A stretch of 64,000 nt of DNA from the NCBI GenBank assembly GCA_963662235.1, contig OY759308.1:1078109-1142108 (forward strand). Direction: 5' to 3'. The stretch is from Desulfobacterales bacterium. GTDB taxonomy: Bacteria > Desulfobacterota > Desulfobacteria > Desulfobacterales > G963662235. Positions within the stretch are counted from its first letter, which is position 1. The number at the start of each line of letters is the position of its first letter. Positions 1 through 64,000 of the stretch are shown piece after piece. The notes under the pieces were generated by a model. The model saw only the letters and a program-made list of their open reading frames with translations, was not told the origin of the DNA and ran no database searches. Both the position numbers and the translations under genes were made by a program.

Positions 1-1185
1 GCTCTTGCTCATAACAGCGGACACACTCTATCTGTTGTTTATAGTGGGGCACAAATTTTATCGACTTCAACTTCAAACAAACTTAAAATAAACTTTAATG
101 GTGATAAGCAATCAGACGGGACAACTCTTGCAGAACAGCTTGTTATAGACTTGCCACAAGCTATGACTACAGGAGAAACTATAAAATTTGACTGTGTCCC
201 AAGTGGAATGGTTGGGTATGAAAATGCTTCAATTGCAACAGCAGATAACGGTAAAACTATAAATGTATATTTAAATCAAGATGATGAAACAAACAAATTA
301 GATCCTAATATAATTTATAAGTTAAACTCAACAGGTACTGTTACTAATGGCGACAAATTTCAATTTACAATAGATCCTTCAAATAGTGGTACTGCTACAC
401 CAACTAACTATACTAATGCAAAAGTAAGTTCTTATGTTATTGAAAGTAAAGAGTATGTTAAAATAGACCTTGATGGTACAGGGCGTAATGATGATGTTAT
501 TTTTGAATTTGATATTAACGCACAAGGTGGTTCAGGAATTGGTTATGTAGCTGAATCTTCAAGTAAAACAGATATTATAAACTCGTATATGAATTTTGAT
601 ATATCGGGTTCTACAGCTTGGAAAACTCTGTCTACAAATGATGATGGTTATTTTGAAATACCTGTAGATTTTCTCGGTGGTGCAGCAGGTTCAACAAAGA
701 GCAGTATTGCTCTCGATTTAGGTGGTCAATATAGTACTTCAAAAGTTTGGAGCACAACTGAAAGAACTACAACACAATATGGTTCCAGTTTTGCTACAAC
801 ATATCTTGAAGTGGACGGTTATGGTGTAGGTGAATATGAAAGTGTGTCTATATCATCTGATGGTACAGTTGTTGGAAAATATTCAAATGGACAAAATACA
901 CCTCTTTTTAAAATTCCTGTAGCAAGATTTTTAAATCCGAATGGTTTATCAAAAGAGGGTAGCAACCTTTATGTTGCGACAATAGAAAGTGGTGCAGCTC
1001 TTTTCAATACTGCAGGGTCAAATGGTAGTGGCTCGATTGTTTCAAACTCTATAGAAAACTCCAACGTTGACATAGCAGAAGAGTTTATCACTATGATTAC
1101 AACTCAAAGAGGTTTCCAAGCAAACTCAAAAATTGTAACTGCTGCCGACACTATGATGGAAACCGTCCTCAATATGAAACGATAA
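1..1185 (+). CDS. flgE: flagellar hook protein FlgE, C-terminal part (5' end upstream of window)
   Basis: Frame 1 is open from base 1 to the stop at 1183-1185, so the track start at 151 is an internal TTG. The C-terminus ITMITTQRGFQANSKIVTAADTMMETVLNMKR matches the conserved C-terminal helix of flagellar hook/rod proteins. The Thr/Ser/Gly-rich middle is typical of FlgE. Confidence 0.75.
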   Translation, partial: ALAHNSGHTLSVVYSGAQILSTSTSNKLKINFNGDKQSDGTTLAEQLVIDLPQAMTTGETIKFDCVPSGMVGYENASIATADNGKTINVYLNQDDETNKLDPNIIYKLNSTGTVTNGDKFQFTIDPSNSGTATPTNYTNAKVSSYVIESKEYVKIDLDGTGRNDDVIFEFDINAQGGSGIGYVAESSSKTDIINSYMNFDISGSTAWKTLSTNDDGYFEIPVDFLGGAAGSTKSSIALDLGGQYSTSKVWSTTERTTTQYGSSFATTYLEVDGYGVGEYESVSISSDGTVVGKYSNGQNTPLFKIPVARFLNPNGLSKEGSNLYVATIESGAALFNTAGSNGSGSIVSNSIENSNVDIAEEFITMITTQRGFQANSKIVTAADTMMETVLNMKR

Positions 1186-1224
1186 CCCATAAAACCTTTT
1201 TTACATAGTTTTAGGTTTTTTAAA

Positions 1225-1262
1225 ATAGCCTCCTTTTTTCAATAAAAGGAGGCTATTTTTTT
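1225..1262 (+). terminator. rho-independent terminator after flgE
   Basis: Stem atagcctcctttt / aaaaggaggctat with a 6-nt loop, followed by a T-run, about 40 nt after the flgE stop. Confidence 0.7.
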
Positions 1263-1355
1263 GATGAGGTGAATTTGAAAAACGAAGTCCCAATAAGTTA
1301 TCTTTTATGGAAAGAAACTTCTCATACGTCATTCTGCAAATTCAGATTTGAACTT

Positions 1356-1384
1356 GTAGGAAACGGTTTAAAACCGTTCCCTAC
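1356..1384. repeat. GTAG-headed hairpin (gtaggaaacggtttaaaaccgttccctac)
   Basis: Palindrome read directly. Same core (gaacggttttaaaccgttc) as copies at 15629-15655 and 59433-59457. Confidence 0.8.
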
Positions 1385-1463
1385 TCAAATTTATTTCACT
1401 GTGTGAATCCCCCTTAAAAGGGAGGATAGAGGGTGAAAAATCTCGCAAAAATCTTACCAACAC

Positions 1464-1499
1464 GTCATTCTGCATGGAGCGAAGCGAAACTGCAGAATC
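1464..1499. repeat. GTCATTC-headed hairpin
   Basis: gtcattctgca...tgcagaatc. Related heads at 1328, 61128-61150 (inverted) and 61171-61194. Confidence 0.6.
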
Positions 1500-1559
1500 T
1501 ATCTTAAAAAAATCCTGTATACTTCGACTTTGCTCAGCATTACACTGCTATTTCGCGCA

Positions 1560-1719
1560 GAGCCTGTCGGTGCCTGAGCCTGTCGGTGCCTGAGCCTGTC
1601 GGTGCCTGAGCCTGTCGGTGCTTGAGCCTGTCGGTGTCTGAGCCTGTCGGTGTCTGAGCCTGTCGGTGTCTGAGCCTGTCGGTGCCTGAGCCTGTCGGTG
1701 CCTGAGCTTGTCGAAGGCA
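1560..1719. repeat. 16-bp GC-rich tandem repeat, 9 full units plus 1 degenerate
   Basis: GAGCCTGTCGGTGYYT repeated head to tail. Unit variants in order: gcct x3, gctt, gtct x3, gcct x2, then degenerate gagcttgtcgaaggca. Confidence 0.95.
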
Positions 1720-1904
1720 CAACCACTCCGTGCAGCATTGTAAAGATTAACCATTGCGCTGATAAATTTTAAGAATTTATATTTAAAAAGACAGCACATA
1801 TAGGAAGAGTTTTTGACTTAAAAAAATCAAAATGGTTAAAAGTGCTTGTTTATAAAATCCAAACTATTAAATAATATATTGCCTTTAGAACACGATACAA
1901 TGGA

Positions 1905-2100
1905 GAGACCTTTGCACATAATGTTTTTTATGAAAAAAATAGTGGTTTTTTGTAAATTATCAACTTTTGGTAATTTTACAAAAACAGCTAAAACCCTTAT
2001 GAAGACTAACGCTCTCTTTTGCTTTTGTTTTGGGTTCGACGTATAAAAATACTACTTCACCACAAAACAAAAGCAAAATAGAGCTATGTGCAAAGGTCTC
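1905..2100. mobile_element. MITE copy A (196 bp), TSD AATGGA
   Basis: Inverted ends gagacctttgcacat / atgtgcaaaggtctc. The 6-mer AATGGA is identical at 1899-1904 and 2101-2106. No ORF of its own. Confidence 0.85.
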
Positions 2101-2118
2101 AATGGAGTAAAAGAAGCT

Positions 2119-2343
2119 ATGACAGAAGCAATCAACATAAACAAAAACATTTTCAATTCAGAACAAATTTTTGCAATTCAAAATATAGTCAAAAAAGAGA
2201 TAGAAGAAATGTATGACATTAAAGAATTAAATTATGCTTCATTATCAGAAGAAACAAAAAAAAATATTGAAGCAGGAAAAAAAGAATTTTTAGAGGGTAA
2301 AACTAAATCTTTTGAAGAAGTTTACGAAAAATGTATGAAATAG
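2119..2343 (+). CDS. putative antitoxin partner of RelE/ParE toxin
   Basis: Small acidic ORF overlapping the downstream toxin gene by 13 nt. The track start at 2086 lies inside the MITE end, so the ATG at 2119 is preferred. Family not recognised. Confidence 0.5.
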   Translation: MTEAININKNIFNSEQIFAIQNIVKKEIEEMYDIKELNYASLSEETKKNIEAGKKEFLEGKTKSFEEVYEKCMK

Positions 2344-2591
2344 AATTTTCTACAAAAGCAATAAAATTTTTTAAAAACAAAGAAAGTAAACTTAAAAAAC
2401 GAGTTTTTGAAGCTATAAACAACCTAAGATTAGAACCTTTACCATATGGTTATGTCTTATTAAAAGGAACAGAAAAAGAATTTAGAATAAGAGTCGGAAA
2501 ATATAGAATTATTTATTCCATATTTTATGATTTAAAGACAATTATTATTCTTGATATTAATAAGAGAGATAAAATTTACAAAAACTCATAA
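2331..2591 (+). CDS. RelE/ParE-family type II toxin
   Basis: 86 aa. The pattern EFSTKAIKFFKN...LRLEP...LKG....FRIRVGKYRIIYSI....IIILDI.KR is typical of RelE/ParE toxins. Confidence 0.75.
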   Translation: MYEIEFSTKAIKFFKNKESKLKKRVFEAINNLRLEPLPYGYVLLKGTEKEFRIRVGKYRIIYSIFYDLKTIIILDINKRDKIYKNS

Positions 2592-3021
2592 AATATTATA
2601 CTAAATTGTTTTAATTCTTCTAGTTAACCTATCAAATAAATAACTTCTATTATTATCGCTAACTGCACTTTCTCTACTGTCATACTTGTAAAGGTTAACC
2701 AATTTCGTTTACACTTTTTACTCTCCTTCATAAACCAAAGTTTTCGTGAAAAAATATCTTTTTGCTTTTACCTCCTTTCTTTGCATTTAGATAAGAGTTG
2801 TTAATTTAGCTTTAAGCTTCCTGCTTGATATTTTACATACTTTTTTAGTGTTACAGTATTTTTAAGAGCTATCGAACAAATAGAAGATGAGTTTATATCT
2901 ATTTATAAAAAAACTTATTCAGGTTTTTACTTAAAAGACAATATTCAAGTCTATGAATTGATAAGAGTTTGAAATAGCTTAGGGAGGTAGGTTGAAGAAA
3001 GAAAAATTTACATTTATTCTG

Positions 3022-5220
3022 TTAATATGATTTAGAAATAACTCTATAATTGTTTTGTACGTTTAAATCGTTTGGCATTAAAATAGTAGCTTGTTTCATA
3101 AATTTTATAGCATCTTGTTTTTTGCCAATGGTATTAAAGAAAAGTCCAAAGTCTTGATAAAGCGAACCAAGCTCTTTACTTTCAGGGTTTATTAAACTTA
3201 TATAGTAAGAAAAAAATTTTTTATAGTTGTCCTGTTTTAAACAATATTTGAGGAAGTTAATGTTAACCTTTTTTATAACATCTTTTCGCAAGTTTAAGCT
3301 TTTTTCAAAATAGTATAAAGCCTCTTGGTATTTTTTTTCTCTTAAAAAAATTAGAGCTATATCAATCATTAAATCTTTATCTTCTTTTATTTTACTTGCT
3401 ATTTTAAACTCTTCTAAAGCGTGCTTATAATTTTTTAAACCATAGTATATTGTTGCAAGATTGTAATGAGCTTTAAACATTGTAGGTTTGATTTTTATAA
3501 TGTCGTTATAAATTTCAATCGCTTTTTTATTGTTCCCAAGTCTCAAATAGCTATTTGCCATATTGATTAAAAGATTTGTTTCATAAGGCCTTACTTTAAA
3601 AAGTTTATAAAAATCTTCTAAGCCTTTTGTAGCAAAGCCAAGTTTCATATAGGAAGAGCCACTGTAAAAGAGAAGTTTTTTTGAATTAAACGTTATATAT
3701 TCAGTCTCTTTAACTTTATAAATAACTTCTGACCATTTCTGTTTCATAAAGAGCTTATCAATCTCAAGGCTTTTTTTCTCAATTATTATTCTATTTTTAT
3801 AAAAATTTAGTGAAAATAGAAAAATTATTGAAACGGTGACAAGTAAAAAAAAGTGTATGCCTTTCGATTCTATATAAAAATAAGCCCTTTCTTGTTCGCA
3901 GTAAATAGAAGATATGCCAACAAATAGCATAAGGACAAAGGGAGGTACTGCAAGGTAGAGAGGAAAACTAAACGATGCGTTTACACAAAAACCTAAAATT
4001 GCTGTAAAGATAGCTATAGATAAAAGCTTTGAATTAATATCTTCTTCTTTACTACTATTAATGGTTTTAAAAAGAATATATAAAAGTCTTGCTCCAAACC
4101 ATATAAAAAAAGCAAAACCTAAAATCCCAAGTTCTGTAATAATTTGTAAAAAGTCATTATGTACAAAGTTTAATTGACCAGATTCAACGTGTGTTTCATC
4201 TACGATTTGTTTTTTTTCGTACACTGACGCATTATATTTAGGAGAAATTATCTGATAATTATGAAGACCCACCCCTAAGGAAAAATTATCTTTTATAATA
4301 TTGAGCGTATTTTTCCATACAGAAAACCTGATTAAACTGGAATCTTCTTTTTTAAAAGTTACTATGCTGGTAGCTCTTTTTACAACATCATCAGCTTGCA
4401 TATCTGGTTTAGAATTTGTCATAACAAAAATAAACAAGATGGCAAAAATAGCATAATACGTTTTTGTTTTATTCCAGAGCGTATATTTTTTTTTAAATAT
4501 AAATGTTGTCAAAATGATTGTCTCGAAAAGACAAGCAAGCCAAGCAGCTCTTGTAAGAGCGAAAATTAAATAAGTTATAATAATTGCTATGCAAAGGGTA
4601 AAAAACAAAGAAGTGTTGTTGTTTTTACTTTTTAACAAAAAATAGAAACCAAGCGGAAAAGTTAGTGCAAGAAATTGGCTCGCCATGTTTTTATTAGCAA
4701 AAAATGCAGAAGGGGGAACGACTTGAGGCACGATTTGAATTTCAAATAGAGCCTGCATTATACCAAAAGTAGCATTTAAAACTGCCGATAAAAACAAAAG
4801 AAAAAGAATTTTTTCTACTTGTTCTTTTTTTATTTGGTTTGAAATAAAGATAAAAAATAAGAAACATGCAAACCAATGAAAAAACTTTGTTATACTTTCA
4901 TAAAAATTTATTGAATAGAAACAAGAGAGAAAAGCTAAAACCATAAAGATAGATAGAGGAAGAAGAAGAGAACTTTTTTTAAAAACTATTTTGCCCTCTT
5001 TAATAGATTTTATAAGAGATAGAACCCAAAGGAACAGAACAAAAACTTGAACATAAGCACTTTTAGGTAAATTAACGTAATCTTTTAAACCAGAAATAAA
5101 AATAAACGGGAGAGTAAAAACAAAAAAGCAGGTCGCATAATATATAAAATTATCTAAAGTTAAAGTGTTATCATTATTAGAGCTTTTAACTTTAGATGGT
5201 TTTATCTTTTTTTTTTTCAT
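3022..5220 (-). CDS. O-antigen ligase (Wzy_C)-like polytopic membrane protein with C-terminal TPR repeats
   Basis: About 10 hydrophobic segments. The motif FVHNDFLQIITELGILGF resembles the O-antigen ligase family signature. The last ~250 aa have repeated TPR-like A..Y/L patterns. Confidence 0.65.
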   Translation of the reverse strand: MKKKKIKPSKVKSSNNDNTLTLDNFIYYATCFFVFTLPFIFISGLKDYVNLPKSAYVQVFVLFLWVLSLIKSIKEGKIVFKKSSLLLPLSIFMVLAFLSCFYSINFYESITKFFHWFACFLFFIFISNQIKKEQVEKILFLLFLSAVLNATFGIMQALFEIQIVPQVVPPSAFFANKNMASQFLALTFPLGFYFLLKSKNNNTSLFFTLCIAIIITYLIFALTRAAWLACLFETIILTTFIFKKKYTLWNKTKTYYAIFAILFIFVMTNSKPDMQADDVVKRATSIVTFKKEDSSLIRFSVWKNTLNIIKDNFSLGVGLHNYQIISPKYNASVYEKKQIVDETHVESGQLNFVHNDFLQIITELGILGFAFFIWFGARLLYILFKTINSSKEEDINSKLLSIAIFTAILGFCVNASFSFPLYLAVPPFVLMLFVGISSIYCEQERAYFYIESKGIHFFLLVTVSIIFLFSLNFYKNRIIIEKKSLEIDKLFMKQKWSEVIYKVKETEYITFNSKKLLFYSGSSYMKLGFATKGLEDFYKLFKVRPYETNLLINMANSYLRLGNNKKAIEIYNDIIKIKPTMFKAHYNLATIYYGLKNYKHALEEFKIASKIKEDKDLMIDIALIFLREKKYQEALYYFEKSLNLRKDVIKKVNINFLKYCLKQDNYKKFFSYYISLINPESKELGSLYQDFGLFFNTIGKKQDAIKFMKQATILMPNDLNVQNNYRVISKSY

Positions 5221-5225
5221 AATTT

Positions 5226-6299
5226 CTATTTATCAAGTGAAGCTTCTAAGTTTTTGACTTGATAGTGAGCAGTTAGCTCATCAATTATATGCTCTATGTC
5301 TCCTTCAAGAATATTTTCAAGTTTGTATAGCGTAAGTCCTATTCTATGGTCGGTAACTCTACCTTGAGGGAAGTTGTATGTTCTTATTCGTCCACTTCTA
5401 TCACCAGTTCCTACTTGTTCTTTTCTTTCGGCGGCTCTTTCTTGTTCTTGCTCTTGAGTAATTTTGTCATAAATTCTGGCTTTTAGAACTTTCATAGCCT
5501 TTTCTTTATTTTTCAGTTGAGATTTTTGGTCTTGACAAGTAGCGATTGTTCCAGTCGGGATATGAGTAAGACGAACAGCAGAATCGGTTGTGTTAACACT
5601 TTGACCACCGGGTCCAGTAGCTCTATAAACATCTACTTTAATATCGGCTTGATTAATTTCAAGCTCTATATCTTCAGCTTCTGGCAGAACAGCTACCGTT
5701 ACAGCTGAAGTGTGAATTCTTCCTTGAGTTTCGGTTGTAGGAACTCTTTGTACTCTATGTGTTCCGCTTTCAAACTTTAATTTGCCAAAAACAGAAGAGC
5801 CACTAATTAAGACAATAATCTCTTTTATTCCGCCTATACCGCTAATGTAATGGCTACTTAACACTTCAGTCTTCCACGATTTATTTTCTGCATATTTTGA
5901 ATACATTCTAAATAAATCGCTGGCAAAAAGTGCTGCTTCATCGCCACCAGTACCGGCTCTTATTTCAAGAATAACGTTGTTTCCATCTTTGGGGTCTTTA
6001 GGGATAAGAAGTTTTTTGAGTTTTTTGTTAATCTCTTCTTTTTCTATTTTAAGGTTTTCCAGCTCTTCTTTTGCAAGCTTTTGTATCTCTTTATCTTGAT
6101 CTTCTAAAAGTTCTAATGAGTCTTCGATATTTTCAAGTACTGTCTTATATTGTCTAAAGTTTTCAACAATTTTAGATATGCTTTTATGCTCTTTTAAAAG
6201 CTTTTGGTATTTGTTTATATTGTTAATAACATTTGGATCGCTTATCTCTTTTTCAATATCCTTAAATCTTGCTTCTATTTTTTCTAATTTTTCTATCAT
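5226..6299 (-). CDS. prfA: peptide chain release factor 1
   Basis: [14 protein letters not shown] (RF1 PxT-type loop) and GPGGQSVN (GGQ motif); 357 aa. Confidence 0.95.
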
Positions 6300-6351
6300 A
6301 TTTTAAAGTGTCCAAAAGTATTTGTTATTTATGAAAAAATCTTAATTTTTT

Positions 6352-6400
6352 TAAAAAAAAAGGGGAATATAAAAACATAAGATTGTTTTTGTATTCCCCT
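6352..6400 (-). terminator. rho-independent terminator after rpmE
   Basis: On the minus strand: stem aggggaata / tattcccct followed by a run of 9 T. Confidence 0.6.
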
Positions 6401-6415
6401 ATTTTTATTTTTTAG

Positions 6416-6622
6416 CTATTTGTTAAATTTTGCGTATTTTTTATTAAATCTGTCTATTCGTCCTGTAGTATCTACAAGTTTTTGTTTTCCTGTAAAAAAA
6501 GGATGGCAATTTGAACAAATTTCTGTTTTTATTTGTTCTTTTGTTGAGCCAATTTGAAACTCACTTCCACAAGCACAAACAGCTTTTGTTTGAAAATATT
6601 TAGGGTGAATGTTCTCTTTCAC
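6416..6622 (-). CDS. rpmE: 50S ribosomal protein L31
   Basis: MKENIHPKY start, a CxC...CxxCHPF zinc-ribbon pattern, 68 aa. Confidence 0.95.
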
Positions 6623-6641
6623 TTTTTATTACTCCTTAAAT

Positions 6642-7898
6642 TTATCTTTTTTGAGGGTTCATTAAGTTTAAAAACTCATCATTATCTTTTGTGCCAGACA
6701 TTTTATCAAGTAAAAAATTAACAGCATCGACTGGATTCATATCTGAAAGAACTTTTCTTAATATCCATATTCTATCAAGTTTTTCTTGGTCTACTAATAA
6801 CTCTTCTTTTCTTGTCCCAGATCTGCTCATTTCTATAGCTGGATAGATTCTTCTATCTGAAAGTTTTCTATTTAGAACAAGCTCCATATTACCAGTACCT
6901 TTAAACTCTTCAAAGATAACTTCATCCATACGACTACCTGTTTCTATTAAAGCGGTTGCAATAATAGTAAGACTACCGCCATCTTCTACATTTCTTGCAG
7001 CCCCTAAAAATCTTTTGGGTTTATGGAGAGCGTTTGAATCTACACCACCAGATAAAACTTTACCGCTTGCAGGAGAGATAGAGTTATAAGCTCTTGCAAG
7101 TCTTGTTATGCTATCAAGTAAAATAACAACATCTTTTTTATGCTCTACAAGTCTTTTGGCTTTTTCTATAGCCATATCTGCTACTTGTACGTGTCTTTCT
7201 GCTGGCTCATCAAATGTAGAGCTCATTACTTCCGCATTAACAGAACGAATCATATCTGTAACTTCTTCTGGTCGTTCATCTATTAAAAGAATAAATGGTA
7301 CAACGTTGCTATTATTTTTTATAATCGTATTGGCAATATTTTGAAGAAGCATCGTTTTACCAGTCTTAGGAGGAGATACTATAAGTCCTCTTTGACCAAA
7401 ACCGATAGGAGCAAATAAGTCTAATATTCGTATAGAATAGTTATCTGGGTTTGTTTTAAGATTGATTTTTTCGTTGGGATATAAGGGGGTAAGGTTGTCA
7501 AAAAATATTCTGTTTCTTGCTATTTCAGGGTCTTCATAATTAATCGCTTCTACCTTTAAAAGAGCAAAATATTTTTCACCCTCTTTAGGTTGCCTAATTT
7601 GTCCTGATATAATATCACCTTTTTTCAAATTAAACCTGCGAATTTGAGATGGTGATACATAAATATCATCAGGTCCTGGCAAGTAGCTATAAGAAGCAGA
7701 TCTCAAAAAACCAAAACCGTCTGGTAAAACTTCTAAAACTCCTTCCCCAAACACAAAACCATCTTTTTCTATTTGTGCTTGCAAGACTGCAAAAATAAGT
7801 TCTTGTTTTCTTAAACCTCCACACCCTTCAATTTTAAGTTTTTTAGCAAGTTTAACAAGTTCATCAATCTTCATATTTTTAAGGTCAGTAATATTCAT
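6642..7898 (-). CDS. rho: transcription termination factor Rho
   Basis: Rho N-terminal and cold-shock-like domain (GFGFLR), Walker A PPKTGKT, RecA-like core, 418 aa. Confidence 0.95.
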
Positions 7899-8159
7899 AC
7901 AAAAAAAGCTCCTTAATTAATGATTTAAAATTTTAAGAATTAATATTCTATTTTTTAAAAAAATTATTTTAGTTTGATTGTTATAAATCTATTTAAGAAA
8001 AGCATAAAAACTATAGTAATAAGAACGTTATTCTATCTACGACTAAAGTTATACTGTTTAAAAAAGTTTTTGTGATTTTTTTTATATAGATAAAAAGTTT
8101 TGTGAAATTAAATAAAAAAGTAAGTTATACAACACTCTCATAGTAAAAGATAAATTTGT

Positions 8160-8354
8160 GAGACCTTTGTACATAGCTCTATTTTGTTTTTATTTTGTGG
8201 TGAAGTAGTATTTTTATACGTCAAACCCAAAATAAAAGCAAAAGAGAGCGTTAGTTCTTATAGGAATTTAGAAGTTTTTTTTAAATTATTAAAATTTAAT
8301 ATTTTGCTTAAAACTACTATTTTTTTTCATAAAAATGTTATGTGCAAAGGTCTC
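8160..8354. mobile_element. MITE copy B (195 bp, inverted relative to copy A), TSD ATTTGT/AATTGT
   Basis: Same inverted ends and internal sequence as 1905-2100 in reverse complement. Flanking 6-mers match 5/6. Confidence 0.85.
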
Positions 8355-8520
8355 AATTGTTTTTTCAATAGATTTTAAATCAAGTATTGCAAAATTAAAT
8401 AAACCCAAAATCTTAAAGAATATTTGAATTAATAATTTTGAAAAGATTATTGAAATTTCCTAATAGACTTAGGGGAAATAACAGTTTCCTTGCCACGCCT
8501 ATAGTAGCACTTTTTATAAG

Positions 8521-9234
8521 TCAAGTTTTTTTAATGTTTTTTATTAAATAGTCAGCTACATCCTTAATATTTTGAAATGCCGTTTTTTTATCCCATTTTT
8601 TTTTGTCTCTATCGGATACAAAATTACTTATGCTTCTTATTTCAATAAACGGAATTTTAAAAAGCTTAGCAGAGTGGAATAAAGCTACTCCTTCCATACT
8701 TTCTACAAAAGCATTTAAGTTCTTTTCTATTAAGTCTGCTCTTTTTTGTGTCGTAGTTATTGTTGATGAAGTTATAAAAAATCCTTTTTTTAAATTTCCA
8801 AATTTTTCTTTTATTTTTGAGTAAAAAAAAGAGACCATATTTTTATCAGCTTCATAAATATCATTTAACTTCTCTTTTTCTTCTTCAAAAATAAAAAAAT
8901 CGTTTAGTTTATTATCCTTTTCAACGCCATAATCGATATATATATCTTTTTCTGCAATAACGACATCGCCTATTTTAAGCCCTGAATTTTTAAAAGCTCC
9001 ACCTATTCCAATTTGTACTATTAAATCGGGAGCTATTTTATCTATAGCAAGTGTTAGAGATGAAACTGTATTTAAAATGCCTATTCCTGTAACTAAAAAA
9101 AAAAAAGTCACATCATTTTTTTTTAATACGATTACATTGTTGTTTATAATTTTTATTTTTTCAGAAGATTTTAAAGGAAAGGAAGGCATCTCTTCATCGA
9201 CAGATGATATAAAAAGAATTTTTTTAAAGACCAT
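8521..9234 (-). CDS. mqnB: nucleoside phosphorylase-family hydrolase, probably futalosine hydrolase (MqnB)
   Basis: PNP/UDP-1 fold patterns (GIGGAF...GDVVIA; ESMEGVALFH). The size (237 aa) fits MqnB/MTAN-like enzymes. Assignment within the family is tentative. Confidence 0.5.
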   Translation of the reverse strand: MVFKKILFISSVDEEMPSFPLKSSEKIKIINNNVIVLKKNDVTFFFLVTGIGILNTVSSLTLAIDKIAPDLIVQIGIGGAFKNSGLKIGDVVIAEKDIYIDYGVEKDNKLNDFFIFEEEKEKLNDIYEADKNMVSFFYSKIKEKFGNLKKGFFITSSTITTTQKRADLIEKNLNAFVESMEGVALFHSAKLFKIPFIEIRSISNFVSDRDKKKWDKKTAFQNIKDVADYLIKNIKKT

Positions 9235-9238
9235 TTTA

Positions 9239-9339
9239 TAAAGCTTTGCACATAATGTTTTTTATGAAAAAAATAGTGGTTTTTTATAAAACATTAACTT
9301 TAAAACAAAAGCAAAATTTAAGCTATGTGTAAAGGTATC
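9239..9339. mobile_element. internally deleted MITE copy C (~100 bp)
   Basis: agctttgcacataatgttttttatgaaaaaaatagtgg ... aaaacaaaagcaaaatttaagctatgtgtaaaggtatc. Both ends are retained and the centre is missing. Confidence 0.75.
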
Positions 9340-9349
9340 CATTTCGTAG

Positions 9350-9382
9350 ATAAAAAAATAGGGCAGGCTTTTTACCTGCCCC
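9350..9382 (-). terminator. rho-independent terminator after the MFS transporter gene
   Basis: Minus strand ggggcagg-taaaaa-cctgccc followed by a T-run. Confidence 0.6.
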
Positions 9383-9396
9383 ATATTTATTGTTTG

Positions 9397-10674
9397 TTAA
9401 GCGTACTTAGGACGTTTTATAACAATAGAAAGAATAAAAGATATTACCAGTAAAAGACCTGAAAGATAAAAAGCGTAGTTTAAACTTCCTGTCATATCTT
9501 GTATTGTGCCACCAAGTCTAGGCATAAAAGCACCAAGACCCCAACCTATAAAGATAAGTCCATAGTTAACACCTAAGTTTTTAGGTCCATAATAGTCAGC
9601 TGCAAAAGATGGGAATAAAGAAAGAAGACCACCATATTGCCAATATCCAACACCAACAGCAATAAATAGAACAAAAAGATTTTGAGATGCAATAATTGCA
9701 GGTAAAGAAAACATACAAATTGCAGCAGCAAGGTTATTAATTGCATAAGCTTTGCCTCTACCAATTGCATCTGAATACATACCTGTTCCAACTCTACCTG
9801 CTGCATTTACAAGACCGCCATAAGATGCGATTATCCAAGCGTTTGCCAACAAGAAAGGAACAGCAGCAGCTGTCTTTTTAAGTAATCCTGCAGCATTACC
9901 TATGATTAATAATCCTGCTTGAGTTGCAAATATGAACATAATAACAAGACAATAATATTGCCATGTTTTAAAAATTTCAGATGGTTCCCAATCGTGCTTT
10001 GTAAAAGCAGCTTGTTGAGTTGCTGTTTGTGCTTTTGCTGGAGCAGGTGGAACATATCCTTCAGGAGGAGTTCTTAAAAGTTGTCCTGCAACAATTACAA
10101 CAACAGCAAAGAATATTCCAAGAGAAACGAAACTACCTGTTAAGCCAAAATTGGTGATAAGATATTTTGCAAGTGGACTAATGTATATAGCAGCACCACC
10201 ATAACCCATAACAACAAGAGCAGCTATCAAGCCTCTTTTATGTGGACCAAACCATTTTAAAGCAGCAGGAGTAGGAGCAGCATAACCAATTCCCATTCCC
10301 ATTCCGCCCATAAGGCCAAAACCTATAACAAGTCCTGTATAACTTTTCATAAGACCAGCTACGATACATCCTAAAGCAAGACATAAACCTCCAAGTGTTG
10401 CACCAAATTTTGGGCTAATCTTGTCTTGGATTTTGCCTCCCGGAATCATCATTGCCATGAACATAAAAACACAAAGAGAGAAAGGTGTAGAAACTTGTGC
10501 ATTGGTTAAAAATGTCCAGCCTTCATTAAGTCCAGTCATTGGTGTTCCTGGTGTTCCAGCAACCAATGCGGCTTTCCATACGCTCCATGCATACAAAATG
10601 CCTAAACAGGCATTTATCGCTGTTCCTGCAAAGGTGGTGACCCATGCATTTCCTGGAACTTTTGCTTCATTCAT
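9397..10674 (-). CDS. MFS transporter, oxalate/formate antiporter-like
   Basis: 12 hydrophobic segments, Gly/Ala-rich, 425 aa, resembles OFA-family MFS carriers. Substrate unknown. Confidence 0.7.
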   Translation of the reverse strand: MNEAKVPGNAWVTTFAGTAINACLGILYAWSVWKAALVAGTPGTPMTGLNEGWTFLTNAQVSTPFSLCVFMFMAMMIPGGKIQDKISPKFGATLGGLCLALGCIVAGLMKSYTGLVIGFGLMGGMGMGIGYAAPTPAALKWFGPHKRGLIAALVVMGYGGAAIYISPLAKYLITNFGLTGSFVSLGIFFAVVVIVAGQLLRTPPEGYVPPAPAKAQTATQQAAFTKHDWEPSEIFKTWQYYCLVIMFIFATQAGLLIIGNAAGLLKKTAAAVPFLLANAWIIASYGGLVNAAGRVGTGMYSDAIGRGKAYAINNLAAAICMFSLPAIIASQNLFVLFIAVGVGYWQYGGLLSLFPSFAADYYGPKNLGVNYGLIFIGWGLGAFMPRLGGTIQDMTGSLNYAFYLSGLLLVISFILSIVIKRPKYA

Positions 10675-10835
10675 AATACATCCTCCTTAAATTTAGTTTG
10701 TTGAAAAATTAACTTTTTTATTTTTTTAAAGTATTTTTATCTTTTTTAATTCAAGATGTATAAAAAAAAGCTTTTAATAATAGTTTTGAAGACCAGTTAA
10801 ATTTGTTAGAAAGTTAATTATTAAAGCTCTCATAA

Positions 10836-13800
10836 TTATTTTTTTCTTAAACAAACTATGGCAGCTGTTGTGCTAAGAGGTAAAAATTCTCCTGCTTCTG
10901 TAATGCCTATGCCTATTTTGTTTGCTTTTAATAATTTATATATCACTTTATTGTTTTTTATACTGAGTGCAGAATATCCGGGACTGTATCTTGAAGTTAA
11001 TTTTTTGTCCAAACTTTTTTTTGCTATTTTTTGATGAAGAAAATTTGCCATATCTTCTGCGATTCTATTTGAAATTCCTGTAAGCATAAATGAAGCTTCA
11101 TTATCTAATCTATTTTTAATCTCTTTATTTGGTATGCCTGCTCTTGATATGAGAAAACCTACTATATCTTTTTTCTTTTTTTTTTTAGGTAAAAAATAGG
11201 AAGAGATGTAGTAATATTCTTTTTTATCTTTTGATATTAACTTTTTAAAAGAGATTTTTTCTATCTCTTCGTTTGTTCCGGGTTTATAAATTATCAAATC
11301 TTTGCCATCAGAATTACATTCAAAAAAGGCTATTTTACCGACAGCGTTTGTAATGTTCTCTTTTTTAGCCATTTCTATCCATTCTGATAGCTCTTCTTTA
11401 GGGAGTATTTTTTTTAATTTCCAATTTATGGAGTGCAGAGCTTTTATATTTAAATTTTCAATATTCCACTCTTTTTTTACAGTTTCTATCTTAAAATTTA
11501 AGTTGGGTAGCTTTTTATCGTTTAGTTTTATAGCTCTTTTTTTTAAAGGTAGAATCTCCTTTTTTTTCTCTTTTACTTTTTTGTAAATTTCGGTCAGCTC
11601 TTTTTTGTTTTTTTCTAAAACTTCTTCTTTTTTGTTTGAATTAAGTTTTTCTAAAACGTTTATTCCATCCATTGAAGAAGCACAATAAAACACATTCGAT
11701 TTTATTTCTTTAACGCTCTCTTTACCAGCCATAGCGACATCGACAGCAAAATTTTTATTGATAGGTGCACCACCAATTAAAATTGGGATATCTATATTTT
11801 CTTTACTCATAATTTCAGAAACTGTGAGCATATGGCTTGCAGTCTGAACAAGCAGGGCACTCATTCCTATAGCATCAGCTTTGCTTTTTTTTATTGTGCT
11901 TACAAAAGTTTCAGGTTCAATCTGTACTCCAAGGTCTATAACTTCATAGTTGTAATTTTCAAAAAGTGTTTTTGTTAAATCTTTTCCTATGCTGTGTACA
12001 TCTTGATATACTGTGCCTAAAACGATAAGACCTCTTTTTTTTTTTAGTTTTCGTCCCTCTTTTTTTTGCATATAATTTTCTATAAATTCCATAGAATATT
12101 TCATTAAATCTGCCGATTTTAGAAGATGAGGCAAAGAGACTTTACCTTCTGCAAAGTCATCTCCTATATCTTTCATAGCAGGTATTAAATATTCATTTAT
12201 AAGTTCAAGAGGTTTTAGTTCTTTTAAAGCTTCGGCAACATCAAGTACAATTTTATCTTCATAATTAAAGCTTAAGTTGTCTACTTTAACTTTCCCTTTT
12301 TGATGCTCTTTTCTTGCTTCTTTTATTTTGTTATATATTTTTTCTTTTACGGTAAGTTTTTCATAAGATACGGTTTTTTTCTTAATTCCGACTTTTTTTT
12401 CTGCAATCTCTTCAAGCTTTTCAAATGCTGTCATATCTTTTTTCAATATTATTTGTTGTCCAAGCTTGTAATCTTTTTTATCTATACTCTCTACTGGTAC
12501 ATAATGCGAAGGGTTAACAATAGCGGCATCTAATCCCAGTTTTTTTCCTTCATCTAAAAATACAGAAGTTAAAACTAATCTCATATAAGCTTTTCTCGCT
12601 AAGCCATTTGTAAGGTTTCCAACACCTATTATGGTTTTAATTTTATGATTAAGTTTTTTTATACCTTTTATTGACTTTAAAGATTCTAAGGCAAAATTCT
12701 CTTCTTTATTTGTTTCAGAACCGATAGGAAAAGCATTTATATCGACAAAAAGTTGAGCTGGAGTGACACCATATTTTTTACACTCTTTGATAGATTTTTC
12801 GGCTATCTCAATTTTTTTTGCACAAGTTTTAGCAGGACCTTCTTCATCGGCAAGCATAATAACATAATAAGGAGAGTGGCAGGCTGTTTGTTTTAAAACG
12901 ATATCAATTTTACTCTCTTTTTTATCGATTTTTTCGATTGATACCGAATTGATTATTGGTTTACCGGGATATTTTTTTACAGCTTCTATTAAACTTTGAG
13001 TTTCAAAAGAGTCTATTGAAAGAGCACCGTCAAAATCTATGCATAAATTATAAATAACATCGCCAAGTGTTTTTTGTGTATTTACGATATTTGAATCCAT
13101 ACAAACATCTAATACTTTTAATCCCAACTCTTTTGTCTGGTTGCTTGCTACTTTTTCCAAAGCATTAAAGTCAACTTTTGTTTCAAGCTCTACAGCTTGT
13201 TTAACTATTTTTGAACCGCGTACATTAAGTCTTTCACCTATTCTTATGATATCTTTTGTACTATCAAGAGAGACTCTTTCTTGAGGACCAGAAATAAACT
13301 CTTTATCGCTAACCTCTCTTTTTTTAGGCTTAATGTCTTTTACAGCAGAGGCGAGTTCTTTTATGTGTGTTGGATTAGTTCCACAGCAACCACCTACGAT
13401 GTTTATACCATATTTTGTTATGTAATTTTTGAGATATTTTGTAAAAACTTTTGGTGCTATATCGTAAACAGGTATGCCTTGTTTTAAAATAGGCATTCCT
13501 GCATTTGGCAAAACCGATATTGGAAGTTTTGAATATAGTGATAGCTTTTTTATAGCATCTTCCATTAACTCAGGGCCAAGAGAGCAATTAATTCCTAACG
13601 TATCAATTCCTATATCAGAAAGAGTTGTAATTACAGACTCTATTTTTGTACCAAAAATTTGCATTCTCGAAAATTCATCAACGGTCACTTGAGCCATAAT
13701 AGGAATCTTTTTCTTACTCTCTCTTATAGCTTCTTGTGCTCCAAAAATTCCTGCTTTAAGTTCTAAAACGTCTTGTTGAGTTTCAAAGAGAAGAACATCA

Positions 13801-14348
13801 CAGCCTCCATCGATAAGACCTTTTGCTTGTATATAAAAATTTGCTTTTATTTCATCAAATGTACTTTTTTTTAGTTCTGCTTTTGTAGGCGATAAAACGT
13901 AATTGGAAGGACCTATTGAACCTATTACAAAAAGAGGTCTTCCATCATACTCTTTTAATTTTTTATAATCATTTAAAGCTTCTTTTGCAGTTTTAGAAGA
14001 GAGCAGGCTAAGTTTATAGGAGATATCTTTAATATCGGCTTTGTTGATATTAAAATCTGCAGGCAAATCGGATAAATTTTTTTTATTTATATTTTTAAAA
14101 TTAAACTCTTGAAGACGAAAGGGGTTTGAACCAAAAGTGTTTGTCTCCACACAATTTGCACCTGCTTTAAAATAAGCAGTGTGCATTTTTTTAAGACTAC
14201 TCTTTTTAGAAAAGACTAAAATATCGTACAAAATATTAAACTCTTTTCCTCCAAAATCGTCATCAGATAAGTTAAGAGATTGAATCATAGTGCCCATAGC
14301 ACCATCCATTACAATAATCTGTTTTTTTATCGCTTCTAAAAAATTCAT
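10836..14348 (-). CDS. metH: cobalamin-dependent methionine synthase
   Basis: 1170 aa. N-terminal homocysteine S-methyltransferase domain (GGCCGT), pterin-binding domain, B12-binding domain (DVHSIGK = DxHxxG), C-terminal activation-like domain. Confidence 0.9.
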   Translation of the reverse strand: MNFLEAIKKQIIVMDGAMGTMIQSLNLSDDDFGGKEFNILYDILVFSKKSSLKKMHTAYFKAGANCVETNTFGSNPFRLQEFNFKNINKKNLSDLPADFNINKADIKDISYKLSLLSSKTAKEALNDYKKLKEYDGRPLFVIGSIGPSNYVLSPTKAELKKSTFDEIKANFYIQAKGLIDGGCDVLLFETQQDVLELKAGIFGAQEAIRESKKKIPIMAQVTVDEFSRMQIFGTKIESVITTLSDIGIDTLGINCSLGPELMEDAIKKLSLYSKLPISVLPNAGMPILKQGIPVYDIAPKVFTKYLKNYITKYGINIVGGCCGTNPTHIKELASAVKDIKPKKREVSDKEFISGPQERVSLDSTKDIIRIGERLNVRGSKIVKQAVELETKVDFNALEKVASNQTKELGLKVLDVCMDSNIVNTQKTLGDVIYNLCIDFDGALSIDSFETQSLIEAVKKYPGKPIINSVSIEKIDKKESKIDIVLKQTACHSPYYVIMLADEEGPAKTCAKKIEIAEKSIKECKKYGVTPAQLFVDINAFPIGSETNKEENFALESLKSIKGIKKLNHKIKTIIGVGNLTNGLARKAYMRLVLTSVFLDEGKKLGLDAAIVNPSHYVPVESIDKKDYKLGQQIILKKDMTAFEKLEEIAEKKVGIKKKTVSYEKLTVKEKIYNKIKEARKEHQKGKVKVDNLSFNYEDKIVLDVAEALKELKPLELINEYLIPAMKDIGDDFAEGKVSLPHLLKSADLMKYSMEFIENYMQKKEGRKLKKKRGLIVLGTVYQDVHSIGKDLTKTLFENYNYEVIDLGVQIEPETFVSTIKKSKADAIGMSALLVQTASHMLTVSEIMSKENIDIPILIGGAPINKNFAVDVAMAGKESVKEIKSNVFYCASSMDGINVLEKLNSNKKEEVLEKNKKELTEIYKKVKEKKKEILPLKKRAIKLNDKKLPNLNFKIETVKKEWNIENLNIKALHSINWKLKKILPKEELSEWIEMAKKENITNAVGKIAFFECNSDGKDLIIYKPGTNEEIEKISFKKLISKDKKEYYYISSYFLPKKKKKKDIVGFLISRAGIPNKEIKNRLDNEASFMLTGISNRIAEDMANFLHQKIAKKSLDKKLTSRYSPGYSALSIKNNKVIYKLLKANKIGIGITEAGEFLPLSTTAAIVCLRKK

Positions 14349-14369
14349 AATAAAATTTTAAACTACACC

Positions 14370-15617
14370 TTATAATTTTTCAGCTATCTTTTTTCCTGTT
14401 TCAAAAAGGGCTTTAATACTTTGTTTGTCAGGTACAAATAGAACTTTTTGAGGTTCTGATACTATCTCAAAATTTGCTTCCTTTAACGATTCTTCAATAA
14501 TTTTTATAGACTCTCCGCTCCAACCATAAGAACCAAAAGCTACTCCTTTTTTACCTTTTGGTTTCAAACCTTTCATATAAGTTAAAAAGTCGGCAACTTT
14601 TGGAAGTATACCGTTGTTTAAGGTGGGGCAACCAAGAATTAAAGCTTTTGAATCTAAAAGCTCTGTAATAATATCGCTCCTATGATGCTCACCAAGTTTT
14701 AAAAGTTTAACATTTATTTTCCCTGATGCTGCAATTCCTTTTGCTATCTCTTTTGCCATCTTTTCTGTACTGTGCCACATAGTATCATAAACAACGAGTG
14801 CTTTGTTTAAACTCTCTTGTCTGCTCCATTTTTCATATAGAGACACAATTTTATTTATATCTTTCTCTTTTCTAAATAAAAATCCGTGATCTGGACAAAT
14901 CATTTTTATTTTTAAGTCCATCTCTTTTATCTTTTCTAAAAGTTTTAAAACCTGTTTTGAAAAAAGGAGTAAAATATTGGCAAAATATTTTTTACCTTGT
15001 GTAAATGCAGCGTGTCCCTCTTCATCGGAAAAAAGCTTAAAACTTGCATAGTGTTGTCCAAAAGCATCACTTGAGAAAAGAATTTGATCTTCTTTTATAT
15101 AAGTAAACATACTGTCCGGCCAATGAAGCATTTTAGTTTCTAAAAAGCTTAATGTTTTTCCGCCTATATCAAGAGTATCATTACTTTTTACAACCTTATA
15201 ATTATAATTTCCAAAATGAGCTTTAAGATTTCTCTCTCCAGCAGGGGAGCAGTAGATAGGTTTATCTTTGCCAATAAGGTGCATAATACGTGGTATAGAA
15301 CCAGAATGGTCCATTTCTGTATGGTTGCTTATTAAAATATCAATTTTTTTTGGATCAATTATTTTTGAAATATTATCAATAAACTCTTTTGAAAACCTTG
15401 CTTTTACAGTGTCTATCAAAACCGTTTTTTCTTTCCCGATTATAAGAAAAGCGTTGTAAGTTGAACCGTAATCGGTTGAATAACCGTGAAAATCTCTAAT
15501 GTTCCAATCAATTACTCCCACCTGATAAATATTTTCTGCTATTTGATTATTGTCCATTTCTTCCTCTCTATTTGAGATTTTTGTACATACTGTTTTTTCG
15601 TGAGTTTTTTTTACCAT
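14370..15617 (-). CDS. flavodiiron protein (FprA, A-type flavoprotein)
   Basis: Metallo-beta-lactamase motif SNHTEMDHSG plus a C-terminal flavodoxin-like domain. The true start may be the ATG at 15557 (MDNNQIAENIYQVG). Confidence 0.85.
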   Translation of the reverse strand: MVKKTHEKTVCTKISNREEEMDNNQIAENIYQVGVIDWNIRDFHGYSTDYGSTYNAFLIIGKEKTVLIDTVKARFSKEFIDNISKIIDPKKIDILISNHTEMDHSGSIPRIMHLIGKDKPIYCSPAGERNLKAHFGNYNYKVVKSNDTLDIGGKTLSFLETKMLHWPDSMFTYIKEDQILFSSDAFGQHYASFKLFSDEEGHAAFTQGKKYFANILLLFSKQVLKLLEKIKEMDLKIKMICPDHGFLFRKEKDINKIVSLYEKWSRQESLNKALVVYDTMWHSTEKMAKEIAKGIAASGKINVKLLKLGEHHRSDIITELLDSKALILGCPTLNNGILPKVADFLTYMKGLKPKGKKGVAFGSYGWSGESIKIIEESLKEANFEIVSEPQKVLFVPDKQSIKALFETGKKIAEKL

Positions 15618-15768
15618 TTCCCCCTTTTGTAGAGAACGGTTTTAAACCGTTCCTCGAAATAATTTTAAATTTAGAAAATTTAAAATTATTTCGAGGTAAA
15701 GGGGGTTCGCCGCAAGGCATTTCCCCCTTTTAAGGGGGATTAAGGGGGGTTCGCCGCAAGGCGAAAAA
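15617..15768. repeat. ~150-bp composite G/C-word hairpin module
   Basis: Chain of palindromes (gaacggttttaaaccgttc; cgaaataattttaaattt/aaatttaaaattatttcg; ccccttttaaggggg; ttcgccgcaaggcgaa). Second copy at 59421-59566. Confidence 0.85.
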
Positions 15769-15773
15769 CCTCT

Positions 15774-16463
15774 TTATAAAAATAATTTTTCAAGCCCTTT
15801 AGATGCACTTCTTCTTAATGTATAGTCGTAAAGTTCAGATACTTTTGAAGGTTCTGGATTTATTTCTATACAAAAAGCACCATTGTTTTTGGCAATTTGA
15901 GGGAACCCTGCAGCAGGCCAAACAACACCTGATGTTCCTATGCTTATTAAAAGTTCGCACTCGCTTATAACTTTTTCTGCTTTACTTATAACTTCAATAT
16001 CCAACCTGTCACCAAACCAAACTATATCTGGTCTTAAATATTCATTGCACTCTGGACATTTGTAAGTTTTGTAAAATTTGCCAAAATCTTCTGTTACATT
16101 ATGATTAGGGCATATTAATCTCCATATATTGCCGTGCAATTCTATAACATTAGACGAGCCTGCTCTTTGATGCATACCATCAATATTTTGTGTTACAATT
16201 GTAACTTCTAAGGTTTCTTTTTGTAAGTTTGTTATTATTTGATGCCCTTTATGAGGCACGCATTTAAGAATAGCTCTTCTTCTTATTTCGTGAAATCCAA
16301 GAACCTTTTCTGGGTCTTTATCAAAAGCTTTTTGGCAGGCGTACTCTTCAAAATTATAATTTTCCCAAATTCCTCCTTCGCCTCTATATGTAGGTATTCC
16401 ACTTTCTGCAGACATACCTGCTCCTGTGAAAAAAACTATTTTTTTATATTTTGTTAAGTCCAT
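15774..16463 (-). CDS. cobB: NAD-dependent protein deacylase (Sir2 family)
   Basis: GAGMSAESGIPTYRG, QNIDGMH, and a CxxC...CxxC zinc module; 229 aa. Confidence 0.9.
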   Translation of the reverse strand: MDLTKYKKIVFFTGAGMSAESGIPTYRGEGGIWENYNFEEYACQKAFDKDPEKVLGFHEIRRRAILKCVPHKGHQIITNLQKETLEVTIVTQNIDGMHQRAGSSNVIELHGNIWRLICPNHNVTEDFGKFYKTYKCPECNEYLRPDIVWFGDRLDIEVISKAEKVISECELLISIGTSGVVWPAAGFPQIAKNNGAFCIEINPEPSKVSELYDYTLRRSASKGLEKLFL

Positions 16464-16623
16464 ACTCTTTGGTCATCCTTGTAAGTGTCAACCATTTTTC
16501 TGACAAAATTTAAGAATTTATGCTATAGAAGAACATATAATATAAATCAAAACATTTTGTTTATCATAAATTTAAGAGCGTTAGATTGTTTGCGACACTG
16601 CAAAAAATGGAATTGGTTATAAT

Positions 16624-17261
16624 CGTAGGGCGGGGAGACCCCGCCCCTACGGTTATGATTGCGTGATAAAAATTAAAAAAATCGCAAAAAATTTAATAGA
16701 AACGATGTAGGGGCGTATTGATATACGCCCATTAAACAATGCAATTATAATCAAAAATAATTATTTGGGCACGGCACGCCGTGCCCACGGTGTTGTGTCC
16801 ATACAATAATGCAAACACCAATATAAAAAATGAAAATGTTGTAAGGGCAAAATACGCTTATCCCCAACGCAAAACAAATCATATTGAAACAGTAAAAAAT
16901 TATATTAAAATGATTGAATATCGTAGGGGCGAGACCAAACCCGCCCAATATTATTTTCAAACCGTGTAGAGACAGGTCGCGACCTGTCTCTACGGTGAAA
17001 AAATGTTTTTATGAAATTTGTTTCGTTACGCAAAAAACATTTACGATTTTTTTTTAGCATTATTTGGTTTATCCCGCCCAATATATTGTGTTGTTTTTTA
17101 TGTAGGGGCGTATAGCCATACGCCCATTAAACAATGCAATCATAATCAAAAACAATTATCTGGGCACGGCGTGCCGTGCCCATCTTGCAATTTCATATTG
17201 GTTTAATTAAATGCCGTAGAAATGCAAAATATTACAGAGACGCAAAATCTTGCGTCTCTAC
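16624..17261. repeat. cluster of 8 REP-like nested hairpins in the cobB-ftsK spacer
   Basis: Hairpins at 16625-16650, 16707-16730, 16767-16786, 16923-16946, 16966-16993, 17102-17125, 17162-17181 and 17234-17261. An ~85-bp unit at 16701-16786 is duplicated at 17096-17181. Confidence 0.85.
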
Positions 17262-17301
17262 AGTACGGTACGGTGCGGTTTTGAAAAAATGTCTTCCTAT
17301 T

Positions 17302-19443
17302 TTATTGATTAACAAGTACCTCGCGTTGTTTTGCTCCATCAGCTTGACTTATTACACCTTCTTTTTCGAGTGTTTCTATAATTCTTGCCGCTCTGTTGTA
17401 GCCTATTCTGAACTCTCTTTGGACACTTGAAATTGAAGCTTTTCTTGTTCTTACAACATAATCTAATACTTCATCATATTTTTCATCATACTCTATTTCG
17501 GAGTCGTCTTTTGAATCGCTATGTTTTGGTTTGGTTACTTCACTATTATATTCTGGGTCGCCTTGAGATTTTAAAAATTTTATTAAATTTTTTACATCGT
17601 TATCGGAAATATATGCACCATGAATTCTTTTTATTCGCGCTGTGCCTGGAGGCAAGAAAAGCATATCTCCATTTCCTAAAAGTGTTTCTGCCCCATTACC
17701 ATCTATGATTGTTCGTGAATCAATTTTTGATGAAACTTGAAAAGATATTCTTGTAGGAAAATTTGCTTTTATAATACCAGTTAAAACATCAACAGAAGGT
17801 CTTTGAGTTGCAAGAATGATATGCATACCAGCTGCTCTTGCCATTTGAGCCAGTCTCGTTAAAGCGAACTCAACATCTTTTGAAGCTACCATCATAAGGT
17901 CTGCAAATTCATCGACTATTATGACTATATAAGGCAACTTCTTTAACTCTTCTTCGCCCTCTTTTTTTATAATATTTTTACTTTTTTCTATACTTTCATT
18001 ATACTGTTGTATGTTTCTTGCTTGTGAATTTGCAAGAAGTTCATATCTTCTTTCCATCTCTTGTACTGCCCAAATCAGTGCATTTGTTGCTTCTTTAGTG
18101 TCGGTTACTACATTTGTAATAAGATGAGGAATATTATTATAGATTGAGAGTTCTATTCTTTTAGGATCTATCATAATTAGTTTTATTTCATCTGGAGTAG
18201 CTTTATAGAGCAGGGAAGCTATCATAACATTTAAGCCAACACTCTTTCCTGTTCCTGTTGCCCCTGCAATTAAGAGATGAGGCATCTTATCCATTTCTAC
18301 AGCAACGGGTTTCCCTTCTATATCTTTACCAAGACAAATAGTGAGTTTGGATTCTAATTCTTGAAAAGCCAAAGAGCTGACTATTTCTTTAAAAGGCACG
18401 ATCTCTCTTACATCGTTTGGAATTTCAATTCCTATAACATCTCGTCCTGGTATTGGTGCTATAATTCTTATACTCTTTGCAGATAGTCCTAACGCCAAAT
18501 CGTTAGATAAGTTCGAAATCTTACTTATCTTTACTCCTGAAGCGGGTCTATATTCAAAAGTAGTGATGACAGGTCCTGGGATGACACTTATGACTTTCCC
18601 TTGTATTCCGAAATCTTCAAGTTTTTGTTCAAGTTTAAGTGCAAGATTATTTAGTTTATTATTACTTATATTGACATCTTTTTTAAATATGTCGTCTAAC
18701 AGTTCTATATTTGGAAGTTCATAACCCCTGCTTTTTTTGGCTTCTTGCCAATTTTCGCGTACTATTTTTTTAATATTTGTCTCTTCTATATTTTTTTTAG
18801 TGTCGTTATTTTTACTATCATTTTCGCTTTCGTTTTTTGAGCTTTTTACAATATTCAATCTTCTCTTTTTCAGCTTTTTAACTGTTATATCAAAGAGAGT
18901 TAAGTGAACAAAGAGTAAAAGAGAGTATAAAAATTTAAAGATTTTTTTAAATGAGATACCAGTTATAGCAATAAGGCTTATACAAAATAAAAAGATTAAA
19001 ATTAATACAGCACCAAGAAGTTTTGTATATTTTATTAAAAAGAATTTTAAGAAAAAACCTACTATTCCAGTTGCAGGAAACATAGTGCCTGCAATATTGA
19101 TATAGCTTTTATTAAGTCCTAATAAAGTACTCGTTGTTATAATGAGCAAAAGACCGAAAAGAACCGTTCTTACATAAATATTCTCACTCTTCATTTTTAA
19201 AATGTCGTACAAAATAGGTGTAGCAAATAGAAATGGAATCCAAAAAGAACCGATACCCCAAACAGTAAATGTAAAACTTGCAAAATAAGCCCCTGCAAGC
19301 CCTAATAAGTTGTTTATTCTAATATTGGTTAATGTGCCATAAAACACATTTAGGGAAGGGTCATCTGGAGAATAAGATGTAAGACTTATCAGAGTAAAAA
19401 TAATAAAAAAAAATAGTATTATGAATTTGATTTCTTTTCTCAT
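17302..19443 (-). CDS. ftsK: DNA translocase FtsK
   Basis: N-terminal TM segments, Walker A GATGTGKS, C-terminal winged-helix gamma domain (SISSVQREFRIGYNRAARIIE). The track start at 19497 lies inside a MITE hairpin, so the ATG at 19443 is preferred. Confidence 0.9.
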   Translation of the reverse strand: MRKEIKFIILFFFIIFTLISLTSYSPDDPSLNVFYGTLTNIRINNLLGLAGAYFASFTFTVWGIGSFWIPFLFATPILYDILKMKSENIYVRTVLFGLLLIITTSTLLGLNKSYINIAGTMFPATGIVGFFLKFFLIKYTKLLGAVLILIFLFCISLIAITGISFKKIFKFLYSLLLFVHLTLFDITVKKLKKRRLNIVKSSKNESENDSKNNDTKKNIEETNIKKIVRENWQEAKKSRGYELPNIELLDDIFKKDVNISNNKLNNLALKLEQKLEDFGIQGKVISVIPGPVITTFEYRPASGVKISKISNLSNDLALGLSAKSIRIIAPIPGRDVIGIEIPNDVREIVPFKEIVSSLAFQELESKLTICLGKDIEGKPVAVEMDKMPHLLIAGATGTGKSVGLNVMIASLLYKATPDEIKLIMIDPKRIELSIYNNIPHLITNVVTDTKEATNALIWAVQEMERRYELLANSQARNIQQYNESIEKSKNIIKKEGEEELKKLPYIVIIVDEFADLMMVASKDVEFALTRLAQMARAAGMHIILATQRPSVDVLTGIIKANFPTRISFQVSSKIDSRTIIDGNGAETLLGNGDMLFLPPGTARIKRIHGAYISDNDVKNLIKFLKSQGDPEYNSEVTKPKHSDSKDDSEIEYDEKYDEVLDYVVRTRKASISSVQREFRIGYNRAARIIETLEKEGVISQADGAKQREVLVNQ

Positions 19444-19453
19444 ACGTTTTCTT

Positions 19454-19504
19454 GAGACCTTTACACATATTTTTTTCATAAAAAACATTATGTGCAAAGG
19501 TCTC
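19454..19504. repeat. 51-bp mini-MITE hairpin between lysA stop and ftsK start
   Basis: gagacctttacacat...atgtgcaaaggtctc, i.e. the two MITE ends joined. Confidence 0.85.
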
Positions 19505-19508
19505 TTTT

Positions 19509-20765
19509 TTAAAAAATTTGTGTTGCAAAATAGTCGTTTATGTTCTCTTCGCGTCTTATAAGTTTTACTGTACCGGCCTCTTTTAAAAGCAACTCTTTAG
19601 GTCTTAATCTGCCATTATAGTTAAATCCCATAGCGTGTCCGTGTGCACCTGTATCGTGAATAATAATTGTATCTCCAATCTCTATTATAGGAAGCTTTCT
19701 ATCTATTGCAAATTTGTCGTTGTTTTCACAAAGAGAGCCTACAACATCTACTATTTGTTTTTGAGTTTCTTTTTCTTTATTTAAAACAGTTATGTGATGG
19801 TATGCTTTATATATTCCAGGACGCATAAGGTCTGACATACAAGCGTCAACTCCTATGTACGTTTTATAAATCTCTTTTTTATTTATTACTTGAGTCACAA
19901 GAGCTCCATAAGGTCCTGTTATATATCTTCCAAGTTCAAAAAATATGGAAGGGATATAACCTCTTGCTTTTTTGAAAAGAGAGGAAACTTTTTTTATATC
20001 ACTTGCAAGTTTTTCAATATTAAATTTTTTTTCTTCGGGTTTGTAAGGTATTCCTACGCCTCCACCCATATTAATAAATTCAAATTTGATACCTATCTCA
20101 TCTTCTACTCTTTTGGCTATATCTATAAGCATCTTAAATGTATCAAATATATAAGTTTCGTTTAGTTCATTTGAAGCAAGCATAGTATGAACACCAAACT
20201 TTTTTACACCAAGCTCTTTTGCTTTTTTGTATGCATCAACTATTTTGTCATCACTTACGCCAAATTTAGCTTCTGTAGGTTTGCCAATAATAAAATTACC
20301 GTCTCTTTTCGCTCCGGGGTTGTATCTGAAAGATATAGTGTTTGGAATTTTGGGAAGTTTTTCGATTAAACTTATATCGTCAAGATTTAAAATTGCTTCG
20401 TTATCAAGTGCATACTTAAACTCTTCTATAGTTGTATTGTTTGAGCTAAACATTATATCGTCTTTTTTTGCACCCACTTTTTTTGCAAGTGCAACTTCAG
20501 GAATTGAAGAGCAGTCAAATCCTAAATTTTCTTCAAACAAAATTTTCATTATTTGAAAGTTTGGCAACGCTTTTACTGCAAAAAACTCTTTATAATCTGG
20601 AAAAGAAGAAAAGTTCTTTTCAAGATTACGCACATTTTCTCTTATACCTTTTTCATCATAAATATGAAAAGGGGTACCAAACTCTTTTATAATATCTTTT
20701 AAAATTGGTTTTAATCTTTTGTAATAGTTTTCTGATAGTGGCATTTTTATTTTATAACCTTTCAC
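19509..20765 (-). CDS. lysA: diaminopimelate decarboxylase-like PLP enzyme (Orn/DAP/Arg decarboxylase family)
   Basis: Alanine-racemase-fold decarboxylase pattern (FAVKA, GGGVGIPY, GSLCENND); 418 aa. Confidence 0.7.
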   Translation of the reverse strand: MKGYKIKMPLSENYYKRLKPILKDIIKEFGTPFHIYDEKGIRENVRNLEKNFSSFPDYKEFFAVKALPNFQIMKILFEENLGFDCSSIPEVALAKKVGAKKDDIMFSSNNTTIEEFKYALDNEAILNLDDISLIEKLPKIPNTISFRYNPGAKRDGNFIIGKPTEAKFGVSDDKIVDAYKKAKELGVKKFGVHTMLASNELNETYIFDTFKMLIDIAKRVEDEIGIKFEFINMGGGVGIPYKPEEKKFNIEKLASDIKKVSSLFKKARGYIPSIFFELGRYITGPYGALVTQVINKKEIYKTYIGVDACMSDLMRPGIYKAYHHITVLNKEKETQKQIVDVVGSLCENNDKFAIDRKLPIIEIGDTIIIHDTGAHGHAMGFNYNGRLRPKELLLKEAGTVKLIRREENINDYFATQIF

Positions 20766-20783
20766 TCAATTGGTTTCTTAAAT

Positions 20784-22343
20784 TTATCCATTGCTTTTAG
20801 AGAGCTTTGCACATAGCTCTATTTTAGCATTTTTTTTTGCAAGTTCAACCCCTGGTTGATCAAAAGGGTTTATGTTTAGAATAAAAGCGTAAAAGACAAC
20901 TTGGGCTTCATAAAAAGCTACAAGAGCTCCTATACTTTCAGGAGATATCTCTTTTATTCTTATGGTTGAAGATGGTCTGTTTCCTTCAAATTTCCTGCCA
21001 TCTCCAAAGGCAAGAGTTTCTGCTTGTGCTGTCATATTGGCTTCTATTCTTTTATTAACCTCTATATCTTTTGAAAAAGGTTTTTTTGTACTTATAAAAT
21101 CTATAGGGAAGGGGAGACCTTGATGAGCCATCTGCATAAAAGAGTGCTGTGCATTGAGCCCAGAATCTCCAAATAGTACATAACCCTCTTGCTCTTTTAA
21201 CTTCTTATCGGTGTTGTCAAATCCTTTTCCAAGACTTTCCATCACGAGTTGCGCTATATGAGGCACAAACTCTTTTAAAACATAAGGATATGGCAAAATG
21301 GCTTTAGCTTTATACCCTAAAATTTTAACGTTCCATATATCAATAAGTGCAGAAATAAGGGCAGGGTTTTTTTCTATTGGAGCATTTAAGATATATTTAT
21401 CTATCGCTTCGGCTCCTTTTAAAAATTTTTTAAAATTTTCAAACCCTAAATAAAGGCTTAAAGGCACTCCACTACTTGCAGAAGAGAGGCTAAATCGTCC
21501 GCCTACAAAATCGAACATATTAAAAGCTTTCAGCCTTTTTGAAACTTTTTCTTTTCTAATTTTTCCTTTTGAACTTATCGAAACTATATGCTTTTTGGCA
21601 TCTAATCCATTTGTTTTTAAAAGTTTTTCAACTCTTTCCTCGTTTAAAAGTGTTTCCATCGTGCTATTGCTTTTGGAAACAACAATCCAAACACTTTCAT
21701 CTAAGCTTATTTTTTGAATTATAGTGTTAAAGAGAGTGTCATCTATATTGTGCAAAAAATGGATATTCATATTTTGCTTTTTAAAGCCCTCAAGTGCTTT
21801 TGAAACAAATAGAGTTCCAGAACTTGAACCGCCAATGCCAACTACGATAATATCAGAAATTTTTTTACCATTTGAGCCTTTTAACTTTCCGCTAATTATA
21901 TCGTTTGAAAAATTTTCTATATTTTTAAGCTCTTCTTTAATCTCTAAGTAATAGTCATCTTTTTTTGAGCTATCGAAAGAGCGAAGTGCAGTGTGAAGTG
22001 CGGCTCTATTTTCTGAAAAATTTATCTTTTCGCCATTATACATAGAGACAAATTTCTCTTTTGCTTTACTCTCTTTCGATAAATCAAAAAGGAGCTTTAA
22101 TATAGAGCTATCTACTCTCTGTTTTGAAAAGTCACAAAAGAGTAGGTCTTTTGCATTTATTTTTAACTCTTCTTCTCTTTTGGTATCTTCTAAAAGGTTT
22201 TTAAGGTGGTTTTCTTTTTTATCTATATCTACTTTTTTTTTCTTTAATTCTTTAAATATTTTGCTTTCCACTTTTTTATTTTCCTTAAAATTTTTTGTTT
22301 TTTCAGAAACAACGGCTTTTATCATATGATAAAAAATATACAA
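20784..22343 (-). CDS. pgi: glucose-6-phosphate isomerase
   Basis: ENRAALHTALR, GIGGSSSG, and SKSNSTMETL (SKSGxTxET-type motif). The last residues are encoded by a solo MITE end. Confidence 0.9.
   Translation of the reverse strand: MYIFYHMIKAVVSEKTKNFKENKKVESKIFKELKKKKVDIDKKENHLKNLLEDTKREEELKINAKDLLFCDFSKQRVDSSILKLLFDLSKESKAKEKFVSMYNGEKINFSENRAALHTALRSFDSSKKDDYYLEIKEELKNIENFSNDIISGKLKGSNGKKISDIIVVGIGGSSSGTLFVSKALEGFKKQNMNIHFLHNIDDTLFNTIIQKISLDESVWIVVSKSNSTMETLLNEERVEKLLKTNGLDAKKHIVSISSKGKIRKEKVSKRLKAFNMFDFVGGRFSLSSASSGVPLSLYLGFENFKKFLKGAEAIDKYILNAPIEKNPALISALIDIWNVKILGYKAKAILPYPYVLKEFVPHIAQLVMESLGKGFDNTDKKLKEQEGYVLFGDSGLNAQHSFMQMAHQGLPFPIDFISTKKPFSKDIEVNKRIEANMTAQAETLAFGDGRKFEGNRPSSTIRIKEISPESIGALVAFYEAQVVFYAFILNINPFDQPGVELAKKNAKIELCAKLSKSNG
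20800..20826. repeat. solo MITE end inside the pgi 3' end
   Basis: gagagctttgcacatagctctatttta matches the MITE terminus. No partner end nearby. Confidence 0.7.
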
Positions 22344-22400
22344 ATACTATAGCAATGTTTTTTGATTTGTTTTTAAATTGATAAAAGATAAGGAAATATT

Positions 22401-22930
22401 ATGACAAATAAAATACCTTTAGAACATCCTGGAATTATTTTAAAATAAGAATGAGAGCTTTGCACATAGCTCTATTTTGGAATATTTTTGTGGTGTAGTA
22501 GTATATTAATACGTCAAACCCAAAAATATTGCAAAAGAGAGCGTAACTCTTTATAGGGTTTTTTTTAAGTTTTTGTGAAATTATCAAAAGTTGATATTTT
22601 ATTAAAAACTACTATTTTTTTATAAAAAAACATTATGTGCAAAGTTCTCAAGAATTTATAGAGCAATTGGGGACAACTGTTTATACAGTATCAAAAAGAA
22701 CAGGTATTTCGCAAACAGCTCTTAGTGAAATAATAAAAGGAAAAAGAAATATTTCACCAACAAACGCTTTAAAATTGTCAAAATTCTTTGGTGTTTCAGA
22801 CTGTTTTTTCATCAATATTCAAACTAAGTATAATTTAGATTTGGCAAAAGAAAAAAACAAGCAACCTCTTTCAAAAATAACTCCTTTTGAAATAATGAGT
22901 GCAAACAGAGAAAAAATATTGAAACTTTAG
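22401..22930 (+). pseudogene. higA: higA-type XRE antitoxin gene interrupted by a MITE
   Basis: The 15-codon N-terminal piece MTNKIPLEHPGIILK* (22401-22448) and the HTH body from 22650 are in the same frame once the MITE and one TSD copy (203 bp) are removed. An in-frame TAA remains at 22446. No higB nearby. Confidence 0.7.
22453..22649. mobile_element. MITE copy F (197 bp), TSD AAGAAT
   Basis: Ends gagagctttgcacat / atgtgcaaagttctc. AAGAAT at 22447-22452 and 22650-22655. Confidence 0.85.
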
Positions 22931-22950
22931 AGAACAGAAAACGCGGTTAT

Positions 22951-23033
22951 CTTCTACAATATTTCCATTTTTTATATTGGTGTTTGCATTATTCTATGGA
23001 CACAACACTGTAGGGGCACGGCGTGCCGTGCCC
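22951..23033. repeat. composite REP module (inverted copy of 16767-16848)
   Basis: The reverse complement aligns at about 90% with gggcacggcacgccgtgccc-acggtgttgtgtccatacaataatgcaaacaccaatataaaaaatg... Confidence 0.8.
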
Positions 23034-23048
23034 GTATCACATTTCACA

Positions 23049-24287
23049 TTAAACCTTGAAAACCTTTTTAATCTCATTTATTTTAGATTTTGAAATGCCT
23101 ACATTTGTGGCAAGTTTTTGCCAATTGGATAAAGCTTCTTTTGTCTGTTCTATCATAGCTTTAGCGTTCACTTCTTTGATGCCTGCTGTGTGTGCAAGAT
23201 TAAGAAGATGCTTATCTGTGATGTTTTTTCCAACTCCCATCACCATAGTGCTTTGTTCTGTGCCTGGTCCATTTGAATAAGTAATGTCATATGCTGGCGA
23301 AAGTTTCCATTCGCCGAACTCATTCATCAGAAATGAAAAATTTTTACCATGGTCATCTTGGTTGTGGGATAAGACATTAAATAGTGATAGGCGATACATC
23401 TTTTTAACTTCACGCATATCTTTCGTAAGTGTTGCTGTTAGTGCTATTAAGTCTTGATAGTCAAGTGAGGGGACACGAAAATTGATATTTAGTAACCCTG
23501 AGGCACTTACCATATGAAAGCGTTGATTGTTTATGCGGTCAAATCGCTTAATCGCAAAATGTCTGCCATTTTTTTTGGTTTCAAATAGATGTGTTTTTGG
23601 CATATCTAATCCAGCGATTTTTGCCATTTGGCTGTAAACATATTCAATTGCCCCTGCTTCTTTACCGTCACTTGTATTGCTGAATTTTACTATCCAATGT
23701 TCATACTCTTTTTTGAGATTTTTTACACCGTGTATAATTTTGCTCTTGTCTTTATTTACACCAATTAAAGCTTTCGGTCTTGCTCCTGCTGATGAACCAT
23801 TCAAAGCGAGTAATTTTTCAAAAAGGGCATCATACTTACCTTTCAAAATTGCTTCTGCTTCATACGATAAAGTATCAAGATTAACTTCTTCACTTTTCTT
23901 ATCTGTTTCACTGCGGTTAGGATGATATATCAATGCTCCCATACCATTTTCCCCTACATAAGCAAGACTATCCAAAACAGAAAAATTTTTTTGGTTTATG
24001 CCCTTAGCACGCAAAGCACGATCAAGTAACAATCGTCCCCAGCCATCTGGCAAGCTGTCTGAAAACACACCTGCAATTTTATTAGGGAGCATAGGGTCAA
24101 AAGATTGAAGTCCGTTTTTAAGGGGTAGTTTAATCGGTGAAATCTCAAGTCCTTTGCTTAAAAAATCAGAATCATATTCGAAGTAAACTTTACCATCACT
24201 TAGTGCCAATCGCCCAACCGAAAATGGTTTTTTATCGAAAAGAATAGAAACATTTACTAATGAAACTGGTTTATAAGTTTGTGTCAT
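23049..24287 (-). CDS. hipA: HipA-family serine/threonine kinase toxin
   Basis: 412 aa. HipA N-terminal coupling region and catalytic loop QDDHGKNFSF. Overlaps the upstream HTH gene by 4 nt. Confidence 0.85.
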   Translation of the reverse strand: MTQTYKPVSLVNVSILFDKKPFSVGRLALSDGKVYFEYDSDFLSKGLEISPIKLPLKNGLQSFDPMLPNKIAGVFSDSLPDGWGRLLLDRALRAKGINQKNFSVLDSLAYVGENGMGALIYHPNRSETDKKSEEVNLDTLSYEAEAILKGKYDALFEKLLALNGSSAGARPKALIGVNKDKSKIIHGVKNLKKEYEHWIVKFSNTSDGKEAGAIEYVYSQMAKIAGLDMPKTHLFETKKNGRHFAIKRFDRINNQRFHMVSASGLLNINFRVPSLDYQDLIALTATLTKDMREVKKMYRLSLFNVLSHNQDDHGKNFSFLMNEFGEWKLSPAYDITYSNGPGTEQSTMVMGVGKNITDKHLLNLAHTAGIKEVNAKAMIEQTKEALSNWQKLATNVGISKSKINEIKKVFKV

Positions 24288-24589
24288 TTTTTTCTCGCCC
24301 TTTGTCTTTTCTTTGTATTATCCTGTTTTAGTAATTCATCCATAGTTTTGAATTTTTCAGGATTTTCTTTGAGGGCTTGAAGCATAGGTTCAACGCCATC
24401 GCTCACCCATAGGAGTTTTAGAAAAGAAGAAAGGGAAATTTCTCCTGTTTGCTCAAATCGACACAAGGTTGGTAACGGTACGCCAGAGAGCTCTGCCAAT
24501 TCCGCCTGTGTTATGTTGCGTGCGAGGCGACGAGTTTTAAGAGTTTTTGCCACCTCTTTATTACTGTTTTTTTTATTAAATAATAACAT
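24284..24589 (-). CDS. hipB: HipB-like XRE helix-turn-helix antitoxin
   Basis: HTH ITQAELAELSGVPLPTLCRFEQ; translationally coupled to hipA. Confidence 0.75.
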   Translation of the reverse strand: MLLFNKKNSNKEVAKTLKTRRLARNITQAELAELSGVPLPTLCRFEQTGEISLSSFLKLLWVSDGVEPMLQALKENPEKFKTMDELLKQDNTKKRQRARKK

Positions 24590-24794
24590 ATTATTACCTA
24601 TATCTTTTTTTATATTATTTGTAATACCATATTGTTATTTAAATATAAAAAATACAAGTTTTTAATATATCTTTTGATACAGCGTGCCTTGCCAAAATTG
24701 TCTTGATTTTATTTGGGTTTTTTTAAATCTATATGTTATACAAAGTCAGTGTAAATTTAATTTCCAAATGAATAAATCAGGTAAAAGGGTAATA

Positions 24795-25823
24795 ATGAAA
24801 AAAAGTTTAATTTTTATTTTTTTAATTTTTATAGCATCTGGTTGTGGTTCAAGTGGTAGCTCTTCTGTTACATATTCATGGCAAATAAACACTTGGGGAG
24901 ATTGTACCAGCGGGACACAGAATAGAACAGTTTATTGTATATCATCGGAAAGAAAGACAGTAGAAGATTCTAATTGTAGTGGTACAAAACCTACAACTAT
25001 TCAAATTTGTTCAACCTCAGAAATAATAAACGACGTAGGGATGAAATTTGTTCCAGTAAAAAGAGATTCATTTCAGATGGGGTCAAGTAGTGGAGAAGAT
25101 GATGAAAAACCTGTCCATACAGTAAATATCACAAACGATTTTTATGTGGGTAGATATGAAGTGACTAATAGTCAAGTTGTTGCAGTATATAACTGGGCAA
25201 AAACAAACAGTGTATCTGGTTTAACTTTTAGTGTAGCGAGTGTGAGTTACAATGGTAATCAGCTTTTAAATTTAAGTAATAGTTCTTGCCAGATAGCTTA
25301 TGATAACGACAATTCTTTATCGGTAAAGGATAGTAAGGATAATTATCCTTGTGTAATGATAACTTGGTACGGAGCAAAAGCATTTGCAGATTTTTTAAAT
25401 CAAAAAGAGGGAGTGACAGACAAATATAGACTTTTAACGGAAGCAGAGTGGGAATATGCAGCAAGAGGAGGGACTAAGAGCAATGGTTATACATATTCAG
25501 GAAGTAATGCGATAGGCGATGTCGCTTGGTATTTTTCTAATTCAAGCAATGTTACACACACAGTGGAGACAAAATCTCCAAATGAGTTAGGAACATACAA
25601 TATGAGCGGTAATGTATTTGAATGGGTTCAAGATAGATATGATTCAAGCTTTTATTCAAAGTCGTCAGCAGATAATCCTATAAATACTTCTGGTTCTTCT
25701 TACGTTTGGCGTGGTGGGGCTTGGGTTAGTCAAGCTGAAAATTGTCGTGTCACCTATCGTTATTATGAAATTCCAACTTACAGTGCAGATGTATTAGGCT
25801 TCCGCATTGCTAAATCTCTTTAA
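24795..25823 (+). CDS. lipoprotein with FGE-sulfatase (SUMF1-like) domain and an N-terminal Trp/Cys module
   Basis: Lipobox FIASGC after MKKSLIFIFLIF. C-terminal FGE-sulfatase patterns (LLTEAEWEYAARGG, NMSGNVFEWV, WRGGAW, GFRIAK). The track start at 24684 is probably too far upstream. Confidence 0.75.
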   Translation: MKKSLIFIFLIFIASGCGSSGSSSVTYSWQINTWGDCTSGTQNRTVYCISSERKTVEDSNCSGTKPTTIQICSTSEIINDVGMKFVPVKRDSFQMGSSSGEDDEKPVHTVNITNDFYVGRYEVTNSQVVAVYNWAKTNSVSGLTFSVASVSYNGNQLLNLSNSSCQIAYDNDNSLSVKDSKDNYPCVMITWYGAKAFADFLNQKEGVTDKYRLLTEAEWEYAARGGTKSNGYTYSGSNAIGDVAWYFSNSSNVTHTVETKSPNELGTYNMSGNVFEWVQDRYDSSFYSKSSADNPINTSGSSYVWRGGAWVSQAENCRVTYRYYEIPTYSADVLGFRIAKSL

Positions 25824-25886
25824 ATGATATTTTAAAATAACGGATATAGTTATTAAAAAAGAATTTTTATAAAGCAAATATTTATT

Positions 25887-27572
25887 ATGATTATAGGATT
25901 AGACGCAGGAGGAACACATACTGATGTTGTTCTTTTGGATAGAAAAGGTCTTGTTAAAACAGTAAAAATTGTAACTGACCATAACAATTTGCTCTCTACT
26001 ATTTTAAGTGGGCTTGAAAAAATTACAGAAGATATTGAAAAAGATAGTATAAATAGAGTCGTTTTAAGTACAACACTCACTACAAATTTTATTGTACAAA
26101 ATGAGTCAGAAAGTGTTGGTATGATTGTTATGAGTGGACCTGGAATAAACCCTTACGATTTAAAAATAGGTGAAAATTTTTATGTTGCGAGTGGGAGCAT
26201 AAACCATAGGGGCGATTTAATAGAAGATATTGACTATGAAGAGATAGAAAAGATAGGAGATGAGCTTTGTGCAAAAAATATAAAGTATGTTGGCATAGTT
26301 TCAAAATTTTCGAATAGAAATCCAATTTTAGAGATAAATGCAAAAAAGCTCCTTAATAAAAAATTCAAAAAAATATTTTTAGGACACAAAATATCTGGCG
26401 AACTTAATTTTCCAAGAAGAATAACAACGACCTATTTAAATAGTTTAATCTATTCATCGTATAAAGTTTTTTTTGAATCGGTTAAAAAATCACTTGAGAT
26501 GAAAAAGCTTGAACTTCCTATCTATATATTAAAGGCAGATGGCGGAACTATGAGCCTTGAAAGCTCTATTAATATGCCTTCCGAGACAATTTTATCGGGT
26601 CCTGCGGCAAGTATAATGGGCTCTATTATATTTGCAGGAGAAAAAGAAGATGTGATTTCAATGGACATAGGAGGAACCACTACTGACATATCTGTTTTTA
26701 TAAAGAAAAATACAATATTAGAGTCTTTATGCATAAAGAGTAAAAATTATAAGACACTTATAAGGTCTATAAAATCGAAATCTATAGGGGTTGGTGGTGA
26801 TAGTTTAGTCAAAGTTATAGACGGAAAAATCGTTATAGGTCCTAAAAGAATGGGACCAGCTATGGCGTTTGGTGGCAATGAGCCAACAGTTATGGATGCA
26901 GTCATCGTGCTTAATAAAATTGAAAAGTGTGATAAAAAAAGAGCAGAAGTGGGAATTCAAAAAATTGCAGAAGAGCTTAATATGAGCCTTAAAGAGAGTG
27001 CTCAAAAGATTTTTGATACAGCTATTTTTGCTATATTAAATAGTGCAGAAGAAATGGTAAGAGAGATAAAACAGAGACCAATTTACACTGTTGATGAACT
27101 TGTTAAAAGCGAAGAGAGTGATTTTTTTCCAAAGAAAATATTAATTATGGGTACGCCTGCTAAAGTTTTTGCAGATAGGATGAACGAAATAAGCCAGTTT
27201 AATGTAGAAGTTGTGCCAAATTATAGCGTAGCGAACGCAATTGGTGCAGCACTTTCAAAGGTAACAACGGAAATTACAGTTGTAGCTGACACAGAAAAAG
27301 GAAGAATTGTTGCAGATGGAGGAATTTTAGAATCTATAGGTAAAAACTTTTCTCTGTCCGATACCATTCAATTTGCAGAAGATGTGTTAAAAGAAAAGGC
27401 GTTAGGAATTGGAGCTAACTTAGAAAATTTTGAAATGGAAATATTAGAAAGCTCTGAATTTAATGTTGTAAGAGGATTTTATGCTACAGGGAAAAATATC
27501 AGAGTTAAGGCACAAATAAAACCCGGATTTGTAAAGAGGTTTAGTGAAGAGAATTTTAAAATACTAAATTAA
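25887..27572 (+). CDS. hydantoinase/oxoprolinase-family protein
   Basis: MIIGLDAGGTHTDVVLLD and a second DIGGTTTDIS ASKHA-fold phosphate motif; 561 aa. Confidence 0.75.
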   Translation: MIIGLDAGGTHTDVVLLDRKGLVKTVKIVTDHNNLLSTILSGLEKITEDIEKDSINRVVLSTTLTTNFIVQNESESVGMIVMSGPGINPYDLKIGENFYVASGSINHRGDLIEDIDYEEIEKIGDELCAKNIKYVGIVSKFSNRNPILEINAKKLLNKKFKKIFLGHKISGELNFPRRITTTYLNSLIYSSYKVFFESVKKSLEMKKLELPIYILKADGGTMSLESSINMPSETILSGPAASIMGSIIFAGEKEDVISMDIGGTTTDISVFIKKNTILESLCIKSKNYKTLIRSIKSKSIGVGGDSLVKVIDGKIVIGPKRMGPAMAFGGNEPTVMDAVIVLNKIEKCDKKRAEVGIQKIAEELNMSLKESAQKIFDTAIFAILNSAEEMVREIKQRPIYTVDELVKSEESDFFPKKILIMGTPAKVFADRMNEISQFNVEVVPNYSVANAIGAALSKVTTEITVVADTEKGRIVADGGILESIGKNFSLSDTIQFAEDVLKEKALGIGANLENFEMEILESSEFNVVRGFYATGKNIRVKAQIKPGFVKRFSEENFKILN

Positions 27573-27580
27573 TATACGAT

Positions 27581-28069
27581 ATGAAAAGCAAATACATCAA
27601 ACTTATCTTAATAACAGCAGTTGTGATTTTTTTAGACCAAGTCACCAAATTTTTAATAGTTAAACAAATGCCTCTCTACTCTTCTGTTGCTATCATACCC
27701 GATTTCTTTAACTTGGTTCATTATAGAAATAGTGGCGGTGCTTTTAGTTTAATGGCAAACAGTTCTGTAAACGTAAGATTTTTTGTCTTTATCGTCCTTT
27801 CTATAGCAGCAATTTTTTTTATTATGTATCTATTTTTCAAAATCCCAGAAGAAAAAAAAATGCTTCAAGTGTCAATGGCGATGATATTTAGTGGTGCTTG
27901 TGGCAATATGGTAGACAGATTAAGGTTTATGTACGTTGTAGACTTTTTGGATTTTTATATAAAAGATTATCACTGGCCAGCTTTTAATGTCGCAGATAGT
28001 TCAATATCAATAGGTGTTGTTATTATTATGTTTCATATATTTTTTAAAAAAATGCCAGATAGTTTATAG
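27581..28069 (+). CDS. lspA: lipoprotein signal peptidase II
   Basis: DQVTKFLIV, NSGGAFS, VVDFLDF, FNVADSSI. Confidence 0.9.
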   Translation: MKSKYIKLILITAVVIFLDQVTKFLIVKQMPLYSSVAIIPDFFNLVHYRNSGGAFSLMANSSVNVRFFVFIVLSIAAIFFIMYLFFKIPEEKKMLQVSMAMIFSGACGNMVDRLRFMYVVDFLDFYIKDYHWPAFNVADSSISIGVVIIMFHIFFKKMPDSL

Positions 28070-28084
28070 GAAAAATTTTATAAT

Positions 28085-28603
28085 ATGAATGTAGTTATGA
28101 TAGGCGACTCCTTAACAGAGTGGGGCGATTGGAATAAATTGTTGAATGAAAACGATGTTTTAAATGAAGGTATATCTGGGAACACAAGTTATGATATTCT
28201 TGATAGAATAGATACTATTAATATCTCTCAAAGTAGTTTAGTTGTTTTGATGCTTGGAATAAACGATCTTTATATAGGTTACGAAATCGCATCAATTTTT
28301 AAAAACTATAAAAAAATAGTAGAATATATAAGTCAAAAAACGTCTAATATTATAGTCCAATCTACTGTTTATGCAGGTAAGCAAGAAAATTTTATGAATA
28401 GTAAAGTGGAAAAGTTAAACGAGATGCTTGTAGATTATGTAAAAAAAAGAGGTTTTCACTATATAGATGTAAACAGTGTTCTATCTTCGGGCAATGAGTT
28501 GAAAGATTTATACACAACAGATGGCGTCCATTTTAGCAAAGAAGGCTATGAAACTTGGGGTCTTTTTTTAAAAAATCAAATAGCTAAATTCTCGTCACTA
28601 TAA
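28085..28603 (+). CDS. SGNH/GDSL hydrolase
   Basis: Block I IGDSLTE, block III GINDL, block V DGVHFS. Confidence 0.8.
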   Translation: MNVVMIGDSLTEWGDWNKLLNENDVLNEGISGNTSYDILDRIDTINISQSSLVVLMLGINDLYIGYEIASIFKNYKKIVEYISQKTSNIIVQSTVYAGKQENFMNSKVEKLNEMLVDYVKKRGFHYIDVNSVLSSGNELKDLYTTDGVHFSKEGYETWGLFLKNQIAKFSSL

Positions 28604-28612
28604 AAATCTCTA

Positions 28613-29965
28613 TTGAGTTTGAATATGGTTAATACAAATAACGATACCAATGTCTATTCAGTTTCAAAACTTGTTCAAGAAGTTCAAGTGTTGTTAGAAG
28701 AGAAATTTTCAATCGTTTGGATATATGGCGAAATCTCAAATTTATTCGTTGCAGTTTCTGGACACTCTTACTTTACGCTTAAAGATGAAGAATCTCAAAT
28801 AAGTTCTATTATTTTCAAGAGGCAAAACTTAAAGTTAAATTTTAAACTTGAAAATGGGCTTCAAATTATAGGGCTTGCAAGAATTAGTGTCTATAAACCT
28901 AAAGGAGCTTATCAATTAGTTTTTGAAAATATAGAACCTTACGGTATAGGTTCAGCACAACTCCATTTTGAACAAACAAAAAAAAAGCTTCAAGGAAAAG
29001 GCTATTTCGACGAACAACACAAAAAAAAATTACCCTATATCCCTTCCTCTATAGCCATTATAACTTCTATTTCTGGGAGTGTAATTTACGATTTTGTTGA
29101 TGTCGTTTTTAGAAGGTTTTCAGGTGTTTCTATCAAAGTGGTTGATGCAAGAGTTCAGGGGGAAGGTGCTGATAGAGATATTGCAAGCTCTATTAAGCTT
29201 ATAAATGAGCAAAAGCTTGCTGATGTTATTGTTCTTGCAAGGGGTGGAGGGTCGATTGAAGATTTGTCGCAGTTTAATTCAGAAACTCTTGCAGATGCTA
29301 TATTTTTGTCAAACATTCCAATCGTTTCTGCCATAGGGCACGAAACCGATTTTACAATTTCAGATTTTGTCAGCGATATAAGAGCAGGAACACCATCTAT
29401 TGCTGGAGAAATTGTTGTGCCTGACAAAAAATATATAAAAGAAAAAATAGCTTCTATAAATTCAAACCTTGCTTCTATTATGTTCGGGATTCTTGAAAAA
29501 AGAAAAAATAGAGTAAAAGAGCTTCAAAGCAAGTTGGTTTATAGACCGATTAAAACTGATAGTTTTAAGATTCGTTTGGACGATTTAACAGCAAGATTAA
29601 GTAGCTCAATTAAAAATAGAGTAAGAGAGTTAAAATATAACAATGAAACTTTAAAATTAAAAATTTTTAAATCTTATCCTAATTTAAAAGAGTTTAGGTT
29701 TAAGATTAAAGACTTAAAGTCCAATTTACTATTTTTAATTAAAAAAAGAGTGAATTTTGTAAAAGAGAGACAAACATTTTTTGAAACGAAAATTAATGCC
29801 CTAAATCCAACAGGTATTCTTCAAAGAGGTTATGCTATTACCAAAAAAGAAGATAAAGTTATAAGAGATGTAGATGAAGTAAGTGTAGGCGATGTTTTAG
29901 ATATAATGCTTGCTAAAGGTCGCTTAAAGTGTAAGGTAGAAAAAACGTACAAAACCAGAAAGTAA
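28613..29965 (+). CDS. xseA: exodeoxyribonuclease VII large subunit
   Basis: OB-fold N-terminus (VWIYGEISN...SGHSYFTLKD), catalytic core (ARGGGSIEDL, GHETD), coiled C-terminus. Alternative start at 28625. Confidence 0.9.
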   Translation: MSLNMVNTNNDTNVYSVSKLVQEVQVLLEEKFSIVWIYGEISNLFVAVSGHSYFTLKDEESQISSIIFKRQNLKLNFKLENGLQIIGLARISVYKPKGAYQLVFENIEPYGIGSAQLHFEQTKKKLQGKGYFDEQHKKKLPYIPSSIAIITSISGSVIYDFVDVVFRRFSGVSIKVVDARVQGEGADRDIASSIKLINEQKLADVIVLARGGGSIEDLSQFNSETLADAIFLSNIPIVSAIGHETDFTISDFVSDIRAGTPSIAGEIVVPDKKYIKEKIASINSNLASIMFGILEKRKNRVKELQSKLVYRPIKTDSFKIRLDDLTARLSSSIKNRVRELKYNNETLKLKIFKSYPNLKEFRFKIKDLKSNLLFLIKKRVNFVKERQTFFETKINALNPTGILQRGYAITKKEDKVIRDVDEVSVGDVLDIMLAKGRLKCKVEKTYKTRK

Positions 29966-30020
29966 GTTTCTTACATTTCCTTTTTAAATGAAAGTAAAAG
30001 CAGGAGGTTTTAGCAAAAAA

Positions 30021-30248
30021 ATGGCAACAAAAAACATAGAAGAGTTAATAAAAAATTTAGAAAAAATAGTCGAAATGTTGGAAGAGAATAAATTGCCTGT
30101 TGAAGAAGCTATGAAAAAATTTGAAGAGGGAGTGGAAATATCTAAAGAGTGTACAAGTTTATTAGATAGTATGGAAAAGAAGATGACTTTGCTTTTGCAA
30201 AAAAATGATAAACTTGAAGAAAAAGAGTTTGATTTGCCAAAAAAATAG
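30021..30248 (+). CDS. xseB: exodeoxyribonuclease VII small subunit
   Basis: IEELIKNLEKIVEMLEEN..LPVEEAMKKFEEG pattern. Alternative start at 29988. Confidence 0.8.
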   Translation: MATKNIEELIKNLEKIVEMLEENKLPVEEAMKKFEEGVEISKECTSLLDSMEKKMTLLLQKNDKLEEKEFDLPKK

Positions 30249-30257
30249 TTTGAAAAA

Positions 30258-31148
30258 TTGTCTTTTAATCTTACAAAATATATCGAACAAAAACAGAAAA
30301 AAATTCAAATATCACTTGAATCTTTTTTAAAAACTGCCCCTTACAAAAGTGTTCTCATAGACGCTATGAGATACTCTCTTACTTCTAACGGAAAGCGTAT
30401 TCGTCCTATCTTATTAATGACCGCTTATGAACTTTTAGGAGGAAAAGAAGAGGATGTCTTGGATATCGCTTGTGCTATTGAGATGATACACACCTATTCT
30501 TTAATTCATGATGATTTACCCGCAATGGATGATGATGCTTTAAGACGTGGTATGGCGACTTGCCATATTAAATTTAATGAAGCGATAGCAATTCTTGCAG
30601 GAGATTCTCTTTTAACTTACGCTTTCGAAATTTTATCATCCCACAAAAAAAAACATTCCTCTTCAAAATTATTAAAAGTTATAAATCTTATAAGTAAATC
30701 TGCTGGTTTAAGTGGAATGATAGAAGGGCAGGTAAGGGATATCAGCTTTGAAAACAAAAAGATAAGTTTAAAAGAGTTAGAAGCTCTTCATAGTTTAAAA
30801 ACTGGTGCATTAATAGAGGCGTCTATAGTTTCAGCCCCGATTTTACTCTCTTCTACTGCTAAGCAAACAAAGGCTTTAAAAAAGTATGCAAAATGTATCG
30901 GTATCGCTTTTCAAATTAAAGACGATATTCTCGATGTGGAAGGCGATTCTAAAGTAATAGGCAAAATGTCTGGTTCTGATGAAAAGCTTAACAAATCGAC
31001 TTATCCTTCTTTGATTGGGTTAGATGAATCTAAAAAGCTATCTAAAAAAATGGTAAACGAAGCTATAAAATCGCTTTTAATATTTGAAGAAAAAAAGATT
31101 ATTCCTTTAGTTGAAATAGCAAAATATATTGATATTAGAAAAAAGTAG
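30258..31148 (+). CDS. ispA: (2E,6E)-farnesyl diphosphate synthase
   Basis: First DDxxD motif LIHDDLPAMDDD and second FQIKDDILD. TTG start. Sits in the xseB-ispA arrangement. Confidence 0.9.
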   Translation: MSFNLTKYIEQKQKKIQISLESFLKTAPYKSVLIDAMRYSLTSNGKRIRPILLMTAYELLGGKEEDVLDIACAIEMIHTYSLIHDDLPAMDDDALRRGMATCHIKFNEAIAILAGDSLLTYAFEILSSHKKKHSSSKLLKVINLISKSAGLSGMIEGQVRDISFENKKISLKELEALHSLKTGALIEASIVSAPILLSSTAKQTKALKKYAKCIGIAFQIKDDILDVEGDSKVIGKMSGSDEKLNKSTYPSLIGLDESKKLSKKMVNEAIKSLLIFEEKKIIPLVEIAKYIDIRKK

Positions 31149-31180
31149 TAGGTGAAAAAATATTTACTTAATTAGGTCTG

Positions 31181-31400
31181 TTTTTCGCCTTCGGCGAACC
31201 CCCTTAATCCCCCTTAAAAGGGGGAGAAGAGATAAAAAAAATCCCCATTGAAAGGGGGAGAAGAGATAAAACAATCCACTTGAAAAGGATAGAAAATATA
31301 AAAAAAACCTTGAAAGTAGGAGAAGAAAATATCAACTATTTCAAGACTTGATAGGCAAGAATATTTCCCCCCTTAAAAAGGGGGGATAGGGGGGTTAAAA
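31181..31400. repeat. G/C-word hairpins plus a decaying ~33-bp tandem array (31209-31340)
   Basis: ttcgccttcggcgaa and cccccttaaaaggggg, then four successive units cccccttaaaagggggagaagagataaaa... that lose G/C progressively. ccccccttaaaaagggggg at the right edge. Confidence 0.8.
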
Positions 31401-31412
31401 AAACTTTCAAGA

Positions 31413-31649
31413 ATGCCTCTATGGGCTAAAACAAAAAAAATTATGATGAAAAAGATACAACTAATTTGGGGCATAGCGTTAACTGTTATGGGTTTTTCGC
31501 TCTTGTTTAATATTAACAACAAAATAAGTTTAATAGAGCAAACGGGTATGAGAGTGAATACAGCAAAGTTTGCACTATACATTTTAGCATTTTTTCTTAT
31601 TTTTGGTGGTATAAAAAAACTTATTACAATTTTTAAAAGAGACTCTTAA
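31413..31649 (+). CDS. small two-TM membrane protein, function unknown
   Basis: Two hydrophobic segments. Ends 8 nt before the decarboxylase gene. Start may be 31443. Confidence 0.45.
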   Translation: MPLWAKTKKIMMKKIQLIWGIALTVMGFSLLFNINNKISLIEQTGMRVNTAKFALYILAFFLIFGGIKKLITIFKRDS

Positions 31650-31656
31650 TTTCAAA

Positions 31657-33285
31657 ATGTCTAAAAAAAAACTCAAAGCAAACTGGATGACATTAAAAAG
31701 AGTTTTTGCGTCTGGTGAGAATGAGGAGAAATCGAAAGAAAATATCTTAAAGTATATGGAGCAGATACTGTTTCAACTTTATGATTTTATGCAGAAAAAC
31801 GTTGGAATTACGAAAAATACAAGTGTCAATAAGTTAAGCACTCTCTACAACAATCCAGATATCAACTCTTTGCCACAAAAAAAACTTACCGATATTATTG
31901 ATGATATTGTAAACGATATAGCACCTAACGCAGTCAATGTTTCTTCTCCCTATTTTGTAGGTCATATGACATCTGCCATTCCTTTTTTTATGGTGCATCT
32001 TAAAAGTACTATCGCAGCACTCAATCAAAATGTTGTAAAAATAGAGACTTCAAAGGTTTTAACTGTTATCGAAAGAGAGGTCTTAGCTAAGTTTCATAAA
32101 CTTATATTTAACAGAAGCGATGCTTTTTATAAAAAACATATACAAAATAGATATTCCGCTCTCGGTGCTTTTATAGGCGGAGGAACTTCTGCCAATATAA
32201 CAGCTTTATGGGTGGCCAGAAATAAAGCGTTCCCAAAAGATAAAAATTTTTTAGGAATAGAAAAAGAAGGAATAGCGGCTGCTTATAGTTACTACAAAAT
32301 AAAAAGAAGTGTTGTTTTGGTTTCTGAAATGGGGCACTACTCTTTGCAAAAAGCTGTTGGGCTACTTGGAATTGGAAATGGGAATATTATATCTATCCCC
32401 ACAGATGAAAATAAGAGGATTGATGTAGTAAAGTTAAAAAAAATAGTAGAAGAGTTCCAAAAAGATAAAAATGTAAAAATAATATCTATTGTTGCTATTG
32501 CTGGTACTACAGAGACAGGAGCAGTCGACCCTATAAAAGAGATAGGAGATATATGTAGACAACATAAAATCTATTTTCATATAGATGCAGCTTTTGGTGG
32601 TGCAGTTTTAATGTCAAATAAATATGCGCATCTTCTTAAAGATATTGAATATGCAGATTCCGTTTCTATAGATGGGCACAAGCAGTTATATATGCCAATT
32701 GGTTGTGGTATGGTCTATTTCAGAAGCAGGCTCTCTTTAGATAATATTAGTTACCATGCTCAATATGTTAATAGAAAAAGGTCAGCAGATCTTGGTAAAA
32801 AATCGATTGAAGGCTCCAGAACTCCTAACTCTTTCATACTATATTGTTCTCTTCAAATGATGGGCAAAAAGGGGTATGAACTATTAATTAATCATGGAAT
32901 TGAACTTGCCAAAAAATTTAGTAAGAAAATCAAGGAAAATAAAAACTTTGAACACATATTAGAGCCAGAGCTTAATATTTTTATATATCGTTTTTGCCCA
33001 TATGAAATAAAAAAAGAGTTAGACAAAGCTTCTTTGACAAAGAAAAAGAAAATCAATTCCTATTTAAATAAGCTAAATAAATTTATACAACAACAACAGA
33101 GAGAAAAGGGCAAAAGCTTTGTTTCTCGTACAAAAATAAAGATAAGCCTTTATGAAGATGATATTATTGTATTAAGATGCGTTTTTATGAATCCTATGAC
33201 AAACCTTACAATCTTAAACTCCATTCTAAAAGAGCAGAAAAAAATTTTTGAAAACAATAGAGATAAACTTTCCCTAAGATTTTAA
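31657..33285 (+). CDS. group II pyridoxal-dependent decarboxylase
   Basis: SIDGHKQLYMP (PLP-lysine motif HK) and GGTSANITALWVAR; 542 aa. Substrate not assignable. Confidence 0.8.
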   Translation: MSKKKLKANWMTLKRVFASGENEEKSKENILKYMEQILFQLYDFMQKNVGITKNTSVNKLSTLYNNPDINSLPQKKLTDIIDDIVNDIAPNAVNVSSPYFVGHMTSAIPFFMVHLKSTIAALNQNVVKIETSKVLTVIEREVLAKFHKLIFNRSDAFYKKHIQNRYSALGAFIGGGTSANITALWVARNKAFPKDKNFLGIEKEGIAAAYSYYKIKRSVVLVSEMGHYSLQKAVGLLGIGNGNIISIPTDENKRIDVVKLKKIVEEFQKDKNVKIISIVAIAGTTETGAVDPIKEIGDICRQHKIYFHIDAAFGGAVLMSNKYAHLLKDIEYADSVSIDGHKQLYMPIGCGMVYFRSRLSLDNISYHAQYVNRKRSADLGKKSIEGSRTPNSFILYCSLQMMGKKGYELLINHGIELAKKFSKKIKENKNFEHILEPELNIFIYRFCPYEIKKELDKASLTKKKKINSYLNKLNKFIQQQQREKGKSFVSRTKIKISLYEDDIIVLRCVFMNPMTNLTILNSILKEQKKIFENNRDKLSLRF

Positions 33286-33317
33286 CCTTTTTTAATTAAA
33301 CCAAAAGTCACAATTTT

Positions 33318-34169
33318 ATGTCTAATCAAACATTTAAAAATCCTAAAACCATATTAAGTCTGCACAATATAAGACCCAGCAAAACTTTAAGCCAAAATTT
33401 TATTGTAGATTTTTCAACTGTTGAAAAGATTGTTAAAAAAAGCCTTTTGGATAAAAACGATATTGTGATGGAAGTAGGAGCAGGGCTTGGAGTTTTAACC
33501 GAAGCAATCTCTTATAATGTAAAAAAAGTTTTTGCGGTAGAGATAGACAGAAGACTATTGCCTCTTCTTCAAGAAAGAGTTGTAGAAAATAGCCTCCAAA
33601 ATGTTCAAGTTATAAATCAAGATATAATGAGAATGAATATAGCAGAGGTTTTGAAGACAGACGAAAAATTGGTTTTGTTCGGAAACCTTCCTTATAGCAT
33701 TTCGTCTCAAATAATTATAAAAGCTATCAAAAATAGGTCAAAAATAACAAAAGCTGTTTTTATGTTACAAAAAGAGTTAGCAGATAGACTCGTAGCAGAA
33801 GTAGGTACAAAGGAGTATGGCAGATTAAGTGTAATGCTTAGCTATTGTGCTGATATAAAAAAAATAGCCGATTTTAAACCAGATTGTTTTTTCCCAAAAC
33901 CAAAAGTCAACTCTTCTGTCATAAAAATAGAGTTCAAAAATGAAAAAACGAGCAATGAAGATTTTTTCTTTAAAGTTATTAAGTGTGCATTTTCAAAAAA
34001 GAGAAAAACGATTTTTAACTCTCTTGCTATGAGCGACATCAATATAGATAAAAATAAGCTAAAAGATATTTTTGAAACTATCAATATAGACAAAAACAGA
34101 AGAGCAGAAACCTTTACATATCAAGAGTTCATCAAACTAAAAGACGCCTTGCATAGTTTTTATAATTAA
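33318..34169 (+). CDS. rsmA: 16S rRNA (adenine1518/1519-N6)-dimethyltransferase
   Basis: LSQNFIVD, EVGAGLGVLT (SAM motif), GNLPYSISS. Confidence 0.9.
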   Translation: MSNQTFKNPKTILSLHNIRPSKTLSQNFIVDFSTVEKIVKKSLLDKNDIVMEVGAGLGVLTEAISYNVKKVFAVEIDRRLLPLLQERVVENSLQNVQVINQDIMRMNIAEVLKTDEKLVLFGNLPYSISSQIIIKAIKNRSKITKAVFMLQKELADRLVAEVGTKEYGRLSVMLSYCADIKKIADFKPDCFFPKPKVNSSVIKIEFKNEKTSNEDFFFKVIKCAFSKKRKTIFNSLAMSDINIDKNKLKDIFETINIDKNRRAETFTYQEFIKLKDALHSFYN

Positions 34170-34200
34170 CCCCCAAAACTTTCTAATTTGATTGTCGTTT
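34113..34200. repeat. 88-bp direct repeat, copy 1 (last 57 bp of rsmA plus 31 bp downstream)
   Basis: Aligns with 34373-34461 with about 6 differences including one 1-bp indel. Confidence 0.9.
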
Positions 34201-34232
34201 TCAAGATAAACGAAATGAAATTATTTGTAACT

Positions 34233-34557
34233 GTAGGGGCACGGCACGCCTTGCCCCTACATCGTTTCTATTAAATTTTTCACAAATTTTTTTAACGTTT
34301 ATAACAAAATCATAACCGTAGGGGCGGGGTCGCCCCGCCCTTGTGTACGAGATTGATTATTTGCAAAAATCTTTTACATATCAAGAGTTCAGCGAACTAA
34401 AAGACGCCTTGCATAGTTTTTATAATTAAACCACCTAAACTTTCTAATTTGATTGTCGTTTCCGTATGATTTGTTTTTTTCCGTAGGGGCATATAGCTAT
34501 ACGCCCATATTATTTTCCATCATTTTTTCATACGGGCACGGCACGCCGTGCCCCTAC
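34233..34557. repeat. REP-like hairpins at 34233-34260, 34318-34340, 34483-34506 and 34534-34557
   Basis: gtaggggcacggcacgccttgcccctac, gtaggggcggggtcgccccgccc, gtaggggcatatagctatacgccc, gggcacggcacgccgtgcccctac. Confidence 0.85.
34373..34461. repeat. 88-bp direct repeat, copy 2 (orphan duplicate of the rsmA 3' end)
   Basis: Would encode ...FTYQEFSELKDALHSFYN*, duplicating the rsmA C-terminus. Confidence 0.9.
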
Positions 34558-34773
34558 AATATACCGTCAATACAATGGACATCTTACTTAATTATTACCA
34601 AAAATCTCTAATTTTATCTCGTTTTGAAAAACACGAACGAAGCGGAAGGTTTTTAGGAAAGGACTCTTTTATCGAAGCAATGTAACGTCTTTTAAACCGA
34701 AGTCTTGAGCCACAAAAACCCTGACCTAAAAGGAAAGATAAGTAAGGTGTTCCAGAACTCTTGGATTAAAAAA

Positions 34774-35613
34774 TCATTTCAACTTTTTAGTTTCATCTAA
34801 CAAGAAATCTTTAGCATTTTTAGAACTCATAACTTTTTTCCCGATTTCTCTTTCTGCATCTTTTCTTGCTCTTCCAGCAACTCCGCCACCTCTTTTTGCA
34901 ATTTTTTTGTTTTTTGAAAAATTATTAGGTTTTTCTGCTTTGGAAATATCGGTTGTAACTTTTTCCCCCAACATCGTAAAAATCAATTCCAAATCTGTCA
35001 TATTATCTCTTAGGTTTGACTTTGATTTTGAAGAAATATTTTTGAAATTTTTATATTCGTTTGGAGTCATGCCAAAAGTCGCTTTTGAAATTTCTGCAGT
35101 TAAAATTGAAAACTCTTTTTGAGTTCCAACTCCTCTTTCTTTCCATTCATCTGTCAAATCTTGTCTTATAGCAATTCCTCTTAATCTTTTATCAATCCAG
35201 CTTTTTGGGTAGCCTTTTTTTTCATAAATCTCTTTCATCCTCTCTTGTGCTAATTCTGGATTTTCTATTTCTTCTATTCTCTCTTGTCCAACTTGAGCAA
35301 GCCACATTTTAAAAGGCTCTGCTTTTTTACTTGGAATTGACTGGATTATTCTAAAAATTCCTTTAGTATCAGCACAATCTGTTTTATATTTTTTCCCATC
35401 AACACTTTCTAATTTCAGTTGTACACAATTTGTGGACAACTCAATTCCATTTTCAAGTTCTCTTGTTTTTAACATATTCCAATAATTTCTCGGATTTGAA
35501 CTCTCTACAAGAACCCTACAAACATCAACAACTGAATAAAACCATTCTTTATTATACCAAAGCCTTCTTATTTTTTTGTCTTCAAAAACAATTAGTTTAT
35601 TTTTTTCTTCCAT
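34774..35613 (-). CDS. BRO-N domain protein (DinD/antirepressor-like)
   Basis: N-terminus FEDKKIRRLWYNKEWFYSVVDVCRVL fits the Bro-N pattern. C-terminal half LTDEWKERG...NLRDNMTDLELIF. Flanked by an 18-bp inverted motif. Confidence 0.6.
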   Translation of the reverse strand: MEEKNKLIVFEDKKIRRLWYNKEWFYSVVDVCRVLVESSNPRNYWNMLKTRELENGIELSTNCVQLKLESVDGKKYKTDCADTKGIFRIIQSIPSKKAEPFKMWLAQVGQERIEEIENPELAQERMKEIYEKKGYPKSWIDKRLRGIAIRQDLTDEWKERGVGTQKEFSILTAEISKATFGMTPNEYKNFKNISSKSKSNLRDNMTDLELIFTMLGEKVTTDISKAEKPNNFSKNKKIAKRGGGVAGRARKDAEREIGKKVMSSKNAKDFLLDETKKLK

Positions 35614-35794
35614 AATTTTTAACCTTATTTAACTTTTATAAAATTTGGTCTCGGGAATTTCAATATCATCTTCTATTTTGCTTTTTTTGTAGTAATTTGA
35701 CAAAGAATTCCATTTTATCAATAATTTCTTTAAATATTCTGAGGACACCTTACTTAATTAACACAATCGAAATATGTAACCTTTACAAAAGGTC

Positions 35795-36859
35795 TTACTT
35801 CTTCATATTGTATATGTGGGCGAGTATTTCTGCTATAGCTTGATAGAAATCGACAGGAATTTCTTCACCTATGTCGACTAACTTATAAAGACTTCTTGCA
35901 ATTGGTTTATTTTCTACTATTGGAATGTTGTTCTCTTCTGCTATCTCTTTTATTCTCTCTGCGATAGCACCTGCTCCTTTGGCAACAAGGATAGGAGCAG
36001 AAAAGCTTAAGGAGTCGTATTTAATTGCTATAGCTATGTGTGTAGGGTTTGTGATAACTACATCGGCATTTGGTACTTCGCCCATCATTCTTTTTCTTGC
36101 AGTCTCTCTTTGGATTTGTCTTATTCTTGATTTGACCATCGGATCCCCTTCAGCCTGTTTCATCTCTTCTTTTATTTCCTGCTTGGTCATCATCTGTTCT
36201 TTTGCAAATTTCCATTTTTGGAAGGCAAAATCTAAAATAGCCAAAAATATCATTATTAAAAGAGTACGAATAAAAATTTTATACGATATATCTAAAATAT
36301 ATATAAAAATCTTTTGTACACTTTGTTCATAAAGAATCTTCAGATGGTCTATTTCACTTGCTATTGATAAATAGACAATAAAACCTATAATCGCTATTTT
36401 TAATATACTTTTAATAAGTTCTATAACAGAACGAATAGAGAGTTTCTGCCCCAAACCTTTTATAGGGTCGATTTTTGAGAAACGAGGAGTAATAGCTTTC
36501 CAAGAAATAACAAAACCTACTTGGGAAGCGGTTGTAAGAATTGCCATAAAAAAAATAGCAGTAAATAGTGGCAAGAGAGTTAAGAGAAAATAGCCCGACA
36601 GCTTATATAAAGTGTTTATGCAAAAGTTAAGAGTAAAATCTTCTGTAAGACGTTGATTAAAATTTAATGTAAAATAGAAAATAGAGTTTATTTTAGCATA
36701 AATAAATTTTTTTGAAGCGTTTAAAGCGACTGCTGCTGCAAGTAAAACAAACACAGATGGGATTTCAATACTTTTCCCAATTTGACCTTCTTCTCTTGCT
36801 TTTTCAAGCTTCCGCGAGGTCGCCTCTTCGGTTTTTTCTTGCATACTATCGTCGGCCAT
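35795..36859 (-). CDS. flhB: flagellar export apparatus protein FlhB
   Basis: MQEKTEEATSRKLEKAREEGQ start and the NPTH autocleavage site (VVITNPTHIAIA). Confidence 0.95.
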   Translation of the reverse strand: MADDSMQEKTEEATSRKLEKAREEGQIGKSIEIPSVFVLLAAAVALNASKKFIYAKINSIFYFTLNFNQRLTEDFTLNFCINTLYKLSGYFLLTLLPLFTAIFFMAILTTASQVGFVISWKAITPRFSKIDPIKGLGQKLSIRSVIELIKSILKIAIIGFIVYLSIASEIDHLKILYEQSVQKIFIYILDISYKIFIRTLLIMIFLAILDFAFQKWKFAKEQMMTKQEIKEEMKQAEGDPMVKSRIRQIQRETARKRMMGEVPNADVVITNPTHIAIAIKYDSLSFSAPILVAKGAGAIAERIKEIAEENNIPIVENKPIARSLYKLVDIGEEIPVDFYQAIAEILAHIYNMKK

Positions 36860-36877
36860 AAAAAGACTAAAGCTCCC

Positions 36878-37660
36878 TTAAGAAAAAAAAGATAGTATTG
36901 TAAAAATGGTTTCCTTATATCCTGCAATATAAGGTTTTGTTATCATATATATAATTTGAATAGATAGTAAAAAAAAGATAAGCCCAACAGTAATACTTAT
37001 AGGAAAAGTAACAAGCATAATATTCATTTGAGGTGCAAACTTCCCCATAATTCCAAAGCCTACATTAACAAGAAAAAGAGCTGCAATAGCAGGTGCTCCT
37101 ATTTTAATACCAGTTATAAAAATTTGAAAACTCATATCGATAAAAGTTCTAACAAGAACCTTTTTAAAAACTATAGAGCCAACGTTTATAATATCAAAAC
37201 TTTTAGTTAAACCATAAATAAGCAAGTGATGACCGTTAAACATAAGAAACATAATAATTGCTATCCAGTATGCAAATTGTTCAATAAGTGAAATATTTGT
37301 TCCAGATTGAGGGTCTACAACATTTATCATAGAAAAACCCATTTGAAATCCTATCACTTGTCCTGCAAACTGTACTCCTGCAAAAAAAATCAAAACACTC
37401 AAACCTATAGCAAGCCCTACAACAAACTCTGAAAAAAACATTATTATTGTCTCTATTGTGTTAACAGGGAAAACATCTACATTAACTTTTAAAGAATTGT
37501 ATAACAGCATTGTTATCATTAAAGATAGAAAAGCTTTGACCAACATAGGAAAAACACGGCTGTTAAATATTGGAAAAAGAAATAAAAATGTAGTTACCCT
37601 GACAAGTATTAAGAAAAAAGGCTTAAATACTTCTGGGGTTATTAGGTTTAAAATATTCAT
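36878..37660 (-). CDS. fliR: flagellar export apparatus protein FliR
   Basis: 260-aa polytopic protein directly upstream of flhB with FliR-like helices (LVRVTTFLFLFPIF). Confidence 0.85.
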   Translation of the reverse strand: MNILNLITPEVFKPFFLILVRVTTFLFLFPIFNSRVFPMLVKAFLSLMITMLLYNSLKVNVDVFPVNTIETIIMFFSEFVVGLAIGLSVLIFFAGVQFAGQVIGFQMGFSMINVVDPQSGTNISLIEQFAYWIAIIMFLMFNGHHLLIYGLTKSFDIINVGSIVFKKVLVRTFIDMSFQIFITGIKIGAPAIAALFLVNVGFGIMGKFAPQMNIMLVTFPISITVGLIFFLLSIQIIYMITKPYIAGYKETIFTILSFFS

Positions 37661-37682
37661 TCAAAATTTTTTATTAAAAAGA

Positions 37683-40310
37683 TTAAACGATAGTAAAAAT
37701 ATCATTAATGGCTTCTTTTAAGTTTTCTGTTTTATTTCCACCAGCTTGAGCCATATCGTCTCTTCCTCCACCGCTTCCATCAATTTTTTTTGCAAGTTCT
37801 TTTATGATTTGTCCCGCTTTAAATTTTTGAGTTAAATCTTTTGTTATAACTACGATGAGTGATGCCTTATCGTTACTTTTTGCACCAAGAACGACAATTC
37901 CAGATTGAATTTTATCTTTAATTTTATCAGCAATTTGTCTGATTTCTGATAGAGACTCTACCTCTATCTCTTTTGCAAAAATTTTAATTCCATTTTGAAC
38001 TTTGATATCGCCCTCGATATTTTTTAAAACAGATATCGATGCTTCTTTTTCTTTTATTTTTGCTAACTCTTTTTCAAGTAGTTTTACTTTAGAAACAAGT
38101 TTCTTACTTCTATCTACAAGATTTTCTTTATTATCTTTTAACGCCAAAGAGACATTTTGAAGAATAGTTTCACTATTTTGAATATATTTAAGAGCCTCTT
38201 CTCCAGTTAAAGCTTCTATTCTTCTTACACCTGCTGCTATACTACTTTCACTTATAATTTTAAAAAAACCTATATTGCCTGTTCTGCTTGTATGTGTGCC
38301 CCCGCAAAGCTCTTTACTAAAATTACCCATTGAAATAACGCGTACTTTATCTCCATATTTTTCTTCAAAAATAGCTGTAGCACCATCTTTTAGAGCGTCG
38401 TCTATATTCATCTCTTTTATTTTAATCTCTGCATTTTGGCATATTTTTTTATTAACATACTCTTCTATTTTTAAGAGCTCTTCATTGGTGACTTGCGAAA
38501 AATGCGAAAAATCAAAACGAAGATAATTGCTCGTTACAAAAGAGCCTGCTTGTTTTATATGTTTTCCTAAAAGATTAGAAAGTGCTGAATGTAAAATGTG
38601 TGTAGCTGTATGATTACTTGCAGTTTTATCTCTCTTATCTTTGTCAATTTTTAATGTAACTCTATCTTTTTTGGAAACAGTTCCAGAGATGACTTTACCT
38701 TTATGAATAATAAGCCCAGTTGCATCTTTTATAGTATTATTAACTTCTATCTTGAGTTTTTCGTTTTGGATATAACCTATATCGCCAACTTGTCCGCCTG
38801 TTTCGCCATAAAAGGGGGTTTCTTTTGTGATTATACTTATTTTATCGCCTTTGCCTGCTGTTTTAATCTCTTTTCCTTTTTCATCTACTAAAAGTAAAAT
38901 ATCGGATTGTATTTCATAATTTTCATAACCTACAAAATTGCTTTTAACGCCTTTTAAAGATTTATAAGCTTCCGAAAACTCTTCAAAACTTACACTCCCT
39001 TTAGACCTCTTTTTTTGTTCCTGCATTCTTTTGTCAAAACCGTCTAAGTCAAGATATATCTTTTGTCCTTTAACTATATCTTTAATGATATCAACAGGAA
39101 ATCCAAAAGAGTCGTAAAGCTTAAATATTGTATCCCCATCAATTGTATTAGATTTTTTTTCTTTTAATTCTTCTATCTTTTCATTTAAAATTTTAAGACC
39201 GTTATCAAGCGTTGTTAAGAATTTTTCTTCTTCATTTTGAATAACATTCAATATAAAATCTTTAGAATCTATAAGCTCAGGATAGGCATCTTGCATTATT
39301 TCAAAAACAACCTCACTGCTTTTATTCAAAAAAGGTTTAGTAATATTTAAGTTTCGTCCATAACGAATTGCTCTTCTCATAATTCTTCTTAAAACGTATC
39401 CTCTACCTTCATTTGAAGGAAGCACTCCATCACATATCAAAAAAACTGCGGCTCTTGAATGGTCTGCAATAACTTTCATAGCGATATGTGTCTCTACGCT
39501 ATCTTCTTTTTTTTTACCGCAAATTTTCTCTACTCTATTCATAATAGGAGTAAAGAGGTCTGTTTCATAATTTGTAGGGGTATTTTGCAAAATTGAAAGT
39601 AGGCGTTCCAGTCCAAGTCCTGTATCTATGCTCGGTTTTGGTAAAGGATTTAAGTTTCCTTCTTTATCTTTTTCAAACTGCATAAAAACAAGATTCCATA
39701 TTTCAAGGTATCTGTCACAATCGCAACCAACTGAACAATCTGGTTTGTCGCATCCAAACTCTTTGCCTCTATCGATATGAATTTCACTACAAGGTCCACA
39801 AGGTCCTATATCTCCCATCTCCCAAAAGTTATCTTTTTTTCCTAATCGTACTATTTTCTCTTTTGGTACACCTATTTTATTATGCCATATATCATAAGCT
39901 TCGTCATCTTCATAATATACAGAAATCCACAAATCGTCTTTTGGAAGTTTGTAGTGGTTTGTGAGTAAATCCCATGCGTAAGCGATAGCTTCTTCTTTAA
40001 AATAGTCACCAAATGAAAAGTTGCCGAGCATTTCAAAAAACGTATGGTGCCTTGCGGTATAGCCTACATTTTCGAGGTCATTATGTTTTCCGCCAGCTCT
40101 AACGCTTTTTTGATAAGTTGTAGCTCTTTTATACTCTCTTATATCTTCGCCAAAAAAACATCTTTTAAACTGTACCATACCTGAATTTACAAAAAGCAGG
40201 GTAGGGTCGTTGTCTGGAACCAAAGAAGAACTTCTTACATTAGTGTGTCCTTTAGATTTAAAATAATCTATAAACATTTTTCTAACTTTTGCACTTGTGA
40301 TGTTTTTCAT
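37683..40310 (-). CDS. alaS: alanine--tRNA ligase
   Basis: FVNSGMVQFK, GKHNDLENVG, editing-domain HxxxH/CGGTH, C-terminal DHHA1-like tail; 875 aa. Confidence 0.95.
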   Translation of the reverse strand: MKNITSAKVRKMFIDYFKSKGHTNVRSSSLVPDNDPTLLFVNSGMVQFKRCFFGEDIREYKRATTYQKSVRAGGKHNDLENVGYTARHHTFFEMLGNFSFGDYFKEEAIAYAWDLLTNHYKLPKDDLWISVYYEDDEAYDIWHNKIGVPKEKIVRLGKKDNFWEMGDIGPCGPCSEIHIDRGKEFGCDKPDCSVGCDCDRYLEIWNLVFMQFEKDKEGNLNPLPKPSIDTGLGLERLLSILQNTPTNYETDLFTPIMNRVEKICGKKKEDSVETHIAMKVIADHSRAAVFLICDGVLPSNEGRGYVLRRIMRRAIRYGRNLNITKPFLNKSSEVVFEIMQDAYPELIDSKDFILNVIQNEEEKFLTTLDNGLKILNEKIEELKEKKSNTIDGDTIFKLYDSFGFPVDIIKDIVKGQKIYLDLDGFDKRMQEQKKRSKGSVSFEEFSEAYKSLKGVKSNFVGYENYEIQSDILLLVDEKGKEIKTAGKGDKISIITKETPFYGETGGQVGDIGYIQNEKLKIEVNNTIKDATGLIIHKGKVISGTVSKKDRVTLKIDKDKRDKTASNHTATHILHSALSNLLGKHIKQAGSFVTSNYLRFDFSHFSQVTNEELLKIEEYVNKKICQNAEIKIKEMNIDDALKDGATAIFEEKYGDKVRVISMGNFSKELCGGTHTSRTGNIGFFKIISESSIAAGVRRIEALTGEEALKYIQNSETILQNVSLALKDNKENLVDRSKKLVSKVKLLEKELAKIKEKEASISVLKNIEGDIKVQNGIKIFAKEIEVESLSEIRQIADKIKDKIQSGIVVLGAKSNDKASLIVVITKDLTQKFKAGQIIKELAKKIDGSGGGRDDMAQAGGNKTENLKEAINDIFTIV

Positions 40311-40322
40311 AATAGCAATCCT

Positions 40323-41957
40323 TTATTTTGCTCTTTGACCAAAAATTTTAATTTCAAATTTTTTTTCCTTTTTGTTTTTTTTAATCTTCGCATATCCACT
40401 CATACCAAAAGCAGCAGGTCCATTAACATAATATATATTTTCTTCTAAATTTGGGTTTTTAATTTCATATCCCATACATTCTGCAATTAAGTTGCCAACT
40501 TCATAGTGAGTGGGATAAAATTTCTCTTTTACTTCCTTTTCTATTTCGCCATCAGTGTTGTTAGAGTAAAAAAGAAAAGGCACACTATAACAGGCTTCTA
40601 TAAGTTTTGTATGCCCATAATAGCCTCTCTTTTCGCCAAAAGCTTCTCCATGGTCTGAAGTTACAAATATATAAGTTTTTTCACCAAGACTTTTATAATA
40701 TTTTATAATCTCACTAATTAAAAAATCGTTATAAAGTACGCCATTATCGTATGCATTTTTTCTTTTTTCATCATAAGAAAGATGATTTGAAACAGGAAAT
40801 TTTATAAACTCTTTTCTATGATTATAATTGTTTATAAATGGGTCGTGAATGTTTCTTTGATGTAATACAATAAAGTTTTGATCGCCTAAATCTAAGCTTT
40901 TAGCAATTTTTAAAAGCCCTTCATCCTTATACTTTTCAAAAATATCTTTTTTTGAATCAAAAGATACAAAGTAATCTATAAATTTTGTGCCTATACCTGT
41001 AAGGCAATTACTCGATTGAGCAGAAATAAAAAAAGTTTTAAACCCTGCATCTTTTGCAAGTTTAAACATATTACTGTTTTGTTTTTTTATTATATCTTGG
41101 TTCATAGGGTTATATTGTATATTAAACAGAAGAGGCATTGTAGCTCTTGTTGCTGTGGCTGAAGAAAACCCTTTTTTATATATAAAATTTTTATCGTTTT
41201 TTAAAAGATTTAGTCTTGGTGTAGTATCATTTTTTGCACCAAAAAGAGACATTCTGCTAAATGTAAAACTTTCGCCTACTACAAAAACGATAGTGGTTTT
41301 TTGAACATCTTTTTTTTTAACAATTTCGTATGGTAGAAATTTTTTTCCTTCATCTTGTGTAAATTTTTTTGGAAGAAAATAAAAAAAGAAAGCAGAATAA
41401 GAGTTTAGAGAATTGGCAAGAGAAGGAAGTTTTTTATATGGAAAGACCCTTAATATATCTCTTTGAAAAGGTATTCTTACAGCAGGGAAAATTAAAAAAA
41501 TAATCAGCAATATAGAAAAAAACTTAATTTTTAACTGAGATTTCCAGCTCTTTTTTATTACAAAAAACAGAATTAAATAAGGTATAATAACAATAAGCGG
41601 TGCATAAAGAAGCGAAAAAAAAGAGTTGCCTGCAACAAGAGATATTTCAGCCACTTCTTCAAACATAAGCTCTATAGAATAAGGGTCTATATAATCGTTA
41701 AAATAGGCAAGACTGCAAAATTGTGTAATTTCAAAAAAAGCGAACAAGATAAGAACAAAACAAGTAAGTCTGTAATTTTTTGAAGAGATTAAAATAAAAC
41801 CAAAAACGAAAAATATAATGAAATATTGCAGCTGTCTAAATTCAATACGATATGCGTTGTGAAAAAACGAAAAAAGATAGTCAGGGAGCAGTAAACATAT
41901 AGATGCTAAAAGCGATAAAATAAGGTTTACTGTTAATTTTTTTACTGTGTTGTTCAT
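40323..41957 (-). CDS. phosphoethanolamine transferase-like sulfatase-family membrane enzyme
   Basis: N-terminal TM bundle and sulfatase domain (VVGESFTFSRMSLFG, TSDHGEAFGE). Confidence 0.75.
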   Translation of the reverse strand: MNNTVKKLTVNLILSLLASICLLLPDYLFSFFHNAYRIEFRQLQYFIIFFVFGFILISSKNYRLTCFVLILFAFFEITQFCSLAYFNDYIDPYSIELMFEEVAEISLVAGNSFFSLLYAPLIVIIPYLILFFVIKKSWKSQLKIKFFSILLIIFLIFPAVRIPFQRDILRVFPYKKLPSLANSLNSYSAFFFYFLPKKFTQDEGKKFLPYEIVKKKDVQKTTIVFVVGESFTFSRMSLFGAKNDTTPRLNLLKNDKNFIYKKGFSSATATRATMPLLFNIQYNPMNQDIIKKQNSNMFKLAKDAGFKTFFISAQSSNCLTGIGTKFIDYFVSFDSKKDIFEKYKDEGLLKIAKSLDLGDQNFIVLHQRNIHDPFINNYNHRKEFIKFPVSNHLSYDEKRKNAYDNGVLYNDFLISEIIKYYKSLGEKTYIFVTSDHGEAFGEKRGYYGHTKLIEACYSVPFLFYSNNTDGEIEKEVKEKFYPTHYEVGNLIAECMGYEIKNPNLEENIYYVNGPAAFGMSGYAKIKKNKKEKKFEIKIFGQRAK

Positions 41958-41980
41958 AATTATAAATATATCCTAATTTG

Positions 41981-43093
41981 TTATTGAGTAAGTTTTTTAT
42001 ATAAATCGATAGTTTTTGTACACATCTTTTCGGTGGTAAAGTTTTGTAGTGCCCACGCTCTGCCATTTTGTCCTAATGTTTTTCTAAGATTTTCATCTAA
42101 AATTAATTTTTTTAATTTTTCTGCCATATCATAAATGTCATCAGGTTTGAATAAAAGCCCTGTTTTTTCGTCTACTATAGTTTCAAGATTTCCGCCTATC
42201 GCAGCACCTAATAGAGGTTTTTCCATAGCACTTGCTTCAACAGAGACTCTGCCAAACGCCTCTTTTCTTATAGAAGAGATAACAATACCAGCAATAGATA
42301 GACATTCAGGCATTCTATTACAATTATCTGTAAAAATAATTTTTTTCTCTAAATTAAATTTTTTTATCAGTTTTTCCATCTTTTTATAGTATAATCTTTT
42401 CTTATTTAAACTTCCTACAAACAGAAGGGTAAAGTCTAAATCTTTTATTAAATTTACACTATTTATAATAAACAAATGTTTTTTTACTCTTGATAGTCTC
42501 GCAGGAAAAATTATGATGGGATGTGTTATGTTTTCAATGCCCCATTTTTTTTTAAAAGCATCAACTAAGTTTTTATCAACTTTTAAAGGGTTGAACTTTT
42601 CTTCGTCAAATCCTCTGTGAATGAGTTCAATTTTTTCACTTTCAACTTTATAATGTTTTTTTATATGGCTTGTAACACCGTTTGAAACACTTATAACTTT
42701 TTCGCCTTTTGCCATTATACTCGAAAATTTATTGATAGTATAAAAGCCATGAAAAGTTGTTATAAATTTTGGTCTTTTATTTAAAGGAATTGTTTTTAAA
42801 ACGAGATAGGAAAGCCAAGCTGGAACTTTAGAGCGTACGTGCAAAATATCTATTTTCTCTTTTATTAAAAACGCTCTTAAAGGAAAAAAATATTTAAAGA
42901 CAAAAAGACTTTTTTTGCCGATAGCCCAATCTATGTAGGTCGCTCCTGTCTTTAAAAGGTTATCAACCATTCGCCCCTTTTTTGCGATAACAAAAGCTTT
43001 ATGTCCTTTTTTTTCGAGATAAGACGCTATCTCTATCGTACCTCTTTCTACACCGCCTTCATCAAGTTTTGGTAATATCTGTAATACTTTCAT
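41981..43093 (-). CDS. GT-B glycosyltransferase (family 1/4)
   Basis: EAFGRVSVEASAMEKPLLGAAIGGNLETIVDEKTGLLF, an E-x7-E type motif. Confidence 0.8.
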   Translation of the reverse strand: MKVLQILPKLDEGGVERGTIEIASYLEKKGHKAFVIAKKGRMVDNLLKTGATYIDWAIGKKSLFVFKYFFPLRAFLIKEKIDILHVRSKVPAWLSYLVLKTIPLNKRPKFITTFHGFYTINKFSSIMAKGEKVISVSNGVTSHIKKHYKVESEKIELIHRGFDEEKFNPLKVDKNLVDAFKKKWGIENITHPIIIFPARLSRVKKHLFIINSVNLIKDLDFTLLFVGSLNKKRLYYKKMEKLIKKFNLEKKIIFTDNCNRMPECLSIAGIVISSIRKEAFGRVSVEASAMEKPLLGAAIGGNLETIVDEKTGLLFKPDDIYDMAEKLKKLILDENLRKTLGQNGRAWALQNFTTEKMCTKTIDLYKKLTQ

Positions 43094-43181
43094 ATCAATT
43101 TGCTTTAATATTAATACCTATTTTAATGTTTTTTAATTACATAAAAGAGAGATAGTTAGAAGTACAATTGTTTTAATCTTG

Positions 43182-44003
43182 TTACATTATAAATTTTGAG
43201 TGATGCCCTTTGATTACAAAGTTTACACCAAGGAAAGTGAAGATGAGTAGGAAAAAAGCGAGTATAACTATAATGGCTGTTTTCTTTTTACTAACTTTAC
43301 TAAAAGGTGTGAAACAATGAAGTATAAAGGCATACATAAGCCATGAAATCAGTGACCATAACTCTTTAGGATCCCACGACCAAAATTTTCCCCAAGCGAT
43401 TTTTGCATAAACAAACCCTATTATTAAACCGATTGTAAGAAAAGAGAAGCCAGATTTAATGCAAAAATCGGTAGCATTATGTATAGAGTTTAAAGAGGGA
43501 AGCCTTTTGAAGAAGAAGAAAGTTTTTTTAGATTTTATAGAGCTTTCTTGAATGAGAAAAAGGATACTCATACCAAAAGCTATTGTAAAAAAAGCGTCTC
43601 CTATAAAAATTAAAATAACGTGTAAAAACACCCAAATATTACTCAAAAGAGAGGTTTTAGCTTCAACAGGTACAGAATCGATTAAAGAGATAAAACCAGA
43701 AATAGTAACAATAGGCATAGCAGAAGTTCCAATTATTTTGAGCTTGTATTTATATCTTAAAAAAATAACAGCACCAGCTATCGCAGAAGATATAATGAGG
43801 AAGAGGTAAGACAGATTATAACAGATTAAAAAGCCGTCAGATTTTAAAAATAAAATTATTAAAATTAGATTAAAAATAAAACCTATCCATAAGAAAATTA
43901 AGCCGAACCTTTGTGTAAAATTTTTTGGAAAAAAAAGGTAAACAAAATAGAAAATTGTGCTTAAAGAATAAAAAAAGAGTGTGCCGATTTTAAAAATATA
44001 CAC
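43182..44003 (-). CDS. cytochrome c assembly (CcsA/HemX-like) family membrane protein
   Basis: Trp-rich motif WGKFWSWDPKELWSLISW; 8 hydrophobic segments. Confidence 0.75.
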   Translation of the reverse strand: MYIFKIGTLFFYSLSTIFYFVYLFFPKNFTQRFGLIFLWIGFIFNLILIILFLKSDGFLICYNLSYLFLIISSAIAGAVIFLRYKYKLKIIGTSAMPIVTISGFISLIDSVPVEAKTSLLSNIWVFLHVILIFIGDAFFTIAFGMSILFLIQESSIKSKKTFFFFKRLPSLNSIHNATDFCIKSGFSFLTIGLIIGFVYAKIAWGKFWSWDPKELWSLISWLMYAFILHCFTPFSKVSKKKTAIIVILAFFLLIFTFLGVNFVIKGHHSKFIM

Positions 44004-44675
44004 TTATTTATCCTCCATTAATTCACTATAAAGAAATTTTCTATCTTTACCAAAAATTTCCATAAGAATAGAATCAATCTTTTCAATATCGTTTGTTTTA
44101 ATATATTTAATTATATCTTGTTCTATAAAAGCTTCAAATAAAGGTTTATGTTCTTCAGGAGAATGTTTTTCTGCAAGCAACTTTAATCGTATCTTTTTCA
44201 TTAATTCTAAAAAAATTTCATACTCTAAACCGAACTCTGTTTCAAAATTTTTTCTCATTTTTTTAGCAAAAGCTGGGCTACTGCCAGAAGTAGATATAGA
44301 AAGAACTAAGTCTCCTCTTTCTATAAATGCAGGCAAAATAAAATCGCACTTAGAAGGGCAATCTGCAATGTTACAAATTACTTTTTCATTTTTAGCATTT
44401 ATGCTTATTTCAGAGTTTAACTCTTGTATATTTGTAGCACCAATAACAAGGAACATATCTTTTATATCATCTATGTCGTATTTTTTTTGTTTTAAGATTA
44501 AATTTTTATTTTCTTTTTCAAGCTCTTCTATCTCTTTTAGAAATTTAATACTTACAGCAGTAACTTTAGCCCTGCATTTCAGAAGAGTTTTTATTTTTCT
44601 TTTAGCGACCTTGCCACCACCTACTACAAGGCATTGTTTGTTATTTAGATCAAGATTGACTGGATAATATTTCAT
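44004..44675 (-). CDS. precorrin-2 dehydrogenase / sirohydrochlorin ferrochelatase (siroheme synthase N-terminal type)
   Basis: Rossmann motif VVGGGKVAKRKIKTLL and ISTSGSSPAFAKKMR. Confidence 0.8.
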   Translation of the reverse strand: MKYYPVNLDLNNKQCLVVGGGKVAKRKIKTLLKCRAKVTAVSIKFLKEIEELEKENKNLILKQKKYDIDDIKDMFLVIGATNIQELNSEISINAKNEKVICNIADCPSKCDFILPAFIERGDLVLSISTSGSSPAFAKKMRKNFETEFGLEYEIFLELMKKIRLKLLAEKHSPEEHKPLFEAFIEQDIIKYIKTNDIEKIDSILMEIFGKDRKFLYSELMEDK

Positions 44676-44700
44676 ATATTTTTAACCCGATTTAAAAATT

Positions 44701-45039
44701 TTATGTTAGTTTTAAAAAAGATTCTATACCCCAAAAAACTAAAGTGCCAAAAATTATTGTCAAAGCAAGGGATTTGGTTTTGATAGCAAATATAATTGTA
44801 GGTATAAAAGCAAAGAACTCTGGTTTTAAAAAAGTTATTATACGTGGGTTGTTACCTTTCGTAAATAGTTCTGGAAAAATTAAAGCTGCAAAAAGCGTAA
44901 CAGGTATAAATTCAAGCCATTTTATAAACTCATCTGGTATTTTTTTTTTTGAGAAAAAAATAAGAGGCAAGACTCTTGGAATATAAGTTACAACAGCCAT
45001 TCCTACTATTATTAATATAACTTTATTAGATAGACCCAT
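44701..45039 (-). CDS. azlD: AzlD-family branched-chain amino acid transport protein
   Basis: 112 aa, 4 hydrophobic segments, TYIPRVLPLIFF pattern. No azlC adjacent. Confidence 0.6.
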   Translation of the reverse strand: MGLSNKVILIIVGMAVVTYIPRVLPLIFFSKKKIPDEFIKWLEFIPVTLFAALIFPELFTKGNNPRIITFLKPEFFAFIPTIIFAIKTKSLALTIIFGTLVFWGIESFLKLT

Positions 45040-45187
45040 ATTTTAAAATTAAAAATTAAAGAAGTTAAGAGCAATATAAATTGTTTTATTTCAAACAATT
45101 AAAAAAATGCAAAATAAGTTTGTATCACTATTTTTAAAAAAAAAGTATTGCTAAATAAAACAACTTTTATCAAACATAAAATTTTTA

Positions 45188-45249
45188 AAAACCTTTGTAC
45201 ACACCTCACTACTATTTTCTTTATAAAAAACATTATGTGCAAAGGTCTC
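45188..45249. repeat. mini-MITE (62 bp) 14 nt upstream of smpB
   Basis: aaacctttgtacac...cattatgtgcaaaggtctc. Confidence 0.75.
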
Positions 45250-45263
45250 GGAAAGATAAGCAA

Positions 45264-45710
45264 ATGAAAAGAAAAATATTAGCAAAAAATAAAAAAGCAA
45301 GATTCAATTATACTATATTAGATACGTATGAAGCTGGTATTGCACTTCTTGGAAGTGAGGTTAAAGCTTTAAGAAATAGTCGTGGCAACATAAACGAAGC
45401 GTATATACGCCCTAAAAATAGTGAAATTTTTGTCTATAATATGTATATAGGAGAATATGAGTTTGCAAATCAAGAGAACCACAACACTTTTAGAATACGT
45501 AAACTCTTGCTTCATAAAAAAGAGATAAAAAAAATAGTTGCTAAAATAAAAGAAGGCGGACTGACAGTTGTTCCTCTTGAAGTGTATTTTAATGAAAAAG
45601 GTAAAGTTAAGTTAAGCATTGCTCTTGCTAAAGGAAAAAAACTTTATGACAAAAGACAAAGTATCAAAGAGAGAGAAGAGAAAATAAAAATAAAAAGAGC
45701 GATGAAGTAA
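45264..45710 (+). CDS. smpB: SsrA-binding protein
   Basis: NKKARFNYTILDTYEAGIALLGSEVKALR. The track start at 45195 is MITE-derived, so the ATG at 45264 is preferred. Confidence 0.95.
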   Translation: MKRKILAKNKKARFNYTILDTYEAGIALLGSEVKALRNSRGNINEAYIRPKNSEIFVYNMYIGEYEFANQENHNTFRIRKLLLHKKEIKKIVAKIKEGGLTVVPLEVYFNEKGKVKLSIALAKGKKLYDKRQSIKEREEKIKIKRAMK

Positions 45711-45712
45711 AA

Positions 45713-46064
45713 AAGACAGAGCATTGTCATAAGCCGAATTCTGTATTTATAAGCAATCATTCATCTAAGGATAAAAGTTGCCTTTTATCTCTTGCGACCT
45801 ACCCGAAAATAAGACGAGCAGCCTTATAACTTTCCTATTTGGTCTTGCACCAGGTGGGGTTTACAAAGCATTGGTAGTCACCTACCAATCTGGTGCGCTC
45901 TTACCGCACCTTTTCACCCTTACCATAAAATGGCGGTATACTTTCTGTTGCACTTTCCTTCATATCGCTACGACTCTACGTTATAGAGCACCTTGCTCTT
46001 TGGTGTTCGGACTTTCCTCTATCACCTTAAAAGGTAACAGCGATTGCTCGCAATACTCTGTCAA
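45713..46064 (-). ncRNA. rnpB: RNase P RNA, bacterial type A
   Basis: The minus strand reads GAGGAAAGTCCGAACACC (46019-46002), GTGCAACAGAAAGTATACCGCC, GGTAAGGGTGAAAAGGTGCGGTAAGAGCGCACC, GTAAACCCCACCTGGTGCAAGACCAAATAGG and ACAGAATTCGGCTTATGAC. P1 pairs gacagagtattg with caatgctctgtc. The ends are approximate to a few nt. Confidence 0.9.
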
Positions 46065-46127
46065 AACGAATAGTTATTAAAAAAAAATAGAAAGTAAACA
46101 AAAATAATAAGGTGGCTATTGAGTGAG

Positions 46128-46323
46128 GAGACCTTTGCACATAGCTCTATTTTGTAATATTTTTGTGGTGCAGTAGTATATTAATACGTCAAACCCAAAA
46201 ATATTGCAAAAGAGAGCGTAAGTCTTTATAGGGATTTTAGAGGTTTTTGAAAAAATTATTAAAAGTTAATATTTTTTTCAAAACCACTATTTTTCTATAA
46301 AAAACATTATGTGCAAAGGTCTC
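46128..46323. mobile_element. MITE copy H (196 bp), TSD AGTGAG
   Basis: AGTGAG at 46122-46127 and 46324-46329. Full inverted ends. Confidence 0.85.
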
Positions 46324-46337
46324 AGTGAGATATTTGT

Positions 46338-46364
46338 GAGAGCTTTGCATATAGCTCTCTTTTG
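46338..46364. repeat. solo MITE end just after the hsdR stop
   Basis: gagagctttgcatatagctctctttt. Confidence 0.65.
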
Positions 46365-46373
46365 TACATTTTC

Positions 46374-49300
46374 TTATTTTGATATATTGAAAAATCTTTC
46401 AAAGAATTTGGTGAATTTTTCAATTATAGTTTCTCTTTTTTTGGTTCTTTCGCCAGTTTTAGAAAATCTTGATATTGGGGGTAAAACTTTAGTTAATGCT
46501 GTTCCTGTTGTTGTAATATTTCCGTCTCTGAATGAATTTTTTATAAATTTGTATGTTTCTTCATAGTTAAGATTTTCTTCTTTTATTATTTTGTCTAACT
46601 CTTCAATTTTCTTTTTCTCTACAAATTTTTGCCAATCTTTATCTACAACAGATTGAACATTTAGTGATTCAATAAATTGCAAGATAAGGTCTTTTTTATT
46701 ACGAAGTTCTACACTTGAATCTATTGCTTTGTTTATATCTAATAGAATCTCTTTATCTTTTGTGTTGTCTTTATGATATTTTTTAATTAGCTTTAAAATA
46801 TAATCGATATTGATTTCAATTTGTTTGATAAGCTCCATCTCAAAGATAAGATCATCATTAATATTTTCTTTTTCTACATTTTTATCTTTTCTAAACTCAT
46901 TATATAAATCTATGTATAAACTATGATAATCTTGAACATCTCTTTGAGTTAAAATTTCGTTACCTTCAAATTCGTCAAAAGTAGTAAGAATATTTCTAAC
47001 TCTTAAAATTCCGCCATAAAGTTTAATGAACTCTTTTTGATTTTGCTCTCCAACTATTCTTTCTTCAAGAGGAAATTTTTCTTGTAGCTCTTCAATTAGA
47101 CTTTTATATCCTCGCACTTTTTTGCCGTCTTGTTCATATCCATTATAATATTCTTGATATGTTTTTAATAAAACTATGCCACTTGCTTCTTTATCTCCAA
47201 AAAGAGAGATGGCTTCTTTGGTGGCTTTTTCTAAGTTTCTAAAACAAATAATATTTCCAGAGTTTTTTATGGTGTTTAAAATACGATTGGTACGAGAAAA
47301 TGCTTGAAGCAAGCCATGCAATCTTAAATTTTTATCTACCCAAAGAGTGTTTAGCGTAGTTGCATCAAAGCCTGTTAAGAACATATTGACTACTATTAAA
47401 ATATCTATGTCCCTATCTTTTACTCTTTTGCTAACATCTTTATAGTAATTTTGAAATTTATCTGAAGTTGTGTTGTAAGATGTCCCAAACATTTTATTAT
47501 AATCTTTAATAGCGTTTTCTAAAAATTCTCTTGAGCTTGCATCAAGTCCGCTTGTATTTTCAGAATTTTCATCTGCTACCCCGTCATTTTCTTCTTCATT
47601 TACTCCAAAGCTATAGATTGTTGCTATTTTGAGTTTTTTATCGCTTGGTAACTCCTTTATCTGTTTTTTAAATTCAGTATAATATTTTTTAGCCATTTCA
47701 ATAGAAGACACTGCAAAAATAGAGTTAAAACCTGCAAGTCGTCTATCTTTTAACTTATAAAAACTGTTTCTTTTTGTTTTATCATCAAACTTTTCAAGGA
47801 TATATTTTACAATATTGCTTAATCTTTCAGGAGCTAAAAGTGCTGCTTCTCTATCAATAGATTTAACTTTTTTATCTTCAATCTCTTCTGCCTCTTTAAT
47901 TGTAGAAATAAAATCCACTTTGAAAGGTAAAACATTTTTGTCATTAATAGCATCTACAATAGTGTAAGTGTGCAATTTGTCGCCAAAAGCTTGCTCTGTG
48001 GTTTTCAAATCAAATCTACCGCCAGAAGATGAGTTTATTGCAAAAATAGGAGTGCCAGTAAAACCGAAAAGATGATATTTGTTGAATGCTTTTGTGATTG
48101 CTTTGTGCATATCTCCAAATTGAGAGCGGTGGCATTCATCAAAAATTAAGACAATATGTCCATTAAAAATTGTGTGCCCTCTATTTTTTTTAATGAATTT
48201 ATCTAATTTTTGAATTGTTGTAATAATTATTCTTGAGTTTGCATCTCCAAGTTGTTTTTTTAAAACGGCTGTGCTTGTGTTGCTGTTGGCGGCACCTTTT
48301 TCAAATTTCTCATACTCTTTCATTGTTTGATAATCTAAATCTTTTCTATCAACAACGAATAAGACTTTATCAATGTAGGGTAATTTGCTTGTAAGTTGTG
48401 CAGTTTTAAAACTTGTTAATGTCTTTCCTGAACCTGTTGTATGCCAAACATAACCTCCTGCTTTTATTGTCCCAAACTGTTTATAATTTGAGCTTATTTC
48501 AATTTTGTTTAAAATCTTTTCAGTTGCAACAATTTGATAAGGTCGCATGGCCAAAAGCTCCTTATCTGTTGTGAATATGCAGTATTTAGTGAGAATGTTT
48601 AGAATTGTATGTTTTGCAAAAAATGTTTTTGTAAAATCGACTAAATCGGTTATTGGTTTGTTTTTAGCATCTGCCCACCAGCTGGTAAATTCATAACTGT
48701 TGCTTGTTTTTTTTTCTTTTCTTTTTGCTCTTTTATTTGTTTTTGCAAGATGCTCAAATCTTGTAGTGTTGCTGTAATATTTTGTGTGGGTTCCGTTAGA
48801 AATTACAAAAAGTTGAACATATTCATATAATCCACTTGATGCCCAAAAACTTTCTCTTTGATAACGATTGATTTGATTAAATGCTTCTTGAATTGCCACT
48901 CCTCTTCTTTTAAGCTCAATATGGACTAAAGGTAAACCGTTTACTAAAACAGTTACATCATAACGATTTTTATACTTTCCTTCGTCTGTTTCATATTGGT
49001 TAATCACTTGAAGTACATTGCGGTGAACATTATCTTTTCTTAGCAGGTAGATATTTTTACTTACTCCATCATCACATTGTAGAATTTTAATGTAATCTTC
49101 TTGTATAGTGGTTGTTTTGTCTTCTATGCTTTGATTTGGATTTGCTAACTCTTTTTTAAAAAAATAGTCCCATTCGTTATCAGAAAATTCAAAATCGTTT
49201 AATTTTTCTAATTGTTGCCTTAAATTTTTTACTAAATCTTTTTCACTTGTAATATTTAGATGTTCATAAGCTTGTGATTTTAATTGTTCAATAAATGCTT

Positions 49301-49421
49301 TTTCTAATTCTGCTTCGCTCTGATAGTTTTGCGGTTTTTTGCCATAAGGCGAGATATATTCGCAAACAAATGTGTTTTGGGTATCTTGCACCACCATATT
49401 GTAATTAACATTTTTTGGCAT
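46374..49421 (-). CDS. hsdR: type I restriction endonuclease R subunit
   Basis: 1015 aa. HSDR_N region, helicase motif I TGSGKT, motif II FDECHRSQ, motif VI QAFSRTNR. Confidence 0.9.
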   Translation of the reverse strand: MPKNVNYNMVVQDTQNTFVCEYISPYGKKPQNYQSEAELEKAFIEQLKSQAYEHLNITSEKDLVKNLRQQLEKLNDFEFSDNEWDYFFKKELANPNQSIEDKTTTIQEDYIKILQCDDGVSKNIYLLRKDNVHRNVLQVINQYETDEGKYKNRYDVTVLVNGLPLVHIELKRRGVAIQEAFNQINRYQRESFWASSGLYEYVQLFVISNGTHTKYYSNTTRFEHLAKTNKRAKRKEKKTSNSYEFTSWWADAKNKPITDLVDFTKTFFAKHTILNILTKYCIFTTDKELLAMRPYQIVATEKILNKIEISSNYKQFGTIKAGGYVWHTTGSGKTLTSFKTAQLTSKLPYIDKVLFVVDRKDLDYQTMKEYEKFEKGAANSNTSTAVLKKQLGDANSRIIITTIQKLDKFIKKNRGHTIFNGHIVLIFDECHRSQFGDMHKAITKAFNKYHLFGFTGTPIFAINSSSGGRFDLKTTEQAFGDKLHTYTIVDAINDKNVLPFKVDFISTIKEAEEIEDKKVKSIDREAALLAPERLSNIVKYILEKFDDKTKRNSFYKLKDRRLAGFNSIFAVSSIEMAKKYYTEFKKQIKELPSDKKLKIATIYSFGVNEEENDGVADENSENTSGLDASSREFLENAIKDYNKMFGTSYNTTSDKFQNYYKDVSKRVKDRDIDILIVVNMFLTGFDATTLNTLWVDKNLRLHGLLQAFSRTNRILNTIKNSGNIICFRNLEKATKEAISLFGDKEASGIVLLKTYQEYYNGYEQDGKKVRGYKSLIEELQEKFPLEERIVGEQNQKEFIKLYGGILRVRNILTTFDEFEGNEILTQRDVQDYHSLYIDLYNEFRKDKNVEKENINDDLIFEMELIKQIEINIDYILKLIKKYHKDNTKDKEILLDINKAIDSSVELRNKKDLILQFIESLNVQSVVDKDWQKFVEKKKIEELDKIIKEENLNYEETYKFIKNSFRDGNITTTGTALTKVLPPISRFSKTGERTKKRETIIEKFTKFFERFFNISK

Positions 49422-49462
49422 TTTATATTGTTTCCTATTATTTCAATTTGTTTTGTTTTACC

Positions 49463-49659
49463 GTAGGGGTGGCGTGCCGTGCCCGATTGTCATTCCACAT
49501 TAATTTGATTACAAAATTTAAATTTTTTACATTGGTTTTGATTAAATGTTGTCCGTAGAGACGCAAGATTTTGCGTCTCTACAAGATTTTGCGTTTCTAC
49601 AAGATTTTACATCTCTATGGTTTTATAAAAATATCGGGCACGGCACGCCGTGCCCCTAC
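49463..49659. repeat. REP-like hairpins 49463-49484, 49555-49582 (3' arm reiterated to 49617) and 49636-49659
   Basis: gtaggggtggcgtgccgtgccc; gtagagacgcaagattttgcgtctctac + aagattttgcgtttctac + aagattttacatctcta; gggcacggcacgccgtgcccctac. Confidence 0.85.
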
Positions 49660-49934
49660 AATATTCCGTCAAAACATTTTCCATCTGTTGTAATTAATTT
49701 CAACTGGTTAGTATTACTAACCGTTTCACTTCCTTCAGATTTAAGTTTATTTTTCAGCCATTTCCAATAATTACGAACTTTTTGATAATCGGGTTGTTCG
49801 GTTAATATCCCTATAATCTCTAATATTGAAAACCACCATTTTTGTTTATCTCCATCCCAAATAGTTCTAACTTTTTCTTTTTTGAACAGTTGAATTTTAG
49901 TATTTTTTTGCATTTTTATATTATTCCCTACCAT
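49656..49934 (-). pseudogene. truncated BRO-N gene (paralog of 34774-35613)
   Basis: Its 92 aa align with the first ~95 aa of the 279-aa paralog (RTIWDGDKQKWWFSILEIIG vs RRLWYNKEWFYSVVDVCR; NQLKLITTDGK vs VQLKLESVDGK). The reading frame ends in the TAG of a GTAG hairpin head. Confidence 0.6.
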
Positions 49935-50045
49935 AATTTAAAATTCAAAATTTCAAAAATTTATAATTCAAAATTTAAAAAATTTTTTTAACTTATTTCA
50001 ACGTTAATAGTTTTTTAAAAGGATTTAAGGGTTTATAGATTAATT

Positions 50046-50822
50046 ATGTTTAAAAACAATAAAACCACAAAAAGATGGCTTGATGATACATATGAAAAAT
50101 ATAATCATCGCACCTTTGTTCATCCAGACCCGCTGGAGTTTTTGTATCGATATGAAGAGCCTTTTGACATAGAGATTATAGGTTTTATTGCATCTGTTTT
50201 AGCGTATGGAAGAGTTAAGCAAATTCTTTTAAGTGTAGATAAAGTTTTAAATTTATTGGGAGATAGCCCAAGACTTTTTTTATTAAGTGTAGATGAAGAT
50301 TTTTTAAACAAAAAGTTAAAAACTTTTAAACATAGATTTACCAAAGGCGAAGAGATAGTAAATTTACTTATTGGACTTAAAAAAATTATTATAAAATATG
50401 GCTCAATAGAAAACGCATTTACTCAAGGCTTTGATAGAAAAAGAGATAAAACAATCATTCCTGCATTAACAAAATTTTGTAATCTATTTTATGAGATAAC
50501 AAACAACAATTTCCCTTTTTTACTTCCTTCGCCAGATAAAAAGAGTGCCTGTAAAAGAGTTAACTTGTTTTTAAGATGGATGATAAGAGCGGATAGTGTT
50601 GATTTAGGGATATGGGATAATTCTCTTGCTCCTTATTTAATAGTTCCACTCGATACCCATATGTTTAAGATAGGCAAGTCTTTAAATTTTACAAAAAGAA
50701 AAACTGCCGATTTAAAAAGTGCTATAGAGATAACTCTAAAATTTAAAGAGATAAGCCCAAAAGACCCTGTTAAATACGATTTTGCAATTACAAGAGGGGG
50801 AATTCAAAAAAATTACTTTTAA
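50046..50822 (+). CDS. TIGR02757/DUF2400-family protein
   Basis: HPDPLEFLYRY...D.EIIGFIASVLAYGRVKQIL pattern as I recall it for this family; 258 aa. From memory only. Confidence 0.5.
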   Translation: MFKNNKTTKRWLDDTYEKYNHRTFVHPDPLEFLYRYEEPFDIEIIGFIASVLAYGRVKQILLSVDKVLNLLGDSPRLFLLSVDEDFLNKKLKTFKHRFTKGEEIVNLLIGLKKIIIKYGSIENAFTQGFDRKRDKTIIPALTKFCNLFYEITNNNFPFLLPSPDKKSACKRVNLFLRWMIRADSVDLGIWDNSLAPYLIVPLDTHMFKIGKSLNFTKRKTADLKSAIEITLKFKEISPKDPVKYDFAITRGGIQKNYF

Positions 50823-53386
50823 AAATTTTCATCTTTTAATTTTAAATCTACCTCTTTTATTTTTGCATCTATATTGTTTGTCCAAAATATATCATCTGTA
50901 TGTTTAAGAATTTCATTATAGATTTTTTTAGCTTCTTCATATTTATGCAGTGCTTGGCTTGTTACTCCTATCATAAAATTTAGCTCTATATCAAAATCAT
51001 CTTTTAGATAGCTTGTAGTCGCTTTGTCTAAGTAGTTTAAAGCTCGTTTATAATCTTTATTAATTAAGCATATTGCTCCAATATTTTTATATGTATTAAA
51101 TATTTTTCCAGTATCGATTGGTGTTTGAGTTAATAGCAAATCAATTATACTTTCCATAGTTATTATAAAATTATCTATTTCATTAATATTTCTATATATT
51201 TCTGATTGTTGGTGTAAAATATCGATTTTCCCATTTATATCGTTTGCTACTAAATAAGCTCTGTTCAAATAGCTTAAAGCGTTATCATACTCTTGTTTTT
51301 CTAAAAATATATGAGCTATTTTTACATATATTTGATTGTCTACGCTTTCCCCTTTTTTATTTTTTAACTCTATACCGTCTAAAAAAAACTTCAAAGCTTC
51401 ATTTTTTCTACCTAAATTTAGTGCCACGTTCGCTATTTTTATGAGCAAATCAGAAAATAGAGCATCTTCATCATCTTCCTCAATTGATATGTCATAAGCT
51501 TTTTGAAACATTACATACGCCTTATCATAAGATTGAAAATGATCATAGGCGTTACCTGTATAGAAATGTATTTCAGAAGAATTGAACTGTTCTATTTGCT
51601 CTCTATCTTGATCTACAAAAGAGATAATCTCTAAAAATTTTCCTTCATTAGTAAGTTTCCTAAAATAGTTTGTATAAATTTCTAAGATTAATTTATCTAA
51701 CTTTTCTGATTTATCCTGAAACTTTTCTAACCTTAACGTATCGAGTAGAGCTATCGATTTTTCATACTGATTTAATTCAAAATGTTTTTTAACAATTTTG
51801 AAGATAAGCTCAAGAGCTTGTTTCTTTGAATTACCATGTAAAGAGATAATTTTTTTACACGTAGAAAATGCTTTATCGTACTTCTCCTCTTTTTCGTATA
51901 CAATGGCAAGCTCTATTAAGATTTCTTCTATTAGTTTATGATTTTGGTTTTTATCTGCTATATTTTTAAGTATTTTTTCTTTTTCAGAGTAGTCGTCTAT
52001 AAGTTCTGTTATTTTAAAAGAGGCAAAAATAAAACTATCGGTATCGGGATATTTTTCTATTATTAACTTATAAATATTAACCGATTCTTTTTTTTTACCG
52101 AGATTAAAATAGATATCTCCTATCTTTTTTAAAGAGGGGGGACTTTTTTTATCGTTGGGATAAAAGTTACAAAATTGAACAAAATAGGGGAGGGCTTTAT
52201 CGTATTTTTTTAGTTCATAATAGGAATTGCCCATAACCCACAAAAAATTCTTATCTTTTGACAATTCAGGTTCAATTTTTACTACCTTATTTAAACTTAA
52301 AATTGCACTTTCGTATATTTTTTCTCTAAAAAGGGCACGCCCTAATTCAAAAAAACTCTTTTTTGCACTGATACTGTTTGGATAAAATTGAGTCAGCTCT
52401 CTTAAAAGTTTAATTACTTCCTGATTTTGATTATTTTTTAATTTTAAAGATGCAAAAAGATGCATAACTTCTGGAGTAGCTATAAATGCAGGATAGTTGT
52501 TAAGTACTATTTTAAAATAAGCCGCAGCTTCAAAATCTTGAGAAAGTTCAAGTTTTATCTTAGCAAGAAAAATGTACAAAAAAGGCTTATATTTTGATTC
52601 AGGAAAAAGAGTTAATGTATTAACAAAAAAATCTTCCATACTAATTAACGATAAGATACTCTCTTTTTTCAAATCCGATTTTGCAATTAAAGAGTAACTA
52701 TAAAGGTAATAAATAATTTCATCACACTTATTAAGTTTATTGTATGAGCTAATAGTATCTATGTATTTTTTAAGTATTATTGAAATGAGAGAGAAGTCGT
52801 TTTGTTGTGATAAGCTCGATTTTATTTTTTTTAATGTTTCATTTGTTTTAAAACATTCATTATCTAACATAAGTGGTATAATATCTTTTATAGAACCTGT
52901 ATAATTTTTCTTAAATTTTTTAAAATACTCTTTATGTTTGTTAATTTTTAATTTTTTTAATTTTCGTTGTTCGTCTAATAAAGTTTTTCCTTTTACTATC
53001 ACTATCTCAAGCGGTTCAATGTCAATTGTGAATTTTTTCTCATTACTCCAGTAACTTTTTACTATTTTAAATTTAACTTTTAGATTAAAAATTAGAGCTA
53101 TTGCATTGCCTTTAAATTGACCATATGCGACCTCGTTTACTATTGTTTTCTTTAAATATTTTTGTTTTGTGTTTTTATCAATTTTGGCATTGTGGACAAC
53201 AAGTAAAAACTCTTTTTCACTAAGTTCTATCGTTTCAATCTTCGTTTTTTTCGTTAATTCGATTTCTATTTTTTTAGACCCTGCTACAATCTCTTTTATT
53301 GAAGAGATATCGGCAGAAAAAGCTTGTGAAAAGTAAAGACAAGAAATTATTTGGAAAAGGAATAAATATTTAAAAATTTTATGCAT
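50819..53386 (-). CDS. secreted TPR-repeat protein
   Basis: N-terminal signal peptide (FSQAFSA) and more than 10 TPR-like repeats; 855 aa. Confidence 0.7.
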   Translation of the reverse strand: MHKIFKYLFLFQIISCLYFSQAFSADISSIKEIVAGSKKIEIELTKKTKIETIELSEKEFLLVVHNAKIDKNTKQKYLKKTIVNEVAYGQFKGNAIALIFNLKVKFKIVKSYWSNEKKFTIDIEPLEIVIVKGKTLLDEQRKLKKLKINKHKEYFKKFKKNYTGSIKDIIPLMLDNECFKTNETLKKIKSSLSQQNDFSLISIILKKYIDTISSYNKLNKCDEIIYYLYSYSLIAKSDLKKESILSLISMEDFFVNTLTLFPESKYKPFLYIFLAKIKLELSQDFEAAAYFKIVLNNYPAFIATPEVMHLFASLKLKNNQNQEVIKLLRELTQFYPNSISAKKSFFELGRALFREKIYESAILSLNKVVKIEPELSKDKNFLWVMGNSYYELKKYDKALPYFVQFCNFYPNDKKSPPSLKKIGDIYFNLGKKKESVNIYKLIIEKYPDTDSFIFASFKITELIDDYSEKEKILKNIADKNQNHKLIEEILIELAIVYEKEEKYDKAFSTCKKIISLHGNSKKQALELIFKIVKKHFELNQYEKSIALLDTLRLEKFQDKSEKLDKLILEIYTNYFRKLTNEGKFLEIISFVDQDREQIEQFNSSEIHFYTGNAYDHFQSYDKAYVMFQKAYDISIEEDDEDALFSDLLIKIANVALNLGRKNEALKFFLDGIELKNKKGESVDNQIYVKIAHIFLEKQEYDNALSYLNRAYLVANDINGKIDILHQQSEIYRNINEIDNFIITMESIIDLLLTQTPIDTGKIFNTYKNIGAICLINKDYKRALNYLDKATTSYLKDDFDIELNFMIGVTSQALHKYEEAKKIYNEILKHTDDIFWTNNIDAKIKEVDLKLKDENF

Positions 53387-53397
53387 AACATTTTTTT

Positions 53398-53451
53398 GAG
53401 ACCTTTGTGCATACTATTTTTTTATAAAAAAACATTGTGTGCGAAGGTCTC
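53398..53451. repeat. 54-bp mini-MITE hairpin between mreC stop and the TPR gene start
   Basis: gagacctttgtgcat...gtgtgcgaaggtctc. Confidence 0.8.
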
Positions 53452-53452
53452 A

Positions 53453-54268
53453 TTAAGGTGTTTTTAAAACTACCATCACTTCTTCTAACAAATTAAAATC
53501 TACATACGTCTTCATTACAATATCTTGAAAAAAAACATCATTTTTATCTTCTTTAATTTCTGATATATAACCTATTTTCAACCCTTTAGGATATACATTA
53601 TCAAATCCTGATGTTATAATTGTGTTGCCTTTTTTTAATTTATAATCTGCTGGAGCGTATTTTAATTTACAACTATTAAAATTGTTACCTACGGCTATAC
53701 AATTTGTTCTCGATGCTTGGTCAACTACACTTACAGCACTATTTTTATCTGTTATAAGTAAGACTTTTGAATAGTTAGGGTAAACTTCAATAATCTTTCC
53801 AACAACACCTTTTTTAACAATTACAGGCATATTTTTTTTTATGCCATTTTTACTGCCCTTAGAGATTGTAACCGTATTAAACCATGACGAAAAGTCTCTT
53901 GATATAACATTAGCGACTTCTGTTTCGAGTTGGCTTATAGTTTGAAAAAGGAGAAGATTTTTAACCCTACTATTTTTTCTTAAGGCTTCTTTGCAAAAGT
54001 TAAGTTCTTGTTCTTTATCATACAGTTGTTGTCTTAATTGTTTATTCTCTTTTTCTGTCTCTACAAGCATAAAATAGTTCTTAAAACCATTTCTGACATA
54101 AAGAAGGGATTTATTAATATGCTTTTCTATAAAACTAATTGAAGAGACAGCAAAAGATTGACTGCTTTTAAAAGATAAAAAATTTTTAGCAGATATAATT
54201 AAAACTATCGTGTTTATTATGATAATAAAAATTATACTTATAAAAATGATGGATTGTCTGGAAAACAT
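53453..54268 (-). CDS. mreC: rod shape-determining protein MreC
   Basis: N-terminal TM and coiled coil, then VVKKGVVGKIIEVYPNYSKVLLITD. Follows mreB. Confidence 0.85.
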   Translation of the reverse strand: MFSRQSIIFISIIFIIIINTIVLIISAKNFLSFKSSQSFAVSSISFIEKHINKSLLYVRNGFKNYFMLVETEKENKQLRQQLYDKEQELNFCKEALRKNSRVKNLLLFQTISQLETEVANVISRDFSSWFNTVTISKGSKNGIKKNMPVIVKKGVVGKIIEVYPNYSKVLLITDKNSAVSVVDQASRTNCIAVGNNFNSCKLKYAPADYKLKKGNTIITSGFDNVYPKGLKIGYISEIKEDKNDVFFQDIVMKTYVDFNLLEEVMVVLKTP

Positions 54269-54278
54269 AAATATTATT

Positions 54279-54315
54279 GAGACCTTTGCACATATAAAGC
54301 TATGTGCAAAGGTCT
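54279..54315. repeat. 37-bp mini-MITE hairpin between mreB stop and mreC start
   Basis: gagacctttgcacatataaagctatgtgcaaaggtct. Confidence 0.8.
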
Positions 54316-54317
54316 AA

Positions 54318-55358
54318 TTATTCTATAAAAACTTTCTGAAAAAGATCAAAATTCTCAAGAGCCTTGCCAGCGCCTAATGCAACTGTTTCAAGAGGATTGT
54401 CTGCTATTAATATATTAAGCTTAAGCCTTTTTTGTAAGAGTTTATCAAAATTTTTTAAAAGAGCTCCTCCTCCAGTAAGTGTTATGCCATTGTCTATTAT
54501 ATCAGCTGCAAGCTCTGGCGGAGTTTGTTCAAGTGCCTCTTCTACGGCTACACATATAGCTTCAATTTGTTCAGATATAGCCTCCTTGACCTCTGAAGAA
54601 TTTATTTCAATTGTTTCAGGGATACCCGCGTTGCTTCTCCCTTTTATTTTAAAAGAGATTAATTTATCATTATCGGGTGTAATGTTACACACCTCTTTTT
54701 TTATCATTTCTGCTGTTTTATTGCCTATCAAAAGATTTTTCTCTTTTTTAACGTATTGTTGTATTGCAACATCAAGTTTGTTTCCTGCAATTCTTAGCGA
54801 TTTTGCGTAAACGGTACCAGATAGGGATATAACAGCTATTTCAGTAGTTCCTCCACCGATATCTACTATCATATTACAAGTAGGTTCAGCGATTGGCAAA
54901 TTTGCACCTATTGCGGCTGCCATAGGTTCTTCGAGCAGATATACTTCTCTTGCTCCTGCCGATATTGTAGAATCTTTAACAGCTCTTTTTTCAACTTGAG
55001 TAATTCCTGAAGGAACAGCAATAATAACTCTTGGTTTGATAACACTATATTTATTGATTTTAGATTTTTGTATAAAATATTTAAGCATAGCTTCTGCCAC
55101 ATCAAAATCTGCGATAACTCCGTCTTGCATAGGGCGAATAGCATCTATATATCCGGGAGTTTTCCCCAGCATCTCTTTTGCTTCATTACCAACTGCTAAA
55201 ATTTTATTTTTTGACCGATTGTCTGTTCTGATTGCAACAACAGAAGGTTCATTCAAAACAATACCTTTGCCTTTTAGAAAAACTAATGTGTTTGCTGTTC
55301 CAAGGTCTATGGCGAGATCGTTTGAAAAACTACTAAAAAAATTTTTTAAAATTCCCAT
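54318..55358 (-). CDS. mreB: rod shape-determining protein MreB
   Basis: DLAIDLGTANTLVF, DIGGGTTEIAVISL, LTGGGALL. Confidence 0.95.
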   Translation of the reverse strand: MGILKNFFSSFSNDLAIDLGTANTLVFLKGKGIVLNEPSVVAIRTDNRSKNKILAVGNEAKEMLGKTPGYIDAIRPMQDGVIADFDVAEAMLKYFIQKSKINKYSVIKPRVIIAVPSGITQVEKRAVKDSTISAGAREVYLLEEPMAAAIGANLPIAEPTCNMIVDIGGGTTEIAVISLSGTVYAKSLRIAGNKLDVAIQQYVKKEKNLLIGNKTAEMIKKEVCNITPDNDKLISFKIKGRSNAGIPETIEINSSEVKEAISEQIEAICVAVEEALEQTPPELAADIIDNGITLTGGGALLKNFDKLLQKRLKLNILIADNPLETVALGAGKALENFDLFQKVFIE

Positions 55359-55587
55359 CTGTTTTTTTCTACTCCATTTTTAACTTTATTTTAAATTTAT
55401 ATTATTACCTATTTTTTTACGATTGTTTATTGGCAAAACTTTTAACTATTTATAATCTATAAAAAAAAGTATGAATTTAGCAATTAATTTATACTTTTAA
55501 GTGGCATATTTTCTTTAAAATTGTAAGTCAAATATAAAAAATTAACGTAGATATTTTGAAGTAATGTAGTGTTGCAGAAATGATTTT

Positions 55588-55824
55588 TTATTTTGCTTCT
55601 TGTAACATTTTTTTAAAGCCACTTAGCGTTCCTTTCCATTTTGTATCTTCACCTATCATAATGCCAACTACAGTTCCGCTATCTTCAACGCTAACTTCAA
55701 AAACAAGCTCTTCATTGCTTTCGGATAAAAGGAAAACAGCTTCTGCCCATCTTTCAGAAGGTGCACCCGTAAGCTCTGTATCGTAATCTGTTCTAAATTC
55801 ACCTGTTATTCTTATTTTACTCAT
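55588..55824 (-). CDS. small acidic hypothetical protein (78 aa)
   Basis: ORF with coding-like composition in the same orientation as its neighbours. No family recognised. Confidence 0.4.
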   Translation of the reverse strand: MSKIRITGEFRTDYDTELTGAPSERWAEAVFLLSESNEELVFEVSVEDSGTVVGIMIGEDTKWKGTLSGFKKMLQEAK

Positions 55825-55857
55825 AATTTCCCCTTTCTCTACATTTCATAAAAAATC

Positions 55858-56382
55858 TTATGATTTATACTTTTCTGTATATATTTTTGAAAAATCTAAA
55901 CTACTCTTTTTATGTCCAGCTTTTTTATCTTCGGGATATCCAATTCCAATGATTGATAAAACTCTCATATTGTCAGGAATATTTAAAATGTCTTTTACAT
56001 ACTCTTCTGAACTTTTATCGTTATTATGCATTCTTTTACGTATTTGAACCCAGCAACTTCCAAGCTCAAAATTTTCTACAGTAAGTTGTAATATAATTGA
56101 TGCAATAGAAGCGTCTTCTATCCATACGTCAGATTTTTCGGGGTCAGCACAAATTACTACACCCAATTTAGCATATTTTAAAAAAGATGAACCATGAGGT
56201 TTAGATAGAGAAAGAGTTTCAAGCGTATTGCTATTTTCAACGAAAATAAACTCCCAAGGGTTTGAACTTTTTGAAGCAGGAGAGCGGAGCAAAGCTTCTT
56301 TAAAATCGTTAATAATATCTTGTGGAATTTTTACATTTTTAAATTTTCGAACACTTCTTCTTTTCTTTAAAATGGATAACAT
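55858..56382 (-). CDS. nitroreductase-family protein
   Basis: LKKRRSVRKF start motif and the typical size of 174 aa. Confidence 0.8.
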   Translation of the reverse strand: MLSILKKRRSVRKFKNVKIPQDIINDFKEALLRSPASKSSNPWEFIFVENSNTLETLSLSKPHGSSFLKYAKLGVVICADPEKSDVWIEDASIASIILQLTVENFELGSCWVQIRKRMHNNDKSSEEYVKDILNIPDNMRVLSIIGIGYPEDKKAGHKKSSLDFSKIYTEKYKS

Positions 56383-57134
56383 TTTGTTCTGTCTCCTTTA
56401 TAGTCTATGTTTAAGAGAGTTAAACCATAAGGCGGAGCACACTCTTTATTTTTTTTATTATCTTTTGAGTCAAAAATGGTTTTAAACTCTTCAAGTGAAA
56501 TTTTGTTTAAACCTATACTTACAAAAGCACCTACAAGATTTCTTACCATATATCTTAAAAAACCGTTGCCACATATCTCAAAAAATATGTGGTTTCCGTT
56601 TCTTTTAAACTCTGCTTTATAAATTGTGCGTATACTATTTTTTACGGAAGAACCAGATTTTTGAAAAGATGCAAAATCGTGTGTGCCAATTATTAAATTT
56701 GCAGCTTCCTGCATTTTTTCTAAATCGAGCTTTTTTTCTATATGCCATAAATATTTTCGATTAATAGCTATAGGAGTTTCTTGATTGATGATTGAATATA
56801 AATAGGTTTTTTTATAAACTAAAAACCTTGAATGGAATTTATCGTTTTCTATTGAAACATCTTTTATGACAATATCGTCTGGGGTAAGAGAGTTTAAACC
56901 TTTTAAAAAGTTTATCTCTTTTAAATCTGTTTTTATATCAAAGTGTGCCACTTGATTTTTAGCATGTACACCAGCATCAGTTCTTCCTGCACCGCTTATA
57001 ATGATTTTTTGAGATGTTATTTTATAGAGTGCATTTTCAATTTCACCCTGAACAGTTCTTTTGTCATTTTGTCTCTGCCATCCAGAATAGTTGGTGCCAT
57101 CGTACTCTATTACTATCTTAAATCGTTTTGTCAT
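56367..57134 (-). CDS. truA: tRNA pseudouridine(38-40) synthase
   Basis: FKIVIEYDGTNYSGWQRQ and GAGRTDAGVHA (catalytic Asp). The track start at 57209 is MITE-derived, so the ATG at 57134 is preferred. Confidence 0.9.
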   Translation of the reverse strand: MTKRFKIVIEYDGTNYSGWQRQNDKRTVQGEIENALYKITSQKIIISGAGRTDAGVHAKNQVAHFDIKTDLKEINFLKGLNSLTPDDIVIKDVSIENDKFHSRFLVYKKTYLYSIINQETPIAINRKYLWHIEKKLDLEKMQEAANLIIGTHDFASFQKSGSSVKNSIRTIYKAEFKRNGNHIFFEICGNGFLRYMVRNLVGAFVSIGLNKISLEEFKTIFDSKDNKKNKECAPPYGLTLLNIDYKGDRTKCYPF

Positions 57135-57138
57135 TGTA

Positions 57139-57205
57139 AGACCTTTGCACATAATGTTTTTTATGAAATACACATAATGTTTTTTATGAAAAAATATGTG
57201 GTTAT
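57139..57205. repeat. solo MITE end with internal duplication (cacataatgttttttatgaaa x2)
   Basis: agacctttgcacataatgttttttatgaaatacacataatgttttttatgaaaaaatatgtgg. Lies between rmuC stop and truA start. Confidence 0.75.
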
Positions 57206-58419
57206 TCAAAATCTTCTATAAATTTTTGAGGTATCTCTTTTTTAGATTGTACACCAAGTTTTTTTAAACTTTCAACTTTACTTATTAAATTGCCACGACC
57301 TTCCGATATCTTTTTTTTGGTGTCGCTATAAGATTTTTCAGCTTTACTGATATATGTTCCTACTTCATCAAAAGATTGTATAAATCCTACAAATTTATCG
57401 TAAAGCAAACCCGCTTCATTTGCTATTTTTAAAGCGTTTTTGTTTTGTTTATCTAAATCCCACAAATTGTTTATTGTTTTTAAAATGGGCAGGAGAGTAG
57501 AAGGGCTTACAAGTGCGATATTGTTTTTAAATGCAAAATCAAAAATAGAGTTTTCGTCTAATAATAAGGAAAAAGCAGATTCTATCGGTATAAACATAAA
57601 GACAAAACCCAAGCCTGCTATATCGGGGAGGTCTTCGTATCTTTTACTTGATAACTCTTCAATATGTTTTTTGACAGCCTTGAAATAGTCCTTAAGTTTT
57701 TCGTTTTGATTCTCTTTGTCTTCTGAAAGATAGTAGTTTTCATAAGGGACGAGAGAGACTTTTGAATCTATGATGGCGTATCTTTTATTTGGGAGATTAA
57801 CAACGACATCGGGCTGATACGATTTCCCTGCTTCATTTTTTAAAGAGAGTTGTCTATTATATTCAAGCCCTTCTCTCAAACCTGAAATTTCAAGAACTCT
57901 TTCTAAAACAAGCTCTCCCCAATTTCCTCTTTTTTTACTGTCTCTTTTTAATGCATTTGTAAGGTCGTTTGCTTCTTTGGATATTTTTTCATTTAAATCT
58001 TTTAAATTTTTTAACTCGTTTAAAATATTTGTTCTGCCTTCGGTATCTTTATTATAAACCTCATCTACTCTTTTTCTGAAGCTCTCTATATTCTCTTTTA
58101 CAGGTAAGAGCACTTTATCTATCTTCTCTGTACTTTCTCTATCAAACTTGTTTGTTTTTTCTTCTAAAATTTTATTGGCAAGATTTTCAAAGACTTCTTT
58201 AATGTTACTGTTGGTTTGGTTTAAAAAGTTTATTTTGTCTTCACTACTTTTTTCTCTCTCTTTTAATAAACTCTCTTTTTCTCGTAAATTGCTTTCAAGA
58301 TTTAATATCAATTCTCTCTTTTTTTCTATCTCTCTTTTAAGTTTTTTGTTTAAAAAGAACAGGAGTGTAACTAATAAGAGTAAGGCAGTTATAGCTATAA
58401 CTATTATTGTATTTTCCAT
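57202..58419 (-). CDS. rmuC: DNA recombination protein RmuC
   Basis: N-terminal TM and coiled coil. RGNWGELVLERVLEISGLREGLEY signature. Confidence 0.85.
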   Translation of the reverse strand: MENTIIVIAITALLLLVTLLFFLNKKLKREIEKKRELILNLESNLREKESLLKEREKSSEDKINFLNQTNSNIKEVFENLANKILEEKTNKFDRESTEKIDKVLLPVKENIESFRKRVDEVYNKDTEGRTNILNELKNLKDLNEKISKEANDLTNALKRDSKKRGNWGELVLERVLEISGLREGLEYNRQLSLKNEAGKSYQPDVVVNLPNKRYAIIDSKVSLVPYENYYLSEDKENQNEKLKDYFKAVKKHIEELSSKRYEDLPDIAGLGFVFMFIPIESAFSLLLDENSIFDFAFKNNIALVSPSTLLPILKTINNLWDLDKQNKNALKIANEAGLLYDKFVGFIQSFDEVGTYISKAEKSYSDTKKKISEGRGNLISKVESLKKLGVQSKKEIPQKFIEDFE

Positions 58420-58426
58420 TTATATT

Positions 58427-58570
58427 GGACCTTTGCACATAATGTTTTTTTGTCTATTCCTTCAAGGGGGGAAGGAGGGTTTGCCGAAAGGCGAAAAACC
58501 TCAAAAAATCCTTATAAAGACTTACGCTCTCTTTTGCAATGTTTTTGGGTTTGACGTATAAATATACTAT
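58427..58570. repeat. chimeric MITE: left end + G/C-word hairpins + MITE interior, right end missing
   Basis: ggacctttgcacataatg... ccttcaaggggggaagg ... ttgccgaaaggcgaaaaacctc ... acgctctcttttgcaatgtttttgggtttgacgtataaatatactat. Confidence 0.7.
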
Positions 58571-58581
58571 CTGCCTCGTTC

Positions 58582-59235
58582 TTATTTGTATGCGTGCCCA
58601 AGCAGGAGCTTAATCAAAAACAAAACTAAGCTCCAGAGCAGAATAATAAACAAATAAAAAATTGATAAAAAGAGGAATGAGGCAATTAGTAAAATGCTTA
58701 CAAAACTCGCGAGAAATTTAGTTTTATTATTTGTGATAAAATTTTCTACATCTTGTTTCGTTAAATTGAAATCTGTGAATTGCTTATTTTTTTGTGTTAA
58801 ATCTTGAAAATTAAAAATTTGGATTTTGTTGGAATCTTTAATAATTAGATTGTTTTTATTGACTACAAAACCGACCTCTTTATTTTCTAAAGCATCAGTA
58901 TCAATATTTTCATTGGTATCTATATGAATAAACACATTTTTTTCGTCATAAATATAAGGTGGTAAATTGTTGATACTTAATTCTGAGTTAGTTAGAGTGA
59001 TAGAAACATCATCTGCCACTGTTTCATCAAATTTATTATAAAGTTCTGCAGACAGGTTAATAATCTTGAAAGTAGAAAATCCAGTAAATATTATCGCGAA
59101 AAATCCATTCGCCAAAAACCAAAATCCCCACGAATGAAGTTTTTTGGTATTTTTTTCAACTAAAAATTTCGTCAAAAAACAAGGTTTGAAAATGTCGATT
59201 CCGCGTTTCCAAAATTTCAAGTTTTTAGTTTTCAT
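58582..59235 (-). CDS. hypothetical membrane protein
   Basis: 217 aa. One TM near the N-terminus and two near the C-terminus, with an Asn/Asp-rich middle. No family assigned with confidence. Confidence 0.5.
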   Translation of the reverse strand: MKTKNLKFWKRGIDIFKPCFLTKFLVEKNTKKLHSWGFWFLANGFFAIIFTGFSTFKIINLSAELYNKFDETVADDVSITLTNSELSINNLPPYIYDEKNVFIHIDTNENIDTDALENKEVGFVVNKNNLIIKDSNKIQIFNFQDLTQKNKQFTDFNLTKQDVENFITNNKTKFLASFVSILLIASFLFLSIFYLFIILLWSLVLFLIKLLLGHAYK

Positions 59236-59342
59236 AATTTATAAAAATTAAATTGCTTAGCTTAATTGTCTTTTCTTGTGAATTTTTGTCAAAAAAATTT
59301 TGCAATCCAGTAATAAACGGCTGGATTAAAGTTTGTAATAAG

Positions 59343-59410
59343 AAAATCTCGCGAGATTTTTTAACCCCCCTTAATCCCCCCTTAGAAGGGGGGAATATTT
59401 CGCGAGATTT
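59343..59410. repeat. TCGCGA-armed palindromic module
   Basis: Perfect 18-bp palindrome aaaatctcgcgagatttt (59343-59360), then ccccccttagaagggggg, then atttcgcgagattttt. A second copy of the module is at 59728-59790. Confidence 0.85.
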
Positions 59411-59420
59411 TTTTCTTACG

Positions 59421-59566
59421 ATTTCCCCTTGTGTAGGGAACGGTTTTAAACCGTTCCTTACTTAATTTTAAAAAATTTAAAATTATTTCGGGGTAAAGGG
59501 GATTCGCAGTCAGGCATTTCCCCCTTTTAAGGGGGACTAAGGGGGTTCGCCGTTAGGCGAAAAAAA
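59421..59566. repeat. second copy of the ~150-bp composite G/C-word hairpin module
   Basis: Aligns with 15617-15768 at roughly 85-90% with small indels. Confidence 0.85.
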
Positions 59567-59586
59567 TAGATACACAAAAGGTGTCG

Positions 59587-59614
59587 TTGACAAAAACCCG
59601 ATAATATATATAAT
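59587..59614 (+). promoter_or_regulatory. near-consensus sigma70-type promoter (TTGACA-N16-TATAAT)
   Basis: TTGACA at 59587-59592 and TATAAT at 59609-59614, facing the 59691/59841 ORF. Confidence 0.55.
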
Positions 59615-59840
59615 GCCACTTGATATTATCTCATAATTTTTAGTTATTGAGATGTTTACCTAAAACCCCCTAAAATTAAGAAACAATCAAATGAATTTTA
59701 CAATAGAATCAAAATCAAATTTCAAAGAATCTCGCGAGATTTCGCGACCCCCCCTAACCCCCCTTGGAAGGGGGGAAAAACCTCGCGAGAATTTAAACCC
59801 AAATCCAACCAAACAAGAATTAGCAGATTTAGGAAAAGAA

Positions 59841-61052
59841 ATGGAAAAATCGCGAGAAATTCCGCCAAAAATGACTCGTCGAGAACTTTTAAAATTGGCT
59901 GGTGGTGCTGCTATTGGGACAAGTGTTTTAGGTAAAGTTTTAAACGCTCTTGGTCCAAAATCAGCTGAAGCATCAGAAAGCAATGAAGATGAAAAAATTG
60001 ACTGGAAATATATGCTGAAAAAAAAGAACCGCCACTTTGAAAAAACCAACAAATATGCCCTCCAACCTTTCGACGAAAATGCTTACAATGAAGCACTTAA
60101 TAAAGAAAAAGATCCTTTGGTGGTTGAGAGTATGAAAAATTTCGCGAGAAATGCTCACGAGTTAGAAAACCTTCGCACGCAATGTATGGACGAAAAAAAC
60201 CGTTTAGAGTGGTTTAAAAAAGAGGCGGAAAAATTCGCGAAAAAACTGCGTGCTTACGACATCAAAGGCGAGTGTGCCAAAATCGCAGAGCTTCAAAAAA
60301 CTAATCCGCACCAATATGCCGTAAAACTTGGCGAGCTGACTGACGAGCTCTCTTTTCAGTTGCAAACTGCCAACGCTTTCATTCAAAAATCTTATGCCAT
60401 CGCGAGCGGTAAAGAGGTTAACCCTTCTAAGCCAGCCAGCGGTTCTACTTTTAAAGAAGTGGAAAATTTCAGCTATAAATATGTTTCAGATGTTAATGCC
60501 TCATACGCTGGTTTTTTCCGAACTATCGAACGAGTCAAAAATCCTCCGCCAGACGCAAACAAAGACCGCTCAATCTTGATCCAAGGTGCGGATGGAAAAT
60601 ATCTGCAATTTTTCGCGAAATTTGACACTCAACCGGCAATTCAAGAGTTGGTGAAAGAAAAGGGCGTTGTTTATGAAATGTCGCGTGTGATGAGAGATTT
60701 TTTTAATGAGGTGCCGTGGAAAAGTCCGGATTTACAAGAATTGACAGACAGCGCTACTGGTATCAATAATTTAACTCGCAGATTAAATCTCTATTTATCT
60801 ACTTATGCCGTTTATAATCCTTATAAATTATTTCGCGAAGATTTTGATTGGTATCGCTCTTTGCAAGAAGGGGTAAGTCAAGAGTATGTTGATTTGAGCA
60901 GATTGCAGAATAAAATGCAAAGAATGAGAAAAGCTGATGTTTTTTATAGAGGATTGTTAAAACCGCCTCCTTTTCCAGAAAAAACAAAAAAACTATATAG
61001 AGACTACGGAGCTTCTTACAATAAGTTTATTGATAATAAATATAAATATTAA
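59841..61052 (+). CDS. uncharacterised exported protein with twin-arginine (Tat) signal
   Basis: MEKSREIPPKMTRRELLKLAGGAAIGTSVLGKVLNALGPKSAEA: TRRxLLK motif, h-region and AEA cleavage site. AGGA lies 8 nt upstream of the ATG at 59841. The 59691-59840 part of the track ORF is repeat-derived. Mature part not recognised. Confidence 0.65.
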   Translation: MEKSREIPPKMTRRELLKLAGGAAIGTSVLGKVLNALGPKSAEASESNEDEKIDWKYMLKKKNRHFEKTNKYALQPFDENAYNEALNKEKDPLVVESMKNFARNAHELENLRTQCMDEKNRLEWFKKEAEKFAKKLRAYDIKGECAKIAELQKTNPHQYAVKLGELTDELSFQLQTANAFIQKSYAIASGKEVNPSKPASGSTFKEVENFSYKYVSDVNASYAGFFRTIERVKNPPPDANKDRSILIQGADGKYLQFFAKFDTQPAIQELVKEKGVVYEMSRVMRDFFNEVPWKSPDLQELTDSATGINNLTRRLNLYLSTYAVYNPYKLFREDFDWYRSLQEGVSQEYVDLSRLQNKMQRMRKADVFYRGLLKPPPFPEKTKKLYRDYGASYNKFIDNKYKY

Positions 61053-61127
61053 GAATAATAAGTTCTTATATTTCCAAATAAAAAATTTCGCGAGATTTTA
61101 GAATCTCTATTCATTTTAACTGGTTGG

Positions 61128-61194
61128 TTCCGCGACAAGCACGGAATGACTAATGAAAAACATACCTTTCGTCATTCTGGATTTATCCAGAATC
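61128..61194. repeat. inverted doublet of GTCATTC-headed hairpins
   Basis: ttccgcgacaagcacggaatgac (inverted) and gtcattctggatttatccagaatc, 20 bp apart. Confidence 0.6.
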
Positions 61195-61290
61195 TATAAA
61201 AAATTTAGAAAACAAATCTTTATGTCTTTATGCAAAAAATATTTCTGATTTTTCTCGCAATTTAAAAGAATAATTAAATCTCAAAAAAAT

Positions 61291-61319
61291 TCGCGAAAAA
61301 TTTTCTGATGTGTTAAAAT
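61291..61319 (+). promoter_or_regulatory. putative extended -10 promoter (TGTTAAAAT) with TCGCGA in the -35 slot
   Basis: TGnTAAAAT at 61311-61319. TCGCGA at 61291-61296 lies 17 bp upstream. The ATG at 61344 follows. Confidence 0.35.
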
Positions 61320-61343
61320 GCTTGGAATTTTTAATTTTTCTAA

Positions 61344-64000
61344 ATGCAAAAAACACGATTGGTTCTTTTTATTTTAATTTCCTTTTTGTTTAATATCTCA
61401 AATTTCTCTTTATTAATTTCAAACGAAAATCTCGCGAAAAATTTAGTTTACGCCGAAAGTGCAGGAACAGAAGAAAAAGATGAAGAAGGTGATTCCACAG
61501 ATGCCACAATACAAACATTCAACGCCAAAGACTATCTAAAATCTTACCTGACAGAAGTCCGCGACGCTTACAAAAAATATAAAGAACTTTACCAAAAATA
61601 TTATACCGAAATTGGCGTAGAGCCTTCTGAAAATAGTAATAATGCGGCATACTTTTACGAACAGCGTAAGTCAAGAATGGAAGACGCACAAAATCTTGTC
61701 GTAAAAGCAATCGGTAATGAGGCGAAAATAACAAATGAGAATATTAATGAAAAAATTGAAATTAATGAAACTTTACCAAAGCAACTTTTTACAAGATTAC
61801 AAGACGGTGTAGAAATTTTGATTGAAAGACTTGATGCAGAGCGAGACGAATACGAAAAAGAACGCGAAAAATTAAAAGAACAAGTTGAAGAAATTCGCGA
61901 GATTTATGGCGAGAAATTGAAGATTGATTCAGAAACTGTTAGAATAAAGTTTTGTACAAAAATTATAGACAAGAACGATGGGTTAAAGTGTATGAGAATG
62001 GTAAATGATGAAACAGAAAAAGCTCTTAACTATAATGCTTCTTTTGTGATTAATGAGAAGAATATTTTTGATGAATTTGAAGATAATGTTTTTGTTGATT
62101 TGCTTAAAAATAGTACAAGCAGAAGTGATGTATTACGAGAAAAGAAAGATATGGATAAGTTATGGGAAAAGACAAAAACAAAGTATATTGAAAAGATTAC
62201 AACAGCAGTTGAAGGGAGTCAAGGTGGTGGTGAAGATAAATTGAATGATGAGATTTTAAAATTAAGAATTGCGATTAAGGTGTATGAAACAGGAACATAT
62301 GATCTACAAAAAAAAGGAACATATGAATTAGCACAAGAAAAATTAAACACAGCAAAAGAAAAAGTGAATAACCTTAAAGATGAACGAAAAAATTTGACGG
62401 GAAATTTGACGAAAACAAAAGAAGCGATTGCCAAACTTCAAAATGAGATTAAAGCTTTGAAAAAAGCAGATACTAAAAATGAAGATGAAAAAAAGAAAAA
62501 TAAAGAAGCCATTAAAAGTAAAGAAGAGTTGCTTGAAAAATTAGAAGAGGCGGCGGAACAAGAAGAAAAAGCTTTGGAAGAAAAATTAGAAGAGGCTTAT
62601 AAAAACTTAGAGGACGCGCAAGAAGATTTTGACAAAGCTGAAAAAAATCTCGCGAAATTAAAAATCAAATTAGCAGAAAAATTAAAAGAAAAAGATAGTT
62701 TAAAAAATGGAGTTTTAGACGATTTAATCGATATTTTTAATGATCAGTGTACAGATGACAAATGCACAGATTTCGCGGAAATAATTGAGGCACTGGAATA
62801 TAATAAACAAACTCTGGAAGAAATTATTAATGATATAGCGAGTAAATATGAAGAACATATTAATCAGCATTATAAGTTGTATGATGACTATGAGAAAAAA
62901 TATAATAACTTAATAACTCAAATTAAGAAGATTGTAGCTGGAAAGAATAAAATGATGCCTTTAGATCCTGCTAAATATACGCAAATTTTAGATGATTTAA
63001 ATTTTCAGTCAGAATGGTTTGTTCCTAAAGGTGCAAGTCCTTTATTAAGTGATTTAAAGGGGAAAATTAGATCGTTAGTTTTAGATACAGATAAAACAGA
63101 AACAGATGTAGAGGACATTTTCAAGGAGATTGATACAGCGGTTGAAGAAAATACAGAGTATGGAAAGTTGAAGAGTTGTGTGGAAGAGAATGAAGATTTC
63201 GGGTTTATATTGGATGATTTTAAGTACAATATAAAAAATTATGCAATTTCGTATTATGAAAACGAATGTTATTTGGATATAAATAATAAGAACTTCAAAG
63301 TTCAAAATAATTGTGATGAGTATGCGGAGGAATTACAATTTAATAAAGAAGTATATAATGATGAGTTTGAAATTTCTCGCGAGGAAATTAAAAAATGTTT
63401 TTCTAATAAATTAAGTGCGTTTGTAAAGGCAAAAACAAAATTAACCACACAATCGGGTACAATAGAGATGGCAGAAAAGGAATTAAAAGATGCAGAAAAT
63501 ATTGATGCTATTACTTCAGCACTTGCCAAAAAATCTAAAGCAGAAGAAAAAATAAAAACATTAGAAAACGAAATGAAAGAAATAAACGATCAAATAGATA
63601 AAAAAATGAGCGATTTTGTGCTTTATGATACGGAGTTTGTGCCGAAACGAGCGTATTTACTCGCTGAGTTAAAAAAAGATAAAAAAGAGTATAAAGAAAA
63701 TAAGGACAAGTTATTAGGACAAATTGCTTATATTGAGGAAGCCAACAAGTTGATGAAGAGCTTGGACAATTTTCCAAAAGAGTATAAGGTTTTTGTGGGA
63801 CAAGGGGCGTTGCCTGGTTCTGTCCAAAATAATGAAAACGCTGGATTAGGTGATGTGCAAGATTCATTGCTTTTCTTTGGCTCGTTCATCTTTAAATGGT
63901 CAATGATTGGCGGAATGTTTGGGTTTTTGCTTTTAGGAATTGTCTTTATTTTGCACCCTTATGATCCAGAACTTCTTACATCTGTTAAAAATTGGGGTTT
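61344..64000 (+). CDS. large secreted/membrane-anchored coiled-coil protein, 3' end beyond window (>885 aa)
   Basis: My hand translation from the ATG at 61344 found no stop to the window end. Signal peptide MQKTRLVLFILISFLFNISNFSLLIS...VYA/ES, a long K/E-rich heptad-like region, paired Cys (DQCTDDKCTD), and a TM segment FIFKWSMIGGMFGFLLLGIVFIL near 63890-63955. Not in the ORF track because it has no stop. Confidence 0.8.
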   Translation, partial: MQKTRLVLFILISFLFNISNFSLLISNENLAKNLVYAESAGTEEKDEEGDSTDATIQTFNAKDYLKSYLTEVRDAYKKYKELYQKYYTEIGVEPSENSNNAAYFYEQRKSRMEDAQNLVVKAIGNEAKITNENINEKIEINETLPKQLFTRLQDGVEILIERLDAERDEYEKEREKLKEQVEEIREIYGEKLKIDSETVRIKFCTKIIDKNDGLKCMRMVNDETEKALNYNASFVINEKNIFDEFEDNVFVDLLKNSTSRSDVLREKKDMDKLWEKTKTKYIEKITTAVEGSQGGGEDKLNDEILKLRIAIKVYETGTYDLQKKGTYELAQEKLNTAKEKVNNLKDERKNLTGNLTKTKEAIAKLQNEIKALKKADTKNEDEKKKNKEAIKSKEELLEKLEEAAEQEEKALEEKLEEAYKNLEDAQEDFDKAEKNLAKLKIKLAEKLKEKDSLKNGVLDDLIDIFNDQCTDDKCTDFAEIIEALEYNKQTLEEIINDIASKYEEHINQHYKLYDDYEKKYNNLITQIKKIVAGKNKMMPLDPAKYTQILDDLNFQSEWFVPKGASPLLSDLKGKIRSLVLDTDKTETDVEDIFKEIDTAVEENTEYGKLKSCVEENEDFGFILDDFKYNIKNYAISYYENECYLDINNKNFKVQNNCDEYAEELQFNKEVYNDEFEISREEIKKCFSNKLSAFVKAKTKLTTQSGTIEMAEKELKDAENIDAITSALAKKSKAEEKIKTLENEMKEINDQIDKKMSDFVLYDTEFVPKRAYLLAELKKDKKEYKENKDKLLGQIAYIEEANKLMKSLDNFPKEYKVFVGQGALPGSVQNNENAGLGDVQDSLLFFGSFIFKWSMIGGMFGFLLLGIVFILHPYDPELLTSVKNWG

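What the first reader, a model, noticed from the sequence alone, without database searches (positions are those of the whole stretch)
1905..2100. Non-autonomous ~196-bp MITE family with GAGACCTTTGCACAT inverted ends and 6-bp target-site duplications
There are four full-length copies, each with its flanking 6-mers: 1905-2100 (AATGGA/AATGGA), 8160-8354 (ATTTGT/AATTGT, inverted), 22453-22649 (AAGAAT/AAGAAT) and 46128-46323 (AGTGAG/AGTGAG). Three perfect duplications and one 5/6 duplication argue for real transposition rather than a conserved regulatory region. Derivatives include a centre-deleted 100-bp copy (9239-9339) and end-to-end mini hairpins (19454-19504, 45188-45249, 53398-53451, 54279-54315). 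There are also solo ends (20800-20826, 46338-46364, 57139-57205) and a chimera (58427-58570). That makes 13 copies or fragments in 64 kb, with no internal ORF and no transposase gene in the window. I cannot match the ends to an IS family from memory.
Basis: seen in the sequence. Interest (0 to 1): 0.65.

Follow-up and report, generated by a model that had tools for sequence, protein, structure and literature searches.

The report
Active IS5-type MITE family, 6-bp duplications
The repeats are a real family of about 196-bp non-coding "hitch-hiker" transposons that have moved recently, because a sister strain has clean empty sites; their ends match a known class of IS5-family insertion sequences, so this is a new example of a familiar kind of element.

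Summary
The end motif GAGACCTTTGCACAT (up to 2 mismatches) occurs 20 times against 0.1 expected. There are four copies of 195-197 bp and nine derivatives, together 1,379 bp or 2.2% of the window. Three full copies have perfect 6-bp flanking duplications and one has 5/6 (chance of three perfect about 4e-9).

The MITE reading is supported and I could extend it.
- A second strain, about 98% identical, gives precise filled-versus-empty sites. Window copy 22453 is absent there, with one AAGAAT at the site. The other strain has a full copy, a 2.5-copy tandem array and two 61-nt mini copies at sites that are empty in the window.
- The ends match the published IS5-family terminal repeats (ISPg1, ISPg4, ISNme1).
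- The same 15-mer ends IS5-type elements in Flavobacteriales. Four related insertion sequences with complete ends make 5-bp duplications, not 6.

No transposase lies in the window or in about 85 kb of the sister strain, so the parent element is unidentified.

A few coordinates are off by one.

Verdict: a new member of a known kind, of modest interest.

The parts
1905..2100 (+). Full-length copy (196 bp), the reference orientation. TSD is AATGGA (1899-1904 and 2101-2106). Its right end abuts the start of a small gene that precedes a ParE-toxin gene.
   Evidence: Shared with the sister strain with the same TSD (L100 14238-14433).
8160..8354 (-). Full-length copy (195 bp). TSD is ATTTGT/AATTGT (5/6). 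It lies upstream of rho (6642-7898, minus strand).
   Evidence: Shared with the sister strain (L100 7945-8140).
9239..9339 (+). Centre-deleted copy (101 bp): left end (profile positions 4-63) joined to right end (161-196).
   Evidence: Shared with the sister strain (L100 6998-7057).
19454..19504 (-). Mini copy (51 bp) made of the two ends only; a perfect 16-bp hairpin. Flanks are TTTCTT/TTTTTT (5/6). The sister strain has a different remnant (a solo right end) at the same site.
   Evidence: d; -24.1 kcal/mol, z -9.2.
20800..20839 (-). Solo right end (40 bp), lying inside the last codons of the pgi ORF.
   Evidence: The orthologous fragment lies in the sister strain's pgi 3' end (L101 13545-13583).
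22453..22649 (-). Full-length copy (197 bp). TSD is AAGAAT. It is window-specific and is inserted after about codon 17 of a 108-aa HTH_3 gene that is intact in the sister strain.
   Evidence:(a). The sister strain has a precise empty site with one AAGAAT.
45129..45134 (.). Empty target site TATTTT. The sister strain carries a full copy here (L099 3032-3228) flanked by TATTTT/TATTTT. The window has one extra T after the site.
45188..45249 (-). Mini copy (62 bp) with a decayed right end, upstream of smpB.
46128..46323 (-). Full-length copy (196 bp). TSD is AGTGAG. It lies between hsdR and the RNase P RNA gene (45714-46059, minus strand). In the sister strain only one hybrid right end remains at this place.
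46338..46367 (-). Solo right end (30 bp), 14 bp from the full copy at 46128. It is in direct orientation with that copy's right end.
53398..53451 (-). Mini copy (54 bp) that fills the spacer between mreC and the downstream TPR gene. Its end variant is GAGACCTTTGTGCAT.
   Evidence: Shared with the sister strain (L102 10818-10874).
54279..54316 (+). Mini copy (38 bp) with a perfect 6-bp TSD (ATTATT). It fills the mreB-mreC spacer and forms a 15-bp perfect hairpin.
   Evidence: -24 kcal/mol, z -8.6.
57138..57211 (+). Left-end fragment with an internal 23-nt tandem duplication, between rmuC and a pseudouridine synthase gene.
   Evidence: (D7).
58426..58570 (+). Copy with a different GC-rich repeat nested after its left end. 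In the window it is truncated at 58570, where similarity to the sister strain stops. The sister strain has the complete version (L102 5446-5703).
28611..28616 (.). Empty target site TATTGA. The sister strain carries a head-to-tail array here of one centre-deleted and two full copies (L101 5154-5650), flanked by TATTAA/TATTGA.
   Evidence:(b).
56399..56404 (.). Empty target site TATAGT. The sister strain carries two tandem 61-nt mini copies here (L102 about 7734-7873), flanked by TATAAT/TATAGT.
   Evidence:(c).

Best explanation
This is a family of miniature inverted-repeat transposable elements (MITEs), non-coding and about 196 bp long.

**Anatomy.** Each copy has 15-16-bp terminal inverted repeats (GAGACCTTTGCACAT) and two internal AT-rich hairpins.

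**Proposed mechanism.**
- A DDE transposase encoded elsewhere moves the copies in trans. It is most likely from an IS5-family element of the clade with a DUF772 N-terminal domain and a DDE_Tnp_1 catalytic domain, whose ends read GAGACC-NNN-TGCA.
- The transposase would bind both ends and insert the element at AT-rich sites through a 6-bp staggered cut. Repair of that cut gives the 6-bp duplication.

**After insertion.**
- Copies decay by internal deletion into centre-deleted, mini (38-62 bp, ends only) and solo-end forms.
- Copies recombine with one another, and some sit at strain-specific breakpoints.
- At least some mini forms appear to insert on their own.

**Shown versus inferred.**
- Inferred: which transposase acts, the transposition chemistry, and any effect on neighbouring genes.
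For: **Family and duplications.**
- 20 end motifs against 0.1 expected.
- Four copies align over their full length.
- The perfect 6-bp duplications have a chance probability of about 4e-9.

**Mobility.** The sister strain is about 98% identical. Five sites differ in occupancy.
- Four of them have precise junctions and a single target copy on the empty side.
- The fifth, around window copy 46128, is best read as a deletion between two direct right ends.
- Copies that are shared keep the same duplications in both strains.

**IS5 link.**
- Published IS5-family ends are GAGACCATTGCA (ISPg1), GAGACTGTTGCA (ISPg4) and GAGACCTTTGCAAAA (ISNme1) (PMC4596501).
- In Flavobacteriales MAG-57 the 15-mer, exact or with one mismatch, starts an element whose first ORF is the N-terminus of an IS5-family transposase.
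- Complete IS5-family elements carry GAGACC..TGCA ends and clean flanking duplications. They come from Capnocytophaga pCC7, Solidesulfovibrio, Desulfolutivibrio and one Logan contig. The Capnocytophaga transposase matches NCBIfam NF033581.
- An unrelated bacterium (Brevinematales NS) has an independent MITE of about 200 bp with the same ends and 5-bp duplications.

**Both ends co-vary.** The variant GCACAT to GTGCAT occurs at both ends of the same copy. That fits ends read by one protein.
Against: - No transposase of any kind was found in the window or in about 85 kb of the sister strain.
- Searches of the protein collection did not return an IS5 transposase from this genome. The parent is therefore unidentified.
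- The four related IS5-family elements with readable flanks, and the Brevinematales MITE, make 5-bp duplications. This family makes 6 bp.
- Beyond the terminal 15-17 nt there is no similarity to the ends of any IS that I could read. There is also no internal similarity to the Brevinematales MITE.
Confidence: 0.78

Rival explanations
1. It is a MITE, but a transposase of another family moves it. Candidates, recalled from ISfinder, are families reported to make 5-6-bp or variable duplications, such as IS1634, IS982 or IS4. In that case the resemblance of the ends to IS5-family ends would be convergent.
For: - The 6-bp duplication differs from the 5 bp of every IS5-type element with these ends that I could read.
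- No parent was found.
Against: - The match to IS5-family ends is long: the full 15-mer in Flavobacteriales MAG-57 and 12/15 in Solidesulfovibrio.
- The match recurs across phyla, always next to IS5-type transposases (PMC4596501).
- From my recollection of ISfinder, duplication length varies from 2 to 9 bp within the IS5 family.
Confidence: 0.17
2. It is a conserved structural or regulatory palindrome (REP/BIME-like, a terminator or an RNA-stability hairpin) that spreads by recombination or by a RAYT-type enzyme, not by DDE transposition.
For: - The element and its mini forms fold very stably (DNA z -11.3; mini RNA hairpins about -24 kcal/mol).
- Mini forms fill short spacers inside operons such as mreB-mreC.
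- Internal hairpin 2 keeps its pairing through compensatory changes at four pairs.
Against: - REP-type elements do not create target duplications. Here 6-bp duplications flank full and mini copies, and the empty sites carry exactly one copy of the target.
- One copy interrupts a coding sequence.
- No Rfam family reaches its threshold.
- Promoter-like and terminator-like sites are no more frequent than in shuffled sequence.
Confidence: 0.03
3. The repeats are assembly or duplication artefacts, or chance similarity in AT-rich DNA.
For: The window is AT-rich (about 31% G+C), which inflates low-complexity matches.
Against: - The 15-mer count is about 200 times the shuffle expectation.
- Copies differ from each other by 10-20%.
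- Shared copies are reproduced in an independent assembly.
Confidence: 0.01

Closest known systems
BrickBuilt and MITEPgRS/MITE464 of Porphyromonas gingivalis (Klein et al. 2015, PMC4596501), proposed to be mobilised by IS5-family ISPg1, ISPg4 or ISPg9
   Same: - Non-coding elements with 12-nt ends: GAGACCTTTGCA in intact BrickBuilt copies and GAGACTGTTGCA in MITEPgRS.
- Ends match IS5-family elements; no transposase remnant inside.
- Tens of copies; positions differ between strains.
   Different: - BrickBuilt carries an internal minisatellite and distinct leader and tail segments.
- Its flanking duplications are irregular (2, 4 and 5 nt).
- The family here is a compact 196 bp with two hairpins and regular 6-bp duplications.
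- It has many ends-only mini derivatives.
- I found no evidence of internal sequence homology.
ATR (AT-rich repeat) MITE of Neisseria meningitidis, with proposed parent ISNme1 (IS5 family), as cited in PMC4596501
   Same: - AT-rich MITE whose proposed parent has ends GAGACCTTTGCAAAA/TTTTGCAAAGGTCTC, the same first 12 nt as here.
- About 19 copies per genome.
- Often next to other repeat families, as seen here.
   Different: - I could not obtain the ATR sequence, so internal homology and duplication length are untested.
- Positions 13-15 of the end differ (AAA versus CAT).
IS5-family insertion sequences with GAGACC-NNN-TGCA ends (Capnocytophaga pCC7, Solidesulfovibrio pDCAR1 and Desulfolutivibrio p1 elements; the Capnocytophaga transposase matches NCBIfam NF033581)
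   Same: - The terminal repeat type is the same.
- AT-rich targets and short flanking duplications.
   Different: - These are autonomous, about 1.25-1.33 kb, and encode a 343-374-aa transposase.
- Their duplications are 5 bp, not 6.
- Their subterminal sequences are unrelated to the MITE.
Correia elements (CREE/NEMIS) of Neisseria
   Same: - A short, abundant, hairpin-forming MITE that sits next to genes and inside operons.
- It shows full-length and internally deleted size classes.
   Different: From memory, Correia ends are 26 nt and unrelated to these, and the elements duplicate TA. Here the duplication is 6 bp with no fixed sequence.

Membership tests
MITE (non-autonomous class II element) | Terminal inverted repeats | tested here: met
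   The 15-16-bp ends GAGACCTTTGCACAT(A) pair in all full copies.
MITE (non-autonomous class II element) | Flanking target-site duplication of fixed length | tested here: met
   - 6 bp: perfect in three of four window full copies, one sister-strain copy and one 38-bp mini copy.
- 5/6 in four others.
- Chance P of about 4e-9.
MITE (non-autonomous class II element) | Small, with no transposase coding capacity | tested here: met
   Copies are 195-197 bp. tblastn with IS5 transposases finds no remnant.
MITE (non-autonomous class II element) | Presence/absence polymorphism with precise empty sites | tested here: met
   Four sites have precise junctions between two strains about 98% identical.
MITE (non-autonomous class II element) | Autonomous partner with the same ends in the same genome | not testable with these tools
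   - The rest of the 2.13-Mb genome could not be read.
- No partner lies in 64 kb of the window plus about 85 kb of the sister strain.
- No partner is among the top hits of the protein searches.
IS5-family-derived MITE (as BrickBuilt, MITEPgRS, ATR) | Ends match those of IS5-family insertion sequences | tested here: met
   - The first 12 nt equal the ISNme1 and BrickBuilt ends and are within 1-2 nt of ISPg1 and ISPg4 (PMC4596501).
- The full 15-mer (exact, or with one mismatch at L031:5335) ends IS5-type elements in Flavobacteriales MAG-57.
IS5-family-derived MITE (as BrickBuilt, MITEPgRS, ATR) | Duplication length equal to that of the presumed parent | tested here: inconclusive
   Four related IS5-family elements and the Brevinematales MITE give 5 bp, whereas this family gives 6 bp. 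The actual parent is unknown.
IS5-family-derived MITE (as BrickBuilt, MITEPgRS, ATR) | Subterminal sequence shared with a specific parent IS | tested here: not met
   - Similarity to every IS that I could read stops after 15-17 nt.
- No match in plasmids or in JGI metagenome contigs.
IS630/Tc1-mariner-type MITE (for example Correia) | TA dinucleotide duplication | tested here: not met
   The duplications are 6 bp and variable in sequence.
REP/BIME elements mobilised by RAYT | Short imperfect palindromes without target duplication | tested here: not met
   Target duplications and single-copy empty sites are present.
Any Rfam RNA family | Covariance-model score at or above the gathering threshold | tested here: not met
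   Only RNase P RNA passes in the window. On the element the best score is 33 bits against a threshold of 55, on both strands, which is a generic hairpin match.

The most novel reading that the evidence does not exclude
The ends-only mini forms (38-62 bp, essentially two 15-nt ends joined by a short loop) may themselves be transposition substrates. That would put them among the smallest mobile DNA elements, to my knowledge. Their transposase would make 6-bp rather than 5-bp duplications, marking a distinct, still-active branch of the IS5 clade in an uncharacterised low-G+C bacterium. The element's conserved, co-varying internal hairpin and the hairpins placed inside operons could also have been co-opted to control mRNA processing or stability.
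Probability: 0.2. Interest if true: 0.55.

Novelty: new member of a known kind. Interest (0 to 1): 0.33.

Why it matters
- **A useful study pair.** It documents a dense (about one copy or fragment per 5 kb here), recently active MITE family in an undescribed small-genome, low-G+C bacterium. Its AlaRS is only about 60% identical to named Desulfobacterales. The two sequenced strains already differ at five insertion sites within 64 kb, which makes them a convenient natural system for studying MITE turnover.
- **Practical consequences for annotation.**
  - Copies interrupt or remodel genes: the N-terminus of an HTH_3 gene and the C-terminus of pgi.
  - The ATG or GTG inside the terminal repeat is picked up as a false start codon.
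  - Copies mark strain-specific breakpoints.
  - Such repeats also tend to fragment short-read assemblies.
- **Wider pattern.** The GAGACC..TGCA end type links MITEs in at least four phyla to one clade of IS5-family transposases.
- **Limit.** None of this changes what is known about how MITEs work.

Tried and rejected
- **Finding the parent IS.**
  - tblastn of two IS5 transposases against the window, the 95 pattern loci and the sister-strain loci found no parent in this organism.
  - A protein search with the 48-aa transposase N-terminus from MAG-57 gave only two fragments.
  - A profile search with six IS5 transposases listed 120 hits, none on the contigs of this genome (2,133,799, 1,604,105 or 250,519 bp).
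- **Collection scans.**
  - Both metagenome scans found nothing.
  - blastn of the element against plasmids found nothing.
- **Outward promoter idea.** I noticed TTGCAA-17-TATTAA in the right half, and the right end of all four window copies faces the start of a co-directional gene. However:
  - the consensus scan finds no more promoter-like sites than in shuffles;
  - the motif is weak in one subfamily;
  - one of the two extra sister-strain sites breaks the orientation pattern.
  I dropped it as unsupported.
- **Small RNA idea.** Only sub-threshold generic hairpin matches, on both strands.
- **Homology with the Brevinematales MITE.** Internal alignment is no better than shuffled sequence.
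- **Source organism.** The exact-protein look-ups returned no names. AlaRS homologues place it only loosely near Desulfobacterales.
- **Literature.** A search for ATR and ISNme1 details returned only the paper already in hand.

Full report
**1. The observation**

- **Motif count.** The end motif GAGACCTTTGCACAT, allowing two mismatches, occurs 20 times in the window. Dinucleotide-preserving shuffles give 0.10.
- **Full copies.** Four copies of 195-197 bp lie at the stated coordinates. A global alignment test shows that 8160, 22453 and 46128 are all inverted relative to 1905. Once oriented, the four align from end to end with 81% mean column identity.
- **Derivatives.** A profile built from them recovers nine further pieces:
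  - a centre-deleted copy (9239-9339);
  - four ends-only mini copies (19454-19504, 45188-45249, 53398-53451, 54279-54316);
  - two solo right ends (20800-20839, 46338-46367);
  - a left-end fragment with an internal 23-nt duplication (57138-57211);
  - a truncated composite (58426-58570).
- **Share of the window.** Together they make 1,379 bp, or 2.2%.

**2. Target-site duplications**

- The flanks of the full copies are AATGGA/AATGGA, ATTTGT/AATTGT, AAGAAT/AAGAAT and AGTGAG/AGTGAG.
- In this window two 6-mers 196 bp apart match perfectly with probability 0.001. Three or more perfect matches out of four has a probability of about 4e-9.
- The 38-bp mini copy at 54279-54316 also has a perfect 6-bp duplication, ATTATT.
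- The element ends are G...C, so the duplication cannot be extended into the element. It is 6 bp.

**3. Direct evidence of mobility**

Exact-protein look-ups led to a second assembly of the same species (ENA ERZ21862600, contigs of 1.6 Mb and 250 kb). Four loci from it (L099-L102) cover about 56 kb of the 64-kb window at roughly 97-99% nucleotide identity in most blocks. Occupancy differs at five places.

- **(a) Window copy 22453.** It is absent in the sister strain, which reads ...AAAAG AAGAAT TTATAGAG... with a single AAGAAT. The insertion lies after about codon 17 of a 108-aa HTH_3 gene that is intact in the sister strain. The window's remaining ORF (22637-22930) still holds the HTH_3 domain.
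- **(b) Sister-strain full copy (L099 3032-3228).** It is flanked by TATTTT/TATTTT, where the window has one TATTTT (45129-45134) followed by one extra T.
- **(c) Sister-strain array (L101 5154-5650).** This is a head-to-tail array of one centre-deleted and two full copies, flanked by TATTAA/TATTGA. The window has one TATTGA (28611-28616).
- **(d) Sister-strain mini copies (L102 about 7734-7873).** Two tandem 61-nt mini copies are flanked by TATAAT/TATAGT, where the window has one TATAGT (56399-56404).
- **(e) Window copy 46128 and its neighbour.** Around this copy and the neighbouring solo right end, the sister strain keeps only one hybrid right end. This is best read as a deletion between the two direct right ends.

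Further points:
- Copies shared by both strains (1905, 8160, 9239 and others) keep the same flanks.
- At 19454 the two strains hold different remnants at one site.
- Similarity between the strains stops inside or at a copy at window 58570 and at about 35789, so copies also mark rearrangement borders.

**4. Anatomy**

- As single-stranded DNA, the 196-nt element folds at -48.5 kcal/mol against -16.4 for shuffles (z -11.3).
- The consensus fold of seven non-orthologous copies has the paired ends, a small subterminal hairpin, hairpin 1 (alignment columns 41-83) and hairpin 2 (columns 109-183).
- Four pairs of hairpin 2 show changes on both sides that keep the pairing (121:170, 122:169, 124:167, 125:166). 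At 125:166 there are three pair types.
- Two pairs in the terminal repeats also co-vary: GCACAT becomes GTGCAT at both ends of the L101 copies.
- With seven related sequences and few independent events this is suggestive only. It shows that palindromic symmetry is maintained but not why.
- Mini copies fold as near-perfect hairpins of about -24 kcal/mol.
- No Rfam family reaches its threshold.
- Promoter-like and terminator-like sites are no more frequent than in shuffles.

**5. Which transposase**

- **Nothing local.** No transposase is present in the window.
  - tblastn with IS5 transposases finds nothing.
  - The Pfam annotations of the sister strain's genes across the shared regions list none.
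  - Pfam scans of the window ORFs tested find none.
  - tblastn of the roughly 85 kb of sister-strain loci also finds none.
Most hits were single chance matches, but three groups stood out.
  - Many copies in Brevinematales bacterium NS.
  - Matches at contig ends in a Flavobacteriales MAG (MAG-57) and in a Weeksellaceae MAG.
- **Flavobacteriales link.**
  - In MAG-57 the motif (one mismatch at L031:5335; exact in other copies) starts an element whose first ORF begins MSYKQTNISQMSFASYDVDRRTSKNKFFKEIDTLIDW.
  - tblastn of that fragment hits genes annotated as IS5-family transposases.
  - A related fragment carries PF05598.
- **Capnocytophaga canimorsus pCC7.** The hit is a complete 1.3-kb element with ends GAGACCTGTGCACGA...TCTTGCAAAGGACTC, flanked by CTAAT/CTAAT. 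Its transposase matches NCBIfam NF033581, IS5 family.
- **Other elements with GAGACC..TGCA ends and 5-bp duplications.**
  - Solidesulfovibrio pDCAR1: ATATC.
  - Desulfolutivibrio p1: ATATA.
  - A Logan contig: AAATA.
- **Literature.** A full-text search for GAGACCTTTGCA found Klein et al. 2015 (PMC4596501). Its Table 2 lists the same end type for:
  - ISPg1 (GAGACCATTGCA);
  - ISPg4 (GAGACTGTTGCA);
  - ISNme1 (GAGACCTTTGCAAAA);
  - the MITEs BrickBuilt and MITEPgRS.

  The same paper names ISNme1 as the proposed parent of the Neisseria ATR MITE.
- **Conclusion.** The ends therefore belong to a recognised, widely distributed clade of IS5-family elements.

**6. What does not fit**

- Every IS of that clade with readable flanks, and the Brevinematales MITE (9 of 10 copies read), make 5-bp duplications. 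This family makes 6 bp.
- Similarity to any IS that I could read ends after 15-17 nt.
- The Brevinematales MITE shares nothing internally.
- The parent could not be found.
  - Two protein searches returned no transposase on this genome's contigs.
  - Two metagenome scans and a plasmid search were empty.
- I therefore give high confidence to 'MITE' and moderately high confidence to 'mobilised by an IS5-family transposase'.

**7. Most likely mechanism**

- A DDE transposase supplied in trans binds the two 15-nt ends and inserts the element at AT-rich targets with a 6-bp stagger. The targets seen are AATGGA, AAGAAT, AGTGAG, TATTTT, TATTGA, TATAGT, ATTATT and ATTTGT.
- The strain-specific pair of 61-nt mini copies and the 38-bp copy with a perfect duplication suggest that the two ends alone suffice. 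In-situ deletion after insertion is not excluded.
- Later events are internal deletion, recombination between copies, tandem amplification, nesting with another repeat family, and short tandem duplications of the ends.
- Effects on genes are inferred only:
  - one interrupted HTH_3 gene;
  - the pgi C-terminus encoded by a solo end;
  - hairpins in operon spacers (mreB-mreC-TPR);
  - an ATG or GTG inside the terminal repeat that opens spurious ORFs (2086, 22637, 46309), the 2086 one also being the start called for the orthologous gene in the sister strain.

**8. Host**

- The window has about 31% G+C and encodes flagellar genes, methionine synthase (MetH), FtsK and AlaRS. The sister-strain gene calls add Rho and MreB/MreC.
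- Its AlaRS is 99% identical in the sister strain and 76% identical on one metagenome contig. It is about 60% identical to named Desulfobacterales and other Thermodesulfobacteriota.
- The 76% relative (L109) ends in two tandem GAGAGCTTTGCACAA units. This hints that a related element exists there.
- The taxonomic placement is tentative.

**9. Verdict**

- It is a new member of a known kind: an IS5-type MITE comparable with BrickBuilt, MITEPgRS and ATR.
- It has some attractive features: recent activity, very small derivatives, and 6-bp rather than 5-bp duplications.
- There is nothing that a specialist would find very surprising.

Noticed in passing
window 1528-1751: A G+C-rich 16-bp tandem repeat (GAGCCTGTCGGTGCCT, about 10 units) lies in an otherwise AT-rich region. 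The alignment to the sister strain breaks and overlaps inside the array, which suggests a different unit number.
   Followed up: partly
window 16764-17186, 23011-23038, 34234-34261, 34531-34558, 49633-49660: A family of G+C-rich palindromes (for example GGGGCACGGCACGCCGTGCCCC), with longer shared flanks at 16.6-17.3 kb, 22955-23037, 34253-34341 and 49555-49607. They look REP-like. Their nature was not examined.
   Followed up: no
window 15594-15772, 31206-31305, 58472-58502, 59398-59568; L101 about 11690-11960; L102 about 5600-5680: A second composite repeat family (GGGGGTTCGCCGAAAGGCGAAAAACCTC; TTTCCCCCTTTTAAGGGGGATTAAGGGGG). It is nested inside the MITE copy at 58426. In the sister strain it forms a strain-specific block fused to a MITE end, next to the HTH_3 gene.
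   Followed up: partly
window 41961-41977 versus L099 6396-8350: The sister strain carries a restriction-modification pair (RE_NgoPII plus a DNA_methylase-family protein, about 1.95 kb) that is absent from the window.
   Followed up: no
window 49592-49918 versus L102 14348-18890: The window has the type I restriction subunit hsdR (46374-49421) but lacks a 4.5-kb block present in the sister strain. That block holds hsdM, two ORFs without Pfam hits, and Fic and Bro-N genes. The window strain's type I system looks incomplete here.
   Followed up: no
L008-L080 (Brevinematales bacterium NS, CP053071.1): An independent MITE family of about 200 bp has ends GAGACCCTTGCACGG ... GAGACCTTTGCACATTCGTGCAAAGGTCTC, the right end doubled into a hairpin. 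It shows 5-bp duplications in 9 of 10 copies read and has no internal similarity to the window element.
   Followed up: partly
window 57138-57211; L099 about 14540-14600; L109 6557-6604: Short tandem duplications of MITE ends recur: 23 nt x2, 21 nt x3 and 24 nt x2, at three unrelated places, one of them in a more distant relative. The cause is unknown; slippage at the hairpin is a guess.
   Followed up: no
window 59691-61052 and 61344-64000: Two long ORFs (453 aa, and more than 885 aa running off the window) have no Pfam match. They lie in a segment with no nucleotide similarity to the sister-strain loci fetched.
   Followed up: no
window 1-1185 / L100 15063-19406: The flagellar hook protein gene (FlgE-type domains) encodes 1,447 aa in the sister strain, which to my knowledge is unusually long for FlgE.
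   Followed up: no

Follow-up and report, generated by a model that had tools for sequence, protein, structure and literature searches.

We confirmed a cluster of TCGCGA palindromes at the end of the window (the whole 64,000-nt stretch analysed), and the region from 58582 to at least 64000 is probably a horizontally acquired island that keeps the genome-wide, HIP1-like iterated palindrome of its donor, rather than a locally evolved binding-site array. The window contains 20 copies of the hexamer, against 3.46 ± 1.60 (maximum 7) in 100 dinucleotide-shuffled versions, none of which reached the observed count; the chance expectation from these shuffles, about one copy per 18 kb, agrees with the one per 10–20 kb guessed in an earlier note on this DNA. 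All but one of the copies (19/20) lie within 58707–63382, and the enrichment of TCGCGA in the island is 53-fold. The 17 positions listed in the earlier note are all exact, and its one-off variants at 60681 (TCGCGT), 61862 (ACGCGA) and 62773 (TCGCGG) are as described. It had seen only one more copy elsewhere; that copy, at 16977 in the centre of a GTAG...CTAC hairpin, is indeed the sole one outside the cluster, but two were missed, at 58707 and 59094, and the cluster, described as covering two genes and their control regions, also takes in a third, minus-strand gene of the DUF1189 family.

The sites share A/T arms (AAAATY-TCGCGA-RATTTT), with A in 68–84% at positions −6 to −3, then T, Y, the core, R, A, W, W and T, which confirms that the flanks are non-random, and the stretch 59343–59360, around site 59349, is the perfect 18-bp palindrome (AAAATCTCGCGAGATTTT) that had been described. 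Repeat families around the sites are only 18–23 nt long and centred on the motif, a point against a local operator array, and the site variants in the island are CTCGCGAG, TTCGCGAG and TTCGCGAA. Defined as an A/T arm, YYCGCGRR and a second A/T arm, the armed palindrome occurs at 2.95 per kb within the island and was found neither in the remaining 58.6 kb of the window nor in 17.1 kb of host DNA of a related genome.

Eleven of the 19 cluster sites are coding and eight are non-coding, with both coding strands represented. The first T of the site falls at codon position 2 in six cases, position 3 in three and position 1 in one, so that all three phases are used, as had been claimed, and the count of four out of six GCG codons of ORF1 lying inside sites holds as well. 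After synonymous-codon shuffling, ORF1 retains 0.69 TCGCGA on average against five observed (0/2000 shuffles reach five), or 1.12 against nine when counted from the annotated start (0/2000); the corresponding values are 0.58 against four for ORF2 (1/2000 reach the observed count) and 0.17 against two for the DUF1189 gene (15/2000). The excess thus persists in both kinds of shuffling that had been proposed as checks and, with the use of three phases, upholds the view that the constraint acts on the DNA rather than on a peptide repeat. The recurring F-A-K/R and x-R-E tripeptides might point to a cluster that arose through chance, codon bias or repetition of a peptide, but the dinucleotide and synonymous-codon shuffles refute this reading and, given also the non-coding sites, it can be accorded virtually no probability.

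The leftmost gene of this compositionally atypical island (58582..59235, minus strand) encodes a DUF1189-family protein (Pfam PF06691, E=7.7e-17) with no close homologue among 5.8e9 proteins, and carries the sites at 58707..58712 (acaaaacTCGCGAgaaattt) and 59094..59099. ORF1 (59691..61052, plus strand), the true start of which may be 59841, encodes an orphan bearing a Tat-type signal (TRRELLKLAGGAAIGTSVLG...AEA), without Pfam, NCBIfam or PHROG match and with two relatives only in exhaustive searches; its pN/pS of 0.13–0.36 against the related genome L002 indicates that it is a real gene. Its sites read aaa TCG CGA gaa at 59850..59855, in a signal-peptide segment differing from L002, F-A-R (tTC GCG Aga) at 60142..60147, F-A-K at 60235..60240 and 60613..60618, I-A-S at 60400..60405 and F-R-E (ttT CGC GAa) at 60833..60838, and another site lies 36 nt past the stop codon (61088..61093). 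ORF2 (61344..64000, plus strand, extending about 90 nt beyond the window end) encodes an orphan of 915 aa that combines a signal peptide and a long coiled coil with TM helices at the C terminus; its sole database match is the full protein P0004, and pN/pS is 0.45 in the portion common to L002. Its sites encode L-A-K (61432..61437 and 62650..62655), I-R-E (61895..61900) and S-R-E (63377..63382), whereas ACGCGA with full A/T arms at 61862..61867, the same variant in L002, is a probable decayed site, and TTCGCGGA with A/T arms at 62773..62778 is either a decayed site or a YYCGCGRR variant common in Peribacteria. ORF2 has a possible extended −10 promoter (TGtTAAAAT), for which the site at 61291..61296, 18 nt upstream, does sit in the −35 slot, as had been suggested, but its TTCGCG matches TTGACA at just 3/6 positions. 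Profile searches revealed no DNA-binding gene in the island.

Two 43-nt host hairpin mini-elements (67-nt repeat family D4) sit exactly at TCGCGAGA, with the octamer duplicated, and their insertions account for three of the 19 sites. Mini-element 1 (59357..59399, plus strand; TTTTTTAACCCCCC..CCCCCCTTAGAAGGGGGGAATATT) is inserted in a site, with TCGCGAGA on either side, the 18-bp palindrome at 59343..59360 being the left copy of the duplication and site 59400..59405 the right one; a related copy without TCGCGA is found at 31367. Mini-element 2 (59740..59782, plus strand), with its own TCGCGA at 59742, lies between the left (59732..59737) and right (59783..59788) copies of a second duplication, the latter kept in L002 at 10042. 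Together with the duplicated octamer it constitutes a 51-bp in-frame insertion (59740–59790), missing in L002 as an alignment gap, which adds 17 codons to annotated ORF1 in a stretch that is possibly untranslated and of which an ORF1 paralogue carries a longer in-frame version. Rickettsia palindromic elements are likewise small hairpin elements inserted in frame in coding regions, but the mini-elements are much shorter, and the likeness is limited to the two of them and does not extend to the TCGCGA array. A host REP-like G+C hairpin block (59410..59570; for instance, the hairpin GTAGGGAACGG..CCGTTCCTTAC at 59433–59461) is inserted upstream of ORF1, is 97% identical to L002 8289–8437 and has copies at 15599–15768 and 31177–31225 of the window. 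The sigma-70 promoter of ORF1 (59587..59614, plus strand) is a perfect consensus, TTGACA-16-TATAAT (12/12 positions), and is kept in L002.

In L002, the ORF1–ORF2 block is located elsewhere, preceded by an rve transposase (IS element) and flanked by MurJ on one side and unrelated genes on the other. The shared block starts at site 59400, where L002 reads TAGCGAGATTT, and ends 5 nt beyond site 61895. All ten TCGCGA copies of L002 are inside this block at conserved positions, the first flanking positions of the sites differ only within Y and R, and five out of five sites are kept where the aligned sequences have diverged (P=0.075), possibly a sign of constraint within the present lineage. ORF1 itself is a mosaic relative to L002: pS is 0.026 in its central part but 0.278 in its 3' third, the signal-peptide segment has been replaced, and its internal boundaries (about 59836, 59923 and 60675–60700) coincide with none of the exact sites.

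The island also stands apart from its host in composition. CpG o/e of the three island genes is 1.1–1.25, or 0.86–1.11 once the sites are masked, whereas the host median is near 0.7. Island shares exceed those of the host for Arg CGN (60% versus 17%, with 81% in Peribacteria), Ala GCG (27% versus 6%, Peribacteria 28%) and Pro CCG codons (23% versus 4%, Peribacteria 22%) (Fisher tests, p=9e-9, 5e-5 and 6e-4, respectively). The DUF1189 gene has 100% Arg CGN, 38% Ala GCG and a CpG o/e of 1.12, and the codon usage of ORF2 is atypical from end to end. RSCU correlates at 0.99 between the host and L002 host genes but at 0.76 between island and host, and the dinucleotide delta* from the host is 94 for the island, a two- to threefold excess over the 26–43 measured for 5.4-kb chunks of the host.

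The motif search itself picked up the armed palindrome, among the matches listed, in at least four MAGs of Patescibacteria (CPR), at 1.9–4.2 per kb, in housekeeping genes and, for some, on several contigs: two Peribacteria MAGs carry 3.5–4.25 per kb, a Gracilibacteria MAG 4.07 and a Saccharibacteria MAG 1.88, whereas none of the 107 remaining genome loci analysed exceeds 0.25 per kb (median 0). In the annotated Peribacteria and Saccharibacteria loci it lies within LeuRS, SecA, SufB, PGK, MetRS and a Mur ligase. Arm base frequencies of these sites correlate with those of the island at 0.87–0.91 (query-matching sites left out), codon-phase pattern and tripeptides (FAK, LAK, IRE, FRE, SRE) are the same, and TCGCGA is enriched 11- to 35-fold in the CPR loci; further lineages may carry the armed motif too. 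With the atypical codons and dinucleotides and the different location of the block in the relative, these findings support the signature of foreign origin that the earlier note had listed among possible meanings. Several observations nevertheless weigh against import. No homologue of ORF1, ORF2 or the DUF1189 gene turned up in Patescibacteria or in any other lineage, and the Tat signal on ORF1 speaks against a Patescibacteria-like donor, Tat export being, as far as is known, uncommon in Patescibacteria. Peribacteria site variants are mostly CCCGCGAA, TTCGCGGG and TTCGCGGA, unlike the island spectrum; the dinucleotide signature of the island is only slightly nearer to Peribacteria (65–86) than to the host, and one unrelated locus is closer still; island G+C (0.28–0.38) is close to that of the host. 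In addition, the ORF1 paralogue, of 71% identity, resides in the same genome, implying long residence or several acquisitions.

The main alternative that we considered, and regard as unlikely, is a working site array for a dimeric sequence-specific DNA-binding protein encoded elsewhere (a repressor, silencer or ParB/KorB-like spreader), which would have its nucleation points at the palindromes and both exported-protein genes under its control. A 16–18-bp palindrome with conserved arms would fit a dimer, one site falls on the −35 position of ORF2, four lie just 3' of the perfect consensus promoter, and the positions, the Y/R flanks and the five sites in diverged sequence are kept between two genomes. 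Arrays of the ParB/Noc/KorB type (parS, TGTTNCACGTGAAACA; NBS, ATTTCCCGGGAAAT) similarly comprise several copies, over a few kb and also within genes, of a 14–16-bp palindrome whose arms are rich in T/A and whose central core contains CG; the island sites, however, do not match them in sequence, have a half-site one base shorter and travel with the cassette, whereas ParB/Noc arrays hold a fixed chromosomal position. The operator or ParB/Noc-type array envisaged earlier is further disfavoured by the majority of coding sites and the lack of promoter focus (5.4 sites per kb in non-coding DNA versus 4.2 per kb in ORF1, duplications removed), by the absence of parS from the window and of ParB, Noc or HTH regulators from the 40 window ORFs scanned, and by the lack of any such gene adjoining the L002 cassette. 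It would also leave unexplained both the CpG-rich codons outside the sites and the same motif in housekeeping genes of at least four Patescibacteria MAGs.

It is quite improbable that the sites serve as recombination or insertion signals, be it as crossover points shuffling segments of ORF1 paralogues, with surface-protein variation as the outcome, or as targets of mobile mini-elements. The mini-elements at TCGCGAGA, the block bounded by sites 59400 and 61895 (+5 nt), the mosaic ORF1 with its paralogue in the same genome and the proposal that HIP1 is Chi-like (10.1101/2024.09.10.611283) all fit such a role, but only three or four events are involved, the mosaic boundaries within ORF1 are off the exact sites, and no recombinase gene lies in or adjoins the island in the window. 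Moreover, a perfect palindrome provides no orientation for site-specific recombination, and the L002 junction is explicable by microhomology with TCGCAAAAAATC beside a REP-like element. TCGCGA is also the recognition sequence of NruI, and a target field for a host methyltransferase or restriction-modification system of this type, with epigenetic control of two genes, is a reading to which we attach very little likelihood. HIP1 has been linked to cognate orphan methyltransferases (PMC4390886), and the single TCGCGA in the window outside the island, where about 3.2 are expected, represents a weak, non-significant depletion. Yet the window is devoid of a methyltransferase gene, a solitary type I HsdR being its only restriction-modification gene, and the conserved arms reach well past the 6-bp target. 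To our knowledge, the armed motif has no cognate methyltransferase, in which it differs from HIP1.

An imported island with an iterated palindrome has parallels in several known systems. HIP1 (GCGATCGC) of cyanobacteria is a short G+C palindrome with extended flanks, over-represented 15- to 300-fold inside and between ORFs in any frame, for which no gene-level role has been found (PMC5861425, PMC4390886). The TCGCGA palindrome is likewise iterated and over-represented, in and between ORFs and with extended flanks, but combines a CGCG core with long A/T arms and, within the host DNA seen, is restricted to one 5.4-kb island rather than being genome-wide; its density in three of the four CPR MAGs (3.5–4.25 per kb) exceeds that of HIP1, at roughly one per gene. 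Similarly, the uptake sequences of Haemophilus (USS) and Neisseria (DUS) are short genome-wide motifs, at about one per kb, in genes and in all frames, with a G+C core and flanking A/T tracts in the case of USS; they label DNA as ‘self’ and allow interspecies transfers to be traced, but are non-palindromic and read in one orientation, unlike the palindromic motif, local in the host DNA seen, of the island. As in genomic islands recognized by composition, codon and dinucleotide usage is atypical, genes are orphans, and the block is located differently in the related genome L002, where it is bordered by an IS element; integrase, tRNA target and flanking direct repeats are, by contrast, lacking in the window, G+C equals that of the host, and the most diagnostic signal is one iterated oligomer rather than bulk composition.

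The sites would have built up in a donor of the kind seen in motif-rich Patescibacteria, where, by analogy with HIP1 and uptake sequences, selection or molecular drive tied to methylation, DNA uptake or recombination might have been responsible. They are presumably passive in the present host and may persist because the transfer was fairly recent and most of them sit in constrained codons. They do have side effects there: mini-elements have inserted at TCGCGAGA, and the block in common with L002 starts and ends at sites. Since the armed motif is otherwise absent from the host DNA seen, yet is dense in the genomes of some ultra-small CPR bacteria, the cluster is most likely a fingerprint of imported DNA rather than a local control array.

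Analysis of the 64-kb window confirmed that the TCGCGA palindromes are distributed in a highly non-random manner. There are 20 copies, compared with 3.46 +/- 1.60 (maximum of 7) in dinucleotide-preserving shuffles, which bears out the claim of the earlier note that the density is far above chance, and 19 of them lie within 58707-63382, a 5-kb cluster for which 0.36 copies are expected. This excess lies beyond the at least 15-fold over-representation relative to compositional expectation by which a short palindromic oligomer is assigned to the type of HIP1, the highly iterated palindrome of cyanobacteria. CGCG tetramers follow the same trend, with 26 of the 37 in the window falling in the 5.4-kb island that comprises a DUF1189-family gene, ORF1 and ORF2. 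All 17 positions reported earlier were correct and the copy at 16977, in the centre of a GTAG...CTAC hairpin and different in kind, is indeed the sole TCGCGA beyond the cluster, but the list was incomplete, as the copies at 58707 and 59094 had been overlooked. The flanks depart from randomness as well: positions -6 to -3 are A in 68-84% of cases, after which come T, Y, the core, R, A, W, W and T, yielding a 16-18 bp palindrome, AAAATY-TCGCGA-RATTTT.

In 2000 synonymous-codon shuffles per gene, which preserve the protein and its own codon usage, the five sites of ORF1 (0.69 expected) were never reached (0/2000), whereas the four sites of ORF2 (0.58 expected) were reached once (1/2000) and the two sites of the DUF1189 gene (0.17 expected) 15 times (15/2000). 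Eleven of the 19 sites are inside coding sequence. Reading of the annotated forward ORFs placed six sites in codon phase 2, three in phase 3 and one in phase 1; two further sites are on the opposite coding strand, in the DUF1189 gene, and the remainder are non-coding, so that, as with HIP1-type palindromes, copies occur inside ORFs in all frames as well as between ORFs. Because the sites exceed the synonymous shuffles and are found in all three phases and on both coding strands, the constraint is on the DNA and not on a peptide repeat, as had been proposed in the earlier note; chance, codon bias and peptide repeats are excluded by the two kinds of shuffles. The spacings between sites (51, 332, 10, 41, 67, 292, 93, 165, 213, 220, 255, 203, 141, etc.) displayed no multiple of 10.5 on inspection, which gives no sign of helical phasing. 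The motif is not carried by a REP, MITE or other dispersed-repeat unit: motif-centred repeat families are only 18-23 nt long, and the sole longer unit is a pair of 51-bp mini-element insertions. The segments 58702-58724 and 61427-61449, located in the DUF1189 gene (on the other strand) and in the signal peptide region of ORF2, respectively, agree at 21 of 23 nt (AAAAYTCGCGARAAATTTAGTTT), a likeness that reaches past the general motif.

The window is chromosomal, with 30% G+C, and derives from a flagellated bacterium, as judged from the genes for a flagellar rod protein, FlhB, FliR, Rho, RF1, MetH, FtsK, AlaRS, MreB, MreC, TruA and RmuC, and a type A RNase P RNA. The island consists of the DUF1189-family gene (58582-59235, minus strand), ORF1 (59691-61052, plus strand), which carries a Tat-type signal, and ORF2 (from 61344 to past the window end, plus strand), a 915-aa protein in which a signal peptide is combined with a long coiled coil and, at the C-terminus, two membrane helices. 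Only two relatives of ORF1 were identified among 5.8 billion proteins, and an exhaustive HMMER search of 1.84 billion representatives likewise recovered just these two; no relatives were found in genome contigs. One of the two, P0001, is 90% identical to ORF1, and the other, P0002 (71% identical), is a paralogue, since it resides on the same 2,133,799-bp contig as ORF1 of the window. Protein searches with ORF2 and the DUF1189 protein retrieved self-matches only, and comparison of the three proteins with NCBIfam and PHROGs gave no match save a weak similarity of the ORF2 coiled coil to SMC. The AlphaFold model of ORF1 (mean pLDDT 40.6) was too poor to use. The pN/pS values relative to the P0001-encoding locus (0.13-0.36 for ORF1 and 0.45 for ORF2) indicate that both are real genes.

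The composition of the island is atypical for its host, as is common for genomic islands. The CpG observed/expected ratio is 1.12-1.25 in the island genes (0.86-1.11 with the sites masked) compared with a host median of about 0.7. Arginine is encoded by CGN in 60% of cases in the island, 17% in the host and 81% in Peribacteria genes; the respective values are 27%, 6% and 28% for alanine as GCG and 23%, 4% and 22% for proline as CCG (Fisher tests for the Arg, Ala and Pro shifts: p = 9e-9, 5e-5 with sites masked, and 6e-4). In dinucleotide composition, the island differs from the host by a delta* of 94, compared with 26-43 for equally sized pieces of host DNA, and the island-host RSCU correlation is 0.76. 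The codon usage of ORF2 is atypical over its full length, and the island therefore extends at least to the window end, with its right border beyond it; no mobility genes and no tRNA were found in the window. A HipA-family toxin gene at 23049-24287, in which CGN accounts for 85% of the Arg codons compared with about 17% in the host, is probably, by its codon usage, another foreign gene, without TCGCGA sites.

P0001 is encoded on a 1.6-Mb contig of another assembly, of which a 21-kb locus (L002) was analysed. There, the ORF1-ORF2 block has MurJ on one side and unrelated genes on the other; it directly follows an IS element (an rve transposase with an HTH gene) and is not adjacent to RmuC-DUF1189, unlike in the window; ORF2 is cut after 199 codons. 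L002 contains 10 TCGCGA copies (1.56 expected), every one of them inside the block and matching a window copy in position. The host genes of the two loci correlate in RSCU at r = 0.99 and share a MITE family and REP-like hairpins, and the hosts are hence related; given the different locations of the block, it appears to be mobile within the lineage, which is the placement typical of genomic islands, elsewhere or absent in related genomes. Presence of the block in a second assembly also rules out an assembly chimera. For an empty-site comparison, the best RmuC relatives in JGI metagenomes were just 43-47% identical. A replication origin, considered because of the sign change of GC skew near 60 kb and the diverging genes, was rejected, as the L002 neighbours instead converge on the block; no cluster of DnaA boxes was seen upon reading of the sequence.

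Comparison with L002 (10086-11305) revealed a mosaic structure of ORF1: the segment for the Tat signal peptide (59836-59923) is unalignable, the next 750 bp, from 59924, are 99.2% identical (pS 0.026), and the final 375 bp, to 61052, are much more diverged (pS 0.278), a pattern which points to recent recombination among family members. Upstream of ORF1, a perfect consensus sigma-70 promoter (59587-59614; TTGACA, 16 nt, TATAAT) is kept in L002, with the IS element inserted ~50 bp upstream of it. Two mini-elements, 43-nt G+C hairpins at 59357-59399 and 59740-59782, the latter missing in L002, are each set between two copies of TCGCGAGA, and a related copy at 31367 lacks TCGCGA. Together with the target duplications and a TCGCGA inside one element, the insertions explain three of the 19 sites. 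The 51-bp insertion at 59740-59790 (ORF1 codons 17-33 from the annotated start), absent from L002, is in frame and predicted to add ISRPPLTPLGRGEKPRE, and the P0002 paralogue has a longer in-frame version (ISRTPLTPLGRGERKDNPLRRGEKPRE), recalling the in-frame palindromic elements of Rickettsia. The block common to the two loci starts at site 59400 and ends 5 nt past site 61895, beyond which L002 runs into a REP-like element, other copies of which follow TCGCAAAAAATC or a similar sequence; this junction suggests microhomology-mediated joining. Taken together, the insertions and the block ends at sites mark the palindromes as hot spots of insertion and rearrangement, whatever their original role.

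The repeats common to both hosts include a MITE family of ~195 bp, with terminal inverted repeats of 15-17 bp (GAGACCTTTGCACAT...ATGTGCAAAGGTCTC), 6-bp target duplications (e.g. AATTAC, GTAAGT, CTCACT) and no Rfam match, represented at 1896-2103, 8159-8360, 22434-22650 and 46128-46324 in the window and at 2471-2667, 4805-4990, 17502-17690 and 19172-19380 in L002. REP-like G+C hairpins framed by GTAG...CTAC, with the core GGCACGGCGTGCCGTGCC, occupy many intergenic regions, on both strands at 16768, 17163, 23015, 34238, 34535, 49466 and 49637 of the window, and also at 16965-16994 and 59433-59461. The R subunit of a type I restriction enzyme (HsdR, 46374-49421) is encoded between the RNase P RNA gene (45714-46059) and a DUF2400 gene (50046-50822), with no adjacent ORF of at least 120 aa as an HsdM or HsdS candidate.

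A scan of one genome per species with AAATYTCGCGARATTT returned mostly single matches in unrelated taxa, but among the matches listed at least four metagenome-assembled genomes (MAGs) of Patescibacteria (CPR) stood out, two of Peribacteria, one of Gracilibacteria and one of Saccharibacteria. In the loci analysed, which are 8-kb pieces of these four MAGs, themselves found via the motif, no other hexamer palindrome comes near the over-representation of TCGCGA, which exceeds expectation 11- to 35-fold, with 43 copies versus 1.2 expected in Saccharibacteria (L015), 11 versus 1.0 in Gracilibacteria, and 30 versus 1.5 and 28 versus 2.0 in Peribacteria. Reading of all CGCG tetramers in the MAGs yielded the general form YYCGCGRR between two A/T arms, a context that holds 66-70% of the tetramers in the Peribacteria loci and 41-46% in the Gracilibacteria and Saccharibacteria loci. 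Per kb, this armed palindrome occurs 2.95 times in the island and 3.70 times in the L002 cassette, as opposed to 0 in both the rest of the window (58.6 kb) and the L002 host DNA (17.1 kb); the densities are 3.5-4.25 in the Peribacteria, 4.07 in the Gracilibacteria and 1.88 in the Saccharibacteria MAGs, and at most 0.25 (median 0) in 107 other genome loci. Copies such as AAAATCCCGCGAAAATTT and AAATTTCGCGAAATTT recur every 250-550 bp in the loci of all three lineages. The annotated Peribacteria and Saccharibacteria loci encode LeuRS, SecA, SufB, PGK, MetRS, a Mur ligase and an M24 peptidase, and the motif lies inside the first six of these genes; given this housekeeping content, the motif in the MAGs is not confined to islands. 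With query-matching sites removed, the arm base frequencies of the MAG and window sites correlate at r = 0.87-0.91 (flat background 0.55), and the codon phases and encoded tripeptides (FAK, LAK, FAS; IRE, FRE, SRE; SRx) are the same. The variant spectra differ, with CTCGCGAG, TTCGCGAG and TTCGCGAA in the island and CCCGCGAA, TTCGCGGG and TTCGCGGA in Peribacteria. In the literature searched, no paper connected these lineages with a palindrome of TCGCGA or CGCG. Judged from sequence, their armed YYCGCGRR seems to be an iterated motif of HIP1 or USS type that has not been described before; lineages beyond the matches listed may carry it as well.

The motif of Patescibacteria behaves as described for HIP1, which is hyper-abundant inside and between the ORFs of cyanobacteria, with no gene-level role found (PMC5861425, PMC4390886), and which in one study raised natural transformation in a methylation-dependent manner (10.1101/2024.09.10.611283). 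The genome-wide spread of HIP1 is paralleled in the CPR MAGs, with separate contigs from each of the two Peribacteria MAGs (two and five), but not in the host: in the DNA analysed (64 kb from the host, 21 kb from the related genome), the 58.5 kb of the window beyond the cluster contain a single, unrelated TCGCGA, and the 18.9 kb of L002 outside the cassette contain none. No DNA methyltransferase gene is present in the 64-kb window. The sequence AAATCTCGCGAGATTT, found in the palindrome at 59343-59360 and at similar sites, is identical to the site that the BEN domain of vertebrate BANP binds best (AAATCTCG, TCTCGCGAGA; PMC10206803, PMC11472053), a likeness that we take as coincidence because the window is bacterial (type A RNase P, MreB, flagellar genes).

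The alternative that the cluster is an operator or ParB/Noc-type binding array, raised in the earlier note, is not supported. In its favour, four sites follow the consensus promoter at 59587-59614, one occupies the -35 position of ORF2, and all five sites in the diverged, 89%-identical part of the alignment with L002 are kept, where 59.6% of hexamers are kept (P = 0.075). However, the sites are not focused on promoters, more than half being coding (11/19) at a density similar to that of the non-coding ones, and the island encodes no regulator. Nor did we detect a ParB domain in any of the 40 window ORFs scanned or, within three mismatches, parS above chance in the window, and a binding array would leave both the foreign codon usage and the CPR genomes unexplained. 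That the sites are recombination signals is very improbable in our estimation: the block breakpoints at sites and the mosaic divergence of ORF1 (pS 0.026 versus 0.278) speak for such a function, but the internal mosaic boundaries of ORF1 miss the sites. A methylation-target field, likewise among the meanings offered in the earlier note, is also rated as very improbable. A phage origin was also rejected, as there are no ORF1 relatives in viral contigs and no PHROG matches, and the 16-mers gave single chance matches, without any viral contig carrying iterated copies.

The simplest account is that DUF1189-ORF1-ORF2 is a horizontally acquired island and that the palindromes are the iterated motif of the donor, imported with the DNA. 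Four lines of evidence lead to this account, namely, the site excess, the travelling cassette, the foreign composition and the presence of the motif in MAGs, and the last three also uphold the foreign origin suggested previously. We infer the existence of a donor of this kind; homologues of DUF1189, ORF1 and ORF2 were found in no lineage beyond the two host genomes, and so no donor lineage emerged. By analogy with HIP1 and uptake sequences, we favour a role of the motif in methylation, DNA uptake or recombination in donor-type genomes. In the present host, we consider the sites to be passive; the full-armed sites at 61862 (ACGCGA) and 62773 (TCGCGG) look decayed and L002 reads TAGCGA at the position of site 59400. 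The case is a variant of two known kinds, the genomic island and the HIP-like iterated palindrome.

It is conceivable, albeit rather unlikely, that the source of the island was a CPR epibiont resembling Gracilibacteria or Peregrinibacteria, or an element shuttling between epibiont and host, and that the island is now fixed in a free-living flagellated bacterium, with armed YYCGCGRR being a previously undescribed genome-wide CPR signal, denser than HIP1 or uptake sequences, which may serve DNA uptake, recombination or methylation; if so, the motif would be a built-in tracer of CPR-host gene flow. More generally, imported DNA can be recognised by one iterated oligomer even at host-like G+C, a situation in which standard island detectors perform poorly. 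Of potentially greater interest than the island itself is a by-product, the dense armed CGCG palindrome of several Patescibacteria. If confirmed genome-wide, it would be the second major hyper-iterated palindrome after HIP1, in organisms thought to depend on DNA uptake, and would provide a simple marker for gene exchange between CPR and other bacteria.

Follow-up and report, generated by a model that had tools for sequence, protein, structure and literature searches.

The open frame that begins at 61344 and runs off the end of the window (the whole 64,000-nucleotide stretch of DNA that was analysed) is a real gene, and its 915-aa product, P0001, combines a signal peptide, a long all-alpha ectodomain and a C-terminal membrane hairpin (Table 1). 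We place slightly better than even confidence in reading 61344..64091 as a gene that is functional, is restricted to one lineage and encodes an exported protein of the envelope, likely scaffold- or adhesin-like and tethered by a hairpin; the gene lies in an island of foreign composition.

Table 1. Coordinates of the target gene, its parts and its surroundings in the window.
Feature	Position	Strand	Basis or remark
Target gene, part within window	61344..64000	+	full CDS 61344..64091, product P0001 (915 aa)
Predicted Sec-type signal peptide, aa 1-37	61344..61454	+	n-region MQKTR, hydrophobic core aa 5-27, VYA↓E(S/D) site
Conserved N-terminal helical domain, aa 61-187	61524..61904	+	common to truncated copies P0004 and P0007
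Main K/E-rich coiled-coil stalk, aa 328-449	62325..62690	+	heptad proxy >99% shuffle level; AF2 helices
Second strong heptad segment, aa 720-764	63501..63635	+	heptad proxy and AF2 model
C-terminal pilin-like module, aa 821-914	63804..64000 (window part)	+	similarity to P0005; AF2 hairpin
Upstream partner gene, P0002, 453 aa	59691..61052	+	putative twin-arginine signal (MTRRELLKLAGGAAIGTSVLG...SAEA↓SES); no known family
Perfect sigma-70-type promoter match TTGACA-16-TATAAT	59587..59614	+	12/12; upstream of Tat-signal gene
Array of 19 TCGCGA cores	58707..63382		three genes, different reading frames, both spacers
67-nt composite TCGCGAG..CCCCCC-TTGG-AAGGGGGG..TCGCGAG	59728..59794	+	direct-repeat family D4; P0002/P0003 alignment gap
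DUF1189 membrane-protein gene	58582..59235	-	PF06691 E=7.6e-17; two TCGCGA palindromes

Extent of the open frame

Translation of the plus strand from the ATG at 61344 gave 885 codons through 64000 in frame +1 with no stop, as an earlier note on this DNA had read it, whereas the other five frames over 61344-64000 contain 26-124 stops each and stay open for 116 codons at most. With the region's own base composition, the probability of 885 stop-free codons is ~1e-38, which agrees with the note's judgement that an open frame of more than 2.6 kb is very unlikely to arise by chance, and the GC content by codon position (0.43/0.24/0.25) is coding-like. The short minus-strand ORFs at 62219-63867 are antisense by-products; that at 63535-63867, for example, translates to an F/L/S-rich string.

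P0001, which is encoded on a 2,133,799-bp contig in an NCBI/ENA-derived collection, is 100% identical to the target product. Because it is identical and 915 aa long, the target CDS ends at 64091, 91 nt past the window. The gene, which the earlier note described as running off the window, extends only 30 codons past it. The description of the frame as uncalled did not hold, given that public annotation predicts P0001; that impression arose because the ORF list leaves out ORFs that run off the sequence end.

The host is AT-rich (~31% GC), and flagella, MetH, the futalosine pathway and flavorubredoxin are encoded in its genome; from an IVYWREL estimate of ~37 C, it would probably be mesophilic.

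Predicted signal peptide, ectodomain and membrane hairpin

Three hydrophobic segments were found in P0001 (aa 5-27, 848-873 and 884-910). The first belongs to the predicted signal peptide, in which no lipobox Cys is present; cleavage would fall at VYA↓E(S/D), and VYAE is conserved in 3/3 family copies (target, P0004 and P0007). The other two are the C-terminal helices TM1 (aa 848-873, 63885-63962) and TM2 (aa 884-910, 63993-64073, mostly outside the window). The hydrophobic helix that had been placed at ~63890-63955 is thus present as TM1, but it is not the sole one. The N-terminal hydrophobic segment, the C-terminal TM helices and an all-alpha model together support the broader proposal of an exported, C-terminally anchored helical protein.

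The ectodomain of P0001 is all-alpha and about 800 aa long, the size that the earlier note had given to it, but coiled coil does not extend throughout: by the heptad-periodicity proxy, only five segments rise above the 99% shuffle level (aa 159-188, 328-382, 402-449, 475-504 and 720-764), and together they cover ~26% of the ectodomain. AF2 modelled the full-length protein as helical throughout, though poorly (pLDDT 44.6), with only aa ~330-430 above 70; in the main stalk region, the helices H296-374 and H380-452 reached pLDDT 70-84. In an alignment of the three copies, the columns of aa 64-187 are nearly invariant and the linker is variable. The scattered Cys pairs seen earlier were recovered as the eight Cys of P0001, which make up four pairs (204/216, 469/474, 612/642 and 657/685) and are probable disulfides.

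Matches of the coiled coil to SMC-type proteins were also evaluated. SMC_prok_A/B scored 16.4-16.7 bits (cut-offs 567-729), confined to aa 308-528, and JetC scored 18.3 bits over aa 330-445 only, within the coiled coil. These matches of 16-18 bits, limited to the coiled coil of aa 326-523, are what would speak for a cytoplasmic SMC/MukB/JetC-like coiled-coil ATPase; however, no ATPase head, hinge or Walker motif was matched, and the protein has a signal-like segment and two TM helices instead. As for known surface adhesins (autotransporter/TAA, LPXTG-anchored, RTX), no Pfam family, LPXTG motif or beta-barrel domain was found. We regard membership of P0001 in either group as almost certainly wrong, in line with the earlier note, which recognised no family.

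Relatives of P0001 and of its hairpin

Searches of full-length P0001 against Pfam, NCBIfam, PADLOC, PHROGs and PDB sequences gave nothing beyond coiled-coil noise, and no Pfam family was matched at E<=0.01. When 1.84 billion proteins were scanned, only two were returned: P0004 (residues 1-190; phmmer E=4.4e-75), a truncated paralog or ortholog in the same genome, and the 316-aa P0005, which is similar in the C-terminal hairpin and has one relative, P0006. In a word-indexed search of 5.8e9 proteins, P0001 stood alone among the matches listed, and P0004 and P0007 were missed, probably because K/E-rich proteins took up the 8000 candidates that it considers. No relative was found in genome contigs, and no match was obtained in metagenome scans (profiles A2 and A3), in viral scans or, by protein or by DNA, in plasmid and phage collections; the N-terminal profile, the Cys-rich middle and the partner protein gave nothing significant against PDB. 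As far as these searches reach, the 915-aa protein is found in essentially one bacterial lineage and is family-less apart from its hairpin relation.

The target hairpin aligned with that of P0005 at 35% identity over 101 aa (E=5e-4 among 1.84e9 proteins; pairwise E=3e-13), with z=18 against segment-preserving shuffles, and by sequence similarity the two are homologous. The module has the order G-x-LPG ... AGL ... TM1, short loop, TM2 and S-x-S-L-VKLVL tail, and the loop that joins TM1 to TM2 is non-basic. AF2 of a 116-aa C-terminal construct predicted a hairpin (H27-70/H76-114, pLDDT 74-81).

P0005 and P0006 are signal-peptide proteins, and further signal-peptide helical proteins are encoded downstream of them. 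In the hairpin region, they scored 28.1 and 24.3 bits, respectively, against TrbC (PF04956, gathering score 27.9) and also matched T4SS_pilin (PF18895) below its cut-off; against NF045849 (Mbov_0395 pilin-like), they reached 21.5 and 22.3 bits (cut-off 40). Full-length P0001 gave no TrbC/VirB2, T4SS_pilin or NF045849 match at E<=0.01, and its isolated 97-aa C-terminus matched no pilin model of Pfam or NCBIfam even at E<=10. Because the target C-terminus itself matches no pilin model, the pilin link is transitive, resting on a borderline Pfam score. A C-terminal profile (A1) against PDB sequences returned GPCR TM noise only and no pilin. A relation of the hairpin to VirB2/TrbC-type pilin-like proteins nevertheless appears detectable, though remote; therefore, the earlier statement that no family is recognisable, which applies to the protein at large, needs a slight qualification for the C-terminal ~95 residues.

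If the relation were functional, P0001 could be a true T4SS-type pilin-like subunit, its hairpin pulled out of the membrane and polymerised, or capping a filament, by a T4SS encoded downstream or elsewhere, so that the filament would display the 800-aa helical passenger on its outside as an adhesin. A VirB2 propilin in the membrane has both termini out and the loop in. The topology predicted for P0001 is the same, and an N-terminal fusion would face the filament outside. The homology of the hairpin to proteins that match TrbC/VirB2, T4SS_pilin and Mbov_0395 models points the same way, as does the occurrence of patescibacterial VirB2-like proteins in variable arrays (PMC12102498). However, besides the missing match of the target itself, none of the ORFs of 150 aa or more that were scanned across the 61 kb of the window before the target was recognised as VirB3, VirB4, VirB6 or a coupling protein/VirD4, an 800-aa passenger per subunit is sterically hard to fit to known VirB2 packing, and a Foldseek search of the hairpin model against PDB was uninformative (generic hairpins only, E>4). 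We therefore consider a pilin subunit distinctly unlikely and favour a hairpin that serves as a tether.

The upstream gene with a putative Tat signal

The product of the gene upstream of the target, P0002, belongs to no family in Pfam or NCBIfam and falls into one 90% cluster with P0003, which is encoded in another genome. Tat signals consist of a twin-arginine motif (S/T-R-R-x-F-L-K), an h-region and an AxA site. P0002 has TRRELLK and P0003 has TRRDFFK, the RR motif being kept in the latter as TTRRDFFK, and each is followed by an h-region and SAEA↓S; the Pfam TAT_signal model scored only 12.1 bits (cut-off 22.7). The perfect promoter match upstream is conserved in L030, a 21-kb locus of the other genome, and the 291-nt spacer before 61344 contains no promoter match of comparable strength. 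This promoter may drive both the Tat-signal gene and the target, which we infer to be co-transcribed.

TCGCGA palindromes and a mosaic island

TCGCGA is the most enriched hexamer (162-fold); 3.5 sites are expected per 64 kb, and 19 of the 20 in the window fall within the array. Each core centres an ~18-bp palindrome, AAAA(T/A)(T/C)TCGCGA(G/A)A(A/T)(A/T)TTT (as sequence, AAAATCTCGCGAGATTTT), and the sites recur every ~250 nt through the genes, using otherwise rare GCG/CGC codons. GCG makes up 18-37% of the Ala codons in the genes concerned (3/8 in the DUF1189 gene) versus 6% in the background, and CpG o/e is 1.23 versus 0.73. By codon usage among 39 genes, the Tat-signal gene and the DUF1189 gene are the two most atypical (DUF1189 second), and the target is fifth. 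The target, the Tat-signal gene and the DUF1189 gene form an island of ~5.5 kb with foreign-looking composition that is mosaic between genomes, and the DUF1189 gene may be its left end.

Window positions 59499-61905, which comprise the Tat-signal gene, the spacer and the first 187 target codons, recur at ~90% DNA identity in L030, where the neighbourhood of the shared segment differs from that in the window. All 10 TCGCGA sites of L030 fall inside this segment, and ten sites of the array are conserved there in position. The linkage of the target to the upstream Tat gene and the TCGCGA cluster, which the earlier note had proposed, is thus repeated in another genome, and the two genes co-occur there in that the target's 5' part travels with the Tat gene (84% identity to the target N-terminal part by tblastn). 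Both other copies, P0004 in the same genome and P0007 in the other, end at codon ~187, where they are cut by a repeat element; dN/dS over the shared N-terminal 187 codons is 0.66, and the target family may be decaying.

These data could also describe an intact but dispensable ORFan, the cargo of a repeat-riddled, horizontally acquired island that is heading for decay like its truncated relatives. Such a fate would be in keeping with a family that, among ~15 billion proteins, occurs in just two genomes, themselves close relatives, with the truncation of two of its three copies, with the dN/dS value, with the atypical codon usage and with the IS element that adjoins the module in L030. However, a stop-free frame of 915 codons in 30% GC DNA needs maintenance, the three copies hardly differ over residues 64-187 but do so in the linker, and the perfect upstream promoter is kept in both genomes. 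Dispensability is unlikely in our view, and a functional gene is preferred.

The 67-nt composite sits in frame in the Tat-signal gene, adding 17 residues to P0002 relative to P0003, and the spacer contains a sister copy of it (59345-59411). At the DNA level, the island was compared between two copies only (window and L030): a 750-nt block at 99% identity lies beside stretches at 85-90%, and the homology ends exactly at TCGCGA-type sites, at 59400 on the left (a degenerate TAGCGAG in L030) and at 61895 on the right. The palindromes might thus be sites of site-specific or homology-facilitated recombination that shuffle segments between the full-length gene and partial copies elsewhere in the genome, giving surface-protein variation. 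The spacing of the sites in more than one reading frame through rare codons, the two homology ends, the duplicated TCGCGAG that flanks the mini-element, the mosaic of the three N-terminal copies and the second, partial copy in the same chromosome are all compatible with such shuffling; however, no recombinase gene is found in the visible part of the island, most identity shifts between the two DNA copies do not fall on TCGCGA sites, and the truncations are more simply explained by insertion of a common repeat element. We regard shuffling at the palindromes as very unlikely. There is likewise only a slim prospect of programmed variation, in which the palindromes would act as crossover or insertion sites that exchange segments and mini-elements and so diversify a surface-displayed pilin-fusion protein, with the 915-aa gene as expression copy versus the partial copies.

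Discussion

Under the preferred reading of a functional envelope gene, the Sec signal peptide would take the N-terminus of P0001 across the cytoplasmic membrane, so that the ~800-residue helical ectodomain, with its N-terminal domain, two K/E-rich stalks and four probable disulfide pairs, would end up outside the cytoplasm. The C-terminal helix-loop-helix hairpin would then tether the protein, both ends facing outward and the short loop cytoplasmic; this tether is homologous to the hairpin of small proteins with a signal peptide whose matches to VirB2/TrbC-type T4SS pilin models are weak. The likeliest role of P0001 is that of a scaffold or adhesin-like protein, anchored in the membrane and located in the periplasm or at the surface. 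Instead of polymerising into a pilus, it would probably act together with its putatively co-transcribed and Tat-exported partner. Small repeat elements would have inserted at the TCGCGA palindromes, where homology between the copies breaks.

If the hairpin is a true VirB2-type module, P0001 shows that such a membrane-hairpin tolerates a passenger of 800 residues in a bacterium of ordinary free-living size. Pilin-like fusion architecture would then extend beyond the reduced Patescibacteria in which such proteins were noted, and a lineage not yet characterised would have in P0001 a candidate scaffold for its surface or periplasm. The 162-fold palindrome enrichment coincides with insertion points and homology breakpoints, which would make the island a compact, testable example of binding, insertion or recombination that acts on one specific DNA sequence within coding regions. 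Because the target is a narrow-range ORFan whose role is predicted, its practical importance would be modest.

Comparison with known systems

Canonical TrbC/VirB2 pilins are precursors of ~100-130 aa that are encoded beside virB3/virB4, and a small precursor of this kind (about 100-150 aa) has little in it besides the hairpin. With these proteins (PF04956), the target shares a signal peptide, two hydrophobic C-terminal helices with a short loop and the predicted topology; unlike them, it is 915 aa long, has a non-basic loop, gives no HMM match of its own and has no adjacent T4SS genes in the window. The Mbov_0395 pilin-like protein of mycoplasma ICEs (NF045849) is matched weakly by P0005 and P0006 but not by the target, and an ICE context is not visible. 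SMC and JetC proteins resemble aa 326-523 of the target in heptad-rich K/E composition only, whereas the target is without an ATPase head or hinge and is predicted to be exported.

Rickettsia palindromic elements insert in frame into genes. The 67-nt composite is likewise palindromic and in frame, adding 17 residues and leaving the frame unbroken; unlike those elements, it is unrelated in sequence and is flanked by duplicated TCGCGAG, and the host, with its flagella, MetH and futalosine pathway, is not Rickettsia.

The closest likeness of layout is to P0005 and P0006, whose assignment as Patescibacteria-type is inferred from an LCP-family neighbour, and whose neighbourhood resembles the variable VirB2-like pilin arrays described for Patescibacteria (PMC12102498). 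The target ectodomain is ~4x longer than theirs (800 versus ~200 aa) and unrelated in sequence, and it comes from a flagellated host of 2.1 Mb instead of a reduced epibiont, with no array or T4SS genes visible. Nevertheless, all three proteins are laid out alike, with a signal peptide, then a helical ectodomain, a Gly/Pro-rich linker and a two-TM hairpin, and they share the motifs G-x-LPG, NE-AGL, D-x-LL and S-x-S-(I/L)-VKLVL.

A complete gene reaches just past the window end

Translation of 61344-64000 on the plus strand yielded 885 sense codons and no stop, in agreement with the reading in an earlier note on this DNA and with no sign of an overlooked stop codon. The remaining five frames contained 26-124 stops and open runs of at most 116 codons, and the probability of an 885-codon open frame is ~1e-38 given the region's own base composition, so the same note was right to call chance very unlikely. 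GC content by codon position (0.43/0.24/0.25) is likewise coding-like. The frame had been described as uncalled, which does not hold: the 915-aa protein P0001, encoded on a 2,133,799-bp contig in an NCBI/ENA-derived collection, is 100% identical to the window translation, indicating that the gene (61344..64091) is called in public annotation. It does run off the window, but by only 30 codons. Only antisense ORFs had been listed here because the ORF lister leaves out ORFs that run off the source; the F/L/S-rich translation of one of them (63535-63867) is typical of the antisense of a K/E-rich coding sequence.

Architecture and relatives of the product

P0001 opens with MQKTR, followed by a hydrophobic segment (aa 5-27) and a conserved VYA↓E site, which we read as a Sec signal peptide with presumed cleavage at that site (a cleavable signal peptide had been noted before); the segment carries no lipobox Cys. 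The eight cysteines fall into four pairs of neighbours along the sequence (204/216, 469/474, 612/642 and 657/685), as would fit an oxidising extracytoplasmic location. Although these pairs had been seen correctly, the accompanying description of about 800 residues of coiled coil was overstated, since a heptad proxy exceeded the 99% shuffle level only at aa 159-188, 328-382, 402-449, 475-504 and 720-764, or 26% of the ectodomain. A single-sequence AF2 model was all-alpha and poor (mean pLDDT 44.6; >70 only at aa ~330-430). The C-terminus contains two hydrophobic helices, aa 848-873 and aa 884-910, joined by the linker HPYDPELLTSVKNWG; only the first had been seen before.

No family had been recognised in the earlier note, which named SMC-like proteins as a homology to look for. 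P0001 had no Pfam family match, and in NCBIfam/PADLOC it gave only SMC/JetC matches of 16-18 bits (cut-offs 567-729), confined to the coiled coil at aa 326-523, which refutes an SMC-like protein. No match was found in PHROGs, PDB sequences, plasmids, phages, viral contigs or JGI metagenome contigs. An exhaustive phmmer search of 1.84 billion cluster representatives returned two proteins: P0004 (205 aa), 76% identical to aa 1-190, and P0005 (316 aa), whose last ~85 residues align to aa 828-908 (E=5e-4). The middle ~630 residues had no detectable relative in any collection searched. Some of these negatives are weaker than they look, because a word-indexed search with full P0001 missed N-terminal homologs of 76-84% identity, P0004 among them, a profile of the C-terminus did not return the query's own protein, and P0001 was absent from the hits in the representative library. 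Given these misses of P0001 and P0004, a moderately diverged full-length homolog may be hidden inside the P0004 cluster.

The C-terminal hairpin resembles pilin-like proteins

P0001 and P0005 share 35% identity across 101 residues (pairwise E=3e-13), including polar motifs outside the membrane helices among G-x-LPG, NE-AGL, D-x-LL and S-x-S-(I/L)-VKLVL. Their Smith-Waterman score was 133, compared with 32 +/- 5.5 in shuffles keeping each segment's composition (z=18), and the likeness is therefore not mere transmembrane composition. The hairpin region of P0005 scored 28.1 bits with Pfam TrbC/VirB2 (PF04956; gathering score 27.9), 23.5 bits with T4SS_pilin (PF18895) and 21.5 bits with NF045849, the NCBIfam model of a pilin-like conjugal transfer protein; its sole relative, P0006 (52% identity), scored 24.3, 14.5 and 22.3 bits, respectively. 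A three-sequence AF2 model gave a confident helical hairpin (pLDDT 74-81). Homology of the hairpin to pilin-like proteins is real at that level, but assignment to TrbC/VirB2 is not secured, because the isolated C-terminus of P0001 matched none of the three models even at E<=10 and Foldseek found nothing but generic hairpins (E>4) in the PDB. It is quite unlikely that P0001 is a true polymerising T4SS-type pilin fusion, a reading to which the scores of P0005 and P0006 lend some support; no T4SS genes were found among the ORFs of at least 150 aa in the 61 kb upstream.

A palindrome-marked island in ordinary chromosome

These 61 kb are ordinary chromosome (FlgE, RF1, Rho, futalosine hydrolase, MetH, flavorubredoxin, FtsK, PGI, HipA, LspA, XseA, FlhB/FliR, AlaRS, RNase P RNA, type I HsdR, MreBC, TruA, RmuC) of an AT-rich host (~31% GC) that bears flagella and is probably a mesophile. 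Three genes interspersed there hint at additional small insertions of a mobile or defence kind (see table). The gene of P0002 lies directly upstream of the target; its product carries a putative twin-arginine signal (TRRELLK, then an h-region and SAEA↓S), and a perfect TTGACA-16-TATAAT promoter lies ahead of the gene. Co-transcription of the two genes is plausible, because the 291-nt spacer before 61344 contains no comparably strong promoter.

Coordinates of genes, repeats and other elements in the window and in L030, a 21-kb locus of another genome
Feature	Sequence	Coordinates	Strand	Remark
DUF1189 gene	window	58582-59235	-	island
Promoter	window	59587-59614		ahead of P0002 gene
P0002 (Tat) gene	window	59691-61052	+	island; 453-aa ORFan
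67-nt composite	window	59345-59411		spacer
67-nt composite	window	59728-59794		Tat gene
~200-bp repeat	window	1896-2103, 8159-8360, 22434-22650, 46128-46324
~200-bp repeat	L030	2471-2668, 4805-4990, 17502-17690, 19172-19380
Short hairpin repeats	window	34230-34275, 34453-34574, 23004-23041, 49630-49680, 16627-16714
Short hairpin repeats	L030	8150-8190, 12143-12316
HipA-family toxin kinase gene	window	23049-24287	-	among housekeeping genes
Bro-N domain gene (phage-associated family)	window	34774-35613	-	among housekeeping genes
Type I restriction R subunit gene	window	46374-49421	-	among housekeeping genes
Class A RNase P RNA, bacterial	window	45714-46059	-	312.8 bits
GC-rich hairpin with TCGCGA	window	16962-16997		A-rich sequence after
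DeoC-like protein and PF01959 DHQS	L030	2988-4806

TCGCGA sites are concentrated at 58707-63382 (19 of 20 in the window, where 3.5 are expected overall), and TCGCGA is the most enriched hexamer of this interval (162-fold relative to the remainder of the window; 19 of 26 CGCG occurrences). Around each site extends an ~18-bp palindrome, AAAAWYTCGCGARAWWTTT. The sites are found in both spacers and in all three island genes (DUF1189, Tat and target) in more than one reading frame, where they use GCG and CGC codons that are otherwise rare. The island looks compositionally foreign because of its codon usage (among 39 window genes, the Tat and DUF1189 genes are the two most atypical and the target the fifth), GC3 (0.25-0.33 versus 0.17-0.22 elsewhere), GCG share of Ala codons (18-37% versus 6%) and CpG o/e (1.23 versus 0.73). 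The sole TCGCGA outside it forms the loop or middle of another perfect hairpin, GTAGAGACAGG-TCGCGA-CCTGTCTCTAC; this is probably a terminator or an element of REP type that has nothing to do with the island motif.

Recurrence of the island in a second genome

The earlier note tied the target to the Tat gene and the TCGCGA cluster, and this link recurs in L030. There P0003, which shares at least 90% identity with P0002, is encoded on a 1.6-Mb ENA contig in a different neighbourhood, adjoining an IS3-type element. Window 59499-61905 matches L030 9809-12144 at ~90% identity, and all ten TCGCGA sites of L030 (10042-12134) fall inside the shared segment, at ten positions conserved with the window. 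The homology ends at a TCGCGAG at 59400 on the left (a degenerate TAGCGAG in L030) and just past the TCGCGA at 61895 on the right. The two sequences match in a mosaic fashion: within the Tat gene, 750 nt (59949-60698; L030 10202-10951) are 99% identical, the flanks 85-90% and short patches ~50%, a pattern indicative of gene conversion or transfer in recent times. That the palindromes serve a system of recombination or variation is very unlikely; the array may be a set of protein-binding sites, methylation sites, insertion targets or recombination sites.

P0007 (199 aa), the target homolog of L030, stops directly after the right-end TCGCGA site, where its stop is abutted by a repeat end (TTAATAGAAACGATGTAGGGGCACGG...) of a common intergenic repeat also present at window 34230-34290. 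P0004 ends alike (...REILIEAM*), at the same codon and at a repeat-element junction, and lies on the contig of P0001, so the source genome carries one full-length copy and one that is truncated. Across the three copies, residues 64-187 hardly vary, unlike the signal peptide and acidic linker; between the window and L030, dS is 0.13-0.16, and dN/dS is 0.43 in the Tat gene and 0.66 in the target N-terminus. That the target is a dispensable, decaying ORFan, as the two truncated copies might suggest, we regard as unlikely.

Two repeat families are dispersed in both genomes. One is a MITE-like intergenic repeat of ~200 bp with terminal inverted repeats GAGACCTTTGCACATA...TATGTGCAAAGGTCTC, present in many copies of 76-97% identity and unmatched in the plasmid collection; the other comprises short GC-rich hairpins (for example, GTAGGGGCACGGCGTGCCGTGCCCCTAC) in spacers. 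One of the latter sits against the target homolog of L030, which it cuts short, and a second precedes the module at that locus in the same orientation. L030 also encodes a DeoC-like protein and a PF01959 DHQS, the archaeal-type route to 3-dehydroquinate, which is uncommon in bacteria; this trait could help to place the lineage.

Proposed function and comparison with known systems

With moderate confidence, we favour a lineage-restricted exported protein with a hairpin-tethered helical ectodomain, probably acting with a partner predicted to be exported by Tat. The ~800-aa ectodomain, predicted to be helical and disulfide-bonded, would lie outside the cytoplasmic membrane, to which the VirB2-like hairpin would tether it, with both termini predicted outside and the loop inside. 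Together with P0002, it would probably act as a putative periplasmic or surface scaffold or adhesin-like component. The envelope or surface module proposed earlier is partly supported: the export signal and anchor stand, but the coiled-coil extent, single helix and uncalled status do not.

Two features recall known systems. The 67-nt composite (TCGCGAG, a CCCCCC/GGGGGG hairpin, TCGCGAG) is in frame in the Tat gene, where it adds 17 residues ('ISRPPLTPLGRGEKP'-type) that P0003 does not have; this recalls the in-frame palindromic elements of Rickettsia. P0005 and P0006 are each encoded on a metagenomic contig of ~2 kb, in which a further signal-peptide helical protein follows and, for P0005, a LytR_cpsA_psr gene precedes. 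These surroundings resemble the VirB2-like pilin arrays reported in Patescibacteria (PMC12102498), the presumed source of both proteins. The combination seen here is a pilin-like hairpin that bears a giant passenger, encoded inside a palindrome-marked island.
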